64,000 nt of DNA, taken from Candidatus Latescibacterota bacterium. GTDB taxonomy: Bacteria; Latescibacterota; UBA2968; GCA-2709665. The stretch lies in NCBI GenBank assembly GCA_965226795.1, contig CBDDDZ010000005.1, forward strand, positions 2,048,001 through 2,112,000. Direction: 5' to 3'. The notes under the pieces are model-generated. The model did no database searches. It was not told the DNA's origin and worked only from the letters and a program-made list of their open reading frames with translations. Of this stretch, positions 1-64,000 are shown piece by piece. Each line of letters starts with the position of its first letter. The first letter of the stretch is position 1. A program made the translations under genes and the position numbers.

Positions 1-1075
1 GGGTGGGGCTTACCTCCAGCAAATGTTGAACGTCGTGAATTGCATTTTTCTTCGAACCACCAAGGCTCCTAGTGTCGATTTCATAAGTAGATCGAAGATA
101 GCTGGAGTCAGCCTTCTCGTCGATGTCATGCAGATCGATCCATTGTAGTGGGAGGTATGAGTACTGCCCGTATGGAACTGTTGTGGTGTTATCACCGTAC
201 GGAGGAGATGTTACAAGTAGGTCGTGTCCACCAAGCGGAGGAGGTACCAACTTGGTGGAGTCACCGAGCCGAATGTCAACATCACCACTATAACACCCAT
301 CGGCGGAAAGGTGTCCGCCGTCCTGAAGCACCGCGGCCTCGTCGTGAAGACGCCTAGTAATGTCAGAGACGATAATGTTAAAGGTTTCCAATGCATTTAC
401 GCTTCGAGACCGGAGATCATCAGCACTGCGCACGTGTAACTTGAACGTGGAGGTGCGAGAGTTGCACGTCAGCCTTACTGTCTCTGCGAGGGCGGTCCAA
501 AGAATGCGGCGGTACCAGGTGTCATCAACCCGCCGGATTGCCCGACGGATACGTGAGATTTCGGTGACTACTTCGGGTTCGAACCATTTCTCCAACCCAG
601 GGAAGTCAGCTTCGGCGTTGCTTCCGCTGTCCGCACCCGCTAGTGCGACGACGCTCTTGACGGTGCTTGTGAGTCCATCGGTGCGGAAAGGACCGGCCTT
701 AGTCCGGCAGAACAGCACAGCCAGCGGATTGATGTCTTGTCCGGAATAGTCTAGCCCTAGACGCATGCACTCAACCATTGTCGTTCCTGAACCAACAAAT
801 GGATCGAGCACTCGGTCTACACTCCCAACAATATCTGCCACGGCGCTAACGAGTACCGCCTGCATCGATGGAACCATCATAGCCGGGTATTGAGTTAGTC
901 CTTGGGCCTGACACCGCGAGGCACTTCGGCGAAACGCCCAGTAGTCATCGTCCGCCTCCGACAAGCTGCGGAGTCGTCGGACGATTTCGTCGTCTGTTGA
1001 ATTACTAGAAGCAATAACAGTCTTTCCTACTTCACCACCCGTGGGTCGTGTTTTAGGGTCGTCTAATCCTCGCAA
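1..1075 (-). CDS. Site-specific DNA methyltransferase, probably N4-cytosine (SPPY type); 3' end runs off the window
   Basis: Translated by hand; absent from the ORF track because there is no stop in the window. TTG at 1075 follows GGAGG. Contains QYPAMM, motif I VLDPFVGSGTT, DINPLA and catalytic LVTSPPYGD (220-191). Confidence 0.85.
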   Translation of the reverse strand, partial: MRGLDDPKTRPTGGEVGKTVIASSNSTDDEIVRRLRSLSEADDDYWAFRRSASRCQAQGLTQYPAMMVPSMQAVLVSAVADIVGSVDRVLDPFVGSGTTMVECMRLGLDYSGQDINPLAVLFCRTKAGPFRTDGLTSTVKSVVALAGADSGSNAEADFPGLEKWFEPEVVTEISRIRRAIRRVDDTWYRRILWTALAETVRLTCNSRTSTFKLHVRSADDLRSRSVNALETFNIIVSDITRRLHDEAAVLQDGGHLSADGCYSGDVDIRLGDSTKLVPPPLGGHDLLVTSPPYGDNTTTVPYGQYSYLPLQWIDLHDIDEKADSSYLRSTYEIDTRSLGGSKKNAIHDVQHLLEVSPT

Positions 1076-1254
1076 TCTCGCCTCCGTAAGGTCCAGTAAT
1101 CCAGCAAGTACTGTGTATTGGCATAAGTGTTTGCATTTCGGAATTTGAGATATTGTCAAACGTTGTGGATGGCGGCGAGCGCAGATTGTCAGGTTGGCAG
1201 GCGCATCCTTCTTGTGCGACTTATCCCGTCTGCGGGAACCCACTCTCTTGGATG

Positions 1255-4200
1255 TCACCCGGAAGCTCGCGTCTCGCCTGCCGGCTCGTAGGCGAGATCG
1301 AAAACGGTATCGGCCATCCAGCGCTTGAAGCCCGGGTTGTCCATGTACAGTTTGAACAGTTCGGTGTCGTCACGCATCACTCCAGTCATCACCCGAACCA
1401 GCGCCTTGTCGTGCTCGATCCGGGCATTCTGGCGGTCGGAGTTCTCCCGTGCGTTTCGGAACGCTGTGTCGGCGGCGACGCGGGCCGGTATGGTCTCTAA
1501 GATGAGTTGCTGCACGCGGTCCTCATCTTCCCATTGAATGTCACCATAATGCTCGTTGAAGACCCGAAGTATGCTGGAGAGTCGATCCAATTCCGGCTCC
1601 GGGTGATGCCCTCCGCCGGCTGCCGGTACCGGATCGATCTCGGCATTCTCGTCCGGCAACAGGAACCGTTGCATTGCCTGCTTCTCAACCCGATAGCTGT
1701 CGAGATCGATCGCATCAAGGACACCTTTGGAGAGATCCTCTTCCTCGGGAGCCGGCAACTTAGGGACCAGGAAGTTGAGGAAAATTGAACGCTTTTCCCA
1801 TGCGGGGTCGTTGTATGGAAGGATGGATGAAAGAAAGGCGTAGGTTCGCACGAAGGCTTTGGCCTTACCTTTGAACGCGACCTGGCCGTCTTCGTCCAGC
1901 TCCCGCCGATAGACCGCTACGCAAGCGTCCAGGATTGGATCGAGAAGGTCGCGTTCCTCTCCGGCCAGGTAGCGCCGGACAAACTCGTCGATCTGCACCT
2001 CGGAATAGACCTGCGCGCCGTCCAGGTCCGCCTGCAGGTCGTGCAGCTTGTTGGGGTCGGTCTCGTCGGCCAGGATCGTCGCCCGGTAAAAGTCCGCGAA
2101 CGCTTCGCGGATGGTGTCGGTGTCGTTGAAAAAGTCGAGCACGAACACATCGTGTTTCCTGGGATGCGCCCGGTTGAGGCGAGACAGGGTCTGCACGGCC
2201 CTTATTCCTGACAGCGTCTTGTCCACGTACATCGTGTGCAGCAGGGGTTCATCGTAGCCGGTCTGAAACTTGTCCGCGCACACCAGGAACCGGTAAGGAT
2301 CCTCCTGGAATCGCTTGGCGATCCGGGTGGAAGGCAGGCCGTTCAGCGACGCCTCGCTTACCCTGGCGCCGCCGTAGTCGTGCTCGCCGGAGAAGGCGAC
2401 CAGAGCCTCGTAAGAGCTCTTGCGCTCCCTGAGATAGTCGCGGATGGCATGGAAGTACTGGATCGCGCGCTCGATGCCATTTGTGACAACCATCGCCCGC
2501 GCCGCGCCGCCGATCTTTCCCTGCTTCAGCACCTGGTCATGAAAATGGTCGACCATGATCTCGGCCTTGAGGCGAATCGCGTGGTCGCTGCCCTCCACGA
2601 AACGGCGCAGCTTCTTTTGTGCTCTGCTAGCGTCGAACTCCGGGTCGTCTTCAACGGTCTTGGCAAGCTTGTAATAGCTGGCCACCGGCGTGTAGCGGGC
2701 GAGAACGTCGAGGATGAATCCTTCCTGGATCGCCTGCTTCATCGTGTAGCTATGGAAGGCGCGATGCCTCACCGTACCGTCGGGCTGCGGGTCCGCGGCG
2801 CCAAAGATCTCGAGCGTCTTGTTTTTGGGCGTGGCGGTAAACGCGAAGTAGCTGGCGTTGGGAAGGAGCTTTCGCGATTCCATCAAACGGTTAATCCTGT
2901 CTTCAAAGGTATCCTGATCGTCTTCTTCGCCCGCTTCCGACAGCGCCTGCGCCATGGCTGCGCTGGTGCGGCCCCCCTGGCTCGAGTGGGCTTCATCGAT
3001 GATGATGGCGAAGCGCCTCCCACGCTGCTCGTTGCCGATCTCGTCCAGGATGAAAGGGAACTTCTGGACCGTGGAAATGATAATCTTCTTGCCGCTTTCG
3101 ATGAACCGGCGCAGATCGCCCGAGCCGTCGGCATGCCCTACCGTCGCCGACACCTGGGCGTATTGTTTGATCGTGTCGCGGATCTGACGGTCCAGGATGA
3201 GCCTGTCCGTTACGATGATGATCGAGTCGAAAACGGGAGCATCGTCCTTCTCCAGCCGGATCAGTTGGTGGGCGAGCCAGGCGATGGAGTTGCTCTTGCC
3301 GCTACCGGCGGAATGATGGATCAGATAGCGCTGACCCGCACCGCGGGCGCCCGCGTCGGCCAGCAGGCGGCGCACCACGTCGAGCTGATGGAAGCGCGGC
3401 CAGATTTGGGTACTCCGCTTCCTGCCGCTCTTTTCGTCCTTCGACGCCACCACCTGGGCGTAATTCTCCAGGATGTTGGTGAGACTCTCCCGCGTGAGTA
3501 CTTCACGCCAGAGATAGGAGACCGCAAGACCGTGCGGGTTGGGCGGGTTGCCCGCGCCGTCGTTCCAGCCGCGGTTAAAGGGAAGAAACCAGGACGCCTT
3601 ACCCTTTAGGTGTGTACAAAAACGCGCCTCACGCTCATCCAATGCGAAGTGCACGATGCACCGCCCGAATTCAAACAACTTTTCGCGAGGGTTCCGGTCC
3701 TTTCGGTACTGCCAGACCGCATCGTCCACCGTCTGTTTGGTGAGGCTGTTTTTCAGCTCAAACGTGAACACCGGCAGCCCGTTAATGAACAGCCCTATGT
3801 CTAGCGCCCGCTGCGCCTCGTCCCGGCTGTAGCGAAGCTGCCGCGTGACGGTAAAGCGGTTCTGCTCGAACAGCTCCTGTGCCTGCGGGTTGCCGGCCGA
3901 CGGGGTGCCGTAGAACAGATCCAGGTGGAACGATTGGTGCTTGATCCCGTTGCGAAGCGCGTCGATGGTGCCGCGCTTGCTGATTTCGCCCTGAAGCCGG
4001 GTCAGGAACGCGCGCCGCACCGGACCGTCTTCGGAAAGCGCCAGCGCCTCGGCGGCCTCCGGCTGGGTGTCGCGCAAAAATGCCGACAGTTGCACCAGAT
4101 CGACGCAGTACTCACGGTCGTAGTCGTGGGGATTGCCGCAACTCCACCCGACACCGCCATAACCGGCAGCGGGTTCTGCCACTGTGCCCGTAGAGGGGGG

Positions 4201-4272
4201 ATCGCACGTATGGCCGGCCAGCGCCGTGCAGATGAGGCGTTCGAGGCCGCGTTCGGAGGTATCGGTGGGCAT
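1255..4272 (-). CDS. hsdR: Type I restriction endonuclease subunit R
   Basis: Nuclease motif D..FELKN, Walker A HSAGSGKS, DEAH box, FTATP, QTLSRLNR. Start moved to MPTDTSE (4272) because the longer ORF overlaps the upstream PIN gene. Confidence 0.95.
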   Translation of the reverse strand: MPTDTSERGLERLICTALAGHTCDPPSTGTVAEPAAGYGGVGWSCGNPHDYDREYCVDLVQLSAFLRDTQPEAAEALALSEDGPVRRAFLTRLQGEISKRGTIDALRNGIKHQSFHLDLFYGTPSAGNPQAQELFEQNRFTVTRQLRYSRDEAQRALDIGLFINGLPVFTFELKNSLTKQTVDDAVWQYRKDRNPREKLFEFGRCIVHFALDEREARFCTHLKGKASWFLPFNRGWNDGAGNPPNPHGLAVSYLWREVLTRESLTNILENYAQVVASKDEKSGRKRSTQIWPRFHQLDVVRRLLADAGARGAGQRYLIHHSAGSGKSNSIAWLAHQLIRLEKDDAPVFDSIIIVTDRLILDRQIRDTIKQYAQVSATVGHADGSGDLRRFIESGKKIIISTVQKFPFILDEIGNEQRGRRFAIIIDEAHSSQGGRTSAAMAQALSEAGEEDDQDTFEDRINRLMESRKLLPNASYFAFTATPKNKTLEIFGAADPQPDGTVRHRAFHSYTMKQAIQEGFILDVLARYTPVASYYKLAKTVEDDPEFDASRAQKKLRRFVEGSDHAIRLKAEIMVDHFHDQVLKQGKIGGAARAMVVTNGIERAIQYFHAIRDYLRERKSSYEALVAFSGEHDYGGARVSEASLNGLPSTRIAKRFQEDPYRFLVCADKFQTGYDEPLLHTMYVDKTLSGIRAVQTLSRLNRAHPRKHDVFVLDFFNDTDTIREAFADFYRATILADETDPNKLHDLQADLDGAQVYSEVQIDEFVRRYLAGEERDLLDPILDACVAVYRRELDEDGQVAFKGKAKAFVRTYAFLSSILPYNDPAWEKRSIFLNFLVPKLPAPEEEDLSKGVLDAIDLDSYRVEKQAMQRFLLPDENAEIDPVPAAGGGHHPEPELDRLSSILRVFNEHYGDIQWEDEDRVQQLILETIPARVAADTAFRNARENSDRQNARIEHDKALVRVMTGVMRDDTELFKLYMDNPGFKRWMADTVFDLAYEPAGETRASG

Positions 4273-4280
4273 TGTGAACC

Positions 4281-4694
4281 CTACTGGTCCGTAAACGGGT
4301 TTATGACCCGGAGGCCATCGTAGTCCTGTTCTGTACTCATATCCTCGGTGTACACGGCATCGCAACCCAGGGCGCGGGCTGCGGCGAGAATTGCGCCGTC
4401 CCAGTAGGACAGCCGGAAACGTTGGCTGATGGCGATGGCCTCGAGAAAAACGTCCATCGTCATGGTCTGAATCCGGAACAGCAGAATCGGCTCCAGGAAT
4501 TGCAAAGCTCTATTGCCAGAAAGACTGCGGATCCGTGTCGGCCGGGTGGCTTGGTGATAGAACTCCTGCAGCACCTGAACGGACGCGGCGAGGTCGGGTT
4601 CTGTCAGGACTTCCAGCGCCCGCGCCCGCTTGTCGGCCTCCTCCGGGACCTCGCTGACAGCGTACAGCAGGACATTGGTATCTACGAATCGCAT
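4281..4694 (-). CDS. PIN-domain (VapC-like) toxin
   Basis: FVDTNVLLYA, VLQEF, SYWDGAI and YTEDM acidic motifs; 137 aa; overlaps the upstream antitoxin-like gene. Confidence 0.9.
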   Translation of the reverse strand: MRFVDTNVLLYAVSEVPEEADKRARALEVLTEPDLAASVQVLQEFYHQATRPTRIRSLSGNRALQFLEPILLFRIQTMTMDVFLEAIAISQRFRLSYWDGAILAAARALGCDAVYTEDMSTEQDYDGLRVINPFTDQ

Positions 4695-5044
4695 GGCGAG
4701 ACTCTGAGTGCTTCAGAGATGCTGCGCTGCCGCTCGCGCTCGGCGACAGCCTCGGCCCTTGCCGCGACGCGGTCGTACAACGCTTCTCTGGGCAGGTTGT
4801 CGGACATCCGCAACCCAATACCCTGTCTATCGAAGTCCGCGAGCACTTCCCGCAGCAGCCTGCACCGACGCTGATAGATGGTTTCAATAGACTCTGCACT
4901 GGCTTCGCCCCCCGCATCCGGCTCCGCTGCCAGGTGTCTCAAGTAGTCTCGCACGAGGGCCGAAACCGATGTGTCCATCTCTGCCGCACGGATACGTGCG
5001 AGCCGGTGTGTCTGCTCGTCGACGGATACGGTGATGTTCCTCAT
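4682..5044 (-). CDS. Ribbon-helix-helix antitoxin (DUF6364-like), copy 1
   Basis: MRNITVSVDEQTHRLARIRAAEMDTSVSALVRDYL N-terminus and LPREALYDR C-terminal motif; directly upstream of the PIN gene. Confidence 0.8.
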   Translation of the reverse strand: MRNITVSVDEQTHRLARIRAAEMDTSVSALVRDYLRHLAAEPDAGGEASAESIETIYQRRCRLLREVLADFDRQGIGLRMSDNLPREALYDRVAARAEAVAERERQRSISEALRVSPCDS

Positions 5045-5159
5045 AATCACAGCCTCACAGTTTCTGTCTTGCGCACTATAGGCATCTATTGCCAGATGGG
5101 CAACACCTGCGGCGGCGAGGGAGCTTTGTGGTGAAAGGTTGAAGTTGCGTATGGCGGAC

Positions 5160-5249
5160 CCGCAGGTTGACCCGGCAAGCGGCGGCTCCTGTTGGACGGG
5201 TTTCGCACTGCTTAGGTTCAAGGTCGTATTCGGAGCTGTCGCTGTTCAT
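5160..5249 (-). pseudogene. Degenerate relic of an hsdR 5' end
   Basis: Reads MNSDSSEYDLE then, after a frameshift, LAGSTCGS; HsdR reads MPTDTSERGLE...LAGHTCDP. Confidence 0.5.
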
Positions 5250-5253
5250 GCTG

Positions 5254-5586
5254 TCACTCGCCTCTCATAGGGATGGGGACTTCCCGGACTTCTCCGGGCT
5301 GAATCCCGTCAAGGACGGCGCGAATATCCTCAATCCTTGGCTCGATGAGCGGCCACCGGTTCGCCCCAAGAACGATCAGTGCGAAGCTACGGCTTCCGAT
5401 GTTCTGTTGGTATGGCATGTTCCTGTCCGCAGTAATCACAACGCCATACCCTGCTTCTTCCGCCCGGTCCAGCAATTCGCCATTGACAAGCGTTGCCCAC
5501 CCGTGCTCTTCAGCCACGTCAACATCGTGGCCGACGAGGTGACGGCGAAGCTGCCGTGGCGCATTGTGGTCAAACAGTATTCGCAT
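5254..5586 (-). CDS. DUF5615/VapC45-like PIN-like toxin
   Basis: MRILFDHNAP, NGELLDRAE and ITADRNMPYQQN motifs; paired with the DUF433 gene. Confidence 0.85.
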   Translation of the reverse strand: MRILFDHNAPRQLRRHLVGHDVDVAEEHGWATLVNGELLDRAEEAGYGVVITADRNMPYQQNIGSRSFALIVLGANRWPLIEPRIEDIRAVLDGIQPGEVREVPIPMRGE

Positions 5587-5818
5587 GCGAGACCCTGGCG
5601 ACCTTGGCATCAAGGTCTTGCACTACGAATTCCAGAACCGCCCGCACCTTTGCTTCGTCTACCCCGCCGAACCATTCGATAAAGTCGTGGACCGTTGCGC
5701 CCTCCGCAAGGTTGCCGAAAAGGGCCGACACAGGCAGCCGGGTCCCGGTGAACACCCAGGCCCCGCTCACCCTGCCAGGCACGCTCTCCACCGCCGGGCA
5801 CTTGCTCCAGTCCGTCAT
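5570..5818 (-). CDS. DUF433-domain antitoxin-like protein
   Basis: PGRVSGAWVFTGTRLPVSALFGNLAEGAT signature; AAGGAGGT ribosome-binding site. Confidence 0.9.
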   Translation of the reverse strand: MTDWSKCPAVESVPGRVSGAWVFTGTRLPVSALFGNLAEGATVHDFIEWFGGVDEAKVRAVLEFVVQDLDAKVARVSHANTV

Positions 5819-6138
5819 ACGGTCACCTCCTTGCTCTTCTGCCGATTCTGCGGCGTCCGCCTGGCGTCTGTGGTCAAACCGTAACCATGTAGTGGTTCAC
5901 CGCAACCGAATCCGCCGCCGTTGGCCGTAATCTTCTCAATGACCTCGTGCAATGTCCTGCGACGGCGTTCGATCTCCTCCTCTACGCTTAGCCCGCTGTT
6001 CACTGTGCTGGCGCGGTCCGCAACCAGACTCTTCAGGTAGTCCCGCACCAGAGCCGATACCGACGTGTCCAACTCCGCAGCACGGATACGTGCGAGCCGG
6101 TGTGTCTGCTCGTCGACGGATACGGTAATATTTCTCAT
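5815..6138 (-). CDS. Ribbon-helix-helix antitoxin copy 2, orphan, with chimeric C-terminus
   Basis: First ~35 aa almost identical to copy 1. The 3' part contains 32 bp identical to the hicB 3' end and 15 bp identical to the hsdS 3' end. Confidence 0.65.
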   Translation of the reverse strand: MRNITVSVDEQTHRLARIRAAELDTSVSALVRDYLKSLVADRASTVNSGLSVEEEIERRRRTLHEVIEKITANGGGFGCGEPLHGYGLTTDARRTPQNRQKSKEVTV

Positions 6139-6223
6139 GGTCACAGCCTCACAGTTTCTGTGTGACACAATATACGCATTAATCGGTCGATGTGCAACAC
6201 CTGCGGCGGCGTGGGAGGTCCGT

Positions 6224-6250
6224 TAGGGGCGACCGGCCGGTCGCCCCTAC
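6224..6250. repeat. REP-like palindrome 1 (GTAG foot on the minus strand), overlapping the hsdS stop
   Basis: Perfect 26-bp palindrome TAGGGGCGACCGGCCGGTCGCCCCTA at 6224-6249. Confidence 0.9.
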
Positions 6251-7656
6251 ATCGGTGGATGCTCGCTTGTGTACTCTTCTGCCGATTCCTCGTCGTCGCC
6301 CGAGACGTCTTCCTCAGGCAGTTCAGCCGCCGCCTTGCGCACATCGAGCTTGCCCGTGACGACATCGGCGATCAGGCGGGTGCGGTATTCTTGGAGGAGG
6401 GCGATCTCCCGGTGGGCACTCGCGATCGCTCCAGCCAAAGTTACGGTGGCTTTCTTGAATGCACTAACGATAGCCTCCTGTTCAGCTACCGGGGGAAGTA
6501 CAATGACCATCATATTCAGATGTTTGGGCCCAAAGTGCTCAATTCCCACTCCGGACTTTGCTAAATCAATCTGAACCTGAAACAACCGTGAATTCATGAA
6601 TAGTCGAACATATTCCATCACAGTTTGCTGTGATCGTGCCCAAAGTCGGATGATCCCAGTATAAGGAATGGCACCAGCTACCTCCGGACTCGCCAGTGCG
6701 ACCGCACCAGTACTCGCGCTCGCACTGAGCAAATAGTCGCTTTCCTTGACCGCAAAATGACTCCATCGCTTACCGACCATATCTGGATCCAGATAATTGC
6801 AACCATTCAACGTCGCCACCTCTTTGCGAAAACACGAGATTCGAAGCAGCGGCACTCCGGACTCGCGAAAATCCGCTGCCATGATACCGGGGCCTTCCTG
6901 AAAGCCGACGCGCTGCTTGAACGGAATAACTTCCCAATGCTTTGGCACTTCTCCTAGCCACTCCACCCTGGAGCGTTTATGGGCCGGGTAGGGCTGGCCG
7001 GTTCGGACGTCGATCTGGCCCGTGACGGCCTGGTGGATAATGGCCTGCTTCTGCTCCTCCAGCAGCGCAATCAGCTTCTGCCTGGTGCGGATGTAGCGCC
7101 GGATGCGCCGGTCGGCGTGGTCGAGGAAGCGGACGATGGCGGCTTGTTCGGGGAGGGGCGGGAGGGGAATCTTCTGTGACCCAAAGCTTTCGAAACGAAA
7201 GTCAGTTGACCGCTCGCGAATTCCCTTCGTGAGTGCCTGGATCCACTGGCTCCTTGCCATCTCGCGCAGGGCGTGGGCAAAGTACTCAGCTCTCGCTGTT
7301 GGTCCAGGTTCGCAAACAGAGTAGACCGGCGTCCCCTTGCCATTGGAGTCCGCCACACCGATCGCGCCCGCGAAGGCGTCCATCCCGTGGATCACAAGGT
7401 CACCACACCGAATGCCCTGGTAACCGATCTCCTTCAAGGACTCTGTAAAGCCACGCACACGACGATTCTTGCGAAGGGTAACCGCGCCGTCACGAAAGCA
7501 GGTTACAACTTCGTCAGCTTCCCTGACAGGCCGGTCCATCTTGCGAAACAACCACTTTCCCCGCTCGACTTCCCAATGCACCGGCACCCGCCCCAACCAC
7601 TCAATACTGGAGTCCTTGTAGGCAGGATAGCGTTTGAGATCTAAGGTCATCATCAC
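6247..7656 (-). CDS. hsdS: Type I RM specificity subunit S
   Basis: YPAYKDSSIEWLGRVPVHW, PLPPLPEQAAIVRFLD, a second EWLGEVPKHW and EYRTRLIADVVTGKLDVR; two-TRD layout. Confidence 0.95.
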   Translation of the reverse strand: MMMTLDLKRYPAYKDSSIEWLGRVPVHWEVERGKWLFRKMDRPVREADEVVTCFRDGAVTLRKNRRVRGFTESLKEIGYQGIRCGDLVIHGMDAFAGAIGVADSNGKGTPVYSVCEPGPTARAEYFAHALREMARSQWIQALTKGIRERSTDFRFESFGSQKIPLPPLPEQAAIVRFLDHADRRIRRYIRTRQKLIALLEEQKQAIIHQAVTGQIDVRTGQPYPAHKRSRVEWLGEVPKHWEVIPFKQRVGFQEGPGIMAADFRESGVPLLRISCFRKEVATLNGCNYLDPDMVGKRWSHFAVKESDYLLSASASTGAVALASPEVAGAIPYTGIIRLWARSQQTVMEYVRLFMNSRLFQVQIDLAKSGVGIEHFGPKHLNMMVIVLPPVAEQEAIVSAFKKATVTLAGAIASAHREIALLQEYRTRLIADVVTGKLDVRKAAAELPEEDVSGDDEESAEEYTSEHPPM

Positions 7657-7660
7657 AATT

Positions 7661-7880
7661 CACCATTGTAGGGGCGACCGGCCGGTCGCCCGTGCGCCGT
7701 ATGGATCCTGGCCGTACATAACGGCAGGATTCTCCGGGTCTGCCGGCCATCTTCCAGGGTTCTCCGCGATGTATTGCCGAATCCGATCCAGCGCGGATTC
7801 GTTCCGGAAAACGTGTTCGTAGTAATTGCGCTGTCAGACCGGTATATCGGGTGTGCCGCGCATGGCGTTGATGCGTTTGG
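7661..7880 (-). pseudogene. Tandem duplicate of the RAYT 3' end with a nonsense codon
   Basis: Colinear with 7910-8129 at a 249-bp offset; the TGG of VWQRNYYEH is TGA in this copy. Confidence 0.85.
7668..7691. repeat. REP-like palindrome 2 (GTAG foot on the plus strand), just upstream of hsdS
   Basis: GTAGGGGCGACCGGCCGGTCGCCC. Confidence 0.9.
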
Positions 7881-7916
7881 TACGGTCTGAGGTCAAAGTT
7901 CATCACTATCACCAAT

Positions 7917-7940
7917 GTAGGGGCGACCGGCCGGTCGCCC
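7917..7940. repeat. REP-like palindrome 3, at the RAYT 3' end
   Basis: GTAGGGGCGACCGGCCGGTCGCCC. Confidence 0.9.
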
Positions 7941-8189
7941 GTGCGTCGAGTGGATCCTGGACGTCCCTGATGGCAGGATTCTCCGGGTCTTCAGACCATC
8001 CGGCCGGGTTATCTGCGATGTATTGCCGAATCCGGTCCAGCGCGGATTCATGCCGGATGACGTGTTCGTAGTAATTGCGCTGCCAGACCGATGCACCGGG
8101 CGTGCCTCGCATGGTGTTGATGCGTTTGGTCGTGGCAGATTTGAATCCGGCCATCATCGCGCCGAGTGAACTGGGTCGCGGCCCACTGC

Positions 8190-8213
8190 GGGCGACCGGC
8201 CGGTCGCCCCTAC
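8190..8213. repeat. REP-like palindrome 4, inside the RAYT coding sequence
   Basis: GGGCGACCGGCCGGTCGCCCCTAC; read in frame as RGDRPVAR. Confidence 0.9.
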
Positions 8214-8495
8214 AGCGTTTGTTGACAATAATGACGATGCCATGAACGTGGTTCGGCATGACAATCCATGCGTCCAGTTCGATCTCGATGCGGATCCGTG
8301 CAGAATTTAGCCATTCCTCTGCGGCCATCCGGCCAAATTCGCTCAACTCCACCTCACCATCATTCACTTCGCCAAACAGTAATTCCTGGCCCTTTGTGCA
8401 GACTGTGATAAAGTATGCGCCGGCTCGTGAATAGTCGTAGTTGCGCAATCGGATCGACCGACGGTGACGTTTCTCCGGATCGCAGGAGGTGTTCA

Positions 8496-8615
8496 CTATG
8501 CCCTCAGAATTTCGTGCAACAATTGCTCAGACACTCTCTCCATTGCCGAAATGTCGGCCCGGATCTCTTCCAGCGTGAGCAGCGGCTCAGGATCAGATTT
8601 GAGATCTAAGGTCAT
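8496..8615 (-). other. 39-codon chimeric mini-ORF: HsdS start joined to an HsdM C-terminal helix
   Basis: MTLDLK (as HsdS) followed by SDPEPLLTLEEIRADISAMERVSEQLLHEILRA; HsdM has PQPMRTLEEIRADIVALEKETEGLL. Its TAG overlaps the RAYT GTG. Confidence 0.7.
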
Positions 8616-8631
8616 CGAATTATACACCAAT

Positions 8632-8655
8632 GTAGGGGCGACCGGCCGGTCGCCC
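8632..8655. repeat. REP-like palindrome 5
   Basis: GTAGGGGCGACCGGCCGGTCGCCC. Confidence 0.9.
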
Positions 8656-8835
8656 TATGCCGAATGGATCCTGGACGTACTTGATAGCGGGATTCTCCGG
8701 GTCTTCCGCCCATCCGGCCGGGTTATCCTCGTTGTATCGCCGAATCCGGGGCAGGTTCACTATGTGCCGGAAGTTCCAGCTTGCCAGCACGTCGACCCCG
8801 GCCAGGGTCGCCGTAGCGATATGCAGGGCATCGCT
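8656..8835 (-). pseudogene. Chimeric relic: PIN C-terminal fragment joined to a RAYT C-terminal fragment
   Basis: Reads DALHIATATLAGVDVLASWNFRHIVNLPRIRRYNE then DNPAGWAEDPENPAI; no N-terminus. Confidence 0.75.
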
Positions 8836-8863
8836 CGCCCTTGCGCTTTAGTTTCCCTTCGGG

Positions 8864-9079
8864 TCAGCCGTCGCGACGATCTGTTGGCATGTCCTGCGTC
8901 GATTTGCGTATCCGCGCAGCCAATGCTTCCAGCCTGGGGTCGGAATACCGCCTGGAATTGAACCACTCTACCTGTTCCTCGATGGTCATGTCGGCGGTCT
9001 CGGCGGCAATGCGGGCGCGGGCGTCGCGCATGAACCGGACGCAGTCAAACTTCTTTTCAACGCGAGTCGCTTCAGTCAT
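8864..9079 (-). CDS. Small hypothetical protein downstream of the PIN domain (possible antitoxin partner)
   Basis: MTEATRVEKKFDCVRFMRDARARI; start overlaps the end of the HsdM-PIN ORF, with GGAGG upstream. Confidence 0.65.
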   Translation of the reverse strand: MTEATRVEKKFDCVRFMRDARARIAAETADMTIEEQVEWFNSRRYSDPRLEALAARIRKSTQDMPTDRRDG

Positions 9080-11510
9080 GGACGATTTCCTCCGGCGTGC
9101 GAATGTCGATGGCAGAGTATCCATTCTGACGATTGACCTCGTTGCAGGCCCTGATGCGCCGCCAGTTCACCATGTGCCTGAAATTCCAGCTTACCAGGAC
9201 ATCGGCTCTGGCAAGGGTGGCGAGGGCGATGTGCAGCGCATCGGTCCGATTGGCCCCACCCAGGGCCTCACCCGAGATGTAGGCATCGGCGAGCTTTCTT
9301 GCTTCTCTTGAAACGGCGAGCAATTCCGTGTGTTCCGGGGGAACGATGCTGGCCACCTGCCTGATGGAAGGCGGAGCATCCGCCAGTTCATCCAGAGTGA
9401 CGGCCGAGAGGAGCATCGTGGCTTCCCCCCGGCGAAAGACCTCGAAGAGCTGCTTCGATTGCTCGCGGAATTCATTGTCATGGCAGCCGCCGATCACCGA
9501 GGTATCCACGTAGATGCGCGGCTTGCCGTACACAACCGACGGTTCGCGCACCATCGGCAGATCCCCGAGCAACCCCTCCGTTTCTTTCTCCAGCGCCACG
9601 ATGTCCGCCCGGATCTCCTCCAGGGTCCGCATAGGCTGTGGTTTGTAGAAATATCGGGTGAAGCTGATCTCGTAGCCGATTCTTATGCTGTCTGCTTGGT
9701 ACCAGGCATCAGCGGCATAGGGCAGAACTTCCCGCCGCAGGAAAGCTTCAATGCCACCCTCCTCCTGCAGCGGAATCTGCTCGGTGTCGCGCAGGTCGGT
9801 GTCGGGTTCGTACTCCACCACGACGGGCTTGCCGTTTACAGTAGCTTCGAACCGGCCGCGCAGCGGGTCGGCCTTAGTGTCTCTCTTATGGATCTTCTTG
9901 ATGATGTGCGGCGCGGTGTCGCTGCGCTCGCCGCTCTCCTTCAGCTTCTTAATCTCGGCGGCCTTGTAAGCGCGGCTGGGGTCGGCACCTTCGAGCCGCA
10001 GCGGCCGTTCGACCATCACCTTCCAGTAGCCGAAGGCGGCGTTGTCGAAGATCTTGCTCTGCTCGCTTTCCTCAAAGGCGAGGAAGGTGTCGCAGATGCG
10101 CTGGATGTCCTCCTCGCCGAGTTCGCAGTTCTTCTTGCCCAGGTTCTTGCGCAGAGGCCGGTACCACCCGGTGGCGTCGATCAACTGCACCTTGCCCCGG
10201 CGATGCTCCGGCTTGCAGTTAGTGAGTACCCAGACGTAGGTGGCGATGCCGGTGTTGTAGAACATGTTGAGCGGCAGGGCGACAATCGCCTCCAGCCAGT
10301 CGTTCTCGATGATCCAGCGGCGGATATTGCTCTCGCCCTGGCCGGCGTCGCCGGTGAACAGGGAACTGCCGTTGTGCACCTCGGCGATGCGGCTCCCGCC
10401 CTCCTTCATCTTGGAGAGCTTGTTGGCGAGAAAGAGCATCTGGCCGTCGCTGGAGCGGGTGACCAGAGAATATTCGGGATCTGCGGCGTGCTCGATCACG
10501 AAGCGCGGGTCCCGCATTTCCTTCTTGCCGCCCATGCGCTCCAGATCGGTCTTCCAGCTCTTACCGTAGGGCGGATTGGAGAGCATGAAGTCGAACTCGC
10601 GGGACGGGAAGGCGTCGTTGGCCAGGGTGGAGTGCTCGGGGCCGCCCACGATGTTGTCGGCGGCGTCGCCTTCACCCTTCAGCAGCAGGTCGGCCTTGCA
10701 GATGGCGTAGGTTTCGGCATTGATCTCCTGGCCGTAGAGATGGGTGGAGACCTGCCTGCCTTTTTCGGCGGCGAGTTGCTGAAGCACGTCTTCGGCCACG
10801 GTCAACATGCCGCCGGTGCCACAGGCTCCGTCGTAGATCAGGTAGGTGCCGGACTTGATCTGGTCGGCGACGGGCAGGAAGACCAGCTTCGCCATCAGGG
10901 TCACGGCGTCGCGCGGGGTCCAGTGCTCGCCCGCCTCCTCGTTGTTCTCCTCGTTGAAGCGCCGGATCAGTTCCTCGAAGATCGTCCCCATGCCGTGGTT
11001 GTCAAGGCCGGGGTGCCTGACCGTGCCGTCGGCATTGCGCACCGGGGCCGGGCTCAGGTTGATGTCGGGCGAGGTGAGTTTTTCGATCAGCGTGCCCAGG
11101 GCGTCGGCCCTGGACAGCCGCGAAACCTGGTTGCGGAACTCAAAGTTTTCGAGGATGTCCTGGACGTTGGGCGAGAAACCGTCAAGCCAGGCCCGGAAGT
11201 CGGCCTCAAGCTGCTGGCGATTGGCGCGGGCGCGCAGGTCGCGCAGGGTGAACGTGGAGGTATTGTAGAAGTCCTGTCCCGCCGCCTGCCGCAGGGGCTC
11301 GTGTTGGTCGACCAAGCCAATTTTGTCGAGGGAGGCCTGCATGTCCAGGACGTTCTGCTTGCTATCCTCCAGTACCGCGTCGAGCCGGCGCAGAACGGTC
11401 ATCGGCAGGATCACGTCGCGGTACTTTCCGCGCACGTACAGATCGCGCAGCACGTCGTCTGCGATTCCCCAAATGTAGTTTGCGATCCAGTTAAGGTCGG
11501 CATTACTCAT
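9072..11510 (-). CDS. hsdM: Type I RM methyltransferase subunit M with an in-frame C-terminal PIN domain
   Basis: AGEHWTPR, YDGACGTGG, NPPY and the canonical end RTLEEIRADI..LE. The frame then continues ~160 aa with IYVDTSVIGG, TLDEL, DALHIA and SWNFRH. Confidence 0.92.
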   Translation of the reverse strand: MSNADLNWIANYIWGIADDVLRDLYVRGKYRDVILPMTVLRRLDAVLEDSKQNVLDMQASLDKIGLVDQHEPLRQAAGQDFYNTSTFTLRDLRARANRQQLEADFRAWLDGFSPNVQDILENFEFRNQVSRLSRADALGTLIEKLTSPDINLSPAPVRNADGTVRHPGLDNHGMGTIFEELIRRFNEENNEEAGEHWTPRDAVTLMAKLVFLPVADQIKSGTYLIYDGACGTGGMLTVAEDVLQQLAAEKGRQVSTHLYGQEINAETYAICKADLLLKGEGDAADNIVGGPEHSTLANDAFPSREFDFMLSNPPYGKSWKTDLERMGGKKEMRDPRFVIEHAADPEYSLVTRSSDGQMLFLANKLSKMKEGGSRIAEVHNGSSLFTGDAGQGESNIRRWIIENDWLEAIVALPLNMFYNTGIATYVWVLTNCKPEHRRGKVQLIDATGWYRPLRKNLGKKNCELGEEDIQRICDTFLAFEESEQSKIFDNAAFGYWKVMVERPLRLEGADPSRAYKAAEIKKLKESGERSDTAPHIIKKIHKRDTKADPLRGRFEATVNGKPVVVEYEPDTDLRDTEQIPLQEEGGIEAFLRREVLPYAADAWYQADSIRIGYEISFTRYFYKPQPMRTLEEIRADIVALEKETEGLLGDLPMVREPSVVYGKPRIYVDTSVIGGCHDNEFREQSKQLFEVFRRGEATMLLSAVTLDELADAPPSIRQVASIVPPEHTELLAVSREARKLADAYISGEALGGANRTDALHIALATLARADVLVSWNFRHMVNWRRIRACNEVNRQNGYSAIDIRTPEEIVHD

Positions 11511-11539
11511 CGTTGTACTGCTCCTCGAAATAGGACTAC

Positions 11540-11700
11540 GAGTCGCTCGGCAGTTTCAAACCTCGATGGATTCTTCTCTAACGAGATGAAGGCGAATCAC
11601 CCCTCGGGCGCCGCCTTCGTCAAAGTAACATCGCACCGCATCTTGGACCGAGTTTTTCAGGCATTCCCAATTATCTTGCTAGGTGAAGATGCCGTAGCCA
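11540..11700 (-). pseudogene. Degenerate HicB-like antitoxin fragment followed by the first codons of a HicA-like gene
   Basis: GYGIFT*QDNWECLKNSVQDAVRCYFDEGGARGVIRLHLVREESIEV* with an internal TAG at 11679-11681, then an overlapping TTG-KLPSDS. Confidence 0.6.
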
Positions 11701-11724
11701 GGCGATTCGGCCGGGCTCGGGTGG

Positions 11725-11946
11725 TCAAACCGTAACCATGTAGTGGTTCACCACGACCGACTCCGCGGCCTGATCATCATCCCGCTCAAGCTCGTCGAGA
11801 TACAACCTGATCGCGTCGGCGACCAGGTCACGCACCTCTTCCTCCGTTTTCCCCGCCACGCCAACGCCGGGAAGTTCCGGAACATACGCCCCATACGCGC
11901 GGGGTCCGTATTTCTCTACAATGACCAGATACTCAGCCTGCGCCAT
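11725..11946 (-). CDS. hicB: HicB-family antitoxin (short form)
   Basis: YGAYVPELPGVGVAGKTEEEV motif. Confidence 0.9.
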   Translation of the reverse strand: MAQAEYLVIVEKYGPRAYGAYVPELPGVGVAGKTEEEVRDLVADAIRLYLDELERDDDQAAESVVVNHYMVTV

Positions 11947-12151
11947 CTCCAACCTCCGTGTCGTTCTCTTTCAAACCGGCCTGTTTGAGCACCTGGCTAA
12001 GCGTGCCCGCCTTCATGTCTGCGTTGGGATTTCCAGCAACCACTACGATGCCAGACCTGGTAGAGTGTCGCATCACCCGGTGGCTCCCGCGGCGACGGAC
12101 CTCGTACCATCCGTCCTCTTGCAACTGTCTCAACACGTCACGGACCTTCAC
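11933..12151 (-). CDS. hicA: HicA-family toxin
   Basis: DGWYEVRRRGSH...GTLSQVLKQAGL. Confidence 0.9.
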   Translation of the reverse strand: MKVRDVLRQLQEDGWYEVRRRGSHRVMRHSTRSGIVVVAGNPNADMKAGTLSQVLKQAGLKENDTEVGDGAG

Positions 12152-12226
12152 GTCAAGATTATACCCCTGTGAAAGGAACCCGCGGAAAGATAATCGCTGA
12201 CAGGAAAATGTAGATCACCGCTGACC

Positions 12227-13402
12227 TCATCCCCGGTTACCTCCCCCCCACGCGGACGAGAACTGTTCGCCCTCCAGAAACCTGCCGGGACGGAACGGGT
12301 GCAGATCGAACGCAGGCGTCCGGCCGAGAATCACGTCGCTCAGCGAATCGGCAATCGGCGGACCCAGCTTGAACCCGTGTCCGCTCCCGCCGAAAAAGGC
12401 ATAGTAGCCCTCCAGCCCCGGTTCGGATCCGACCAGGGGATGCCAGTCGTCCGTAATCGTATAGACGGACGCCCAGCCCTTTACGTATTCGCCCTGCCTG
12501 AACGCCGGCACCCGTTCAAAGGTCCCCGTCTCGATGCGCCGGCGCGTGGGTTCATCAAGGACGGGATCGTACGCGTCGACGTCCATCGGCTCCACCTCTT
12601 TGGGAAAGCTCAAGCCGGCCAGCAGTCCGTCGTCGCCGTCGGGACGAAAATAGACCCGCAGATTGGGATCGGAAACCACGGGAAACCGGCCGAATCCCTC
12701 CGGCAATCGCAATACCAGATCGCTCTCCCGGCTCCATCGCACCGAATAATTCAACCCCGCGGACAATCCCATCCGGCGGCCCCAGGGTCCTGCGGCGTTG
12801 ATCACCATTTCCGTCCGGACTTCGCCCGCGTCGGTATCCACCCCGGTCACACGGCTGCCGGACAGCCGAATCTGCGTTGCTCCCACGCCCTCGTAACACA
12901 CCAGTCCCCAGTCTTTCGCCCGCGTTACCAGGTTCCGTACCGTCTTAACGGGGTCCGCGTAACCGGAAGCGGGTTCATAGATACCGCCAACGATCCCTTC
13001 TGTATTCACGCCCGGGACGAGTTCCAGGATCTCATCCGTACCCGCCTCCACGGCGCGGGTGTGGTTCCGCTGTTCCGCCGCAAGCACCGCTCTACCTGCG
13101 GCGGCGGTATGCTCACCCAGTAGACACATGTACCCCGTATTGCGAAAGTCACAGTCTCCCCCCAGCGCCTCCTCCCCGTTCGCAAACATCTCCAGCGCCT
13201 TCATGGACAATTGGATGGTCAGATCGTTCGAGTAAAAGGTGCGGATCACCGCGGCCGAATGCCCCGTGCTCACGGCTGCCAGCGTCCGCTTTTCCAGAAG
13301 CACGACGGCGCCGAGACCCTTCTTTGCCAGAAAATGGGCTATGCTGGCACCCATGATGCCGCCGCCGATCACCACGGCGTCTGCCACCTTTACCATCTGC
13401 AT
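12227..13402 (-). CDS. FAD-dependent oxidoreductase (DAO/sarcosine oxidase beta family)
   Basis: VIGGGIMG dinucleotide-binding motif, NAAGPW and GSGHGFKLGP. Confidence 0.88.
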   Translation of the reverse strand: MQMVKVADAVVIGGGIMGASIAHFLAKKGLGAVVLLEKRTLAAVSTGHSAAVIRTFYSNDLTIQLSMKALEMFANGEEALGGDCDFRNTGYMCLLGEHTAAAGRAVLAAEQRNHTRAVEAGTDEILELVPGVNTEGIVGGIYEPASGYADPVKTVRNLVTRAKDWGLVCYEGVGATQIRLSGSRVTGVDTDAGEVRTEMVINAAGPWGRRMGLSAGLNYSVRWSRESDLVLRLPEGFGRFPVVSDPNLRVYFRPDGDDGLLAGLSFPKEVEPMDVDAYDPVLDEPTRRRIETGTFERVPAFRQGEYVKGWASVYTITDDWHPLVGSEPGLEGYYAFFGGSGHGFKLGPPIADSLSDVILGRTPAFDLHPFRPGRFLEGEQFSSAWGGGNRG

Positions 13403-13588
13403 TACTCCTGCCCGAGCGGTGACTCCCGCTCTTTTTCTCTTCGCCTTTTTAGAAGCTCGACTTCGAGGTTAGTGACATCACCGGTCACTCTCCCCACACG
13501 CCTGACCGTCGGCCCGGCCCGCGGGGCACACGTCATCCGGAACGTACGCCGGCGCCTGTTCCGTGGTGAAGACCCCCACCAACACAGG

Positions 13589-13990
13589 TCAGACCTTTAC
13601 GAAGACCATCGTTACCTGCGACTCGCCAAGCCTCGAAGCCAATGTCAGTTCATTGCCGCTTTTGGTGGCGGTGGTTCCGGTGACGCCAAGTGTCGCTGCT
13701 TCCTGGAACAAAATATCCGATCCTTCTATGGCATACGTTCCGTCGGAATACCGATCTTCAAGCTGAAGCACAGGTATATTCAGACTCATCGAAAAGTCGC
13801 CCGTTGTCGTCAGGACGAGCGTGCCGGTTGCCTCGGGCGGATGGAGGGTGCGGGTTTCAGATCCGCTTGTCAATTGAATCTCGCTCAGCGTATAGGTGCC
13901 TGCGAGCGTATCGTAGTTCAGCGGATTGTCATCTCCGCAAGACATCGCAAACAGTGCCAGTACAAACGAAATTCCTGCAAACGTTCTCAT
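13589..13990 (-). CDS. Putative lipoprotein, lipocalin-like
   Basis: Signal peptide ending AMSC; LAGTY...GTY pattern. Confidence 0.6.
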   Translation of the reverse strand: MRTFAGISFVLALFAMSCGDDNPLNYDTLAGTYTLSEIQLTSGSETRTLHPPEATGTLVLTTTGDFSMSLNIPVLQLEDRYSDGTYAIEGSDILFQEAATLGVTGTTATKSGNELTLASRLGESQVTMVFVKV

Positions 13991-14035
13991 TCGTGATTCT
14001 CCGGAACCGGATCGTATTCCGCGAATCTGGAGCCC

Positions 14036-14899
14036 CTACCGGATAAATCCCTCCAGATACGCCTTCGCCGCCAGCAGCCCCTCCTGATTCAACGCCGTGT
14101 TACCCATATAACGATCGTCTTCCAGCTCAATTGCAAGCGGCCCATCGTAGCCGAATTCTTCGAGCCGCGCGACGATCCAAACCCAGTCTGCGTCGCCCCA
14201 TCCTGGAATACAGTACCGCCACCAGCCTTCCCCGTGTCCATATCTCCTGCCGAAACTCTGGCCGAGGCTGCCGTAAAGGTACATGCCGTCGGCCAGCAGT
14301 TCCGTATCTTTAGCATGCACGTGACGGACGCGGTTGCCGAATTCCATCAACAGGCGCTGATAATCCACACCGATCCGGATGAAATGCGAGGGATCATAGC
14401 AGATCCCCAGATGAGGCGAAGGCACAACCTTAAAGATGGCCCGAAGCGTCTCGGGTGTACATCCCAGATTGCCGTAGGTGGGGGCTCCACCGGGGTAGGG
14501 TTCGATGGCAAGAAACACACCCTGCTGTTCCGCGTAATCCACCACACCGGGATAGACCTCTTTGAAGATCTCGAAACTCTCGGACCGGGATTGCAGGCGG
14601 TCGTCCGGCGCCAGGCACAGAAACACCACCCCGGAACCGTGGGCGCCCGTTGCGCGAATGCGCCGCTTCATCGCCGTGACCGCCCCGCGCCGCACCTGAG
14701 CGTCTTTGCTCAGCAAAGCGCCTCCCACGCCCCAATCGACGGTACCGATCGCCAATTCCGATTTGTCGAAAATCCGCCGAACCCTGGCGTCGACTTCCGG
14801 CACATCCACAGATCCGAATCCGCATTCGCTGGCCCAGGCCACCACACCCTCGAGACCCAGTTCCCTTCCCATCGGTGGAATCCGCATCCCAACGTGCAT
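14036..14899 (-). CDS. Sugar phosphate isomerase/epimerase (xylose isomerase-like TIM barrel)
   Basis: LAIEP, YDPSH, HVHAKD and IELED metal-binding motifs. Confidence 0.88.
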   Translation of the reverse strand: MHVGMRIPPMGRELGLEGVVAWASECGFGSVDVPEVDARVRRIFDKSELAIGTVDWGVGGALLSKDAQVRRGAVTAMKRRIRATGAHGSGVVFLCLAPDDRLQSRSESFEIFKEVYPGVVDYAEQQGVFLAIEPYPGGAPTYGNLGCTPETLRAIFKVVPSPHLGICYDPSHFIRIGVDYQRLLMEFGNRVRHVHAKDTELLADGMYLYGSLGQSFGRRYGHGEGWWRYCIPGWGDADWVWIVARLEEFGYDGPLAIELEDDRYMGNTALNQEGLLAAKAYLEGFIR

Positions 14900-15100
14900 A
14901 ACAACCTCCGTGAAAATCGTGAGTAAGTCGGCGGGCGGCGGCGGGCGGAAAGCGCCTCTGAACCGGCGGAAGCGCTTTCGAGGCCCTCCACTCGGACGAG
15001 CCCGTCCGAAGCCGGCGTACGTGGAAATTCCCTCAGACGTGCCCTGTACACGGCAATGAACGGCTGGATTCCAATGTTCCGTCCGTTGCGGGACGCTGTT

Positions 15101-16006
15101 CTAAACCGTCCACAGGTCGCGGATGTCGGAAAGAATCGCATCCAGTTCGAGGTGGTCGAGCGAATCCAGCGGCCTGGTCATTGGCGCCCGCACATAAGCC
15201 GAGCGGATCACCCCCCGGCGGCGCAGCACTTCCTTGTATGCGTGCACACTGTGAAGCATCTCGAAATTCAAAAGCGGCAGCAGGCGGTTGAATACCTCAC
15301 GGGCGCCCGACGCGTCGCCCGCCTGATAGACATTCCAAACTGCGGCATGTACGTCGGTTACGTCGCAGGCAGGCATCGTTCCGGCGGCCCCCCGCCGCAT
15401 CTCATCCAACATGTACCTACCTGCCGCACCCCCGAACACGCCCTCCACCGAATCCCCGCAGGCGGCAATGTCCGCCGTAACGGAATGGGTAACCGGGGGG
15501 ACTTCCTCCTTGATGTAAAGCACGCGTTCAATCTCGCGGGCAAGCCGACCCAACAACGCGGGTGACATCGGCACCCCGATCGGCAACGGATAGTTCTGGA
15601 TGAAAATCGGCAGTCCCGTCGCCCTGGAAAGCGCCTCGTAATACGCCCTCACGCGATCGGCCGGGGGCTTGGATATATAGGGCGGCATTGCAATCAGGGC
15701 GTCGGCCCCCGCATCCTCGGCATGTTTCGCGATCCACACGGCCACCTGGGCGCTCACCCCGGACACACCGGCGACGAAAGGCAACCGACCGTGCACCGTC
15801 CTGCCAACGATCTCGATTACCCGCAACCGTTCCGGATCGGACAACGCGCTGAATTCGCTCGCATTCACGGGCGCGACCAATCCGTGCGCTCCCGCCGCGA
15901 TCGAAAACTCCACCTCGGCCTTCAACCCCGCTTCATCCAGCGAACCATCGTCCAAAAATGGTGTTGTCAGGATGACATACACCCCCCGAAACGGCCGCCC
16001 AGCCAT
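15101..16006 (-). CDS. Dihydrodipicolinate synthase family aldolase
   Basis: TPF, ALIAMPPY, IQNY and Schiff-base Lys in YIKEE. Confidence 0.88.
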   Translation of the reverse strand: MAGRPFRGVYVILTTPFLDDGSLDEAGLKAEVEFSIAAGAHGLVAPVNASEFSALSDPERLRVIEIVGRTVHGRLPFVAGVSGVSAQVAVWIAKHAEDAGADALIAMPPYISKPPADRVRAYYEALSRATGLPIFIQNYPLPIGVPMSPALLGRLAREIERVLYIKEEVPPVTHSVTADIAACGDSVEGVFGGAAGRYMLDEMRRGAAGTMPACDVTDVHAAVWNVYQAGDASGAREVFNRLLPLLNFEMLHSVHAYKEVLRRRGVIRSAYVRAPMTRPLDSLDHLELDAILSDIRDLWTV

Positions 16007-16047
16007 TCATCTCCCTTTCGTTCGCAATTATCGTTCAACCTCAAACC

Positions 16048-16129
16048 ATGGTAAGGCGGAGATAACAGATGTCAAGCGGAAAATCCCCGCGATATTTCGA
16101 TTGACACACCCCGGACCCCGACCTACCAT
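16048..16129. promoter_or_regulatory. Pair of divergent sigma-70-like promoters
   Basis: Plus strand TTGACA(16101)-17 bp-TACCAT; minus strand TTGACA(16075)-16 bp-TACCAT. Confidence 0.6.
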
Positions 16130-16169
16130 ACCCAATCAACATGCGTGAACCCCTCTCCCCGCGTTGCCG

Positions 16170-16907
16170 ATGCAGATCGACCCGCAAAAACTCCATGAAC
16201 TGCGCAGCTTCATGAACGCGCTCTCACCCACTGATCCACCGCGGGCGGCCTTTTTGCGACGGGCGATGAAGGGTCTCAACCGGCCAGGCGGCAACCTGGT
16301 CGTGATGGATGCCTCCTTTAATCCGATGACCGTCGCCCACGAAGCCATGCTGAAACGAGCGTCGGAAACGTGCCGGGCCGGCGAAGCCCTGCTATTGCTA
16401 TCTCACGCAAATGTCGACAAGACCATCTATGGAGCATCTCTGGCGCAGCGTCTGGCCATGCTCGACCATTACGCAGAACCCTGTCGAAGCATCTCCGTTG
16501 CCGGTTGCAGCCACGCCAGATTTGTCGATAAAGCAAGCGCCCTTCGCCCCATCTATCCCGAATCGACCGGACTGTTCTTCGTGGTAGGATACGACACCCT
16601 GTTGCGGCTGTTCGACCCCAGGTACTATATCGATATGGCGGATGAACTATCCGCGCTTTTCGACGTCGCCCACATCGTCGCCGCCAACCGCGACAATATC
16701 GACCCGGAAGCCGTGCGAAGGCTGGCGAACAGCCCGGAATATGCCGCATTTTCCGACAGAATCCATTTCATCAGGCTGGACGGCGTTCATTCACGGATAT
16801 CCTCCACGGAAGTCCGGGAGTTAAAAAGAAAGTGCATGGCAATCGGTCACCTGGTTCCGCCCCGCATCGCAGACGCCATCGATGCGTTGAACCTGTATCG
16901 CGCCTGA
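16170..16907 (+). CDS. Nicotinate/nicotinamide-nucleotide adenylyltransferase-like protein
   Basis: ASFNPMTVAH, VGYDTLLRLFDPRYY and ISSTEVR motifs. Confidence 0.78.
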   Translation: MQIDPQKLHELRSFMNALSPTDPPRAAFLRRAMKGLNRPGGNLVVMDASFNPMTVAHEAMLKRASETCRAGEALLLLSHANVDKTIYGASLAQRLAMLDHYAEPCRSISVAGCSHARFVDKASALRPIYPESTGLFFVVGYDTLLRLFDPRYYIDMADELSALFDVAHIVAANRDNIDPEAVRRLANSPEYAAFSDRIHFIRLDGVHSRISSTEVRELKRKCMAIGHLVPPRIADAIDALNLYRA

Positions 16908-17025
16908 GGGTCAACGGACGCGTAACAGCGCCGACGAACGGCGACCGGCGCCTTTTCCTGCACCTGTAACCCCCGCTTCACTTTTGACTGAATAAACGCT
17001 TCAAGGTTCCATAGGAGGAACGTAC

Positions 17026-18657
17026 ATGAACGGTGCGGATCTGCTGGTGGCCGAACTCAAGAAAAAAAGTGTCGCCTTTATCGCAACCCTCTGCGGCCAC
17101 GGGCTTGACGATCTGGACGACGCCTGCGACCGGGCGGGAATGCGGCTTGTCGACGTGCGTAACGAACAGGCCGCGGGATATATCGCCGAAGCCGTCGGAC
17201 GCCTCAGCCGCACCGTGGGCGTCTGCGCCGTCAGCAGCGGCGTCGCGCACGTCAACGCGCTCACAGGTGTCTGCAACGCCCACTTCGACGGCGCGCCGAT
17301 GCTGCTCATCACCGGGAGCGGCCCCGCCGGCACCGCCGGACTCGGCCACTTTCAGGATCTGGACCAGGTTGCCATCGCGGAACCGCTGTGCAAATACGCG
17401 AGAACCATCCACCATCCGGAGCGTATCCCGCAGACTCTTCACGAGGCCTTTGAAGCCGCCATATCCGGCAGGCCCGGACCCGTACACCTCACCGTCCCGC
17501 AGAACGTCCTGAGCGCCGAAGTTCACGCCGACGCCGTCCTGCGCGTTCACGACTCCAGCCATCCCACCCCCACCGTGGCATCGGGGCATCCGGGAGAAAT
17601 CGACCGAATCGCCGACCTGCTTGCACGCTCCGACCGCCCCCTTCTGGTGGCCGGGAGCGGAACGCACTATGCGGGCGGCAATACGGCGCTGGTGGAGTTC
17701 ACCCGCGCCCTGGCCGTTCCGGTAACGGTGCCGATCTGGGACCGGGGCGCCATCCCGCAGCCCATTGAGACGTTTATGGGCGTTGTCGGCGCCGCGAGCG
17801 GCGGCCCCCGGCTCCTGCCGGATGCGGACCTGGTACTGCTGGCCGGCGCGGCCTGCGACTACCGGGTCGGCTACCTCCAGCCGCCCGCCGTGCACCCCGA
17901 GGCAACCATTGTGCGCATCCACGCGGATGCCTTCTACGTCAATCAGGGAATTGGCGCCCACCTGCGCGTGGCGGCCGATCCGGGTTCCGCGCTCGCCCAG
18001 TTGACCGAAGCCGCGCGTTCAAAAAAAATCGCGCCCAAGACGGCCTGGCTCCAGGAAGCCGCCAGGCGCCGAAAAGCGTTTCGCCGGGAGTGTCTTGCCG
18101 CCCGAAAGGGAAACGGCCTGCACGCGATCGACATCCTCAGCGCCGTTCAGGCCGTCCTGACCGACGACACCGTTATCATTGTCGACGGCGGCAACATCGG
18201 GCAGTGGGCGCACCAGATCCTCTGCGACCGATATCCCGGCCACTGGCTCACCTGCGGCGCCAGCGGCGTTGTGGGCTTCGGTATTCCGGGAGCGATGGGC
18301 GCCCGCCTGCTATACCCGGAACGTCCCGTTATCCTCATCTCGGGCGATGGCGCGCTCACATTCACCGTTGCCGAACTCGAGGCCGCCGCCCGCCAGAATC
18401 TGCCCTTTGTGGTCCTTCTCGCCGACGACGAAGCCTGGGGAATCACACTCGCCGGACACGAGGCGCGTTACGGCCGCGGGATTACTTCCGAACTGGGTCC
18501 GATCGACTACGCGGGAATGGCGGAAGCCTTTGGCGCCAGGGGAATTCGCATTGAACACGCCGGCCAGATCCTTCCCGCGTTGCGGGACGGGCTGTGCGCG
18601 GCGCTGCCTACGCTCATTCACGTGCCTGTTGCACGGAGCAGTCCCACCGACAGATAG
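17026..18657 (+). CDS. Thiamine pyrophosphate-dependent enzyme (acetolactate synthase-like)
   Basis: VRNEQAAG, GRPGPVHL and TPP motif GDGA. Confidence 0.9.
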   Translation: MNGADLLVAELKKKSVAFIATLCGHGLDDLDDACDRAGMRLVDVRNEQAAGYIAEAVGRLSRTVGVCAVSSGVAHVNALTGVCNAHFDGAPMLLITGSGPAGTAGLGHFQDLDQVAIAEPLCKYARTIHHPERIPQTLHEAFEAAISGRPGPVHLTVPQNVLSAEVHADAVLRVHDSSHPTPTVASGHPGEIDRIADLLARSDRPLLVAGSGTHYAGGNTALVEFTRALAVPVTVPIWDRGAIPQPIETFMGVVGAASGGPRLLPDADLVLLAGAACDYRVGYLQPPAVHPEATIVRIHADAFYVNQGIGAHLRVAADPGSALAQLTEAARSKKIAPKTAWLQEAARRRKAFRRECLAARKGNGLHAIDILSAVQAVLTDDTVIIVDGGNIGQWAHQILCDRYPGHWLTCGASGVVGFGIPGAMGARLLYPERPVILISGDGALTFTVAELEAAARQNLPFVVLLADDEAWGITLAGHEARYGRGITSELGPIDYAGMAEAFGARGIRIEHAGQILPALRDGLCAALPTLIHVPVARSSPTDR

Positions 18658-18698
18658 GCCGGCAGCCCATCGGGCGAGGGATTTTGCATGCTTCGGAT

Positions 18699-20807
18699 TC
18701 ACATCACGCCGTACCAGCCGTACTGATCATCGGGAACCAGCACGAAATTGGACCGTACCGCGGGATACCAGGTATCCGGATTCCTTTTCCGATGATCGTC
18801 CACGGCGCGCACCTCCACAAAATACATCCGATTGGCCTCCGACACCTTCCACACAATCGACGTGTCTCCGGTCGTTTCCGACATCACTTCCTCCCGACAC
18901 GCTCGATCCGAGAAGACGCGCACGTCGTACTCTATCCTGCCACCACCCATCTTTATCGACCGCGCCCAATTGATCCGGACCTCCTTCCCGCCCACCCGCT
19001 GTGCCGGCAATGGCTGGGGGAATGTTGGCGGATGGGCCTTCTCGGCCCCCAGATAGTACGAGTAATACGGCTCCGACCCCCAGATGCCGAAAACGTAACC
19101 CAGAATCCAGAACCGGTCTTCGCTTTCGAGCAACTCAGGATCATACGCAAAACATTCCTGTGCAAAGCCATCGGCGAAATAAATATCCGACTTCAGTTCG
19201 GCCACGGACAACACCCTACCGGCTTTTTGCGGCTGATTGGCGCCGAAAAACAGCGCGTCCACGATATGATCGCTCCCGTCATACGTCGCCTCCGCAACCA
19301 CGTGGTGGGAAAGACCCACCGTCCGCACAGGGATGCCGAGCGCCTCCAGAATAGCCACCGTAACCGCAACGCCCTGCCCGCACCGTGCATCGTGCCCCTC
19401 CAGAATGGCCACCGGATCCTGTGTTTCAGGAATCTGGATCGGATTGTAATACAGCGCCCGATTCACGTAACCCGCTACCCGACTGACCGCATCCGCGTCC
19501 GAAGACGCTCCGCCTGTAATGGTTTCGGCAAGATGCCCGAGGTACTCCGCCTTGTCGGTTCCGGACGCGCGGCGGATCAACTCGGCCTCCTTCCCCGGCG
19601 GGTAAGCCGTAGCCGGACCCTCCATATTCACTATGGGCGGCGTCCACGGCTTGTGCGGCAGATAGAGCGACCGTTCTGCACCGTACGTGCGACGGTAGTT
19701 GCCCAGATGCGCCCGCCTGTCGAACGCCGTGTCCGGAATTCCGAAACCCGGTTCCTGCGCGGCAGGTTCGCTCTGCAGGACGATCCATGACCCGAAGATA
19801 TCTCCCAGTTTCCCGGGCTGCGCATAGGGTATTATTGTGCCCGTAATGACGAACCGCTCGCCGTCCGTCCAGTGATAACAAAGCAGCGGGACCCCGTCCC
19901 GTTGTTCCGCGGCCACCAGGTAGTCGAACGCCACCGTATCCGGATCAAATATCAGAAATCGATCCAGAAACCTCGGCGGCATGCCGTCAATCGTCAACGG
20001 CCCGTCCGGAATCACGATCCGACCCGTATTCGGATCCAGCCGGCTCGGATGCATATAATTGCTCAAGCAGATATACGCGCGGCCCTGGAACCCGAACCCT
20101 CCACCCATGAAACCGTAGATCCTTCCGTGATCCGGCGTCGAAATCCCGTCCTCCCACCGGCCCCGACCCGGTTCCAGCGGAAAAATCCGTCCCCTTGCCG
20201 TATCCCAGACATAAAGCACGCCGCGGTGTACGAGGGACCCCGACAACGCGGCATCCGGGTAGGGACCGGGGCGCTCGTCGACGAACCGCTCCGTGTGGGG
20301 ATCGAACCTGATGATTCGGGACGGTTCGCTCATTGGCGAATAGACCATCCCCTCAACGCACCATCCGCCTGCCAGCTGCCCCTCAAACGGACAGTCCACA
20401 ACACGCGGCTTTGCCAGCGGGCCATCCAGAACCAGCACCCTGGATGCCGAGCGCTCGAAGAGCAACACCTTTCCGCACGGTGTCTTTACTCCGTACCACA
20501 CGATTGGCCGGGTTCCGGGGATTTCCCGCCTTTCGCAGGTGCGCCGGACGTGGTCATAAACCAGGTAGTACGGCGCGTCGCCCAGGGTGAGCACCAGCTT
20601 ATCTTCCCAGGCAATGACCTGGACGACCGATCGATCCGCCATATGCGGCACGGGAATCTGAACCGTCTCCGCCGTACGTAAATTATGACCCGTCAATCGG
20701 TTGCGTCCACATCCCTCCCAAAGCCAATCCGCGCTGTCCACGTCAACCCCGAACGGCCTTCCGGTTTGAATCTCGTCGTGCCTGTACATCCACATCTGAT
20801 TTCTCAT
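18699..20807 (-). CDS. Hypothetical protein with a transglutaminase-like core
   Basis: ARCGQG / HHVVAE / IVDALF triad-like pattern, with beta-rich N- and C-terminal regions. Confidence 0.65.
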   Translation of the reverse strand: MRNQMWMYRHDEIQTGRPFGVDVDSADWLWEGCGRNRLTGHNLRTAETVQIPVPHMADRSVVQVIAWEDKLVLTLGDAPYYLVYDHVRRTCERREIPGTRPIVWYGVKTPCGKVLLFERSASRVLVLDGPLAKPRVVDCPFEGQLAGGWCVEGMVYSPMSEPSRIIRFDPHTERFVDERPGPYPDAALSGSLVHRGVLYVWDTARGRIFPLEPGRGRWEDGISTPDHGRIYGFMGGGFGFQGRAYICLSNYMHPSRLDPNTGRIVIPDGPLTIDGMPPRFLDRFLIFDPDTVAFDYLVAAEQRDGVPLLCYHWTDGERFVITGTIIPYAQPGKLGDIFGSWIVLQSEPAAQEPGFGIPDTAFDRRAHLGNYRRTYGAERSLYLPHKPWTPPIVNMEGPATAYPPGKEAELIRRASGTDKAEYLGHLAETITGGASSDADAVSRVAGYVNRALYYNPIQIPETQDPVAILEGHDARCGQGVAVTVAILEALGIPVRTVGLSHHVVAEATYDGSDHIVDALFFGANQPQKAGRVLSVAELKSDIYFADGFAQECFAYDPELLESEDRFWILGYVFGIWGSEPYYSYYLGAEKAHPPTFPQPLPAQRVGGKEVRINWARSIKMGGGRIEYDVRVFSDRACREEVMSETTGDTSIVWKVSEANRMYFVEVRAVDDHRKRNPDTWYPAVRSNFVLVPDDQYGWYGVM

Positions 20808-21006
20808 CAATTTCCCCCTCGCTGGCCGCGGCATCCGTCAACCCCCCTTCCTGGGAGCAGGAAGCGTAGGCGCCCAAAGGACACCCCGGCCCTCAAACCC
20901 ATTGACAAATCAAAAAAACCGGCTAATTTATGCCATAATTCAAATTTCGCCACCTTCCGCTCAATGCTGAATTCGAACGTGTCATTTCACATCAGCGAGG
21001 CGCAAT

Positions 21007-21693
21007 ATGGGTGTGATTACCGTCTCAAGAGAATACGGCAGCGACGGACGATCGGTCGCTCAGAAAGCAGCGGACCTGCTGGGTTATCTTTGCATGAACA
21101 AAGACCTGCTGGTGGAAGTGGCCAACGAAGCCCAGGTCCCGGTCTCCGAAGCCGAACGCTTTGACGAACGTCCTGAACATCCCGCTATGCGCGTGATTCG
21201 GAAATTCCTCACGCCCGGGCACCCTGAGGCCATCACGGGCCTCTCGGAGTACGAATGGTGCGTGACCGCCACGGTGCCCGAACTGACAAGCCAAACCGAT
21301 TCCGGTTTTCCTTTACCGGACGAAGAGGCCTTTGTCAACATCACGCGCGAAGTCATCACGCGTCTGGCCGAGCGGGACAACGTGGTCCTGGTGGGCCGGG
21401 GCGGACAGGTCCTGCTGAGAGATCAGCCCGCCACGCTGCACCTGCGGGTGATCGCTCCGATCGACTATCGAATTCAGGTGGTCATGGAGCGGGAAGATCT
21501 GGAGTCCGACGTTGCTGCGAAACGCATCCGAAGAATGGACGAATACAGGAAGCGCTATCTCAAAAGGCACTACGGAATTGCCTGGGACACCGCGGAAAAC
21601 TACCACCTGACGCTCAATACCGGCCAGACCGGAATCGAAGGCGCCGCCAGCATTGTCGCCGAAGCCATGCGGTATACAAGGAAGACACGGTGA
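21007..21693 (+). CDS. Cytidylate kinase-like family protein
   Basis: ITVSREYGSDG, VLVGRGG and YHLTLNT. Confidence 0.88.
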   Translation: MGVITVSREYGSDGRSVAQKAADLLGYLCMNKDLLVEVANEAQVPVSEAERFDERPEHPAMRVIRKFLTPGHPEAITGLSEYEWCVTATVPELTSQTDSGFPLPDEEAFVNITREVITRLAERDNVVLVGRGGQVLLRDQPATLHLRVIAPIDYRIQVVMEREDLESDVAAKRIRRMDEYRKRYLKRHYGIAWDTAENYHLTLNTGQTGIEGAASIVAEAMRYTRKTR

Positions 21694-21783
21694 AACTGAA
21701 CGCGCGCCGTTCGGGATAATCGGAGAACGCACAATGACGCCCCGGGGATCTTCTCTCCAGGGCGTCTATTTTTTCTCTGCCCT

Positions 21784-22224
21784 CTAACCTTCTTCTCTGA
21801 GCGTCTCCACCAGCATCTCCAGCGCCGCGATATAACCCCGCCACTTGAATCCGGCAACCTGCCCCACCACGATGGCCGAAAAGCAGGAATGCCGTCGGAA
21901 CGCTTCCCGGGCATGAATATTGGACAGATGCACCTCCACCGCCGGCAGCCGGCTATCTTCGATCGAATCCCGCAGTGAATGGCCGAACCCGGTCAGCCCC
22001 GCCGGATTGAGAATGATCCCCTGTACACGATCCCTCTCCGCCTGGACCTTATCGACAAGAACGCCCTCGTGGTTGGACTGCAGGAACTCCAACTCGCAGC
22101 CCAACGCACGCGCCCGTTCCTCAAGCCGGGAGTGGATCTCGTCCAGCGTGACCAGACCATAATGGGCCGCCTTCCGTTTGCCCAGCATATTCAGATTCGG
22201 TCCCTGGAGCACAAGTATCTTCAT
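21784..22224 (-). CDS. aroQ: Type II 3-dehydroquinate dehydratase
   Basis: LQGPNLNMLGKR, QSNHEG and VEVHLSNIHARE. Confidence 0.95.
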   Translation of the reverse strand: MKILVLQGPNLNMLGKRKAAHYGLVTLDEIHSRLEERARALGCELEFLQSNHEGVLVDKVQAERDRVQGIILNPAGLTGFGHSLRDSIEDSRLPAVEVHLSNIHAREAFRRHSCFSAIVVGQVAGFKWRGYIAALEMLVETLREEG

Positions 22225-22350
22225 GACGACTTCTCCGTTGTCCAATCCGACGCGCGGCAATATCGGGTACGTTCACCGTTTCACGCAACGGCTTCAAGAC
22301 GCCTTCCGACCAGTAAACGGGTCCATCGATCGGAGGTTCCGTTCCGACCC

Positions 22351-22441
22351 GTATTCTGTCCCGGAAATAGATTGCCGAAATTCGGCCGCCGAGTCGCCTG
22401 GCTCGCAAGGCGCCTGAGCGAGACGACCTGCGGAAGGTCGG
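22351..22441. repeat. Truncated copy of the MITE-like element at 31521-31731
   Basis: Shares AGATTGCCGAAATTCGGCCGCCGAGTCGC...GGCGCCTGAGC.AGACGACCTGCG.AAGGTCGG. Confidence 0.8.
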
Positions 22442-22455
22442 ATAACGTGTTTCGA

Positions 22456-23529
22456 CTAAATGTACCCGGCGCGGTCCTCCTGCAGGGCCGCGACAACGTC
22501 TCTGACGCGCTGTGCCCGGTCGCGCCGACAGATCAACAGCGCATCGGGCGTATCTACGACCACCAGACCCTCGACGTCCACAAGGGCGATCAGTTTACCC
22601 TCGATACCATAGGCGGTTATATTCCTCGAATTCAGATTCAACACCTCGCCGGAAATCAGATTGCCCTCCGTGTCGACGGGAAGGACTTCGGTCAACGCGC
22701 CCCAGCTGCCGATATCGCTCCAGTCGATATCCGCCTCCAGGGTGGCCACCTTCGGGGCTCGTTCAATGATGGCATTGTCAATGGCCGCCTCCTTCATACG
22801 GGGATACTCTCGCTCGATCGCAGTCCGTTCCTCCCCAGTACCCACCGCCGACCGAATACGCATCAGAATACGATGGAGGTCCGGCTCGAACTGTTCGAAT
22901 AACGCCAGGACCGTGCGCGCCTTCCAGACGAACATGTTGCTGTTCCAGAGATAGTCGCCGCTCTCCACGTACCGGCTTGCCGTCTGTTCATCGGGTTTCT
23001 CCCTGAATCGCGCCACACGGTACACCGGCTCTCCGTTTACCCGCCTGGCGACCGCGCCCTTCTGGATATAACCGTATCCCGTTTCAACGCGGGTGGGTTT
23101 CACCCCTAGCGTAAACAGGGTATCCGGATCCTCCTCCGCGGCCTCTTCGGCCGCCCGTAGCAGACGGCAGAACTCCTCCGGCTTTCCTATATGGTGGTCC
23201 GAACCCAGGCTGGCCACCGTACAGCCGGGGTACCTGCTCTCGAGCAGCACGCATTCGAGGCCCACGGCCGGGCCGGTATTGCGCAGCGCCGGTTCGACAA
23301 TGAGGCCGGCCTCGGGCAGTTCCGGGAGCTGCTCCCGGACAAGGGCGGTCAGCTCGTTTCCCGTTGAAACGTGGAGGTCGCGGACGCCTACCAGCGGCCG
23401 GATCCGGTGCGCGGCCTGCTGCAACATGGTGTATTCGCCGACCATTCTGTGGAACTGCTTCGGCCGCGTTGTCCGGCTGAAGGGCCACAGGCGGGTGCCG
23501 AAACCGCCGGCCCGAATCACGAATTTCAT
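22456..23529 (-). CDS. Mannose-1-phosphate guanylyltransferase
   Basis: AGGFGTRLWPFSR..PKQF, EPALRNTGPA, ETGYGYI, FREKP and WSDIGSW. Confidence 0.92.
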   Translation of the reverse strand: MKFVIRAGGFGTRLWPFSRTTRPKQFHRMVGEYTMLQQAAHRIRPLVGVRDLHVSTGNELTALVREQLPELPEAGLIVEPALRNTGPAVGLECVLLESRYPGCTVASLGSDHHIGKPEEFCRLLRAAEEAAEEDPDTLFTLGVKPTRVETGYGYIQKGAVARRVNGEPVYRVARFREKPDEQTASRYVESGDYLWNSNMFVWKARTVLALFEQFEPDLHRILMRIRSAVGTGEERTAIEREYPRMKEAAIDNAIIERAPKVATLEADIDWSDIGSWGALTEVLPVDTEGNLISGEVLNLNSRNITAYGIEGKLIALVDVEGLVVVDTPDALLICRRDRAQRVRDVVAALQEDRAGYI

Positions 23530-24059
23530 TGTATTTCCCGTTGCACGGGCAAACGCCCCAATGCCGACCGATTCACTTTCACGGCGCTTACGGCGCCACC
23601 GCACGTGGCGTCTTCCACCGCGAAATAGACGCCCGAAAATCCGGATTGATCCGCCTGAAGGACCAGATTCAGAGCATATCCGGCATTCTCTACCAGATCC
23701 AGGTCGTCGACGCGATCCAGCGCGACCCAGTGCAGCCGGCCTTCGCTGCAGGGACTTAACGCCTCACGATCGGTATGCCCCGTGAGAAACACCACGGTTG
23801 CAACGCCGCCATCTTCAGGCCGGGTCAACACGACCCGGATGTCGAGGTTTTCGACGTCCTCCGCTTCGATTCCGGCTTCCTCGCCCAGCTCCCGGAGCGC
23901 CGCCGCTTCCAGATTGGCCATTTCGTCCGGTTCCACCCGACCTCCGACCCCTGTCCAGCGGCCCGGCGCAAACCCCTTGTGAGGCGCGCGCTCAAGTAAC
24001 AAAACACGGTTTTTCCGAAACAGAAAAACCGCCACATAGACGTTGAGACCCGCACCCAT
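23526..24059 (-). CDS. NUDIX hydrolase
   Basis: GGRVEPDE...AALRELGEEAG Nudix box. Confidence 0.85.
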   Translation of the reverse strand: MGAGLNVYVAVFLFRKNRVLLLERAPHKGFAPGRWTGVGGRVEPDEMANLEAAALRELGEEAGIEAEDVENLDIRVVLTRPEDGGVATVVFLTGHTDREALSPCSEGRLHWVALDRVDDLDLVENAGYALNLVLQADQSGFSGVYFAVEDATCGGAVSAVKVNRSALGRLPVQREIQ

Positions 24060-24149
24060 GACTGCCTTCCTCGAGATCGCCATCCGGGAACAGGAACAGC
24101 GGGGCGTCATGGTCCTCGGTCGTGCTCCGAACTCAGGACAGACCTGTGG

Positions 24150-25025
24150 TCATACCCGAACATCCGCGCCGGATTGCGATTGCAACAGCAGTGCAAACAG
24201 CCTGGCCAGCGTCTGCCGAATTTCGCTGCGAGGCACAATCATATCGACAAACCCGTGCTCCAGAACCTTTTCGGCGCGCTGGGCCCGACGGAGCGCTTCC
24301 AATTCCTCCTCGCCCACGGAACTGCCGGTAATCCGCTCTCCCGTAAAACCGATCAACGCATTGGGCTCCGCAATATTGATATCGCCGATAAGGGCGTAGC
24401 TGGCAGACACGCCGGCGGTAGTGGGATCGGTCAGAATGGAAATGAACAATAGACCCGCGTCTGCAAACCGCGACAGCCTGGCGTTGATTTTCGCCAGCTG
24501 CATCAGGGATAGCGCGCTCTCCTGCATCCGGGCTCCACCCGAGCGGCAGATCAGAATGAGGGGTAGCCGCTCCGTGATACAGCGATCTATCAGGCGGCAA
24601 AACCGCTCGCCCTCCGCCGAAGACAGCGTACCCATGATGAACGCCGGTTCGTGGATACCCACGCCGACGCGCCAACCCTCGATCTTACCGATGCCGACAC
24701 AAACCGCCGCATCCAGCCCGGTGGCTTTTCGACTCTCCCGGATCCGATCCGCATATCGCTTGCGATCCTCGAAATTCAGCGGATCGGCGGATTTAACCTC
24801 GGTGGCGATTTCCTCGAAAGAGCCGGCGTCCAGAATATGATCCAGATACTCTTTATAGCCGATCCTGAAATGTGCACCGCAATGGGGACATATCCCGAAC
24901 TCCTGCCGCACCTGCTTGCTGTAAAGCGTGTGATGGCAGCGTTCGCACTTGATCCATAGATTGTCGGGCATCGTCCGCCGGACCAGCGTTTGAATGCCCG
25001 ACTTCAACCGATCGAACCAATTCAC
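24150..25025 (-). CDS. accD: Acetyl-CoA carboxylase carboxyltransferase beta subunit
   Basis: Zinc ribbon WIKCERC...CPHC, SGGARMQE and DPTTAGVSAS. Confidence 0.95.
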   Translation of the reverse strand: MNWFDRLKSGIQTLVRRTMPDNLWIKCERCHHTLYSKQVRQEFGICPHCGAHFRIGYKEYLDHILDAGSFEEIATEVKSADPLNFEDRKRYADRIRESRKATGLDAAVCVGIGKIEGWRVGVGIHEPAFIMGTLSSAEGERFCRLIDRCITERLPLILICRSGGARMQESALSLMQLAKINARLSRFADAGLLFISILTDPTTAGVSASYALIGDINIAEPNALIGFTGERITGSSVGEEELEALRRAQRAEKVLEHGFVDMIVPRSEIRQTLARLFALLLQSQSGADVRV

Positions 25026-25511
25026 GATTATGTTTCCTTTCAGACCAGTTTCATTCCTACGTTTCCGCGCCGTCGGAACCCGTTCGGGCGGAACGCGAAA
25101 TATACCCCCATGGGCAGCTTAAGACAAGAAAATTAATACATAGCAAGCAGTTAGACCGGTCGGTCGCACAGACTTGCGTTTCTTTCCGACCGAGGATGAT
25201 GGCCGATTAATCTGGAGAGACACCCCTCGCTTTTCGACCGGACATATAGATTTTCTATTGACTTGCTTTCATGAATCTTATAGTTTTCCTTCCGCGATTC
25301 ACTGATTGACGACGCTGAATGCCCGTCCTATGCCTTGTGTCGATTTTCAGTGTTTCGAGCACCGTTGCGGGCGATCGGAATCGAATCTTTCCCGATCGTG
25401 GAATCGGCATTCCGAATGCCTGAACACCCTGGCGGAGGCGGGACGTCCAGGTGACCCCTGATTGCTTTCGCTTCCGGAAAGAGCCATCCTCACCGAATTG
25501 GAAACCATTTC

Positions 25512-26396
25512 GTGCTTACCGAAAGCCTGAAGGTTTTTTGTGACCTTATAGAAACCCAGAGCTTTTCCAAAACCGCCCTGCTCAACGACGTCAGCCAATC
25601 GGCTGTCAGCCAGCAACTCAAGAGCATCGAAGAACGACATGAGCGTCAGCTGGTACAGCGGGAGAAGAGACGGCTTTCCCTTACGGCGGAAGGTGAAATC
25701 TTCTACGGCTATGCACGGGAGATCGTCCGCCGATACGACGAAATGCAACACCGTATACAGGCACTGAGCGGCGAGGTTTCCGGTACCGTTCGACTTTCCG
25801 CCATCTACAGCGTGGGCATGATGGAACTGGCCCCGTTTCTGAAGAACTATATCAAGTCCCATCCAAGAGTCAATCTGCGATTGTCTTATACGCAGGCGAA
25901 AAACATCTACGACGACGTCGCAAGCGGCCAGATCGACCTCGGGGTTGTTGCCTTTCCCCGCTCTCAACGAAATGTGGACGCCGTCCCGTTCGTGGAAGAT
26001 CCGATGGTGGTGATCTGCTCAGTATCCAACCCGCTCAGCATGCAACCAACCGTCAGTCCGGGTGAACTGGGCGAACATCCACTTATCCTATTCACCCGTG
26101 AAGCTCCCACCCGGACGGCCATCGACCGTTATTTCCGGAAACACGGCGTGACCCTCCGCTCGGCCATGGAACTGGACCACATAGCTACCTTGATTCATGC
26201 CGTCGAAGTCGATATCGGAATTTCCCTCGTGCCTTCATCGGCAATGAGACAGGGACGATTCAAAGACACCCTCAAGGTGCTTCCACTCCGTGGCAAACCA
26301 TTGATACGACCTCTGGGCGTCCTGCTACGCAAAGGACGCAGTTTTTCCATGGCCACACAGAAATTGTTCGAAACGTTGACCCGCAACAACCGGTAA
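25512..26396 (+). CDS. LysR-family transcriptional regulator
   Basis: SFSKTA...VSQSAVSQQLKSIE helix-turn-helix; 294 aa. Confidence 0.92.
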   Translation: MLTESLKVFCDLIETQSFSKTALLNDVSQSAVSQQLKSIEERHERQLVQREKRRLSLTAEGEIFYGYAREIVRRYDEMQHRIQALSGEVSGTVRLSAIYSVGMMELAPFLKNYIKSHPRVNLRLSYTQAKNIYDDVASGQIDLGVVAFPRSQRNVDAVPFVEDPMVVICSVSNPLSMQPTVSPGELGEHPLILFTREAPTRTAIDRYFRKHGVTLRSAMELDHIATLIHAVEVDIGISLVPSSAMRQGRFKDTLKVLPLRGKPLIRPLGVLLRKGRSFSMATQKLFETLTRNNR

Positions 26397-26468
26397 GCTG
26401 CCGAAAAGACGCCAGCCGATTCGGAGACCTCAAACTTCAATCACCTCCTCCCGTGGAAGAGGTTCGTC

Positions 26469-27083
26469 ATGAGTGAGTCGTTCGAGTTGCCTCTTTTTCC
26501 GCTGGAGCTAGTCCTTTTTCCCTTCCAGCAGATTCCTCTTCATATCTTCGAAGGACGATATCGGCAAATGATCAAACTTTGCATGGATACGAAGGTGGAG
26601 TTCGGCATCGTGTGCGGCACAGACGACGACTTTTGCGATACCGGGTGCGCCGCGACCGTTAGCAGACTGGTTACCCGGTTTCCGGACGGACGTATGAACA
26701 TCCTGGTTCGGGGCACCAGGCGTTTCCGGGCGATGAAACGCCTGGATGTCCACCCGTATATATCAGGAATCGTGGAGGAAGTTGAAGATGCCACGGAAAC
26801 CCCGGACACCGAACTCGCCGACCGGGCCCTTACCCTCTACCAGGACGCGGTCAAACTCTCGCTGGGCTGGCTTCACTGGAGACGGGAGTCGACCTGCCCT
26901 CCCTCGGAGCTGTCCTATACCATCGCCGCCAGCCTCAACCTGACGCTCTCTCAAAAGCAGGCATTCCTGGAAACGACATCCGTGAACCGGCGCCTGCAAT
27001 CCGTATCCGATACCCTCGAAAACGCACTGAAGACCGTACGTGAAATAAAGCGAAGAACCCGCGGCAACGGCCACATGGCGTAG
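26469..27083 (+). CDS. Lon peptidase N-terminal (substrate-binding) domain protein
   Basis: LPLFPLELVLFP..PLHIFEGRYRQM. Confidence 0.9.
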   Translation: MSESFELPLFPLELVLFPFQQIPLHIFEGRYRQMIKLCMDTKVEFGIVCGTDDDFCDTGCAATVSRLVTRFPDGRMNILVRGTRRFRAMKRLDVHPYISGIVEEVEDATETPDTELADRALTLYQDAVKLSLGWLHWRRESTCPPSELSYTIAASLNLTLSQKQAFLETTSVNRRLQSVSDTLENALKTVREIKRRTRGNGHMA

Positions 27084-27097
27084 CATAAGGAGCCCGT

Positions 27098-27658
27098 ATG
27101 TCCCTACCGAGCCGGGATGAAGCCTTTCAACTTTTGTGCGAACACACCAGAAATCCGAATCTTATCAAGCACATGCTGGCCGTCGAAGCGGCGATGCGGG
27201 CCTACGCGCGCAGATTCGGGCAGGATGAGGATCTGTGGGGCATTACAGGGCTGCTGCATGACTTCGACTACGAGAAACATCCCAAACCCGAAGAGCACCC
27301 GATGGTTGGCGTTCGCATCCTCACGGAAAAAGGGTATCCCCCGGACATCATCCACGCCATAAAATCCCACGCCACCTATCTGGACGTGCCCAGAGACAGC
27401 CTCCTCGACAAGGCCCTGTTCGCCGTGGACGAACTCACCGGGTTTATCGTGGCCGTTACGCTCATGCAACCTTCCAGGAGGTTGGAGGAACTGAAGACCT
27501 CTTCTGTACGCAGGAAGATGAAACAGAAGGGTTTCGCGCGGGCGGTCAGCCGGGAGGACATCCACACGGGGGCATCGGAACTCGGTGTGGATCCGGACGA
27601 ACACATTGCATTCGTGCGAGATGCAATGGCCGGCATCGCTCAGGAACTGGACCTTTAG
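27098..27658 (+). CDS. HD-domain (HDIG) hydrolase
   Basis: KHMLAVE, GLLHDFDYE and AVDELTG. Confidence 0.9.
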   Translation: MSLPSRDEAFQLLCEHTRNPNLIKHMLAVEAAMRAYARRFGQDEDLWGITGLLHDFDYEKHPKPEEHPMVGVRILTEKGYPPDIIHAIKSHATYLDVPRDSLLDKALFAVDELTGFIVAVTLMQPSRRLEELKTSSVRRKMKQKGFARAVSREDIHTGASELGVDPDEHIAFVRDAMAGIAQELDL

Positions 27659-27750
27659 AAGCTGTCTTAAAACCCCCAGCGGTCTTCACGCGGGCGCCGC
27701 CGGGCATCCCTGGCGGGCCGGCGCCGCGCATAAATACCGGTCGCCTCACC

Positions 27751-30700
27751 CTACGGCTTCAACACGTACAGCACGCCGTCTTCGGACGCCGCCGCAATTT
27801 CCGGAATGCCGTCACCGTCCACGTCCGCGGCGGCCATTGTCAGCAACGCGCCACCGGTCTTGAAACGCGCCACCGTCCGTCCATCTCCGTTGGCGAGCAG
27901 GTACACCGTACCGTCCTCCGTTCCCGCCGCCACTTCGGGTTTGCCGTCGCCGTCAAAATCACCCACAGAAATACAACGTACGACCTCCCCGAGATCGGCT
28001 CGCCAGACCTGCGTACGTCCGTCGCCCTTTATCACGTACACGTTGAAGCTCATCGAAGACGCCACGACCTCGTCCAACCCGTCTCCATCCATATCGGCCG
28101 TCACGACCTGAGTGACCTCATCTCCAGTGTTGAACTGCCAGAGGAGCTTGCCGTCTGCGCTCAGGGTGTGGATATGCGTATCTGCCCCCGCGAAGACGAC
28201 TTCCTTCATACCGTCTCCGTCCACGTCGCCCGCCGCGGTGGAATTGGTCCGGGGTCCCGTCCTCGGATGGTAGGACCACCGGATCTCCCCGCTGCCGTCG
28301 ATACAGTGCCATCGGTGATATTCGGTCCCGGCAATCACCTCGTCTCTGCCATCCCCGTCGATGTCCGCCGCGCAGCCCTGGGTGGATGAGTGCACCGTCA
28401 TCTGATACCACAAGAGTCTACCTTCGTGGGTGAACGCGTAGTAACGCCACGACTCCGCTCCGGCGATCACCTCCAGCTTGCCGTCCCCGTCGATATCGCC
28501 GGTGAATACCGTCTTCAACATCGGCGTACGATAGTACAGTGGAATTTCATAGTCCCATATCACCTTTCCCCTTGCACTGAGCACGTAAACCTTCGTATCG
28601 GCAGAGCCGGCAATCACCCGCGTCCTGCCGTCGCACGCCAGGTCCGCCGCCCACACGGAGCGCACCTCGCCTCCTGTCCGGAACCGCCACAGCGCCTCAC
28701 CGTCGCGCAGCGCGCAAACCGATGCGCCCCGGCCGCCCGCCACTACAACATCCGACCCATCCGGCAGCAGTTCCGCCCCGTATAACGAAAGAAACGGCCC
28801 CTCCTCCCGGAACGTCCACATCTCCTTCAACTGACCGACACGACCCCGCCTGGGTTGGATCAACGCCGGTTGCACCACACTCGGACGCACCGTTCGGGAT
28901 GCCGCCCGACGCAACGCCATCACGGAGTCCGGCACCAGGCAGAATCGATGTTCGCCCTTCGGCAACGTAAACGCGACCACGCCGTCGGAAACCGACGCGT
29001 CCACCGGTTTCCCATCCACGGTGACACCCGAACGACCATCCGACCGGAGACACAGCCGGGTGGCATTCCTGGCCATCGCCCGACCTTCACCCCGCACCAG
29101 ATCGTATTCCAAAGACACCGGCTGCTCCGACGTCAGTTCCACGCCGCACCACCGGACCCGTGTACCGTCCATGATCGCAAACCGGGACGGAGACACCAGA
29201 AACTGCACAGCGGCCACGGACGGGCCGTCTGGAATTTCGCTCAGGACATCGAATTCCCCCACGCCGGCGAAGACAACCTCCTCGCCTCCGTCGACCCGGA
29301 CAGCCCCGTCCGCCAGTTGCGTCAGCTTCAAGTTCCGTGTCTTCGGTTCCCCGCCGCAATAAAGCAGATTGAAAAAACGGTACGTCTCACGAGCCTTCAG
29401 ATGCACGTCCACGATCTGCTGCAGAATCCTCACGACCGGATCCGCATGCGGATAGCCCACCCAATTCTTCCCCGTTACGTCGTCATCCTCGAGTCTCAAA
29501 GACGGTCCCTTCAATCCCTGGATGTAAAACCGCTCCCCGTCCTGCTCTACCGCCAGTCCGCCGCCGCGTATGGCCACGTTGCCCAGCGTCTGCCATATCG
29601 CCCTGAATCCATAATCGTCGTCCGACAGCGCCTCCATCTCGTCAATGACGAGAAAAAATCGCCCCCGATTCCAGAGAATATTCCGGTGCCAATCCACCCC
29701 GCTGTAGTTGCGCAGTGTGGTCTCGGAAAAGCCCGACCTGTCGAAATCCGCCGCACGTTCGAGCTCGACAAACGGGGGAATCTCGGCAGACTGTCCATTT
29801 CTGAAAATCAGCACGCCGTTGTGAAACTTGGGAAGGGACTTGATATAGTCACAGTCGGCCAGCCAGATCCGCCGCCTCTGCGTTATCCGGGATATCGAAT
29901 TCCCGTCGTAATGTTTGTGACCGCCGTTGGAGAGCCCGTCCAGAAACAGATACTGCGACATAGGATCGTACCCGTCTCGAAACACCACCTTGTCGAAGGT
30001 CTTCTTCAACGGAAGATGGTCTTTCCCAAGGTTCGAATCGTAATAAAGCGGATCCACCGGGAACACCTGCGTCCCGTCCAGATCCGCCGGTTCCACGGGG
30101 GACACACGCCTGTGATATTCATACGCGGCAAATTGAGGTTCGACGGCTGTCTTCTTGTCCAGCATCCACTGATAGCGCTCATCCCCCAGCACAAAAACCG
30201 CCGCCCTCAGATAGGGCAATTCGCTCCACCAGCCGAACGGCGACGCATTGTCTCCATATGGAAGCGCATAACCCAGGTTGTCCGTTGTCAGAATGGAATA
30301 GTCCGCGGCCTTCCGTGCGCAACCATTCTCGAAAAACGTCATATCTCCGCTGGAAAGCGAATACCTGGCGAGATGATAGTGGGTCAGCCATTGGTACCCG
30401 CTGCAATCTTCGTGGGGCTTGAACGCCTTCGCCTGGAACCGGAAACACTCGTCGGACAGCTCAAGCCAGGCATCCGCCTCCGGCAACCCGTAATATTTCC
30501 GATAGTATGTGCCCGCGTAATGCAGCCCCAGCGCGGCGAACGTGGTGTGGTTGTGCCTGACATGGGGTATCTTCATATTGCCCACGTGTGGCACGCAATC
30601 GTTGATGAATTCAAACAGGATCCGGGTAATCTCCAGCCGGTCGTCCTCCGAAATTACCGGACTTTCCTCCACGAGATCCCAACCCGGTATCACCTTGTAA

Positions 30701-31449
30701 AGGGCGAAATCCGCGTCGAACCCCCAGATACCGCCGTAGTTGTCCGGGCCGGACATCGCGTGTTTGTACATCCGATAAACGAGGCGTTTGTAAAGCTCCG
30801 CGTAGGCGTCTTTTCCCGTCAGCCCGTACAACAACCCCCGTTCGCCAATCCGGCCCCAGAGGCCTGTGTGTTCGCCCCGGCGCAGCGCCTCCTCCGCGGC
30901 CTCCATCTCCGAATCGACGTCGGGCTCGTCTTCAAGTTTTGGAATCCTCAAAGCTTCCGGGCCGAAACGGACGTCGAAAAGCGGCCCGGTCGAAAGCGTC
31001 TTTTCACCATCCAACGTCTCCGTGAACCGGCCGACCGCCGCGCGGACGCCTTCCAGGTCGCTGCCGAACAGCCCCACGGCGTTCTTGCCGTTCCCCCACG
31101 GGTCGTGGATGGTCTGAACGAGATACCCCCCTCGCCCCGGATACACGTCATCCGCAGGGGTATAGTTGTATCCGTAGAGACGAAATACCACGCGGTTCGT
31201 ATTCACGTTCCCCAGCAGAAGCAGATGCCGGTCCGGAGGCGTTGTCGCGTCCGAATCCGTAATCATGGGGACGTTTGCGCCGGAGAGATCCCGAATCCGG
31301 GCCTGCAACTCGGAAGCCAATTCCCGGTAACGAGGATCCTCGGGACAGACGATTGCCGACACGGCTTCGCCGCGTTTCACCAGCATCGTGTCCGGGTAGC
31401 GTTTCTTGGGCCGCTTCGGTTTCCGAAGGGACTCTTTCTTGTCCGGCAT
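27751..31449 (-). CDS. Large heparinase II/III-like lyase with a C-terminal FG-GAP/PQQ-like beta-propeller
   Basis: HNHT, GHKHYDGNSI and HNGVLI motifs; six DxDGDGxxE(V/I) repeats. Start MPDKK follows AAAGGA. Confidence 0.7.
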   Translation of the reverse strand: MPDKKESLRKPKRPKKRYPDTMLVKRGEAVSAIVCPEDPRYRELASELQARIRDLSGANVPMITDSDATTPPDRHLLLLGNVNTNRVVFRLYGYNYTPADDVYPGRGGYLVQTIHDPWGNGKNAVGLFGSDLEGVRAAVGRFTETLDGEKTLSTGPLFDVRFGPEALRIPKLEDEPDVDSEMEAAEEALRRGEHTGLWGRIGERGLLYGLTGKDAYAELYKRLVYRMYKHAMSGPDNYGGIWGFDADFALYKVIPGWDLVEESPVISEDDRLEITRILFEFINDCVPHVGNMKIPHVRHNHTTFAALGLHYAGTYYRKYYGLPEADAWLELSDECFRFQAKAFKPHEDCSGYQWLTHYHLARYSLSSGDMTFFENGCARKAADYSILTTDNLGYALPYGDNASPFGWWSELPYLRAAVFVLGDERYQWMLDKKTAVEPQFAAYEYHRRVSPVEPADLDGTQVFPVDPLYYDSNLGKDHLPLKKTFDKVVFRDGYDPMSQYLFLDGLSNGGHKHYDGNSISRITQRRRIWLADCDYIKSLPKFHNGVLIFRNGQSAEIPPFVELERAADFDRSGFSETTLRNYSGVDWHRNILWNRGRFFLVIDEMEALSDDDYGFRAIWQTLGNVAIRGGGLAVEQDGERFYIQGLKGPSLRLEDDDVTGKNWVGYPHADPVVRILQQIVDVHLKARETYRFFNLLYCGGEPKTRNLKLTQLADGAVRVDGGEEVVFAGVGEFDVLSEIPDGPSVAAVQFLVSPSRFAIMDGTRVRWCGVELTSEQPVSLEYDLVRGEGRAMARNATRLCLRSDGRSGVTVDGKPVDASVSDGVVAFTLPKGEHRFCLVPDSVMALRRAASRTVRPSVVQPALIQPRRGRVGQLKEMWTFREEGPFLSLYGAELLPDGSDVVVAGGRGASVCALRDGEALWRFRTGGEVRSVWAADLACDGRTRVIAGSADTKVYVLSARGKVIWDYEIPLYYRTPMLKTVFTGDIDGDGKLEVIAGAESWRYYAFTHEGRLLWYQMTVHSSTQGCAADIDGDGRDEVIAGTEYHRWHCIDGSGEIRWSYHPRTGPRTNSTAAGDVDGDGMKEVVFAGADTHIHTLSADGKLLWQFNTGDEVTQVVTADMDGDGLDEVVASSMSFNVYVIKGDGRTQVWRADLGEVVRCISVGDFDGDGKPEVAAGTEDGTVYLLANGDGRTVARFKTGGALLTMAAADVDGDGIPEIAAASEDGVLYVLKP

Positions 31450-31520
31450 GGGTTCGTCCTTTCGTATACACCATTTATGGATCAGCGCGCCGGATCTTCG
31501 AAGTCCGTCGCGAACAGGGC

Positions 31521-31731
31521 CTGGTGTTCTGTCCCTGAAACAGATTGCCGAAATTCGGCCGCCGAGTCGCGCGGCTCGCAGGCGCCTGAGGCGGGAACGC
31601 AGCGAGACGGGATGAACCGGCGGAGGCGCCTGAGCAAGACGACCTGCGCAAGGTCGGCGAGTGAAGGGAACGCAGCGAGACGGGATGAACCGGCGGATGA
31701 ATGGTGACATATTTCTGGGACGGGACACTAG
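31521..31731. mobile_element. MITE-like non-autonomous element (~211 bp)
   Basis: Imperfect terminal inverted repeats CTGGTGTTCTGTCCCTGAAACA / CTAGTGTCCCGTCCCAGAAATA (17/22); internal 32-bp direct repeat (31593-31624 = 31666-31697); second copy at 22351. Confidence 0.65.
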
Positions 31732-32423
31732 ATCTCCACGTATTTTTCAAACAGGAACAGTCCGATCAGCAAAAAGACCAGGCCGGCAAGAACCGTGTAC
31801 GCCATCAACGCCTCGCCCGTCGACAGATAACCCTGCAATGCGTCCACAAAGGAACCCGCCGCCGTCAGATAAATGACGATACATGAAACAAATGAAGCGG
31901 CCGCCGCGAGACCTCTGAGGCGCGCGGCCGTGTACTTGACGCCCTCCGTGGCTGTCACAACGCCAAGCGACAGTAACACATAAGAAGCGAAAAATCCCGC
32001 GGCGTATCCGGATACCGTGGAGGCCGTGACGCCGAAATAGCTCAGAATCTGGGATACAGCTTCATGGGGGGCGCGTGCAACGACAATGTATACGCCTGTA
32101 CCCGCGATCGAGAACAGCAGGAGGCCGATACTCAGAATTGCGGCAAATTTGCACAGGCCTACAACACCGGTCCGGATGGGAAGGGCAAAGAGCAGATAGT
32201 TCGTATTGCCACGCCATTCCCCGTTAAACGAAGAAGCCAGCAGGAATGGCAGGACGAACATGATCGCCCATAGGGGCAATGCTGAAAAAAACAGAGCGAT
32301 CATCTGTGTCTCAACGGACAGCAAGACCCACCCCTGCAACACCAGGGTACCGATCACAAGGAAGCAGGAGACATTCTTTGCGTCTTTTAATTCCTTGAGA
32401 TACAGTGCAAAAAACATCCTCAT
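31728..32423 (-). CDS. ABC-2-type transporter permease-like membrane protein
   Basis: About six hydrophobic segments; EWRGNTNYLLFALP; downstream of the ABC ATPase. Confidence 0.75.
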   Translation of the reverse strand: MRMFFALYLKELKDAKNVSCFLVIGTLVLQGWVLLSVETQMIALFFSALPLWAIMFVLPFLLASSFNGEWRGNTNYLLFALPIRTGVVGLCKFAAILSIGLLLFSIAGTGVYIVVARAPHEAVSQILSYFGVTASTVSGYAAGFFASYVLLSLGVVTATEGVKYTAARLRGLAAAASFVSCIVIYLTAAGSFVDALQGYLSTGEALMAYTVLAGLVFLLIGLFLFEKYVEI

Positions 32424-32442
32424 ACGCAGCTTCCTTCAACCT

Positions 32443-33132
32443 TCAATCAGCCGCCATTTCAAAAATTTCAGAGAGAGACTTCCCGTGGTCCTGTTGCAGC
32501 TGAACGGCCCGGCCCGAAATACAAATCTCTCCGTCCCGCAGAAGCACCACATCCTCGATAAACGGCTCGACCTCGGATACCAGATGGGTCGAAATCAGAA
32601 TCGTCTGCTCTGCCCGCCGGAAATCGTTGAAGAGGCCCTCAAGGATTCGCTTTCGGGACGGAGGATCGATGCCGCCCAGGGGTTCGTCCATCAGCACCAC
32701 GTCCGGGGACCAGGAAAATGCAGACACCACCTTCAGCCTCGCCCGCTGGCCGCGTGAGAGGGCGCCCACCTTCCGATCTTCCGGCAGATTCATGAATTTC
32801 AGCAGGCTTCCGGCTTTCCGCGCATCCCAGGTAGAATAGAAAGCCGAAAGGAAATCCAGTTGTTCGCCCACCTTCATCCAGGAATAAAACGGATCGATCT
32901 CAGGCAGATAGGACACCATTCGCTTTGAAGCGGGCCCTGCCGGAATCTCTCCAATCACCGCCCGTCCGCGGGTGGGCCGCGTGACTCCGGCGAGAATCCG
33001 GAACAACGTACTCTTCCCGCTGCCGTTTTCACCCAGCACGCCCAGAACCCCTCCGCGCGCCACCGTTAGCGACACACCCTTGAGCGCCCACGCGCCCGGG
33101 TACTTTTTCCAGAGGTCTTCGACGTAAACCAT
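32443..33132 (-). CDS. ABC transporter ATP-binding protein
   Basis: GENGSGKS, LSRGQ, LMDEP and H-loop ISTH. Confidence 0.92.
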   Translation of the reverse strand: MVYVEDLWKKYPGAWALKGVSLTVARGGVLGVLGENGSGKSTLFRILAGVTRPTRGRAVIGEIPAGPASKRMVSYLPEIDPFYSWMKVGEQLDFLSAFYSTWDARKAGSLLKFMNLPEDRKVGALSRGQRARLKVVSAFSWSPDVVLMDEPLGGIDPPSRKRILEGLFNDFRRAEQTILISTHLVSEVEPFIEDVVLLRDGEICISGRAVQLQQDHGKSLSEIFEMAAD

Positions 33133-33227
33133 CGGTGCAAGTCCCCGGACAGAAAAAAGGCCGCCCCGGTACCCGTCCCAGAAGCGGCCGACTTCAGATC
33201 GCAACCTGACACTCACGCCAGCGGGAT

Positions 33228-33707
33228 TCAGCGTAAATCGCGATCGATCAGGAACAGCCCGTATCGATCATCACCCACAAGTTCAAGCTTTTTCACAATG
33301 GAGCGAAGCCGCGCCTCCTCCTCCACCTGCTCGTTGACGAACCACTGCAAAAACGTGTTGGTCGCGTGGGCACGGTTCTTCATTGCCAGATCGACCAGAT
33401 TGTCGATCCGTCCGCTGGCTTCCTGTTCCCGCCGATATGCCTCGGAAATCGCGTCCAGCGGAGAACCCCAATCCGCAGGGGGTTCAGGAATTGATTTGAA
33501 CCCGACCGACAACTCCCGTTCGTGCACGAATTCGCAAATTTTCATTGCGTGCATCATCTCGCGCAGGGCCTGCTTGCGCATCCACCTGGCAAATCCGTTC
33601 AGATTTATCGACTTAAAATAGGAGGACATGGCCAGATAGGTATACCAGGCGAAAAATTCGCTGTTGACCTGCTCGTCCAGCGCCGACTGAATCTCCTTGC
33701 TAACCAT
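33228..33707 (-). CDS. Non-haem ferritin
   Basis: QVNSEFFAWYTYLAMS, EMMHA and FLQWFVNEQVEEE. Confidence 0.9.
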   Translation of the reverse strand: MVSKEIQSALDEQVNSEFFAWYTYLAMSSYFKSINLNGFARWMRKQALREMMHAMKICEFVHERELSVGFKSIPEPPADWGSPLDAISEAYRREQEASGRIDNLVDLAMKNRAHATNTFLQWFVNEQVEEEARLRSIVKKLELVGDDRYGLFLIDRDLR

Positions 33708-33922
33708 CAACGCCCCCTGTGGCTTTTTGGACGGAAACATCCCCGGCTACTGTCAACGCCGGTACCCACCCTCCGTTGAATCCAAGGGTGCAGCCGTTCG
33801 GCCACCCGGTTGGGACATTTGCGCCCCATTGCGGAGAGTGTCCACCTTCTGAATCCGGGATCGAGGGACCGCATCCCTATCGGATTGTCGACCAGGCATG
33901 CAGTATGCGTCGGCCGTGAGGC

Positions 33923-34276
33923 CTATTGGGTCGCCGGGACTTTGCAACAATCCGGCAAATTTGCGTAGGCCACGCTATCGGCAGGGGCCTGATTTGCCTG
34001 ATAACCCGCCTGGGCAATCGCCTGTTCCATCGTTGCGGTGTCCGTACGCTTCGCATCGTAGGTCACGCTGACAACCTTGATATCCATATTAACATCCACC
34101 TTTTTCACGCCATCCACTTGTTTCAGGGCCATGTCAATCTTATTCGCGCACATCATGCACTGCGCAGTAGGCACGTTGATTTTGGCCGTGCGGGTTTCCG
34201 CCGTGGAACATGCTGTGACGGCGAGAAGGCAGAACGCGAGCACGTTGGAAAGCAGGATGGAAGTGGTCTTGCGCAT
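33923..34276 (-). CDS. Exported heavy-metal-associated (HMA) domain protein
   Basis: Lipoprotein-like signal, CxxC (CMMC) and C-terminal LPDCC. Confidence 0.85.
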   Translation of the reverse strand: MRKTTSILLSNVLAFCLLAVTACSTAETRTAKINVPTAQCMMCANKIDMALKQVDGVKKVDVNMDIKVVSVTYDAKRTDTATMEQAIAQAGYQANQAPADSVAYANLPDCCKVPATQ

Positions 34277-34366
34277 GGATCTAACTCCTTTGAAGAATGG
34301 GAAAGCCCGACGGCTTCACAAAATTTACTCCGTTAACTCGGAATATATGACAACACTCGTCAACAA

Positions 34367-37300
34367 TCAACTCTGATCCTTCAACGATCGCCCCTTCCAC
34401 AACGCGTATACCGCGGGAATCACGATCAACGTCAGAAGCGCGGACGAAGCGACGCCGCCGACCATCGGCGCCGCAATACGCTTCATTGTCTGCGACCCGA
34501 TCCCGTGCCCCCACATGATGGGCGCCAACCCCAAAAGTGTCGTCAGCACGGTCATCATTTTCGGCCGGACGCGTTCCACCGCACCGGCGACAACCGCTCT
34601 CCTGAGATCCGAGACGTTCATCTCCTCTCCCCGCTCCGTGCGTATGCGGTCGTACGCCTGATCCAGGTAAACCAGCATGACGACGCCCGTCTCCGCAGCC
34701 AGACCGCCCAGTGCGATGAATCCGACGCCAACGGCAACGCTCATATCGTAATCCAGCAGGTACATCAACCAGATGCCGCCCACCATCGCGAAGGGCACGG
34801 ACAGCATGACAATAAGGCTTTCCGATATGTTCCCAAAGTTGAGATACAACAGCAGGAAGATGATTCCAAGGGTAAGAGGCACGACCAGTTTCAATCGCTT
34901 TTCCGCCCTCTGCATGTACTCGTATTGCCCGCTCCAGGATACCGAATAGCCCGGCGGCATTGACACCTTCTCCAGCACCGCCTGTTGCGCGCGTTTCACG
35001 TAGGTTCCAACGTCGATGCCCTGGATATCCACGTACACCCAGGCATTCAGACGCGCGTTCTCGGTCTTGATTCCCGGCGGTCCTTTTCTGATGCGGATAT
35101 CTGCAAGCTGCTGAATGGGAATCTGGGCGCCGGTGGGCGTCGGCACCAGCACCCGGCGCAGCGCCGGCAGGTTGTCACGCAGTTCCCTGTCATAACGCAA
35201 ATTGACCGGATAGCGTTCCAAACCCTCGACCGTTGTTGTTATATTCATCCCCCCGACGGCGAACATAAGCACGTCCTGCACGTCCCCCACCGTGAGCCCA
35301 TAACGCGCGGCCTCCTTACGGTCGATGTCGAAGTCCAGATAGTTCCCGCCCACAACCCGTTCGGCATACACGCTCAGGGTACCCGGGAGATTTCGAATCA
35401 CCCTCTCGATCTGTTCACCCAGGCGCTGCAGGACCTCCAGATCCTCGCCCGCGATCTTGACACCCACCGGCGTCTTGATCCCCGTTGACAACATATCGAT
35501 TCGCGTCTTGATCGGCATTGTCCACGAGTTGGTCAGGCCGGGGAACTGAATCGCCCGGTTCAACCGGTCGATTAACTTTTCAGGCGTCATGCCCGGGCGC
35601 CATTCGCTCTCCGGCTTCAACGTTATCGTGGTCTCGATCATCGCGAGCGGCGCCGGATCCGTTGCGGTCTCGGCCCGCCCGATCTTGCCGAATACGTCCC
35701 GGACCTCCGGAAACGTCTTGATGATTTTGTCCGTCTGCTGTAGCAATTCACGTGCCCTGGTCACCGAAATTCCCGGCAGGGTGGTGGGCATGTAGAGAAG
35801 GTCTCCTTCATAGAGGGGCGGCATGAACTCGGAACCGATCTTATCCACCGGAAACAGACGGTCCAGCCTTACAAGCGCCCGATACGCGAGGCTGCGTGGC
35901 GCATCCGAAAACCGCTCGAGCACGATACTCCGGAATGGGAAGACCGTAATGAACATCACGGCGCCCGCCAGCACAAGCGTGGCGACCCTGTTTCTCAAAA
36001 CCCATTCGATTACCGGACGATAGGTCCAGATGAAAAACCTGCTGATGGGGTTCCGCGCCTCGGGCCGGATTCTGCCCCTTACAAAAAAGCTCACCAGCAC
36101 GGGAACGACCGTGATGGCGAGCAACGCCGCGCCGCCCATCGCGAACGTCTTTGTATAGGCCAGCGGCTTGAACAAACGGCCCTCCTGGGCCTGAAGCGTG
36201 AACACCGGAAGAAACGAGACCGTTATGATCAGAAGCGAATAGAACAGCGCAGGTCCTACCTCCTTTGAAGCGCGAGCGATGATCTCGAGATGGCCTCGCT
36301 GCCCGTTGTTCTGCTCAAGATGTTTATGGGCGTTCTCAATCATCACGATCGACGCGTCGACCATCGCGCCGATGGCAACCGCGATCCCCCCGAGCGACAT
36401 GATATTGGAATTCAACCCTTGTGTGTACATCATGCCGAACGAGATCAGCACGCCGATTGACAGCGCGAATATCGCCACGAATGCGCTGCGAAAATGCAAC
36501 AGGAACACGACGCAGACCACCGCCACCACCGCCATTTCCTCGATCAGCTTGGTTCGCAGATTGCCGATGGCGAGACGTATCAACGCGGACCGATCATAGG
36601 CAGCCTTTATCGAAACGCCTTCGGGCAGGCCCGGTTTGAGCGAGTCGATCTTCTCTTTCACCCGGTCGATCACGTCCAGGGCGTTTTCACCGTAGCGCAT
36701 GACGACAATCCCGCCCACAACCTCACCCTCACCGTTCCACTCCGCCAGGCCCCGGCGCAACTCCGGACCCAGCTGTACAGTGGCGATATCTCCAACCCGG
36801 ACAGGCGTACCCCGGGCATCGACCCCCAACCCGATATTGCGGATATCCTCCAGCGATCGAATATAGCCCAGCCCGCGCACCATAAACTCCGTTTCCCCGA
36901 ATTCCACGGTTCGCCCGCCCACGTCGTTATTGCTCCGACGGATTGCCGTCTGCACCTTCTGCAATGGAATATTGTACGCCAGCAACCGGTTCGGATCCAC
37001 GGTTACCTGGTACTGCTTCACGTACCCGCCCACAGCCGCCACCTCCGCCACACCCGGGACGCTGCTGAGTTCGTAGCGCAGGTACCAGTCCTGGATGGAT
37101 CGCAGTTCCGAAAGATCACGGCGTCCGGTGCTGTCAACCAAAACGTATTCGTACACCCATCCGACCCCCGTCGCGTCCGGCCCCAGCCGCGGCGCGACAC
37201 CCGTCGGCAGCCGATTCATTACGGTGTTGAGCGCCTCCAGAACCCGACTCCTGGCCCAGTAAATATCCGTACCATCCTCGAAAATCACGTAAACGAACGA

Positions 37301-37570
37301 CAACCCGAAGAAGGAGTATCCCCGCACAACCCGTGCATGGGGTACGGCCAGCATCGCGGAGGTGAGGGGGTAGGTAACCTGATCCTCCACCACCTGCGGC
37401 GCCTGTCCCTGAAAATCGGTCATCACGATCACCTGCACGTCCGACAGATCCGGAATCGCGTCCAGAGGCGTGTTCAACATCCCGTAAACACCCCAGGCGA
37501 TTGCAAAAACCGCGGCTATCACGATTAGAAAGCGGTTTCGGAGACTGAGTTCTATCATCTGACCAATCAT
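34367..37570 (-). CDS. cusA: CusA/SilA-type heavy-metal RND efflux pump
   Basis: DAIPDLSDVQV, GPDATGVGW, EFMPPLYEGDLLYMP, WTMPIKTRIDML and RVRPKMMT. Confidence 0.93.
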   Translation of the reverse strand: MIGQMIELSLRNRFLIVIAAVFAIAWGVYGMLNTPLDAIPDLSDVQVIVMTDFQGQAPQVVEDQVTYPLTSAMLAVPHARVVRGYSFFGLSFVYVIFEDGTDIYWARSRVLEALNTVMNRLPTGVAPRLGPDATGVGWVYEYVLVDSTGRRDLSELRSIQDWYLRYELSSVPGVAEVAAVGGYVKQYQVTVDPNRLLAYNIPLQKVQTAIRRSNNDVGGRTVEFGETEFMVRGLGYIRSLEDIRNIGLGVDARGTPVRVGDIATVQLGPELRRGLAEWNGEGEVVGGIVVMRYGENALDVIDRVKEKIDSLKPGLPEGVSIKAAYDRSALIRLAIGNLRTKLIEEMAVVAVVCVVFLLHFRSAFVAIFALSIGVLISFGMMYTQGLNSNIMSLGGIAVAIGAMVDASIVMIENAHKHLEQNNGQRGHLEIIARASKEVGPALFYSLLIITVSFLPVFTLQAQEGRLFKPLAYTKTFAMGGAALLAITVVPVLVSFFVRGRIRPEARNPISRFFIWTYRPVIEWVLRNRVATLVLAGAVMFITVFPFRSIVLERFSDAPRSLAYRALVRLDRLFPVDKIGSEFMPPLYEGDLLYMPTTLPGISVTRARELLQQTDKIIKTFPEVRDVFGKIGRAETATDPAPLAMIETTITLKPESEWRPGMTPEKLIDRLNRAIQFPGLTNSWTMPIKTRIDMLSTGIKTPVGVKIAGEDLEVLQRLGEQIERVIRNLPGTLSVYAERVVGGNYLDFDIDRKEAARYGLTVGDVQDVLMFAVGGMNITTTVEGLERYPVNLRYDRELRDNLPALRRVLVPTPTGAQIPIQQLADIRIRKGPPGIKTENARLNAWVYVDIQGIDVGTYVKRAQQAVLEKVSMPPGYSVSWSGQYEYMQRAEKRLKLVVPLTLGIIFLLLYLNFGNISESLIVMLSVPFAMVGGIWLMYLLDYDMSVAVGVGFIALGGLAAETGVVMLVYLDQAYDRIRTERGEEMNVSDLRRAVVAGAVERVRPKMMTVLTTLLGLAPIMWGHGIGSQTMKRIAAPMVGGVASSALLTLIVIPAVYALWKGRSLKDQS

Positions 37571-37663
37571 ACGATCAACTTTCGTTTGGAGTTCAACGTT
37601 CGGCATATGAGATATAAACTTCAACCCGGGTTCCGCGTCAGAACCCGCTTATGGATCCCTTTC

Positions 37664-38947
37664 TCAATGCCGATGTTCCGTCGGCGCAGATGCTTCGTGA
37701 TTTCCGCCCATGGTCGCCAGCGCCGCCTTCAAATTGCTTTCCGAGTCGATCAGGAACTGTGACGAAGTGACGATCCGCTCGCCACCCAGCAGTCCCTCGG
37801 TTACCTCGTAGACGTCGCCCGTCTCGACCCCCAGCGTCACCTCACGCGGCGCGAAACGGCCTTCCCCGAGATCCAGAATCACCACGCTTCGCTCCCCCGA
37901 CCGGATCACGGCTTGCACCGGGACGACTACGGCATCCTTTGCCACCTCAGACAGGATTTTCACCGTGGCAAACATCTCGGGCTTCAATTCCAGTTCCGGG
38001 TTGTCGAATACCAACCGTACCCTCGCGGTGCGGGTCTTCGACTCCAGGAACGGATAGATGTAGGTCACCACCCCCTGGAACACCCGTCCGGGCACATAGG
38101 AAAGCATGACCTCGGCCGCCTGCCCATTCTTGATCCACGGCAACTCGTACTCGTAGATATCCGCATAGACCCATACCCGGGAAAGATCGGCGATGCGATA
38201 GAGATGCTCTCCGGCCTTGACGTACGCTCCGTTGTAGACCGCTCGATGCACGACCACGCCCTCCTGGGAGGAGTAGATTGTCATCGTCCGCTTTGTCTCA
38301 CCCGTCCGCTCCAGGTTGACAATCTGCGCTTCCGCGATATCCCAGTACATCAAACGCTGCCGGGCCGCGCCCAACAGCGCTCTGGCTCCCTCGAGGGCCT
38401 CGGCAGACGCACTGTCCTCGAGTCGCCGGACATAATCCAGCGCCGTGAGATATTCCTCCTGCGCGGCCACAAGTTCGGGACTGTAGATTTCCAGCAACGG
38501 TTGTCCTTTCTTTACTTCCTGCCCGGTAAAATTGACAAACAGTCCCTCCACCCAACCGGTTACTTTCGTATTCACATCGGCCATTCGTGTTTCGTCATAA
38601 TCCACACGTCCCACGGTGCGTACGGTCCGGCTCAGTGGCATCCGTTGCACCACGTCGATTTTGACCCCCATATTCTGAACAGTAGACGGGTTGATCCGAA
38701 CCTCTGCAACCTCCTCCCCGTGATCGCCCTCGTGCCCCGTCCGGCCCGTCTGGTCCATCACCAGGTCCATTCCACAAACCGGGCAGCTTCCGCGCCTGTC
38801 CGATACCACCGTGGGATGCATCGGACACCGGTACACGGCCGGTCCCGTCTCGTGAGATGCCGGGCCGTCCTCTCCACCCAGCCATATCCCCAGGACAATT
38901 CCGACACCCAGAGCGAGAATCGCAACAACGATACTTTTCCAATTCAT
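37664..38947 (-). CDS. cusB: CusB-type membrane fusion protein with an N-terminal heavy-metal-binding domain
   Basis: YRCPMHP...CPVCGM, YSPELVAAQEE, LKPEM and FLIDSES. Confidence 0.9.
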   Translation of the reverse strand: MNWKSIVVAILALGVGIVLGIWLGGEDGPASHETGPAVYRCPMHPTVVSDRRGSCPVCGMDLVMDQTGRTGHEGDHGEEVAEVRINPSTVQNMGVKIDVVQRMPLSRTVRTVGRVDYDETRMADVNTKVTGWVEGLFVNFTGQEVKKGQPLLEIYSPELVAAQEEYLTALDYVRRLEDSASAEALEGARALLGAARQRLMYWDIAEAQIVNLERTGETKRTMTIYSSQEGVVVHRAVYNGAYVKAGEHLYRIADLSRVWVYADIYEYELPWIKNGQAAEVMLSYVPGRVFQGVVTYIYPFLESKTRTARVRLVFDNPELELKPEMFATVKILSEVAKDAVVVPVQAVIRSGERSVVILDLGEGRFAPREVTLGVETGDVYEVTEGLLGGERIVTSSQFLIDSESNLKAALATMGGNHEASAPTEHRH

Positions 38948-39011
38948 AACTCGACCCTTCCCTTTTCAATGCGCATAGCTGCTGATCCCGAGGCGATATC
39001 AGGTTGCCGAT

Positions 39012-40325
39012 CTAGAACAGGCGTTTTCCAACAACCGCTTCCAGTTCCGCCAGTTTTTTCTCGCGTTGGATAACATGGTGATAGGTTTCGATTTCAAACT
39101 GGAACAGAGACACCTGGTTGTCCAACAGCGCCATAAAGTCCACTTTGTCAACCTGATATCCGGCCATTGCGGACTCCAGCGACTGCTGCGCCTGGGGCAG
39201 GATTGCGGTCCGGAACAGCTCCGCCTCCTTCCAATGCCGGTCGACTTCCAGGCAGATCTCCTGCACGCGAAACTGGATTTTCCGGCTTATGTCCTCTTTC
39301 CGCGCCCTGACCGTTCTGATATTGGCCTGTGCCTCGGCAACCTGGTTATCCCGTTTCCGTCCGTTGAAGACCGGGAGGTTCATGCTCACACCGAATGACA
39401 GAAAATCGCTGCCGTTTACGGGGTCTGATCCCGCGAGCGCGCGCTGCAGATATCCGAGCCGAAACGTCAGATTGGGCCAACCCGCCCGTTGCGCCACCTG
39501 TTCGGTTGCCGCCCACATGGAAATGGTCTGCTCGATTTCCTTCAGCAGCGGGCGGTGCGCCAGAGCCAACCGCTGGGCGTCCTCCACCGACATGCCAAAC
39601 GGCGTTGGGATCACCTCATCGGGCGCATTCACGGAGGTGTCCATGGGCCTATTCAGCACACGGTTGAGTCGCGCCTCTGCGAGCAGGCGCTCCGTATTCA
39701 GCCTGATCAGCCGATTCTGCAACGCCGAAAGCGACACCTGCGCCTTCAGGACGTCCTGCTGCAGTCCTCGGCCTACTGCGTACTTCTTCTGTGCAATTCG
39801 TACCATATCCTGGAGGAGTGTCCGGTTCTTTTCCGTCACTTTGATTGCCCGGTCCAGGAATGCCAACGCAAAATATCCCTGCTTCACCAGATTGACGATC
39901 GTTCCGGTCCGGTCCGCAAGGACCTCGCTGGCGGCGCCTGCGGCAGATTCCGCGGCTCGTTCCCTGGCGCGCAACACGCCCGGAAGAGGTATCCGCTGGC
40001 TGACCATCAACTGCTTGCCGGACATTGGCGTACTGTCGAAATCGAGGCTGCTTGTCGGCACGTTCCGCAGATCCAATCCCAGCATAGGATCTTCCAGAGC
40101 GCCGGCCTGAGGCACCCGGGCTTCAAATGCCGCCAACTGGTGCGCAAGGACCTTCAGACCGAGGTTTTTCGCGAGCGCCGAATCGATCAATACCTCCAGA
40201 TCCGGCGACGCGGCTCCGGCAACGCAGGGAAGATGCGCAAGGCATACGCCGATGAGTTTCAGGATTCCTTTCAAAACAGATAACCTCCCTGGCATGAATT
40301 CATGCCAACGCAAATACGAAACCAC
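39012..40325 (-). CDS. TolC-family outer membrane efflux protein (start uncertain)
   Basis: Operon position; QRIPLPG and YAVGRGLQQDVLKAQV repeats typical of outer-membrane efflux proteins. Confidence 0.85.
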   Translation of the reverse strand: MVSYLRWHEFMPGRLSVLKGILKLIGVCLAHLPCVAGAASPDLEVLIDSALAKNLGLKVLAHQLAAFEARVPQAGALEDPMLGLDLRNVPTSSLDFDSTPMSGKQLMVSQRIPLPGVLRARERAAESAAGAASEVLADRTGTIVNLVKQGYFALAFLDRAIKVTEKNRTLLQDMVRIAQKKYAVGRGLQQDVLKAQVSLSALQNRLIRLNTERLLAEARLNRVLNRPMDTSVNAPDEVIPTPFGMSVEDAQRLALAHRPLLKEIEQTISMWAATEQVAQRAGWPNLTFRLGYLQRALAGSDPVNGSDFLSFGVSMNLPVFNGRKRDNQVAEAQANIRTVRARKEDISRKIQFRVQEICLEVDRHWKEAELFRTAILPQAQQSLESAMAGYQVDKVDFMALLDNQVSLFQFEIETYHHVIQREKKLAELEAVVGKRLF

Positions 40326-40433
40326 ACGCTCGAGCCAGGACTAAAGGATCTACCTCGAGCGATTGGAATTCAAGCGATGTTTACAAGCGGGAGATGGTAA
40401 ATGCACCGCGGAAGACGCGGATGGGGCGGGAAA

Positions 40434-40784
40434 TCAGATCAGAAACGCAGATTTCATCAGGTACAGCGGGGGTAGTGAATCGGCTGAAGCGGAATGAAGC
40501 GCACCACTGAGGGAGAGACGCGGAGAGGGGACCTTCAGGGAGCTGACCGATTGCAACACGGCATGGAAATCCGGACCCGAAAACCGGGGTCCGGCGGTCG
40601 CCAGGGCCGGAGGCAATTCGGAAGGGACATCGGTCACGCTACCATCGTTCTCGGCACAGCAGCAGTCCGCCACGGCCGGCTGGACGTGGCAGACCTCAGC
40701 CTGTACCGACATCCCGCACAGACAATGGATGGCAGAAAGAACGAAGCCGATGGCCAGACATGAGATGGAGAGGGCGCGAATCAC
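40434..40784 (-). CDS. Small Cys/His-rich protein heading the metal efflux operon
   Basis: HCLC, CH and DCCC motifs; C-terminal PPLYLMKSAFLI. Confidence 0.6.
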   Translation of the reverse strand: MIRALSISCLAIGFVLSAIHCLCGMSVQAEVCHVQPAVADCCCAENDGSVTDVPSELPPALATAGPRFSGPDFHAVLQSVSSLKVPSPRLSLSGALHSASADSLPPLYLMKSAFLI

Positions 40785-41038
40785 GGCGTTCCTCAGACAT
40801 TAGGTTGGTCTGTCAGAATTAACTGTACCTTATATACGTCTGTCAAGCCCAGTTGTTCAAAAAAATCGTATCCAGTGTGGAATCGGCCGCCGGCGAGCCC
40901 CATACCCGCGGCCTGCCCGGATACGCCGAAACACACAGGGGCGCGAATGCGTGGAATCCGCAACCCTCCTGATCGGTTCCGATTCAGCCGCCCTCGGGGG
41001 GGTTTGTTGGACGGGGTCTGGAAGATGGCGCCAGGGCC

Positions 41039-42238
41039 TCACCCGGCCCGCTGGGAGGGCTTCCAGGCTTCACCCGCCGCGGCCGCCTGGCGTTCCAGCT
41101 CACCGCGCCAGCCCACCACCTCCCCGGCCTTGATCCGACGGATGTCATAGGCGGCGTACCGGTCTTCGAGCGTATCGCCGAGCTTTTGCGTTTCGGCCAA
41201 TCGGTCCCACGCCGTTTTCATCCATTCGTAGGGCAAAACCTCTCGCACCTCGGGATCGAGTTGCCACGCGCTTCGCACGTCAGCCACCGCGGGCTCACCG
41301 GTCAGTGGCCCGGACCATCTGGACCATCCGATGGATAGCGTGTTCCGTTCTCTATCCGGGACGGTGTGACCCGTGTGAACGTTTGCGCCGTTCCGGATGA
41401 GGGCTTCACCCGCCCTGAGCCGGATCGCTACCTGGCTCGGCAACGGATCGCCGCCGTTCCAACTGGGTGTGTAAGGAACTCCCTTCTCCTTCATGGCTTT
41501 GGGAAGGAGAACATCGTGCTCGAAGGGCGTACGCCAACGATCGTGGCTGCCAGGTATGAGTTCATGACACTCGTCGTCGACCAGCGCCAGGAACATGCTC
41601 ACACCCGTACGCTCCGCGATCGACCTGGCGTTATTATCGCGAATCTCCGCCCAGCGTTCCCGCTCGACTTCCTCCGTGTACGCTTCGGGTCCCTCACCCC
41701 GGATCTCGCGTTGCGCGAAGTAGGGTTTGCCGGTTCCCCACCACGTCACGTCCCGGTGCCAACCGAGGGCGTGTTCAGCCTTGCGCGGATTGCACCACAA
41801 CAGCAACCCGCTGAACGTAAACTCCTTGGAGCCAAGCCCGTGGCACCATGAGTGCACGAAGTCCAGAAAATCAGTCGAGCTGTGGAACTCGGCGAAACAC
41901 GGTTCGTTGAAGGCGGGATGAACCAGCCCGCGAATGGCCCACGGCTCGTCCGCGCCGGTCCGGTGGACGTAACCCCGGGAGCAGTCGATCTTGCCATAGC
42001 CGTTAGCCGACGCGCACGCCTCCGTGACCCGGCGGCCCGCTTCGCGGAGGACCGGGATCCAGGGATTGTCGACGAAGTCGTTGATAATGACGAATCCGTG
42101 CTCCTTCAGGTGAGCCAGCCGCTCGGGCGTGGCCCCAGGCGCCGCCAACTCCGGCTTTGCGTCGGCGAAGTCGGACGCCCTGTAGGAGGATTCTGCCGGC
42201 TCGGTCGCGCGGGTGGCGGATGATTGGTCGGTTTTCAT
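41039..42238 (-). CDS. Phytanoyl-CoA dioxygenase (PhyH)-like Fe(II)/2-oxoglutarate oxygenase
   Basis: EHGFVII, WHRD, LIPGSH and distal HTG. Confidence 0.75.
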   Translation of the reverse strand: MKTDQSSATRATEPAESSYRASDFADAKPELAAPGATPERLAHLKEHGFVIINDFVDNPWIPVLREAGRRVTEACASANGYGKIDCSRGYVHRTGADEPWAIRGLVHPAFNEPCFAEFHSSTDFLDFVHSWCHGLGSKEFTFSGLLLWCNPRKAEHALGWHRDVTWWGTGKPYFAQREIRGEGPEAYTEEVERERWAEIRDNNARSIAERTGVSMFLALVDDECHELIPGSHDRWRTPFEHDVLLPKAMKEKGVPYTPSWNGGDPLPSQVAIRLRAGEALIRNGANVHTGHTVPDRERNTLSIGWSRWSGPLTGEPAVADVRSAWQLDPEVREVLPYEWMKTAWDRLAETQKLGDTLEDRYAAYDIRRIKAGEVVGWRGELERQAAAAGEAWKPSQRAG

Positions 42239-42272
42239 TTTAGCTCCTTTCGATCCGTGGCGGAAAACCCTA

Positions 42273-42312
42273 TCAGGATCAGGCTTTACAGGTCTTCTGG
42301 ATTCGCAGGATT
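42273..42312. repeat. Dispersed GGATT-periodic repeat, copy A
   Basis: 34/40 identical to 53518-53557. Confidence 0.7.
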
Positions 42313-42752
42313 GGTTCAGCGCTTTGATCCGGGCTACGACCGCCCGTGTACCGCCTCGTTCGTACTCTATATCCTCACGGGGTTTTTGTCAATAACAATT
42401 TACCGAACCTGCTCCGGTCAGGAATCGTCACACCCGATGACCCAGGAAGCATGGACGCCACACAAGTGGGCCTACTCGATGTCGGCAGCGGCGGTAGATC
42501 GCTGAATCAGCCTTGTGAGTTCCCTCGTCCTCACGCTGCCGCACAACGACCCACGGGGGTCCCGTCCGGATATAAAATCCTCACCCATCCGGTAAATTGT
42601 CCGTATATTCGGGTTCTACTGTCGCGGTATCCTGCGAACACGACACGTTGCACCCTCACCATCGCCAGCGGGTTCCGATTCCGGTCGTCGACGTAATCAG
42701 CGGGGTTGACAAACCAGGTATTCCAGGGTGTCGATTCCGCGAGGAAACAGGT

Positions 42753-44675
42753 GTGAACCGAATCTCTTCAGCGTTCTGTCTGATCTGGCTTGTCTTCGTC
42801 CCCCACCTCGCAATTGCCCAATCTTCGATCCCGAAACTCGGCCGCAGGGAAGTCGAAACCCGATTCGAAAAGGCGCTTGGCGACTACGCAAACGGCCACT
42901 ACCGCAGGGCGAAACTGGCCTTCCAGGCATTGGCCGAGGCCGAGCCCGTCCACGAACGCACTTCGGCCGCCCGGCTGATGCTGGCGAAATCGCTGTACAA
43001 ACTCAAAGAGTACGACCTGGCGCTCGACGCAGGGTCCGGACTCTACGACGCCTTTCCCCATAGCCGTTATCTCCCGGAAGCCGACCTGATCATCGGCGAC
43101 TGCAGATTCCGGCAGGGCCAGGTCTACAGCGCCGCAACCCGATACGCTCACGTGGTGACGGGACGGGGAGACCTTCGTCTGAAAGCCAGAGCAGCCGATC
43201 GGCTGGGCCAACTGGCCGGAGCAGGAAAAATCACGGATGGCGACGTCGCCCGTCTTCAAAACGACTTCGGAAGCGCCATTATCAAAGAGGCCGTCGCCTT
43301 CGGCCGGGCGCGCTGGTTCCTTAAAAACGACGGGGCCGAGCCATCCGGAAATGCGATGGCCCGTTTTCTGGAACAGCATCCCAACGGAATCTTCGCGGCG
43401 CTGGCGCACATAGAACGCCCGCAGTCGCGGCTCCGCCCGCCGACGGTGGCGGAAGCCGATCCGACGCCTCGCGCGGACGACACAAAAGAGCCAGCCGATG
43501 CGCACTACACAATCGGCCTGATCGCGCCATTGGGAAGTCCCCCGGGCAAGGACATGATAGACGGAGTTCTGCTTGCCAGGGAACTCCGACCACTCAAATC
43601 CGGAGCGCAGGTCGCTCTTGTCTTCAAAGACACGGGAGGCAGTCCGGTACGCGCGGTCAAAGCCGCACAGAGTCTCATCGAAGAACACGATGTGATTGCC
43701 ATTATCGGCGCCCTGACGAGCGCCGAGACCCTTCCTGTTGCCTCGCTGGCGGGCCCCCATAAGGTCCCGCTGATCGCGCCCACGGCCTCGGAAGATGGTC
43801 TTGCCTCCCTGAGTCCCTACGTATTCCAGATCAATGCCACGCCCGGCGCACAGGGTCGCCGAATTGCCGACTACGCAGCTGGGGAATTGGGGCTGCGCAC
43901 GCTGGCTTCACTGGCATCGCTGGATTCCTACGGAGATCGAATCGCGAACGAGTTCACCGCCCGTGCGGAAGAACTGGGTTCGGAGGTGATTGTTCAGACA
44001 TGGTACGGACCCGGTACAACCGACTACCGGGGCCAGTTGATACGCATCCGGGACGCCGGACTGGCGCTGCATCCGCCCGCAATCCTGGCGGATGAAATGG
44101 ACTCCCTGCTCCTCGGGACCATTCGTCTGGCGCCACCGCCCCCGGTTAGCGTCGATCCCGACACGGTGCAGGCGGAGCCGGTGCGTACATTGGACGGCCT
44201 GCTTATCGCGGGGGGAAAGGACGAGGTGCTACTGATCGCGCCTCAGATCGCCTTCTACCGCATCCACGCGCAGTTGCTGGGCAGCGACGGCTGGAACCAC
44301 CATGCGGTCGCGAGAGATTCCTATACGGACGGCGCGGTCTTAGTCGCCAAGTACACCACACGTAGCAATATGGTCTCCGTACACGAGTTCCTGGGCGCCT
44401 TCAGGGAACGGTTCAATCGAGACCAGGGCATTGCGGCTGCCCTGGGATACGACGCAATGACGGCGGTTTTGACCGCTATCGACAGGGGCGGTACCTCTCG
44501 GCAGCGGCTTCAGAACGCTCTTGAAAATCTGGGCGCCATACCCGGCGCTACCGGTAGAATATCCTTCAGCAAAGGCAATCGTGAAAATGCCTGGATGTAC
44601 ATGCTGACCATCCAAAACGGAAAGCTTCAGCTCCTCTCGAACGCTCGCACGGACGAGTCCACGTCCGAACCCTGA
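42753..44675 (+). CDS. TPR plus periplasmic-binding-protein domain protein (LpoA/LppC-like)
   Basis: Signal peptide, TPR-like helices, IGLIAPL, AIIGAL, LLGSDGW and ALGYDA. Confidence 0.75.
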   Translation: MNRISSAFCLIWLVFVPHLAIAQSSIPKLGRREVETRFEKALGDYANGHYRRAKLAFQALAEAEPVHERTSAARLMLAKSLYKLKEYDLALDAGSGLYDAFPHSRYLPEADLIIGDCRFRQGQVYSAATRYAHVVTGRGDLRLKARAADRLGQLAGAGKITDGDVARLQNDFGSAIIKEAVAFGRARWFLKNDGAEPSGNAMARFLEQHPNGIFAALAHIERPQSRLRPPTVAEADPTPRADDTKEPADAHYTIGLIAPLGSPPGKDMIDGVLLARELRPLKSGAQVALVFKDTGGSPVRAVKAAQSLIEEHDVIAIIGALTSAETLPVASLAGPHKVPLIAPTASEDGLASLSPYVFQINATPGAQGRRIADYAAGELGLRTLASLASLDSYGDRIANEFTARAEELGSEVIVQTWYGPGTTDYRGQLIRIRDAGLALHPPAILADEMDSLLLGTIRLAPPPPVSVDPDTVQAEPVRTLDGLLIAGGKDEVLLIAPQIAFYRIHAQLLGSDGWNHHAVARDSYTDGAVLVAKYTTRSNMVSVHEFLGAFRERFNRDQGIAAALGYDAMTAVLTAIDRGGTSRQRLQNALENLGAIPGATGRISFSKGNRENAWMYMLTIQNGKLQLLSNARTDESTSEP

Positions 44676-44739
44676 TTGCCTCCTCCCGAAAAATTCCTCC
44701 GCACGCCACTTCCGGCTTCCCCCTGGCATTTCTATTGCA

Positions 44740-46653
44740 TTGGATTCAGCAAGTGACGACCAGACGCATGGTCAACTGAAGACAAATCACTTGTTCCCAA
44801 TCCTTTGTATGCAACAGGAATGTACAGGGAGACAGTCCGTGAGATACGATTTCTTTCAATCCGCCCGGCGCGGACCGAAACTGGCGTTCATCGTACTGCT
44901 CTCTTACATGCTGTCTGACGTCGCTTCCCGCGCGCAGGATTCGGTAAACCCTGAAACCACGGAATCGTACCTGGCTGTCTTGCGGGATCTTGAAGGACAG
45001 GTCATCAACGTCAACAAGGCAGAATCGGAGGACCTGCAGATCCTGCCCTGGCTCCCGCCGGAAGTGGTGCGCCGGATCATCGCCCATCGAAGACAATTCG
45101 GGCCCTTTCGGCACGTCAACGAACTTCTCAGGGTGCCCGGCGTTACATCCGAGATCCTCGCCGCTGTTCGGCCCTATCTGTCACTGTCTTCCCCACAGGG
45201 CCCTCGTATCCGGACGTCGCTCCGGATCACACGCCCCTCGGCGCATTCTACCGCCTGGCCAGACCTGAGGCTCTACCAGCGGACCGAGATCGCGACACGG
45301 CGCGCGGATGGCGTTTTCCTCACGGAACGCGACCCCTTGGAAACACGGCTGGTTGACTTCCTCAGCGGATACGTGCGTTTCTCCGCCGTTCCGGGCTTTC
45401 AGCGCCTGCTGGTGGGCGACTTCCGACCCGGATACGGACAGGGCCTCCTCTTCAGCAGGCACAACCGCTCCGCGACCGGCCTCGAGTGGGCGAGGCCGGC
45501 CAACGTCCGAAGCGTGGGCTATCGCTCCGCGGTCGAATACGGCGCCCTCCGCGGCGTCTTTGCTGAAGGACGGTCAGGCCGCGTTACGTGGACGACCATG
45601 TTTGCCCGCAACCGATGGGATGCCGCCATCGACAGCGCGGGCGTCGCCGAAATCCGTACCGCCGACCTGCATGTCACCCAGACCCAGCGAGAACGCAGAG
45701 GCAAATTGCGGGAGGACGTGGCCGCCCTTCGATCCCGCGTCGAACTTCAGGTTGGCCGCGTCGGCGCCAGCCTGGTCCGAACCACATTCTCGCCCGCCCT
45801 TCAGCACGTTCGACGCCAGCATTCAGCCGGTATGGATTGGAACGTACGCGCGCGCCGCCTGAATATCTTCGGCGAAATCGCCGCTTCGGGATTAAACGCC
45901 GTCGCGTGGCTGGCGGGTGCACGCATGGGTCCGGATCGCCTGAAATTGGTAATGCTTGCCCGCCGGTACCCGGCCGAATTTTCAAGTCTGCGTGGCGGCC
46001 CGTTCTCCGCGTACAGCGGTAGAAACGAGTGGGGTCTTTTCACCGGCGCCGCCTGGCGGCCCGGCAGGCGAACACGGGTGGAAGCCACGCTGGACCGACA
46101 CGGCCGCGTTGCGCCCGAGGGCAAGTTCAGGCTACCCGCGCGGGGAGAACGTTTCTCATTCAAATTGAGACATCGCCTGAAATTCGCCATAATACGTCTC
46201 ACAATGGGCACGCGGCAACAGACCTTCAAGACATCGGGCGCCACAGGCCGGAGTCTACAGAAACGCGCCCGTCTTCGCATCACCATTCCACGGTCCGCCG
46301 CACGCCTCATTCTCTGGCTGGAAGGCGCAGGCGCCCGCTCCCCGATCCGAAAGAGCAGCGGCAGCGCCGGGGGTATCGACCTCCGGGTCGAGCGAAAGAC
46401 GCGCCTTCGGGCCGATGTCTGGCTGGCTCTATTCAACGTCACCCACTTCGACGCCCGCATCTATACGTTCGAGCCCGACGTGTGGGGAGGCAGCCGCCTG
46501 CAACTCCTGTCGGGCAGAGGCCGTACGGCCGGCTTCCGGCTCACCTTCGGCGGATCGCACATCCGCATTTCCGCGCGAAACTCGATAAAAACCACTCAGG
46601 GCGGTCTTTCGAACAGCTGGTCCTTACAATTGGAACTGGGTACGTCCAAATAA
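44740..46653 (+). CDS. ComEA-like helix-hairpin-helix protein with a C-terminal beta-barrel-like region (start uncertain)
   Basis: INVNKAESEDLQILP...GPFRHVNELLRVPGV and VGDFRPGYGQGL. Confidence 0.75.
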   Translation: MDSASDDQTHGQLKTNHLFPILCMQQECTGRQSVRYDFFQSARRGPKLAFIVLLSYMLSDVASRAQDSVNPETTESYLAVLRDLEGQVINVNKAESEDLQILPWLPPEVVRRIIAHRRQFGPFRHVNELLRVPGVTSEILAAVRPYLSLSSPQGPRIRTSLRITRPSAHSTAWPDLRLYQRTEIATRRADGVFLTERDPLETRLVDFLSGYVRFSAVPGFQRLLVGDFRPGYGQGLLFSRHNRSATGLEWARPANVRSVGYRSAVEYGALRGVFAEGRSGRVTWTTMFARNRWDAAIDSAGVAEIRTADLHVTQTQRERRGKLREDVAALRSRVELQVGRVGASLVRTTFSPALQHVRRQHSAGMDWNVRARRLNIFGEIAASGLNAVAWLAGARMGPDRLKLVMLARRYPAEFSSLRGGPFSAYSGRNEWGLFTGAAWRPGRRTRVEATLDRHGRVAPEGKFRLPARGERFSFKLRHRLKFAIIRLTMGTRQQTFKTSGATGRSLQKRARLRITIPRSAARLILWLEGAGARSPIRKSSGSAGGIDLRVERKTRLRADVWLALFNVTHFDARIYTFEPDVWGGSRLQLLSGRGRTAGFRLTFGGSHIRISARNSIKTTQGGLSNSWSLQLELGTSK

Positions 46654-47138
46654 CACCTTGCGGCGTGTTCCTCGGCGCACACAGGCCCACCCGCCGCGTT
46701 CTCGACATCTCGAGTCGGGCTGACGCCGACCCCTTTTCATAGGTTACACGATAGTCTGCCGCCAATTAAGCCAAGCGCCGTTTTTTCCCTTTCCGATGTC
46801 CGATTTAATCGTTATTTTTCACACGGGCTTCGTCGCGTAAATTTCATTTCAAAGGCGCTCCCGCCGCGGCGCCGGCTCCGGTTAAAATCGGCACGCCGAC
46901 CCCGGGTACGGACGTCACCCAGGGTATGGGCGTTCTGGTGGAACTCATCCTCGCTCTTTCCTGGTTTTCGTGGTTATGCGGAACCTCGAACGACGGACAC
47001 GCGCGGCACGCTCCATCGTTGTTTCCTCCGATCGGCGGGCGCGTCCTGTTTTGATGCGTATCGCCAAAAACCAATTGCCGGCAGCGACGCATGTCCGCCG
47101 GCAATTTCACTTCCCTTTAAACCGACTCCCAAAACACA

Positions 47139-48176
47139 ATGGCGAAAATCCGAAAACAATACTGTAGATTCGGGGCCGTGCTATTTGTGGTGATGCTGGC
47201 GGGATGCGGCCCCCGGCTGCCCGAATCCGTCGGACCTGCACAGGAGATGCTGGTCCTGATAGATCCGGCCGACCGGGAGGACCTGGAACCGCACTTGAAA
47301 GAGGTATTCGAGAGGGTTCTCCATACACCCCAGGAAGAGAAGATTTTCTCGCTGCGGTTCGGCAATGTGGCCGATTTCGAAAGTTACGAGAACAAGAGAC
47401 GCAAAAACATCCTGATTGTCGCCGAACTGGACGGGCCCCATCCCACCGCGAGCTTCCTGAGAAGCATCCTGGGGCCCGATGCACAAAACGCCGTGAGGCG
47501 GAACCGGTCGGCCGTATTCTGGAAAGAGGACGTCTGGGCAAAGGAGCAACTCCTCATCACAGTGTCGGGCAACGATGGCACGGGCCTCGTGGAAAACCTT
47601 CGGATGGAAGCGGACCGGCTCTACAGAAGGATCGAAGACGCGCGCAACAAGCGGATTGGCAGGTTGATCTATCGCTATGGCGAACGGAAGGACGTCACGG
47701 AACGCCTTGGGCGCGAATTCGGTTGGCAGGTGCGCGTCGCCTTCGGATACCGCATCCTGGAGGCCTATCCCGACAGCGGATTTGTCGTGTTGACCAAGGA
47801 GGAACCCAGCCGTTGGTTGTTTGTCTACTGGGAGGACGGTACTTCCCCCGACGAACTCTCAGAGGAATGGTGCATCCGAAAACGCGACACGATCACTCAG
47901 AGGTTTTTCGATCGCGACCGGATCGTACAGGATCACCTGGAAATTGGCCAGGCTGAGTTCGCCGGGAACCTGGCCTTTGTATTGCAAGGCCTTTGGGAAA
48001 ACAAAGAAAAATGGGCCGGGGGCCCATTCAAGAGTTACGCGTTCGTGGATGTGGAAACAAATCGGTTTTTCTACATCGACTGCGGGGTCTATTCACCCAA
48101 TAAGCGCAAAGAACCCTATCTTCGGCAGGTCGACCTCATGGCCCGGACTTTCAAACAGGTGGATTCGACGCCCTGA
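47139..48176 (+). CDS. DUF4837-family lipoprotein
   Basis: Lipobox LAGC; TPQEE, DVWAKEQ and GLW..GGPFKSY. Confidence 0.75.
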   Translation: MAKIRKQYCRFGAVLFVVMLAGCGPRLPESVGPAQEMLVLIDPADREDLEPHLKEVFERVLHTPQEEKIFSLRFGNVADFESYENKRRKNILIVAELDGPHPTASFLRSILGPDAQNAVRRNRSAVFWKEDVWAKEQLLITVSGNDGTGLVENLRMEADRLYRRIEDARNKRIGRLIYRYGERKDVTERLGREFGWQVRVAFGYRILEAYPDSGFVVLTKEEPSRWLFVYWEDGTSPDELSEEWCIRKRDTITQRFFDRDRIVQDHLEIGQAEFAGNLAFVLQGLWENKEKWAGGPFKSYAFVDVETNRFFYIDCGVYSPNKRKEPYLRQVDLMARTFKQVDSTP

Positions 48177-48262
48177 ACCTTGCTTTTCATTCGAGAAGAT
48201 GGTATAATTCGGAACCGTAAACATCCAGTCGAACGTTGCAGCGCCTCCGGAGCAGAGGATCG

Positions 48263-48973
48263 ATGGGCCAGCAAGATCGCTTTTCGAGTTTAGGTAAACG
48301 CGCGCGGATGAGTTTTCGGGGCACCATGATTGCCGGGATTGCGCTCCTGATACCGGTAGCGGTTACCTTTATCGTTCTGCAGATCGTCTTACAGTGGCTC
48401 GATGGGCTGGCTCAGCCGCTGGTGAAACGCATTTTCCAGACAAAAGACGATGTCTTCGGGCTGGGCCTGACCCTGACGCTTATCCTGATCTGGCTGGCCG
48501 GTCTACTGGCCGGCAACGTATTTGGCAAACGCCTTATCGGCAAAGGAGACGACCTGCTGAAACGTCTTCCGGTGATCGGCAGCATCTACGGCCCGATAAA
48601 ACAGTTCATGGAATCGGTCGTTTCACCGAACGCAGGCAGGGGCTTCAACCGGGTTGTACTCGCCGAATATCCTACCGACGGGCTATGGATTCTGGGTTTC
48701 GCGACCGGAGACATTCCGATGGGCGAGGACGGCCAGATTGGTTGTTGCGTGTTTATTCCGACCTCACCGAATCCCGCCACCGGCTGGACGGTCGTGTTCC
48801 CGCCGGAAAAGGTGCGGAACGTTTCACTCACGGTTGAAGAAGCGTTGCAGATGATCGTCTCGGCCGGGGTCGTCATTCCGGATGCGCTGAAATTCACGCC
48901 CACAGTCAAGCCGGCAAGTCCGCTTACGAACCTGCCCACGGTTGCAGGAGGATCCGACCAGGCTCCCACATAG
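48263..48973 (+). CDS. DUF502-domain membrane protein
   Basis: RLPVIGSIY, LAEYP and FIPTSPNPATG. Confidence 0.88.
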   Translation: MGQQDRFSSLGKRARMSFRGTMIAGIALLIPVAVTFIVLQIVLQWLDGLAQPLVKRIFQTKDDVFGLGLTLTLILIWLAGLLAGNVFGKRLIGKGDDLLKRLPVIGSIYGPIKQFMESVVSPNAGRGFNRVVLAEYPTDGLWILGFATGDIPMGEDGQIGCCVFIPTSPNPATGWTVVFPPEKVRNVSLTVEEALQMIVSAGVVIPDALKFTPTVKPASPLTNLPTVAGGSDQAPT

Positions 48974-49007
48974 AAAAGAAGCGCCGGTTCGGGTATCGAA
49001 CCGGCGC
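48972..49007 (-). terminator. Rho-independent terminator between convergent genes
   Basis: 11-bp stem GCGCCGGTTCG/CGAACCGGCGC with a 5-nt loop, followed on the minus strand by TTCTTTTCT. Confidence 0.7.
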
Positions 49008-49042
49008 GAAAGCGCGCATGCGCGGGCCTCCGGACGGGCTCG

Positions 49043-49465
49043 TCAGGTTTCGAATTCATCCACGTCCTCTAACCCCTCCAGGCCTTCCCCGTCTTCCCCG
49101 TCTTCCCCGTCTTCCCTAACCAGCGCCAGTATGGAGTTGTGCGGAATAATCAGGTACTTCTCACCCTCGAACTTGATTTCCATTGCCATCTTTTTCAGGA
49201 ATAAGGCGTAGTCGCCAACCCGAGCTTGCATCGGAAGGTACTTGGGTTCGTCGGGCACGTTCCGCCATGGTACATCGTCGACGTCGTGAGGCTGCGGCAG
49301 CGGCATCCCCGGACCCGTCAGCATAATACGCCCGCCGTGAACCTCCTCCTTTTCGACAACCGTCTGCGGCAGATACAGGCCCACCTCTGTACGTTCCTGG
49401 AGTTCCTCCTGTTTAACCAGGACCCTATCCCCCACAATAATCAGTTGTTTGTTTCCGATTTTCAT
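49043..49465 (-). CDS. GroES (Cpn10)-family co-chaperone paralogue
   Basis: VGDRVLVK, GLYLP, GPG and EIKFEGEKYLII; acidic tail encoded by 9-bp tandem repeats. Confidence 0.85.
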   Translation of the reverse strand: MKIGNKQLIIVGDRVLVKQEELQERTEVGLYLPQTVVEKEEVHGGRIMLTGPGMPLPQPHDVDDVPWRNVPDEPKYLPMQARVGDYALFLKKMAMEIKFEGEKYLIIPHNSILALVREDGEDGEDGEGLEGLEDVDEFET

Positions 49466-49498
49466 AGGACAGCCCTCTTGGATTCGGTATCGTGTGAG

Positions 49499-49584
49499 TG
49501 CCGGAGGCCGGACTCGAACCGGCACGGGCGTATCGGCCCGGGGGATTTTAAGTCCCCTATGTCTACCAATTCCATCACTCCGGC
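49499..49584 (-). tRNA. tRNA-Leu(TAA)
   Basis: GCCGGAG acceptor stem, anticodon loop CTTAAAA, long variable arm and GGTTCGAGTCC; CCA not encoded. Confidence 0.95.
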
Positions 49585-49594
49585 ACCGGGTTCG

Positions 49595-49623
49595 AAAATA
49601 GCTAACGGTCCGCACATTGTCAA
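49595..49623 (-). promoter_or_regulatory. Sigma-70-like promoter for tRNA-Leu
   Basis: TTGACA-17 bp-TATTTT. Confidence 0.6.
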
Positions 49624-49701
49624 GCGGGATAATCCGTTCATCCTACTTCCAAAAAAACAACGACTAATCTTTAAAAGACAGTCGTGTAACCACCCTTCAA
49701 A

Positions 49702-49776
49702 TGGAGGCGGCGGGCGGATTCGAACCGCCGAATCGGGGCTTTGCAGGCCCTTGCCTTACCACTTGGCCACGCCGCC
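49702..49776 (-). tRNA. tRNA-Cys(GCA)
   Basis: GGCGGCG acceptor stem, loop CTGCAAA, GGTTCGAATCC and encoded CCA. Confidence 0.95.
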
Positions 49777-49791
49777 TCGCTTTATGATTTG

Positions 49792-49820
49792 AAAATACAA
49801 TACCTGCGCGCCGTTGTCAA
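49792..49820 (-). promoter_or_regulatory. Sigma-70-like promoter for tRNA-Cys
   Basis: TTGACA-17 bp-TATTTT, same layout as the tRNA-Leu promoter. Confidence 0.6.
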
Positions 49821-49855
49821 GCCCCTCGCGCGCCCTCGCGGGAATTCAGTCCCGG

Positions 49856-50500
49856 TTACCGGCTCGCCCATACCATCCCCCGCCGTTGAATCTCGCGCGC
49901 CTCCGGCACGACGAAATCCCTGGCCACGTGCCCCAGCGACGAGTAGAACACCCTTCCCTCGCCCCACATTCGATTCCAGACAACGGGCATCACGCACCCG
50001 TTCACCCACGGTGCCACCGTGGTCTGGAACGTGGTGGTCGCCAACACGCGGTTGGATGGATCCACGTGCATGTAATATTGCTCCGAATGCATCTTGAAAT
50101 CCTTAATCCCGCGGGTAATCGGATCTTCAGGATCCACGACGATCACTTCGTAGTCGATAACGCCGCCGGGATGCGCCACCCACTGGCCGCCGACCATAAA
50201 TTGATATTCCGTATTTTCCCGGAAGGCATCCGCCATTCCTCCGTGCCACCCGGCAATGCCGACGCCACCCCTGATGGCTGCCAGCAGCCCCTTCGCCTGC
50301 TCCTGTTCAATTGCGCCCATCGTCCAGATCGGTACGACAAGACTCAATTCCGCCATCTTTTCCGCGTCCAGATACACGTCCATCGTATCCGAGAGCGTCA
50401 CGTCAAAACCCTCATCGGCAAGGATCGGCGCGAAGATATCCACGCACTGTCCGGGCTCGTGCCCCTGCCAACCTCCATACACCATCAACGCTTTCTTCAT
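49856..50500 (-). CDS. ThuA-like domain protein
   Basis: [22 protein letters not shown] and [10 protein letters not shown]. Confidence 0.88.
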
Positions 50501-50579
50501 AACGTGCCCCTAACAAAAGCTTGGGAAAAATCTCGCATGATGCCTGAAGGCGAATGCCTCAGCACCCTCCGGTTGCGCG

Positions 50580-50936
50580 TTACTCCAGGGCGCTGCGCCA
50601 GGCATCTTCCTTGAATCCAACGAGTCCCGTTTCCTGCGTCAGCAAAAAGGGTCGCTTGACCAGCATCCCGTTCTGCGTCAGGAGGCCGATGGCTTCCTCG
50701 GTGGTCATTGTGTCCAGCCGGTCCTTCATCTTCAACTTTCGGTACAACTGGCCCGTCGTGTTGAAAAGCTTCCTGATGTCGCCGTTATAGTGTTTGAGCA
50801 TCGCCCGTAATTCCGGCTCGGAGGGCGGGGTTTCGGTAATCTCGCGAGACTTGTAATCGACGCCCAGGTCGTCCAGGAATTTGATCGCCTTGCGACAGGT
50901 ACCGCATTTGGTGTACTGATAGATCTCCAGCGACAT
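50580..50936 (-). CDS. ArsC/Spx/MgsR-family protein
   Basis: CGTCRKA, LFNTTG and MLVKRPF. Confidence 0.9.
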   Translation of the reverse strand: MSLEIYQYTKCGTCRKAIKFLDDLGVDYKSREITETPPSEPELRAMLKHYNGDIRKLFNTTGQLYRKLKMKDRLDTMTTEEAIGLLTQNGMLVKRPFLLTQETGLVGFKEDAWRSALE

Positions 50937-51188
50937 GGTGAATCTCCTGGATAACGTGAAAAGGTGCCACACCGGTTTCGATGCTCGTCGCCCAACACTC
51001 TCATCACCCTGCCCCGTTTCATAGAGTATCTGCCAGTTCGGTGGTTCGTGCGACAAGCGAACGGATGTACCGAATGGTAACGTACGTTCGATCAGGCTTT
51101 CATCTGGAACTTTGGCTGCCCGTCCCGGAGACCCGTTGTGCCTGGAGAGGGGCCGACGCAGCCCGGATTCATTACCCGGGCAATCGGA

Positions 51189-52220
51189 TCATCCGTTTGG
51201 GAAGAGTACTACCTTCATCACCTCTTCAGCTTTCCGATCCATCAAATCAAGCGCACGGGGCGCACCTTCGAGTGACATCCGGTGGGTGATCAGGGGCTTT
51301 ACGTCCAATCGACCCCCAACCATCAGTTCAAAGATCGGACCGTACCCCTCCGGCATGCCCTGCGACCCGATCACCGACTTCTCGCCGAACTTGAAGTCGA
51401 TCACCGGAAGCGTCGCCCTGTTGTTCACGAACGACCCCACCACGGTCACCAGCCCACCTGGCTTAACGGCTTCGACCGCCTGGGACAACGTGTCGTCCTG
51501 GTCGCCCCCGACACATTCGATGACCTTGTCTACGCCGCAGCCGTCGGTCAGGTCGAGGCTTGGCGTCAGCAATGTCTCCCTGCGTACGTTCAGCGCCAGG
51601 TCCGCGCCGAGTTCCCGCGCCCGCCGAACCCGGTAGTCCACGATATCGGTGGAGATCACGCGCGCACCCTTCAGCTTGGACAGCATCATCGCGGCCAGCC
51701 CAATGGGACCACAGCCCTGGACGAGGACCGTCTCCCCTGCTTTCACGCCGGCTCGACCCGACACCGCGTGATTGGCGACGCAAACCGGCTGCGCAACCGC
51801 CGCTTCCTCGAAAGTCAGGCTATCCGGAATCGGGGTCAGATGCCGTGGAACGACGACCATGCGTTCCGCGTAGGCTCCGTGCGCCGTGAAACCGGGTCCG
51901 CGTGGACGGAGACACCGGGAGAGCTGGCACGATCGGCACCGATCGCAGTCTCGGCACGCCTTCTGCCCGGTTCCCGCGACGCGGTCCCCGACCTTGAATG
52001 AGTGGACGCCCTCACCCACGTCCTGAACGACGCTGGCGACCTCGTGACCCATAACCCGTGGAAAAGACATTTTAGGGTGCCGTCCGTGAAAGCCTTCCAG
52101 ATCGGACCCGCAGATCGAACACGCTTCGATTCGAAGGGACACCTCACCGGGTCCCGGCGATTCGTCGGGGAGTTCGATGACCTCGAGTTGCTCCGGCTCT
52201 TTGAGCAATACGGCTTTCAT
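51189..52220 (-). CDS. Zinc-dependent alcohol/polyol dehydrogenase
   Basis: ICGSD, GHE, four-Cys zinc loop and GCGPIG. Confidence 0.92.
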   Translation of the reverse strand: MKAVLLKEPEQLEVIELPDESPGPGEVSLRIEACSICGSDLEGFHGRHPKMSFPRVMGHEVASVVQDVGEGVHSFKVGDRVAGTGQKACRDCDRCRSCQLSRCLRPRGPGFTAHGAYAERMVVVPRHLTPIPDSLTFEEAAVAQPVCVANHAVSGRAGVKAGETVLVQGCGPIGLAAMMLSKLKGARVISTDIVDYRVRRARELGADLALNVRRETLLTPSLDLTDGCGVDKVIECVGGDQDDTLSQAVEAVKPGGLVTVVGSFVNNRATLPVIDFKFGEKSVIGSQGMPEGYGPIFELMVGGRLDVKPLITHRMSLEGAPRALDLMDRKAEEVMKVVLFPNG

Positions 52221-52229
52221 CGGTAACGC

Positions 52230-53462
52230 TCAAGACCAGCCGCGCACCATATACGCCTGGAGTGCGCCGCTTTCGTCGGAATTGAAGAAGCCGGAACGTC
52301 CGTCCGGCGACAGGAACGGGTGGATGTGGGTATCCTTTCGCCAGGACGACCCGGGACTCGCGACCTTCCTTGCACTCGACAGCGCGCAACGCTCCTCGGC
52401 GGGTAGATCGAACAGCCAGACCGCGCCGCCCCCGTCCCTGGGACCCGCATCCGTAATCAGGCGGCCACCGGCGACGTCCGTGGCGAAATGGCAGAAATCC
52501 GGCCCATCGACGGAACGGGACAGGTCGTTTCGCCATCCGTCAGGCGTACGGTTCCCGTGGTGGCCGGCGTGCGCCGCCGCGCGGCCTGAAATGAGCTGCC
52601 TTTCGTCCGGTTCACGCGTCGACGTGCTCGTGATCGCAATATCGGACTGTCCCTGCCAGCATTGGTGCCCCTGGCAGAATTCGTTTCCGTCCCGGCCCCA
52701 CGGAAAGTCCCGGAGCCGTGTTCCATCGTCCCGGATGAGGTGGATATCGGCGCCGCGTCCGCTCACGAGCTTCTCCAGCCTGCCATCGGGGGACGTGACG
52801 TTTCCATGGTTCTCCTGAATCATGATGTCGTGCGAGGCATCCGGCCCGGTCTGCCGCGTGTACTGCGGGTGGATATTGCACCACGTCGGGCCGTGAAAGA
52901 CCAACCGTACGGATGGCTCGTCGATCTCGAAGACAAGCAGACCCCACGGCGCGCGTTCGGTCTGGCCGTCGCCCAGGAATCCTGAAATGGCAATTCGCCT
53001 GCCGTCGGATGAAATGGTCGAGAGCGGATACGGACGACTGAGCCGGAAATCCGTGCCCGGGACGGCGTGATCCAGGACATAGATTGCCTCGCCGTCCGAC
53101 CCGTCCGGTCTCACCCGTTTGAGCGTGAGCGACCCCGGATGCACGGGGTCGGTTTCATCGACGAAGTAGTAGAGCCAGTCGCCGTCGGGTGAGATGGAGG
53201 GCGCGGTCGTCCCCAATTCCGTTGTAATAGGGGCCAGACGGCAGTGATCTTCCAGGTCGCAGATCAGGTACCTGTGTTCAGGGTCCCCGGGGTCGGAGCC
53301 ATGGGGGTGCGCGGAACGATGGAGCACCAGCCGCTGCGAGTCGGACGTGAAGATCTGCGCTTCCATGTAAATATGGGACGAGGGAATCGATTCATCCGTA
53401 AGCTGGATGACCTCCAGGTTGTCCCTCTCGGACACGGGAACGAGGTCGGGTCTGATTTTCAA
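52230..53462 (-). CDS. Oligogalacturonate lyase-like/TolB-like beta-propeller protein
   Basis: HIYME..FTSDS, HPQY and HIHPFLSPDG..FNSD. Confidence 0.7.
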   Translation of the reverse strand: MKIRPDLVPVSERDNLEVIQLTDESIPSSHIYMEAQIFTSDSQRLVLHRSAHPHGSDPGDPEHRYLICDLEDHCRLAPITTELGTTAPSISPDGDWLYYFVDETDPVHPGSLTLKRVRPDGSDGEAIYVLDHAVPGTDFRLSRPYPLSTISSDGRRIAISGFLGDGQTERAPWGLLVFEIDEPSVRLVFHGPTWCNIHPQYTRQTGPDASHDIMIQENHGNVTSPDGRLEKLVSGRGADIHLIRDDGTRLRDFPWGRDGNEFCQGHQCWQGQSDIAITSTSTREPDERQLISGRAAAHAGHHGNRTPDGWRNDLSRSVDGPDFCHFATDVAGGRLITDAGPRDGGGAVWLFDLPAEERCALSSARKVASPGSSWRKDTHIHPFLSPDGRSGFFNSDESGALQAYMVRGWS

Positions 53463-53517
53463 TTTTCCAAGCCTCCGTGGAAAGTCGCGGGTCGTACCTG
53501 GCGTTGGATTGAAATTG

Positions 53518-53557
53518 TCAGGATCAGGATTTACTGGATTTGTGGATTTGCAGGATT
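53518..53557. repeat. Dispersed GGATT-periodic repeat, copy B
   Basis: TCAGGATCAGGATTTACTGGATTTGTGGATTTGCAGGATT. Confidence 0.7.
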
Positions 53558-53841
53558 CCGATTCCTGTTGAATATCCGTCTGTATTCCAGACTTTCTGCC
53601 CCGAAGTTGATCAATAGGCCGAGATCAAAATCGTATGCCACCTGATAGTTTCTCGCCTGTGTAATGTGAAAATCCGCGAGATGTATGACCGCATATAACC
53701 TTAACGGTGACTCGATCCGAGCAGCTTGTAACGATGCGGGGCGTGTTCAGGCGGCGCGTTGATTTCCTACATTCCTGGGCCAAGCAATGACCATAGTTGA
53801 TGAAAGAGTGCTGTAAGTATGGCGGAATCCTATCTCATAGA

Positions 53842-55050
53842 TCACTCTCGGAGTGGACAGATCCCCTTCACTTCAAGAATGGGAGGCTCGACGTTATCGT
53901 ATACACGGCGACGTCGCCCTTTGAATTCAACGCGCATTCGACTCGAATCCAATACGTCCAAGTATAGCTTCAATATATCTTCCACCGTGTTCGAGAGTTT
54001 CAAATACATGACCGAAATTAGCCGTGCGAACGTCCCGAACCTTTCTGGTTCTTTTCCATATGACCGGAATATTGCGGGAATAGGTGACCCATGTATTCGT
54101 AGTCGATGCTCACGAGTTGGACTTTCGTGACTGATAAGAGATTCCAGATAGCCATCATCGCGGAGGGCCGCAAGACCTTTCTGCTCCTGAAACGATCTTT
54201 CATTTAGTAGGATTCTTCTGACGCGCATTTCGGCTATATCATCTGGGGAAATATCCCCGTAGGCTGGATTGTCAAGTAGGTCAAAACCCGATTCTTTATC
54301 CTCTTCCGTCAGAACTACCTTCCAAACAGTCTGGGAGCCCGATGTAGTTTGAACGATTTCCTTTGTCCTTACCCAAGCGGCCCCTTCTTTAAACGCAAAA
54401 GCGAATTTATCGACCTGCGTGAATGGATTGTCCAGGCCTTTACGTATTGCACCGAGAAACGCCGATTGCTCGGATGACTCGGGGATAAGTTCTAGCTGAA
54501 TCTCTTTCGAACCCCACTGCGCGTTTCTTACTGGAACAAAATGCAATTTTTCATCTTCCGAAAGGAAAAGTGTGAATTCGCCCGGATCGCTCCGGATGCT
54601 GGAAGGGATCGAAACAGCGTTTGAATTTGTGTCCGATTTCACTTCGGACAGCTTCTTCACCAACGCATCATAGACTCCATCAATCGAAGTCGAATGCAAA
54701 TCGAGATAACCAATCGTCTTCAACATCCCAGGAATCTCTGTATCATCAATACGGACTGGAAGGATATACTCCTGGCTCTCCTGTAATGCCCTTGCTTGAG
54801 CGTTTTGGCGTTCGTGATTCGTCCATACTTTGCGCGCATAATCCCGAGAAAGAAACATGACACAATAACGCGCCCTATCCTTGTAAATCGACGAAAAGTG
54901 ATCATATAGATTCTTGCCTCAAAGCTGCGCCTGTTCGAACTCATCGTAGAAGACCCTATAGCCGCCTCGTTTGAGTCGCTTTGCCAAGTCCTCGGCGTAC
55001 TGACGATCTTCGCCTGCGAAAGAAACGGCAACATCATACTCTTTCGGCAT
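53842..55050 (-). pseudogene. TIR-domain protein interrupted by one in-frame TGA (54919-54921)
   Basis: MPKEYDVAVSFAGEDR...EQAQL*GKNLYDHFSSIYKDRARYCVMFLSRDYARKVWTNHER...YILPVRID; the two track ORFs share one frame. Confidence 0.85.
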
Positions 55051-55310
55051 ATCCAAAACGTCCCTTCTATTTGCGACAACTGTTGGGCGAAAAGCTCCGT
55101 TCCTTTCAGAACTAACCCATTGTTCTACTGTTAATTCGTACTGCAACCGGCATCACGCACGTCTTGGCATTTCCAGTAGAAAAAAGCGATCTGATCTCCG
55201 TAATAAATGAGTGGAATCTACAGTCAATTATACCGTCGCACGCGTGCTTCAGCATCTTGTTGTTTCGTTTTTACTTGTGATATCAATTCGCGTACCGTTT
55301 AGCATTTTCT

Positions 55311-56279
55311 CTATAGGAAATGTTCGCCGGCATGATCAGAGAACGAATCGGCGTCCCGGATATATTGCATGACAGTAGCCGGATTTGTATGTCGAGTAAC
55401 GGCCATGATTTTGTCCAGTCGGGCATGATGCACTGCAGCGCTGGTGACAAATCCCGCCCGCAAGGAATGTCCAGCTACTTCCTTTGGATTTAGTCCAATC
55501 CTTGAGGCATAATGCTTGACAATCCGCGGTATGTCAGAGTGGTGTAGCGGTCTCCCTTGCACATGGCCGCCGCGTTTCATTGATTGAAACAAAGGGCCTG
55601 ATGTGATTCGAGATGCTCGAAGCCACATCTGCAGCCGATGGATAGGCCGGATAACGCTACCGTCCAAAATTGCGATTCTTTGCCCCCTCCCCTGTTGATC
55701 CGTTTTAGACCGGCGGATAGTGAGGAACATGTGACGATTCGACCCGTTTTCGGTCTCAAGGAACTCGACATCGTCGACGATCAAGTCGCAAATCTCCGAA
55801 CGGCGGAGAGCGCCAGCAAATCCAACTGCAATTATCGCAGCGTCGCGCCGCCCAATTGTTGTATCAGGGCAGTGCGAGAGCATCGCCTGTATGTGATATT
55901 CTCTCAACGCTTCTACTCGCCAACATGCCGTACCCTTAAGCCGAGCTAAACCCTTGAGAGTGGCGCGAACCATCGGGTGGTTTGTTGGCGACGCCTTCCC
56001 TGCTTCGGTAAACTTCCTATTAATGGCGCTCTTGTAGAGCGTAACTGTGCCCATTGACAATACTGTCCCACTTCGCGTGCTGGGCTTTGTTGCCAAATGG
56101 ACGAGAAATCTCGCGACAGCGTCCGGCGAGGCAGATAGCGGCTCGGCATTTTCGATTTCATCGCAGTATTCAATGAATCTGGACCACCCTTTTTTGTAAG
56201 CAATTCCGGTATTTGTCGCCAACGCGGAGAAAAGCACTTCCGTATGAATGCCGTGCTCAATCGTGGCCGAGGAATTCAA
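55311..56279 (-). CDS. Tyrosine recombinase, Cre-like
   Basis: Catalytic R (ALRRSE), K (RRSKTDQ), HxxR (GHSLRAG), H (TRH) and Y (MQYIR). TTG at 56279 follows AAGGAG; the ORF extends to 56351. Confidence 0.92.
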   Translation of the reverse strand: MNSSATIEHGIHTEVLFSALATNTGIAYKKGWSRFIEYCDEIENAEPLSASPDAVARFLVHLATKPSTRSGTVLSMGTVTLYKSAINRKFTEAGKASPTNHPMVRATLKGLARLKGTACWRVEALREYHIQAMLSHCPDTTIGRRDAAIIAVGFAGALRRSEICDLIVDDVEFLETENGSNRHMFLTIRRSKTDQQGRGQRIAILDGSVIRPIHRLQMWLRASRITSGPLFQSMKRGGHVQGRPLHHSDIPRIVKHYASRIGLNPKEVAGHSLRAGFVTSAAVHHARLDKIMAVTRHTNPATVMQYIRDADSFSDHAGEHFL

Positions 56280-56347
56280 CAGATACTCCTTCGTGAAGAT
56301 TTGGGCGTCTTGCAACTTGGAGTATATGACTGCTCGAACATTGTAAA

Positions 56348-57106
56348 GCAATTAACTACGGAATTAAAACGGGCTATAACGCAGCGTTTATCATTGATAA
56401 CGACACTAAAGAAGCATTGATAACCGAAGATGCTCGCTCAGCAGAAATCATCAAACGGCTGCTTCGTGGCAGAGACATTCAGCGCTATCGAGTCCATTGG
56501 GCAGGTCTATGGTTAATTGACGCGCACAACGGATACGGCAATGTTCCCGCTATCGATATTGAAGAATACCCAGCCATCAAAAACCATTTGGACGGGTTCT
56601 ATCCCCAACTGGAAAATCGGCAAGACAAAGGCAGGACACCGTATAATCTCCGTAATTGCGCTTACCATGAGGAATTTTCCAAGCAAAAGCTGTTCTGGAT
56701 GGACATGTCGAATAACGGCAGATTTGCCTACTCCGAGGTGCAGATATATTGCAACGACAAAGGGTTTTTTGTGACAGGTGAATCACTGAAATACTTTTGC
56801 GCGATTCTAAACAGCGCCCCTATCACGTGGTTGATGAAAAACAACGCATTGACGACGGGAATGGGGCTTTTGCAATGGAAGAAATTCGCTGTTGAACACC
56901 TGCCGATACCCAGAATTTCCGCCCCAGAGCAAAACACTTTCATCTGCTTGGTCGACCGCATATTGGAAGCGAAATTGGCCGATCCAGATGCTGACGTAGC
57001 CGCCACTGAAGCGGAGATTGATTCTAGGGTTCACGAATTGTACGGACTAACGGAGGCGGAGATCTCAGCGGTAGAGGAGCGGACTTTATCCTCTTCTTCT
57101 GGCTAG
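56348..57106 (+). other. Silent alternative C-terminal target-recognition cassette of the type IIG enzyme, inverted
   Basis: Open frame AINYGIKTGYNAAFIIDNDTK...EIDSRVHELYGLTEAEI, colinear with the last ~255 aa of the type IIG protein; no methyltransferase domain and no obvious RBS. Confidence 0.88.
56391..56409 (+). repeat. Left inverted repeat of the predicted invertible segment
   Basis: TCATTGATAACGACACTAA, exact reverse complement of 57866-57884 (24/26 when extended). Confidence 0.85.
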
Positions 57107-57159
57107 CAACGTGACGACGCACAAAATCCCGCACGGTAGCGTTTCAGAAGTTGATTTAC

Positions 57160-60100
57160 TTATGATTTGCTCTCTATCGCGGCGATTTCTTTCTTAGTGA
57201 GGCCGTAGAGTTCATAGACCATCCTGTCTATCTCTGCTTCTAGTTTGCCGGTCTCAGTATCAGGCCCTACAGTCTTGGCTGACAGGATTCGGTCCATCAA
57301 AAGGATAAACGGAAATTGCTCAGCGGCAGTAAGTTGGGGGCTTGGAATTGGTTCTACGGAAGCATTAATCCATCGAGTAACTCCCATTCCAGAATTCAGG
57401 GCCGTGTTCCTCATAAACCAAGTCACCAAGTTTGAGTTAAGTATGGCGCATAGGTATTTTATTGATGGACCTGACATTATAAATGCTGTGTTTACGCAAA
57501 ATCGGCAATCCATATCAAAGGCAAATCGGCCTCGTTCCGTGAGATCCATCCAGATCAGCTTTTCTTTGCCGAACTCTGCGTGGTAAGCGCAAGTATCCTG
57601 TAATTCGTACCAAGCGTGTACAGTATTCTTCCTGGATTTCGTGCCGTTCGGAAGGGTTCTACCCGACTGTTCTAATCGTGCTTTGCCAAAAGATAGCAGA
57701 TGCTTTTTCACAGCTGGATAGTCATCAATGTTGAGTGTCAGAGCAGGGAAAGTTGCTATCAGCCAGAGACTCGCCCACTCCGCCCGATAGCGTTTTATAT
57801 CCCGTCCGCGGAGCACAGGCTTGATAAGGTCCTCGGAGCTCGGATCTTCAGCGACCAGCGCGTTCTTAGTGTCGTTATCAATGACAAAGGCGTCATTGCA
57901 ACCAGTAAGAACTCCTCGGTAAATTGCTATATCCCAATCTTTCAAGGGTGTTCCTCTTGCCTGCATCTTGTCCATAACGCTTTGTTCGGTGCGTGACAGG
58001 ATGCTCCACGGCTTCTCGCCGTCCAGGCGAGTTTGACCCCACAACCTTTCGTCGGGCGGAAAGTCTTTGGTAGGCAACCTGTCCATGTCTACTGCGCGGC
58101 AGGCTTCTTCGCCAATCCCTTTGCCCTCGCGTAACAGGAGAACGCTGGTGTCAACGATAGTATTTTCAAAAACATCCTTACCCATCTCCAGCAGGCGAAG
58201 GGGCGTGTGGCGCTCATAGAAGTACCGACGAAGGGCCTTGCCGTATTCGGCCTTCAACCAACTGTTGGAGGTGATATAGGCCAACAAGCCCTGGGTAGGT
58301 TTGAGCAGTTGACAACCCTTTTCGTAGAAAAGCTGGTAAATATCCCCGGTGCGGGCAAACGTCTCGAAGCCGGCATTATTGTATAACTTTCCCAACTGCC
58401 CCCCGTTCTTTTGTAATTGAATGTATGGCGGATTGCCAATAACGACATCGAAACCATCTTCGATGCCGAACATATATTTGGTGTCAAACCAATCCGCCTT
58501 TGCATTCTGATCATAGGGCCTCCAGCGGGTAATTTTTCGAGCATCTTCAAAGCTGGAATCGAATTTTTCCTTACGCGCCTTGTACTTTCTCTGTTCATCT
58601 TCCCGCAACTGTTTACGGTGTTCTGGGTTGGGAAATTGTGCAATTTTTCGTTCAATTTCTCGTTGCTGACTCTCCTCCCATTCTGCTCGCTGGTCTTCCA
58701 AGGCCTGTTCCAACTGTTCTAGACAGTTTTTTTCCTGGCGGATGTACTGGATTTTTTGCGGTCGGTTATTCGCCAGAAAATACTTGCGGCGAATGGCGTC
58801 AATTTCCTTTCGATTTTGCTGTACAGCGTCGTCTTGGAGTAGAGAACTGACTTCGGATAGCTGCAAACCGACGAGCGTGTTCGCTGCGACAAAGCGTGTC
58901 TCCAGATTCGGCAGGGGTTTGATGCCAAAGTTGTCGGCTGTCTTGTCTGCTTCCTGCTCAATAGCCAGGGAGATGAAGAAGCGAAGTTTGGCGATTTGAC
59001 AAGCCACGGGCTGAATGTCCACGCCGAAGATGCTGTTCTGGATGAGGTAGAGCTTGCGCCCGAAGTCGCCCGAATACCGCTGGAAGGTTTCACTGATCTC
59101 CATCAATTCGGCATCGCGTTCTTGCTGGTTTCTGGTCTCAAACGCCACGTTAGCCTTTTCCCTGGCGCGTTCCTTCTGAAGTGCTTCCCAGCGGTTGTTG
59201 CCGGGATCGAGCCGCTGCAAAGCCAGGGTCAGTTTGTGCAGTATGCCCATCGGAAACGCACCGGAACCGACCGCCGGATCCAGCACTTTGATTTCGGCGA
59301 TGGCCTGCACAATGCCCTCCTCTTCGGCTTCCTCAAAGAGTTGATGGGCGTCGTCGAATGCGTCTTCATAGTCCAGCAAATACCGAAAACGGTCTTGCCG
59401 GAATTTCGCGCCGCTCACCGTTGGTTGCACCTTTTGTGTGAGCGTCGCCACAAGTGCCTCGTCCACCATGTAGTCCACAACGGCACGGGGCGTGTAGTAA
59501 GAGCCGGTTTGCTTGCGTGCCGTTTCGCGCGTCTCCGGGTTGTAGGCCGCCAACAGGTTCTCAAAGACCTTGCCTAGCAGTTCCGGGTCCAGTGCGACTT
59601 CTTGCTCTATGGGCGTGTTCTCCTCGACCGTGAATTTGTAGTGGTTGAGCAGAGGAAACAGTCCATATTCATCATCGAAGAACAGTGCGTCAGGGACGTT
59701 CAATTCCCGCCAGGCGTCACGACGCGCCTGTGCGGCCCGGGCACCCTCGCTTGGGTCCGGGTCGCTGAACATGTCGATGCGTTTGCCTCCGGCGCTTCTC
59801 GACTCTTCGTCATCGAGGCAGTCGAACAGACCGCCGTTGATGAACGGCGTCTGCTTCATCAGGCTCTCGAAACGCTTTACATCGTCGATGAGCGATTTGT
59901 AGCGATAACGTGAAAAGACCCTGTGGTTAGGCTCCCTCCGGGTACTGAAAGCACGCGCGCCGATCTCGGTGTTGAGAGTTGCGAAGAAGAGATTCTGCAA
60001 GACTGCGCGGTAGTAGTCGGAACCGCCGAATTTGCTCAGCAACTGTTCCACTTCGGCTTGTACGAACCATTCCTCCCGTACCAATCCCTTTTCCTTAATA

Positions 60101-60936
60101 AACCAGACGAACAGGATACGAGTAATCAAACGGATTACCTGTTGCTCCGCAGGCACGGTCGAGGGGAATTTTGCATCCTCAGCCGCCCTCTTGAACCAGT
60201 CGAAGAGTTCGCCGTAGAACCGACGGTTGAGTTCCTCGGTGTCCAGTTTGTCCAACCAGGCGGCCAGGAGGCCATCGAAATTGTGTGGCTTGTTGTTGCG
60301 CCCCATCCATATTACGCACTCGGCCAGCGACAGCTCAGCCAATATGTCCAAATGGGCGCGGTGTGGACCGCCAGGGTTAATCTCTCGTATCAGCGACACT
60401 TTGCCCAGTACATCACGTTTCCGATCCAGCTTGTGCTCACCTCGATGAACAAAGGCAAGAGTTAGGAGATTGGATGTGGTGCGGAAGAGAACGACGGACG
60501 GTTGGTTCAGTCGCTTGTTAATCTCGCGGGTGAATAGCGCGTACTGTCCTCGAGTGCAGGTCGCTTTCTTGAGTTCGACGGCGAAGAAAGTAAAGCTGTG
60601 CTGATGTCCCCTGTCAAAGGAAGCGGCATCAAATGCAATCGTAGGCTGGCTGCTGGCCGCGATTTCGTCGCTTGTCACCTGAAAAATCAACTTCACGGAT
60701 TGCGTTTGTTCGCGAAACTCCTCTTCCGTCCTGGTGTTTTCGTTTGGAGCAGGGAATTCGCTAATAAACTCATCCACGCTTCCCGAAAGTTCCTGAATGC
60801 GCTCACTTTGATATCCCAAGACCTCAAGAATGTCTTTGGTCGCCCTCAGAAATTCGTTTGCTGGCATCGCCGCGAAAACAGATTGTAGGGCCTCCAACAG
60901 ATTGTCCGCGCTCGTTTTCAAGTTTTCTCTGCGCAT
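57160..60936 (-). CDS. Type IIG restriction-modification enzyme (Eco57I/TaqI_C-type)
   Basis: N-terminal AVELK, NGGLF, GSYYTP, LDPAVGSGAF, GNPPY and a C-terminal TRD ending LYGLT. Confidence 0.92.
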   Translation of the reverse strand: MRRENLKTSADNLLEALQSVFAAMPANEFLRATKDILEVLGYQSERIQELSGSVDEFISEFPAPNENTRTEEEFREQTQSVKLIFQVTSDEIAASSQPTIAFDAASFDRGHQHSFTFFAVELKKATCTRGQYALFTREINKRLNQPSVVLFRTTSNLLTLAFVHRGEHKLDRKRDVLGKVSLIREINPGGPHRAHLDILAELSLAECVIWMGRNNKPHNFDGLLAAWLDKLDTEELNRRFYGELFDWFKRAAEDAKFPSTVPAEQQVIRLITRILFVWFIKEKGLVREEWFVQAEVEQLLSKFGGSDYYRAVLQNLFFATLNTEIGARAFSTRREPNHRVFSRYRYKSLIDDVKRFESLMKQTPFINGGLFDCLDDEESRSAGGKRIDMFSDPDPSEGARAAQARRDAWRELNVPDALFFDDEYGLFPLLNHYKFTVEENTPIEQEVALDPELLGKVFENLLAAYNPETRETARKQTGSYYTPRAVVDYMVDEALVATLTQKVQPTVSGAKFRQDRFRYLLDYEDAFDDAHQLFEEAEEEGIVQAIAEIKVLDPAVGSGAFPMGILHKLTLALQRLDPGNNRWEALQKERAREKANVAFETRNQQERDAELMEISETFQRYSGDFGRKLYLIQNSIFGVDIQPVACQIAKLRFFISLAIEQEADKTADNFGIKPLPNLETRFVAANTLVGLQLSEVSSLLQDDAVQQNRKEIDAIRRKYFLANNRPQKIQYIRQEKNCLEQLEQALEDQRAEWEESQQREIERKIAQFPNPEHRKQLREDEQRKYKARKEKFDSSFEDARKITRWRPYDQNAKADWFDTKYMFGIEDGFDVVIGNPPYIQLQKNGGQLGKLYNNAGFETFARTGDIYQLFYEKGCQLLKPTQGLLAYITSNSWLKAEYGKALRRYFYERHTPLRLLEMGKDVFENTIVDTSVLLLREGKGIGEEACRAVDMDRLPTKDFPPDERLWGQTRLDGEKPWSILSRTEQSVMDKMQARGTPLKDWDIAIYRGVLTGCNDAFVIDNDTKNALVAEDPSSEDLIKPVLRGRDIKRYRAEWASLWLIATFPALTLNIDDYPAVKKHLLSFGKARLEQSGRTLPNGTKSRKNTVHAWYELQDTCAYHAEFGKEKLIWMDLTERGRFAFDMDCRFCVNTAFIMSGPSIKYLCAILNSNLVTWFMRNTALNSGMGVTRWINASVEPIPSPQLTAAEQFPFILLMDRILSAKTVGPDTETGKLEAEIDRMVYELYGLTKKEIAAIESKS
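57866..57884 (-). repeat. Right inverted repeat, inside the type IIG gene
   Basis: TTAGTGTCGTTATCAATGA on the plus strand; encodes IDNDTK in the same codon phase as the left copy. Confidence 0.85.
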
Positions 60937-61033
60937 GTCGGCTCATTTCTTGTCTTGATCGTTTGGGTCGGAGATCACGCGTCTGTTTGCAGCGCCTGCC
61001 TGTACGCTACGCACGGGCAGGCAGAAAGTCGGG

Positions 61034-62053
61034 TCACTGCGCTGGCAGGGCCCTGATACCGACTCTCTGTATAATCTTATTTGCCAATTCCCTGAAGTCC
61101 CGGCGCGCGTCATTTGCAGCGGCGGCGTGGCCGCCAATCGCTCCGTCAGCCGTCGTTAGATGAAAAATGGGTTTGCGAACTTCCTGAGCCATGGGCACCA
61201 GGCTCCGGAAGTGTTTGACAGTGGCAAGGGCGTGTTCTGTATCTTGCGTCGGTGTGGACGGGTACGGTCCTTCGTTGTCGTCACACAGGTTCCGCGCGTA
61301 CTCTGCCGGCATTCTATTGACCCACTTGTCATATGCTTTGACGGGGCGGCTCAGGCGGACGCCGTGCTGCTGCACCACGTACCCGACGGGGCGCATCTCC
61401 CCGTCAGGCAGTTGAAATTCCGGCTGCTTCCAGTTTTCCCGTCGCCGCTTCCAGTCTTCCCGCCATCGATTCAACGTAGGTCCGAGGTTGCGCAGGCCCT
61501 GGAGGGAAAACAGGTCGGTGCCCAGGGGAACGATGATGTGATCGGTTGCAATCAACGCCGAGCGATTAATCGCGCCAAGATTGGGGCCAACGTCTGCAAG
61601 AATGACTGAGGCGTTCATCTGCATTGCCCCACGCTGCATCACGGTAGAGAAAGAAGTCAGAATCCGAAAAGGGCGGTAGAGTTCGCCGGAACCCAATGCG
61701 TTAGGCCATTCCGTCGACAGCGTGTCTTCGAATCCCGCCAGTGCCAAGTCTCCCGGTATCAGGCTTAACGCAGGTGTAATTTCCGCAAGCCCCGGGTCGT
61801 TGATGTCTCCGACTTTTGTCAGCGGCCGGACGCACTGCAGGATGGTCCGGTTGGAGGCGTCGTTGTTTTCGTGCCATAGGTCTTCCAACTGTTCTTCATT
61901 TAGAAATCCGGCGGTGAGATTCGCTTGGGGGTCGAGGTCACAGGCCAACACCCGATAACCGATGTCGGATAGCATCCACGCCAGGTGATACACAAGGGAT
62001 GTCTTGCCAACGCCGCCCTTATTATTGAAAAAAGTCAAAACGGGAACGGTCAT
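61034..62053 (-). CDS. ParA/MinD-family ATPase
   Basis: NNKGGVGKT, DLDPQANLT and DVGPNLG. Confidence 0.9.
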   Translation of the reverse strand: MTVPVLTFFNNKGGVGKTSLVYHLAWMLSDIGYRVLACDLDPQANLTAGFLNEEQLEDLWHENNDASNRTILQCVRPLTKVGDINDPGLAEITPALSLIPGDLALAGFEDTLSTEWPNALGSGELYRPFRILTSFSTVMQRGAMQMNASVILADVGPNLGAINRSALIATDHIIVPLGTDLFSLQGLRNLGPTLNRWREDWKRRRENWKQPEFQLPDGEMRPVGYVVQQHGVRLSRPVKAYDKWVNRMPAEYARNLCDDNEGPYPSTPTQDTEHALATVKHFRSLVPMAQEVRKPIFHLTTADGAIGGHAAAANDARRDFRELANKIIQRVGIRALPAQ

Positions 62054-63270
62054 GTCAGGTCGTCCTTGCGAGAAGGTATTATGACTTGAACGTTGTTCAT
62101 ATCAACGTGGAATTCCATTTCTGGATGCCCGGCCTGTCGAAGCAGCCGATTGGCCAATGGAATGCCTATGCCGTATCGTTGCACGAATCCCAAGTTTCTC
62201 ATCGCCTCCGCGAGATTGGGATTCCGGTACGACGTTATGCCAGATCGACCGAAGTTATCTATTGTTACTGAGCCGAAGACTCCCCCGGGACTTAGTATTT
62301 CTATGCGGTCGTCGTACCAATAAACTCGCGTTGGAGTGTAGTTCCCCTCGTACGATCGGTGCATGACTGCATTGCGAGCGATCTGCTGGATCGCTGCGAC
62401 AGGATACGTACTGACACGCCTCTCTCTTGATCCCGATGTAACGTCAACCGATGTCCGGTTGTGTCCGTTCAGCTTCTCGTCGAGGCGCCGCAGCACGTCC
62501 ATAACGGTTCCGCTGATTGCCTCTTCATCGGTTATGTCGTCCGTTGCTTCATTGCCGGCAAATCTCAAGAACTGAATGTACGCTCCCGGCAGGTGATCCA
62601 GCGTCCGTTTGCCGAGTACGAGTAGGCCTAGCACGGTAGGAACGGGATCAGCAGCGGAGGCAATCATCTTTGTCGCGGCCAACCGTTCTTCGAGAGTGCG
62701 TTCGTTGGCTACCAGAACTTCGCGATCAAAGGCCTGTGGCAAGTATTCATGCTCGAACTGGGAAAGGTTGAGATCGCTCAAGGCAGCGAAAGAAACCGGA
62801 TGAATGTCGAATGGGCGATCTCCGTACTGACGTCTTTCGTTGAGGATCCTTTCATCTTGTGCAGTGGCTGTCCCACGGCGGGCACCCGTTCGGATGTGGA
62901 TGGCTCCTTTGTATCGAACCGGCGGCGAATTGGATGGCTGCACGGTAATCAACGCCAATTCTCTTCCCTGCAGCGTACGCTTTTCCACCGTCATCGAGGG
63001 CGGAGGGACGATATTCCCGTCGGTTTTCATATCAGCCAACGTCTGGAGCACCCGATCCGTTACACTGAAATCACAAATCGTCCCATCGTCTTTCACGCCC
63101 ACAAGAACAAGGCCCGGAGTATCGTAATCCGGCAAGTCATTTGCAAAAGCGCAGATAGCTTCCCTGATCCTGGTAGTCGCATCACCAGACAGTGTTTCCT
63201 TGAACTCGACGCGATCAGACTCGCCGGCTTCGACGATACGTATTAGATCCGCTTGTGTCAGACTTGCCAT
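62050..63270 (-). CDS. Schlafen/AlbA_2 domain protein with a RecG-C/HATPase_c_4-like domain
   Basis: GESDRVEFKE, ICAFAND, GVKDDG, NAVMHRSY, DRIEILSPG and RNPNLA. Confidence 0.88.
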   Translation of the reverse strand: MASLTQADLIRIVEAGESDRVEFKETLSGDATTRIREAICAFANDLPDYDTPGLVLVGVKDDGTICDFSVTDRVLQTLADMKTDGNIVPPPSMTVEKRTLQGRELALITVQPSNSPPVRYKGAIHIRTGARRGTATAQDERILNERRQYGDRPFDIHPVSFAALSDLNLSQFEHEYLPQAFDREVLVANERTLEERLAATKMIASAADPVPTVLGLLVLGKRTLDHLPGAYIQFLRFAGNEATDDITDEEAISGTVMDVLRRLDEKLNGHNRTSVDVTSGSRERRVSTYPVAAIQQIARNAVMHRSYEGNYTPTRVYWYDDRIEILSPGGVFGSVTIDNFGRSGITSYRNPNLAEAMRNLGFVQRYGIGIPLANRLLRQAGHPEMEFHVDMNNVQVIIPSRKDDLT

Positions 63271-63454
63271 TTTGACTGTTCCGTCCAATTAAGCATGTTT
63301 TAAGCTTACACGTTCAAAGATAACAAGCCAAGTTACCAACTCAAAACCAGTTCGGTCCGGTTGTGCGGATTTCACGGGCAGCCTCGTATCTCGCCCGCCG
63401 TGAATCCGTAGTTCCCGAATATGCGTTTCTTTTTCACACCGCCCACGTGGGCTG

Positions 63455-64000
63455 TCACGGCGTTCGATACCTTGACGTAATAGGCCATTTGGTTAGTAAC
63501 TCTTGCTCCTCGTAACACGTCCGACGGCGTAGCTTTTTGAGTGCCTTCTCTCTGATTTGGCGAATCCGCTCGCGCGTGAGATTCATCATTTCGCCGATTT
63601 CTTCAAACGTCAGGCTCTCGCTGCCATCCAGGCCAAAATAGAACCTGATAACTTCCGATTCCCGTGGTGTGAGTCGCTCAAGCGCTTCCTCTATATTTTT
63701 CACTGCCGACTCGCGCAAGATGTCGGTGTCAGGGGGAGCCGTTTTCTCATCGACCAATGTGTCGAGCAGACTACGTCGGCCATTGGAAAGGGGTTCGTCA
63801 AGCGCCCACACTTCAAGGCCACTCGATATGGTCTCCAAGACTGTTTCAACTGTGACTCCGAGTTCGACAGCGACTTCTTCCAAGGCCTCTTGGGACCGCC
63901 TTCAAGTTCGCCGGCACCTGTCTCCTGGGCTGGCTCAGTAACCCAGTCCTGATTAAGTCTGCGCGAAATTTCTTTGAGCAAATTGACTTTATTTTTCGGC
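63455..64000 (-). pseudogene. Sigma-70 (RpoD/RpoS-like) 3' part with an apparent frameshift; 5' end outside the window
   Basis: Region 4 LTPRESEVIRFYFGL..TFEEIG..LTRERIRQI. The region-3 entry PKNKVNLLKEISRRL is in another frame, and the region-4 frame has a TGA just upstream of 63883. Confidence 0.7.

Follow-up and report, generated by a model that had tools for sequence, protein, structure and literature searches.

Nested inverted site pairs suggest a combinatorial specificity switch in a Cj0031-like methyltransferase gene of Latescibacterota

Type I hsdS invertons employ one recombinase and several repeat pairs to generate combinatorial target-recognition alleles, and the pneumococcal hsdS switch reportedly passes through six phases. 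These systems shuffle whole target-recognition domains (TRDs) of a separate HsdS subunit, whereas the locus analysed here lacks the layout of a separate HsdS with HsdM and HsdR, and the shuffled pieces lie within one TaqI-like domain (TaqI_C) that belongs to the methyltransferase chain.

Inversion-driven TRD switching is also already known in type II enzymes, usually with two or four states. Four inversions in Cj0031-like Type II restriction-modification (RM) genes of cultured species have been confirmed by long reads (Milman, Yelin and Kishony 2023, PMC9881135, Table 3); a PLD+SNF helicase gene is found near two of these four listed loci, and in Bacteroides ovatus CP083813.1, a PLD+SNF gene is located directly upstream of the inverting Cj0031-like gene (PMC9881135). 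The parts of that paper considered here name the recombinases and target motifs of programmed inversions as an open question and, for these loci, report neither a site motif nor a module map nor a recombinase family. In Bacteroides fragilis H1, type IIG TRD inversions at PVR2 and PVR3, with one or two repeat pairs and 2 or 4 genotypes, are described among descendants (2025, PMC13064476). The Bacteroides precedent invoked in the original prediction for this locus is therefore well founded (PMC9881135, PMC13064476). Among the related enzymes, Campylobacter jejuni Cj0031 (1243 aa) is switched ON and OFF by a polyG tract (PMC4889913), and Clostridioides difficile CamA is an orphan, fixed enzyme (PMC8187626).

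The locus shares with the class of Milman and colleagues a full gene facing a headless copy tail-to-tail, repeats inside both coding sequences, a PLD-SNF2 gene upstream, and Eco57I and TaqI_C domains in a single chain, as in Cj0031; it differs in having three sites with a defined core, in coming from uncultured lineages, and in the three genes that separate the helicase from the methyltransferase. By architecture and repeats, it appears to belong to the Cj0031-like inversion class, with which it has in common the inverted repeats within two coding sequences, the single-chain domain layout and the nearby helicase gene. As in B. fragilis PVR2 and PVR3, TRD-coding DNA is inverted in single-chain IIG enzymes, but with three pairs and up to 8 alleles. 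The domain composition and length are similar to those of Cj0031, with inversion in place of the polyG ON/OFF switch, and unlike CamA, the enzyme has a switchable cassette. No report of three sites in one locus, of the core motif or of a distribution across sponge symbionts and about ten lineages was found in the literature searched, the supplements of which may hold some of this; in the parts considered, PMC10333322 and PMC5903667 contain nothing on three sites, the motif or sponge symbionts. Judging from comparative sequence evidence, which supports it well, the locus appears to be a real and more elaborate version, now with a defined mechanism, of a known class.

The methyltransferase gene, its spare domain and the site pairs

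The host genome comprises 5.4 Mb in 5 contigs, and the window is the whole stretch of 64,000 nucleotides that was analysed (C5:2048001-2112000). The expressed chain is a gamma-class N6-adenine methyltransferase of 1258 aa (57160..60936, minus strand; IIG/Cj0031-like), with Pfam domains Eco57I (4.8e-35) and TaqI_C (5e-14) and an NPPY motif at residues 835-838. Its best models in PADLOC are those of IIG systems (REase_MTase_IIG, 1.5e-132), and its closest solved protein is CamA (2.5e-17), which aligns over residues 829-1182. The TaqI-like TRD is C-terminal, so that methyltransferase and TRD are carried by one chain; the current allele is U1-M1-C1. Tail-to-tail with this gene lies a headless spare TRD (U2-M2-C2; 56347..57106, plus strand; TaqI_C, 1e-11) that is open to its stop. 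Such a copy of the C-terminus had been predicted and is indeed present, but its homology to the expressed domain starts sharply at 56347, 44 bp farther out than the repeat. The two domains are identical at 120 of the 229 aligned residues and at 502 of the 781 aligned bases, in agreement with the predicted divergence of the DNA outside the repeat. No further spare TRDs were found elsewhere in the same genome.

The two domains are connected by three nested pairs of inverted sites with similar arms and different 6-bp spacers. Site A, with a 12-6-12 structure, forms the outer edge of the cassette (left copy 56335..56364, plus strand, spacer AGCAAT at 56347-56352; right copy 57911..57940, minus strand, spacer at 57923-57928, in codons Ile-Ala-Ile 1003-1005). 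Site B is the 19-bp repeat (left copy 56391..56409, plus strand, proposed spacer CGACAC at 56401-56406; right copy 57866..57884, minus strand, proposed spacer at 57869-57874). Site C (left copy 56651..56667, plus strand, spacer TTGCGC at 56656-56661; right copy 57581..57597, minus strand, spacer at 57587-57592) is contained in a 12-bp inverted exact match at 56656 / 57581. The original prediction held that a single pair, a perfect 19-bp inverted repeat in the same codon phase, would replace the last 240 aa with 237 aa in frame. The repeat, its phase and the exchange all hold (inversion converts the 1258-aa ORF into a 1255-aa ORF, with 234 and 231 residues, respectively, following the repeat), but the A and C pairs had been overlooked. 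All eight in-silico alleles of the locus are full-length and in frame (1249-1264 aa). The 19-bp repeat is the longest exact inverted pair within 55000-61500, the next being 12 bp; in the whole window, longer inverted pairs come only from a palindromic element repeated at ~6.2-8.7 kb, and genome-wide there is no other site within 3 mismatches of the 19-bp repeat.

Two further candidates were rejected. The palindrome TTATCA-T-TGATAA is present at 56388-56400 as noted earlier, but only in the left copy and not conserved (the palindrome position, the third base of an Ile codon, is T in 13-14, C in 11-13 and A in 1-2 of 27 loci), and the conserved dyads are centred on 6-bp spacers rather than on a single base pair. 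A possible fourth site near residues 1047-1050 has arms in 63% of the copies and both conditions in just 6 of 23 loci, and the spacers of its two copies differ in the window; the scan for this site skipped columns beside alignment gaps and hence did not score site C.

We consider it quite probable that at this locus a recombinase shuffles the specificity of a Cj0031-like defence methyltransferase in a combinatorial manner, through three site pairs that give eight in-frame enzymes. A Cre-like enzyme would recognise the core (G/A)T(A/T)N-[6 bp]-T(A/T)A(C/T) and flip the segment bounded by two copies of the same site. Tyrosine recombinases require identical spacers in partner sites, and because of this general rule, A, B and C, which differ in spacer, would each pair only with their own partner. 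Inversion at A would swap U, M and C, inversion at B would swap M and C, and inversion at C would swap C alone, yielding 2x2x2 = 8 enzymes. The loops of each module would read a different part of the target, and the alleles would target different phage sequences for restriction, with the PLD-SNF2 protein encoded upstream as the probable restricting enzyme. The anatomy, the identity of spacers within loci, the positions of junctions between genomes and the open frames are directly seen.

The recombinase and the state of the switch in this genome

The cassette adjoins a Cre-like tyrosine recombinase, probably of 322 aa (55311..56279, minus strand; Pfam Phage_integrase, 1.3e-14). Its start is more likely to be the TTG at 56279, behind AAGGAG, than the TTG at 56351, because the latter sits within site A. 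The predicted complete catalytic set is there, with all six residues present (R183, K216, H295, R298, H321 and Y330 in the numbering of the 346-aa ORF); among the homologue matches, the R-K-H-R-H/W-Y positions are conserved in 81/82, 82/82, 86/86, 86/86, 86/86 and 85/85, respectively. The closest solved relative is Cre, as anticipated (E 1.8e-11 over profile positions 38-323, which include both domains; XerD follows with 1e-7). The likeness to Cre/loxP consists in this match over nearly the full length and in a dyad site around a short spacer; yet the E value is modest, the inversion takes place inside a gene, there are three spacer variants, and the recombinase has a His at the aligned Cre Trp, which we take to be Trp315. 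A search for a sigma-70 promoter of the recombinase found none (1 match elsewhere versus 2.4 expected). We infer that this adjacent recombinase catalyses the inversion.

The locus would still be flipping in this genome under this model; the main rival reading keeps the same architecture but takes the switch to be frozen or slow here, as part of an island in decay whose recombinase is impaired. Two near-invariant arginines of the recombinase are replaced, by R49G and R144W (Arg in 77 of 79 and 78 of 80 homologues, respectively). A neighbouring TIR gene has a premature stop (TGA at 54919-54921, where G006 has Trp), and a fusion gene, in which sigma-70 regions are joined to another version of the methyltransferase N-terminal domain and of which the 3' part lies in the window (63455..64000, minus strand, continuing past the window), is frameshifted near 63930-63945. 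In X6, probably the source sample, a single orientation is seen: one contig spans 54500-58266 at a depth of 14.9 with 0 differences and has all six site copies in the orientation of the window, and none of the 15 X6 joints listed, of 110, changes strand, although contigs drop rare variants, so that minor alleles are invisible in them. Against a frozen switch stand the six site copies, all with matching spacers, the two open domains and the intact catalytic residues, and we regard it as unlikely, if a serious contender.

A contig break and contig ends in other samples were considered as signs of flipping and set aside: the break in X7 (56424-56453) is not at a site edge, and the X8 contig ends, which by extrapolation coincide with the inner edges of B, could be explained by strain mixing.

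Site pairs and junctions across related loci

A scan with the recombinase alignment gave 85 loci (65 from genomes and 20 from metagenomes), of which 28 have both domain copies; in 12, the silent copy alone is present at the mapped site, and 45 have neither in the fetched DNA. The cassette loci carry the labels Latescibacterota, Rhodothermales, Thermodesulfobacteriota, Poribacteria, Caldilineaceae, Opitutales, Binatia, Nitrospirales, Gamma- and Alphaproteobacteria. Among named loci, those with the closest recombinases bear the label Latescibacterota or Gemmatimonadota; 4 of the 11 runs that hold part of the stretch are labelled sponge metagenome. The main set (n=27) consists of the 28 cassette loci and the window, minus L106 (same DNA as L045) and L102 (cut); L076 was also left out of the identity-tract set (n=26), codon fixation and junctions were assessed in the 23 loci with both copies open over at least 215 residues, and site C was analysed in 25 loci, being not placeable in L033 and L049. 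It was these loci that yielded the site motif, and kin loci are not independent, so that the counts below overstate independence.

The spacers of the paired copies are nearly always identical within a locus (27 of 27 loci for A, 24 of 27 for B and 25 of 25 for C) but rarely so between loci (64/702, 28/702 and 174/600 cross-locus pairs, respectively); nearby control 7-mers are identical within 6-9 of 26 loci. The silent copy begins at the same base in all 27 loci, with identity of 0.41 one base outside spacer A. In the expressed copy, the arms read GATAT-N6-TTACC for A, GATAC-N6-TTACC for C and GATAA-N6-TAAGA for B; A and C form dyads around the shared spacer strictly and B partly, with its right arm failing the strict core. 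Two inverted same-spacer pairs in the window cassette fit this core, compared with 0.002 expected in shuffles, and the symmetry is greatest around the midpoint of the 6-bp spacer.

It is improbable that homologous recombination by the host, or gene conversion, produces the swaps at conserved motifs, with the recombinase being merely the integrase of the island. Long identity tracts do occur around B in many loci (up to 119 bp across the 26 loci), U is homogenised in 7 of 27, and more than half of the recombinase loci (45 of 85) lack the cassette; the tracts and the homogenised U point to gene conversion acting as well. At site A, however, the identity extends over merely 6-8 bp in 15 of 26 loci and has a one-base edge. 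Symmetry is also found where there is no coding constraint, in the non-coding left arm of silent A, which agrees with the reverse-complemented right arm at 5.0 of 12 positions versus 3.1 of 12 in shifted controls, with at least 6 matches in 12 of 27 loci versus 5.9% of controls. Furthermore, among the 238 residue-columns tested, 7 of the 8 with the strongest synonymous-codon fixation lie in or beside the site arms (for instance GCT in 45/45 against a background of 0.17, ACT in 35/40, CGT in 22/23 and ATT in 42/44), with the codons fixed at positions where the arms need T or A. With the exception of L048, every one of the 28 cassette loci has the start of the recombinase gene no farther than ~200 bp from site A. 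Finally, the same core recurs at unrelated inverted segments: in four Binatia loci, homologous recombinases adjoin unrelated head-to-head paralogous genes, and the 223-310 bp between these genes have (G/A)TAA-CTCTGA-TTAC at both ends, with one deviating arm base in L061, at the very point where homology between the genes stops, a kind of pair that shuffled versions of a Binatia locus yield in 0-2% of trials; the segment is oriented one way in L055 and L060 and the opposite way in L061 and L062.

Recombinase-driven inversion at all three pairs is also what the junctions between genomes suggest, with the reservation that they come from comparing different genomes, not cells of one population. 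A close homologue of the recombinase is present in 7 of 60 relatives, and both domain copies in 6 of these 7; in the seventh, the contig ends inside the silent copy. The flipped state, sought in related genomes as a check on the predicted invertible specificity cassette, is found in G010, of the same genus, and bears the cassette out: its expressed domain is 88% identical to the silent domain of the window, and its silent domain is 86% identical to the expressed one. Between G010 and the window, informative sites are unswapped up to 56390 (19/19) and swapped from 56411 (21/22), so that the junction lies within the 19-bp repeat. The comparison with L031 also places the junction at B, but its arrangement is that of G010 (L023) and is not counted apart. 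Between L038 and L040, the sequence is swapped from just after A to spacer C (157/157) and unswapped thereafter (117/118); in the comparisons of L038 with L039 and of L045 with L080, the middle module is swapped, with the C-terminal module in place; L045 and L080 have no matching B, and the left junction between them is somewhat downstream of B. Each of the four U/M combinations is represented among the expressed domains (8, 8, 7 and 4 of 27 loci).

A two-state switch that uses the 19-bp repeat only, as originally proposed, is thus already contradicted between genomes and is highly improbable. B is the longest exact repeat, and the G010 junction falls within it; but A and C are better conserved than B, which has a plateau of 17-30 bp instead of a sharp 6-bp edge. 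In 3 of 27 loci B has been lost, whereas A and C are retained there, and the relatives have junctions at each of the three site pairs, which would allow up to eight alleles. That the sites mainly import new recognition modules from other cells, inversion being secondary, is the least probable reading of all, even with an X10 contig that follows the gene with 15 differences over 1047 bases, departs from the window sequence precisely at the inner edge of B (57866) and continues for 6.7 kb without placement on the stretch, and with many types of C across loci (L038 and L039 differ in the silent one), given that 25 of the 26 typed loci have a single M1 and a single M2, which merely exchange positions, as inversion predicts.

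Recognition modules, partner genes and implications

Under the combinatorial model, the three breakpoints delimit modules whose alternatives differ in predicted DNA-contacting loops. In the current allele, U1 (YRGVLTG; 57875..57922, minus strand) has the alternative U2 (NYGIKTG; 56353-56400), M1 (WLIATFP...WYELQD; 57593..57868, minus strand) has M2 (WLIDAHN...PYNLRN; 56407-56655), and C1 (MDLTE, VNTAF, NSGMGVTRW; 57160..57586, minus strand) has C2 (MDMSN, NDKGF, TTGMGLLQW; 56662-57106); the loop differences given in the prediction, among them VNTAF versus NDKGF, are confirmed. In CamA, Gln346 and Ile349 read base pair 3, Arg425, Gln438, Trp439 and Arg441 read pairs 1-3, and Tyr455, Ser472, Ala473, Ser514, Ile517 and Tyr521 read later pairs (PMC8187626, in the parts considered). 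In U, R1007 and L1010 align to Gln346 and Ile349, and both residues are two-state (R/Y and L/K); in M, Q1113 and D1114 align to Gln438 and Trp439 and are R and N in M2; C aligns near Tyr455 and Ser472/Ala473, and, when the alignment is extrapolated past its end, near Ser514/Ile517/Tyr521. The two copies of a locus have different U modules in 20 of 27 loci and different M modules in 25 of 26. These alignments suggest that the alleles would methylate different motifs.

The enzyme had been described as a type IIG RM protein, which holds for the methyltransferase and TRD on one chain but is not supported in the sense of a self-sufficient nuclease. The N-terminal domain bears a weak likeness to the PD-(D/E)xK nuclease fold: its model, of good quality (pLDDT 85.6), has DrdV 2-142 as its best VIA match (Z 5.7, rmsd 4.3, 123 aligned), tied with unrelated folds, and a weak match to the BpuSI nuclease domain (Z 4.0); no Foldseek match at E 0.001 and no PDB sequence match were found, and DUF4391 is weakly detected in 11 of 19 members. 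In the ExK motif, E121 is present in 18 and K123 in 12 of 19 members, and the preceding strand has no conserved motif-II Asp (Q86 in 19/19, E91 in 18/19), so that the methyltransferase's own nuclease motif looks degenerate. A PLD-SNF2 gene (1097 aa; L021 13098-16391) is located upstream, just outside the window, and a homologue of this helicase is found within the fetched flank in 18 of the 28 cassette loci. The cargo between the methyltransferase and the upstream partner genes includes a ParA-like ATPase (61034-62053, minus strand) and a Schlafen/AlbA ATPase (62050-63288, minus strand), a pair that is also present in G029. Most likely, the chain would act as a methyltransferase and specificity component working with a separate motor-nuclease.

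A broader picture, which we put forward tentatively and hold to be somewhat doubtful, is that of one family of Cre-like invertases, horizontally spread across the sponge microbiome, in which orthogonal 6-bp spacers run several independent switches, with a modular specificity code of two U, two M and many C types, and with the same family flipping promoters between paralogous envelope genes in Binatia. If this is true, the modular code could be predicted and recombined. Known TRD inversions in type II enzymes have been described by repeats and read counts only, and to these the present family of loci adds a concrete site model, in which three breakpoints cut the TaqI-like domain into loop modules, with eight natural alleles per locus. 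The family would thereby offer a testable code for the specificity of gamma-class methyltransferases and a natural example of orthogonal spacer sites, and it points to a switchable defence cassette common to unrelated sponge-associated bacteria.

Possible further variation of the cassette and damaged copies in relatives

Contig 1 of sequencing run X10 follows the methyltransferase gene with 15 differences in 1047 bases, departs from the window sequence exactly at 57866, the inner edge of the inverted site pair B, and may represent a third version of the target-recognition domain joined at this site. Several relatives carry damaged cassettes: in G010, a genome of the same genus, the frame changes near the ends of both domain copies (locus L023, about 11290 and 11680), the silent copy of G052 is split by an insertion sequence (L028, 8024-9278), and in L056 (about 8000-10600), insertion-sequence genes lie between the recombinase and a remnant of site A.

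Genomic neighborhood of the cassette

The GC content of window positions 53500-58500 is 46-54%, compared with 58% for the genome, which is consistent with an acquired defence island. The recombinase gene is adjoined by a TIR-domain gene (53842-55050, minus strand) in which a Trp codon is replaced by TGA at 54919-54921; the TIR-domain gene of the related genome G006 is full-length (402 aa). Elsewhere in the window (6224-8655), there are five copies of a GC-rich, perfectly palindromic, REP-like element of 20-26 bp.

At the end of the window (63455-64000 and beyond; 11456-13095 in its own locus, L021), sigma-70 regions 1.2-4 are joined in one gene to a second, ∼50% identical copy of the methyltransferase N-terminal domain. 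This fusion, also encoded in L023 (17357-18964) and L024 (15240-16877), is directly preceded by the 1097-aa PLD-SNF2 gene (L021, 13098-16391), is frameshifted in the genome under study and intact in G010 and G040, and its sigma part matches PADLOC MzaA. The fusion might couple the PLD-SNF2 helicase to a transcriptional response.

Recombinase homologues in other bacteria

In five gammaproteobacterial loci (L072, L075, L078, L082 and L084), genes for RTX-repeat proteins of 1180-1290 aa are arranged head-to-head with the recombinase homologue, with a transposase between the two in L082; some of these loci contain inverted paralogous stretches. In Spirochaetia, a 247-bp segment near the recombinase (L074, 3514-3762), with an inverted pair of same-spacer cores at its ends, is a possible further switch.

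In Binatia, intergenic segments of 223-310 bp (L055, 5199-5423; L060, 3063-3332; L061, 5065-5370; L062, 4795-5106) each separate a pair of paralogous genes that are arranged head-to-head, have signal-peptide-like starts and lack a Pfam match. Both ends of these segments carry the same site core as the methyltransferase cassette, a homologous recombinase is encoded nearby, and comparison of genomes reveals either orientation. The segments are probably invertible promoters.
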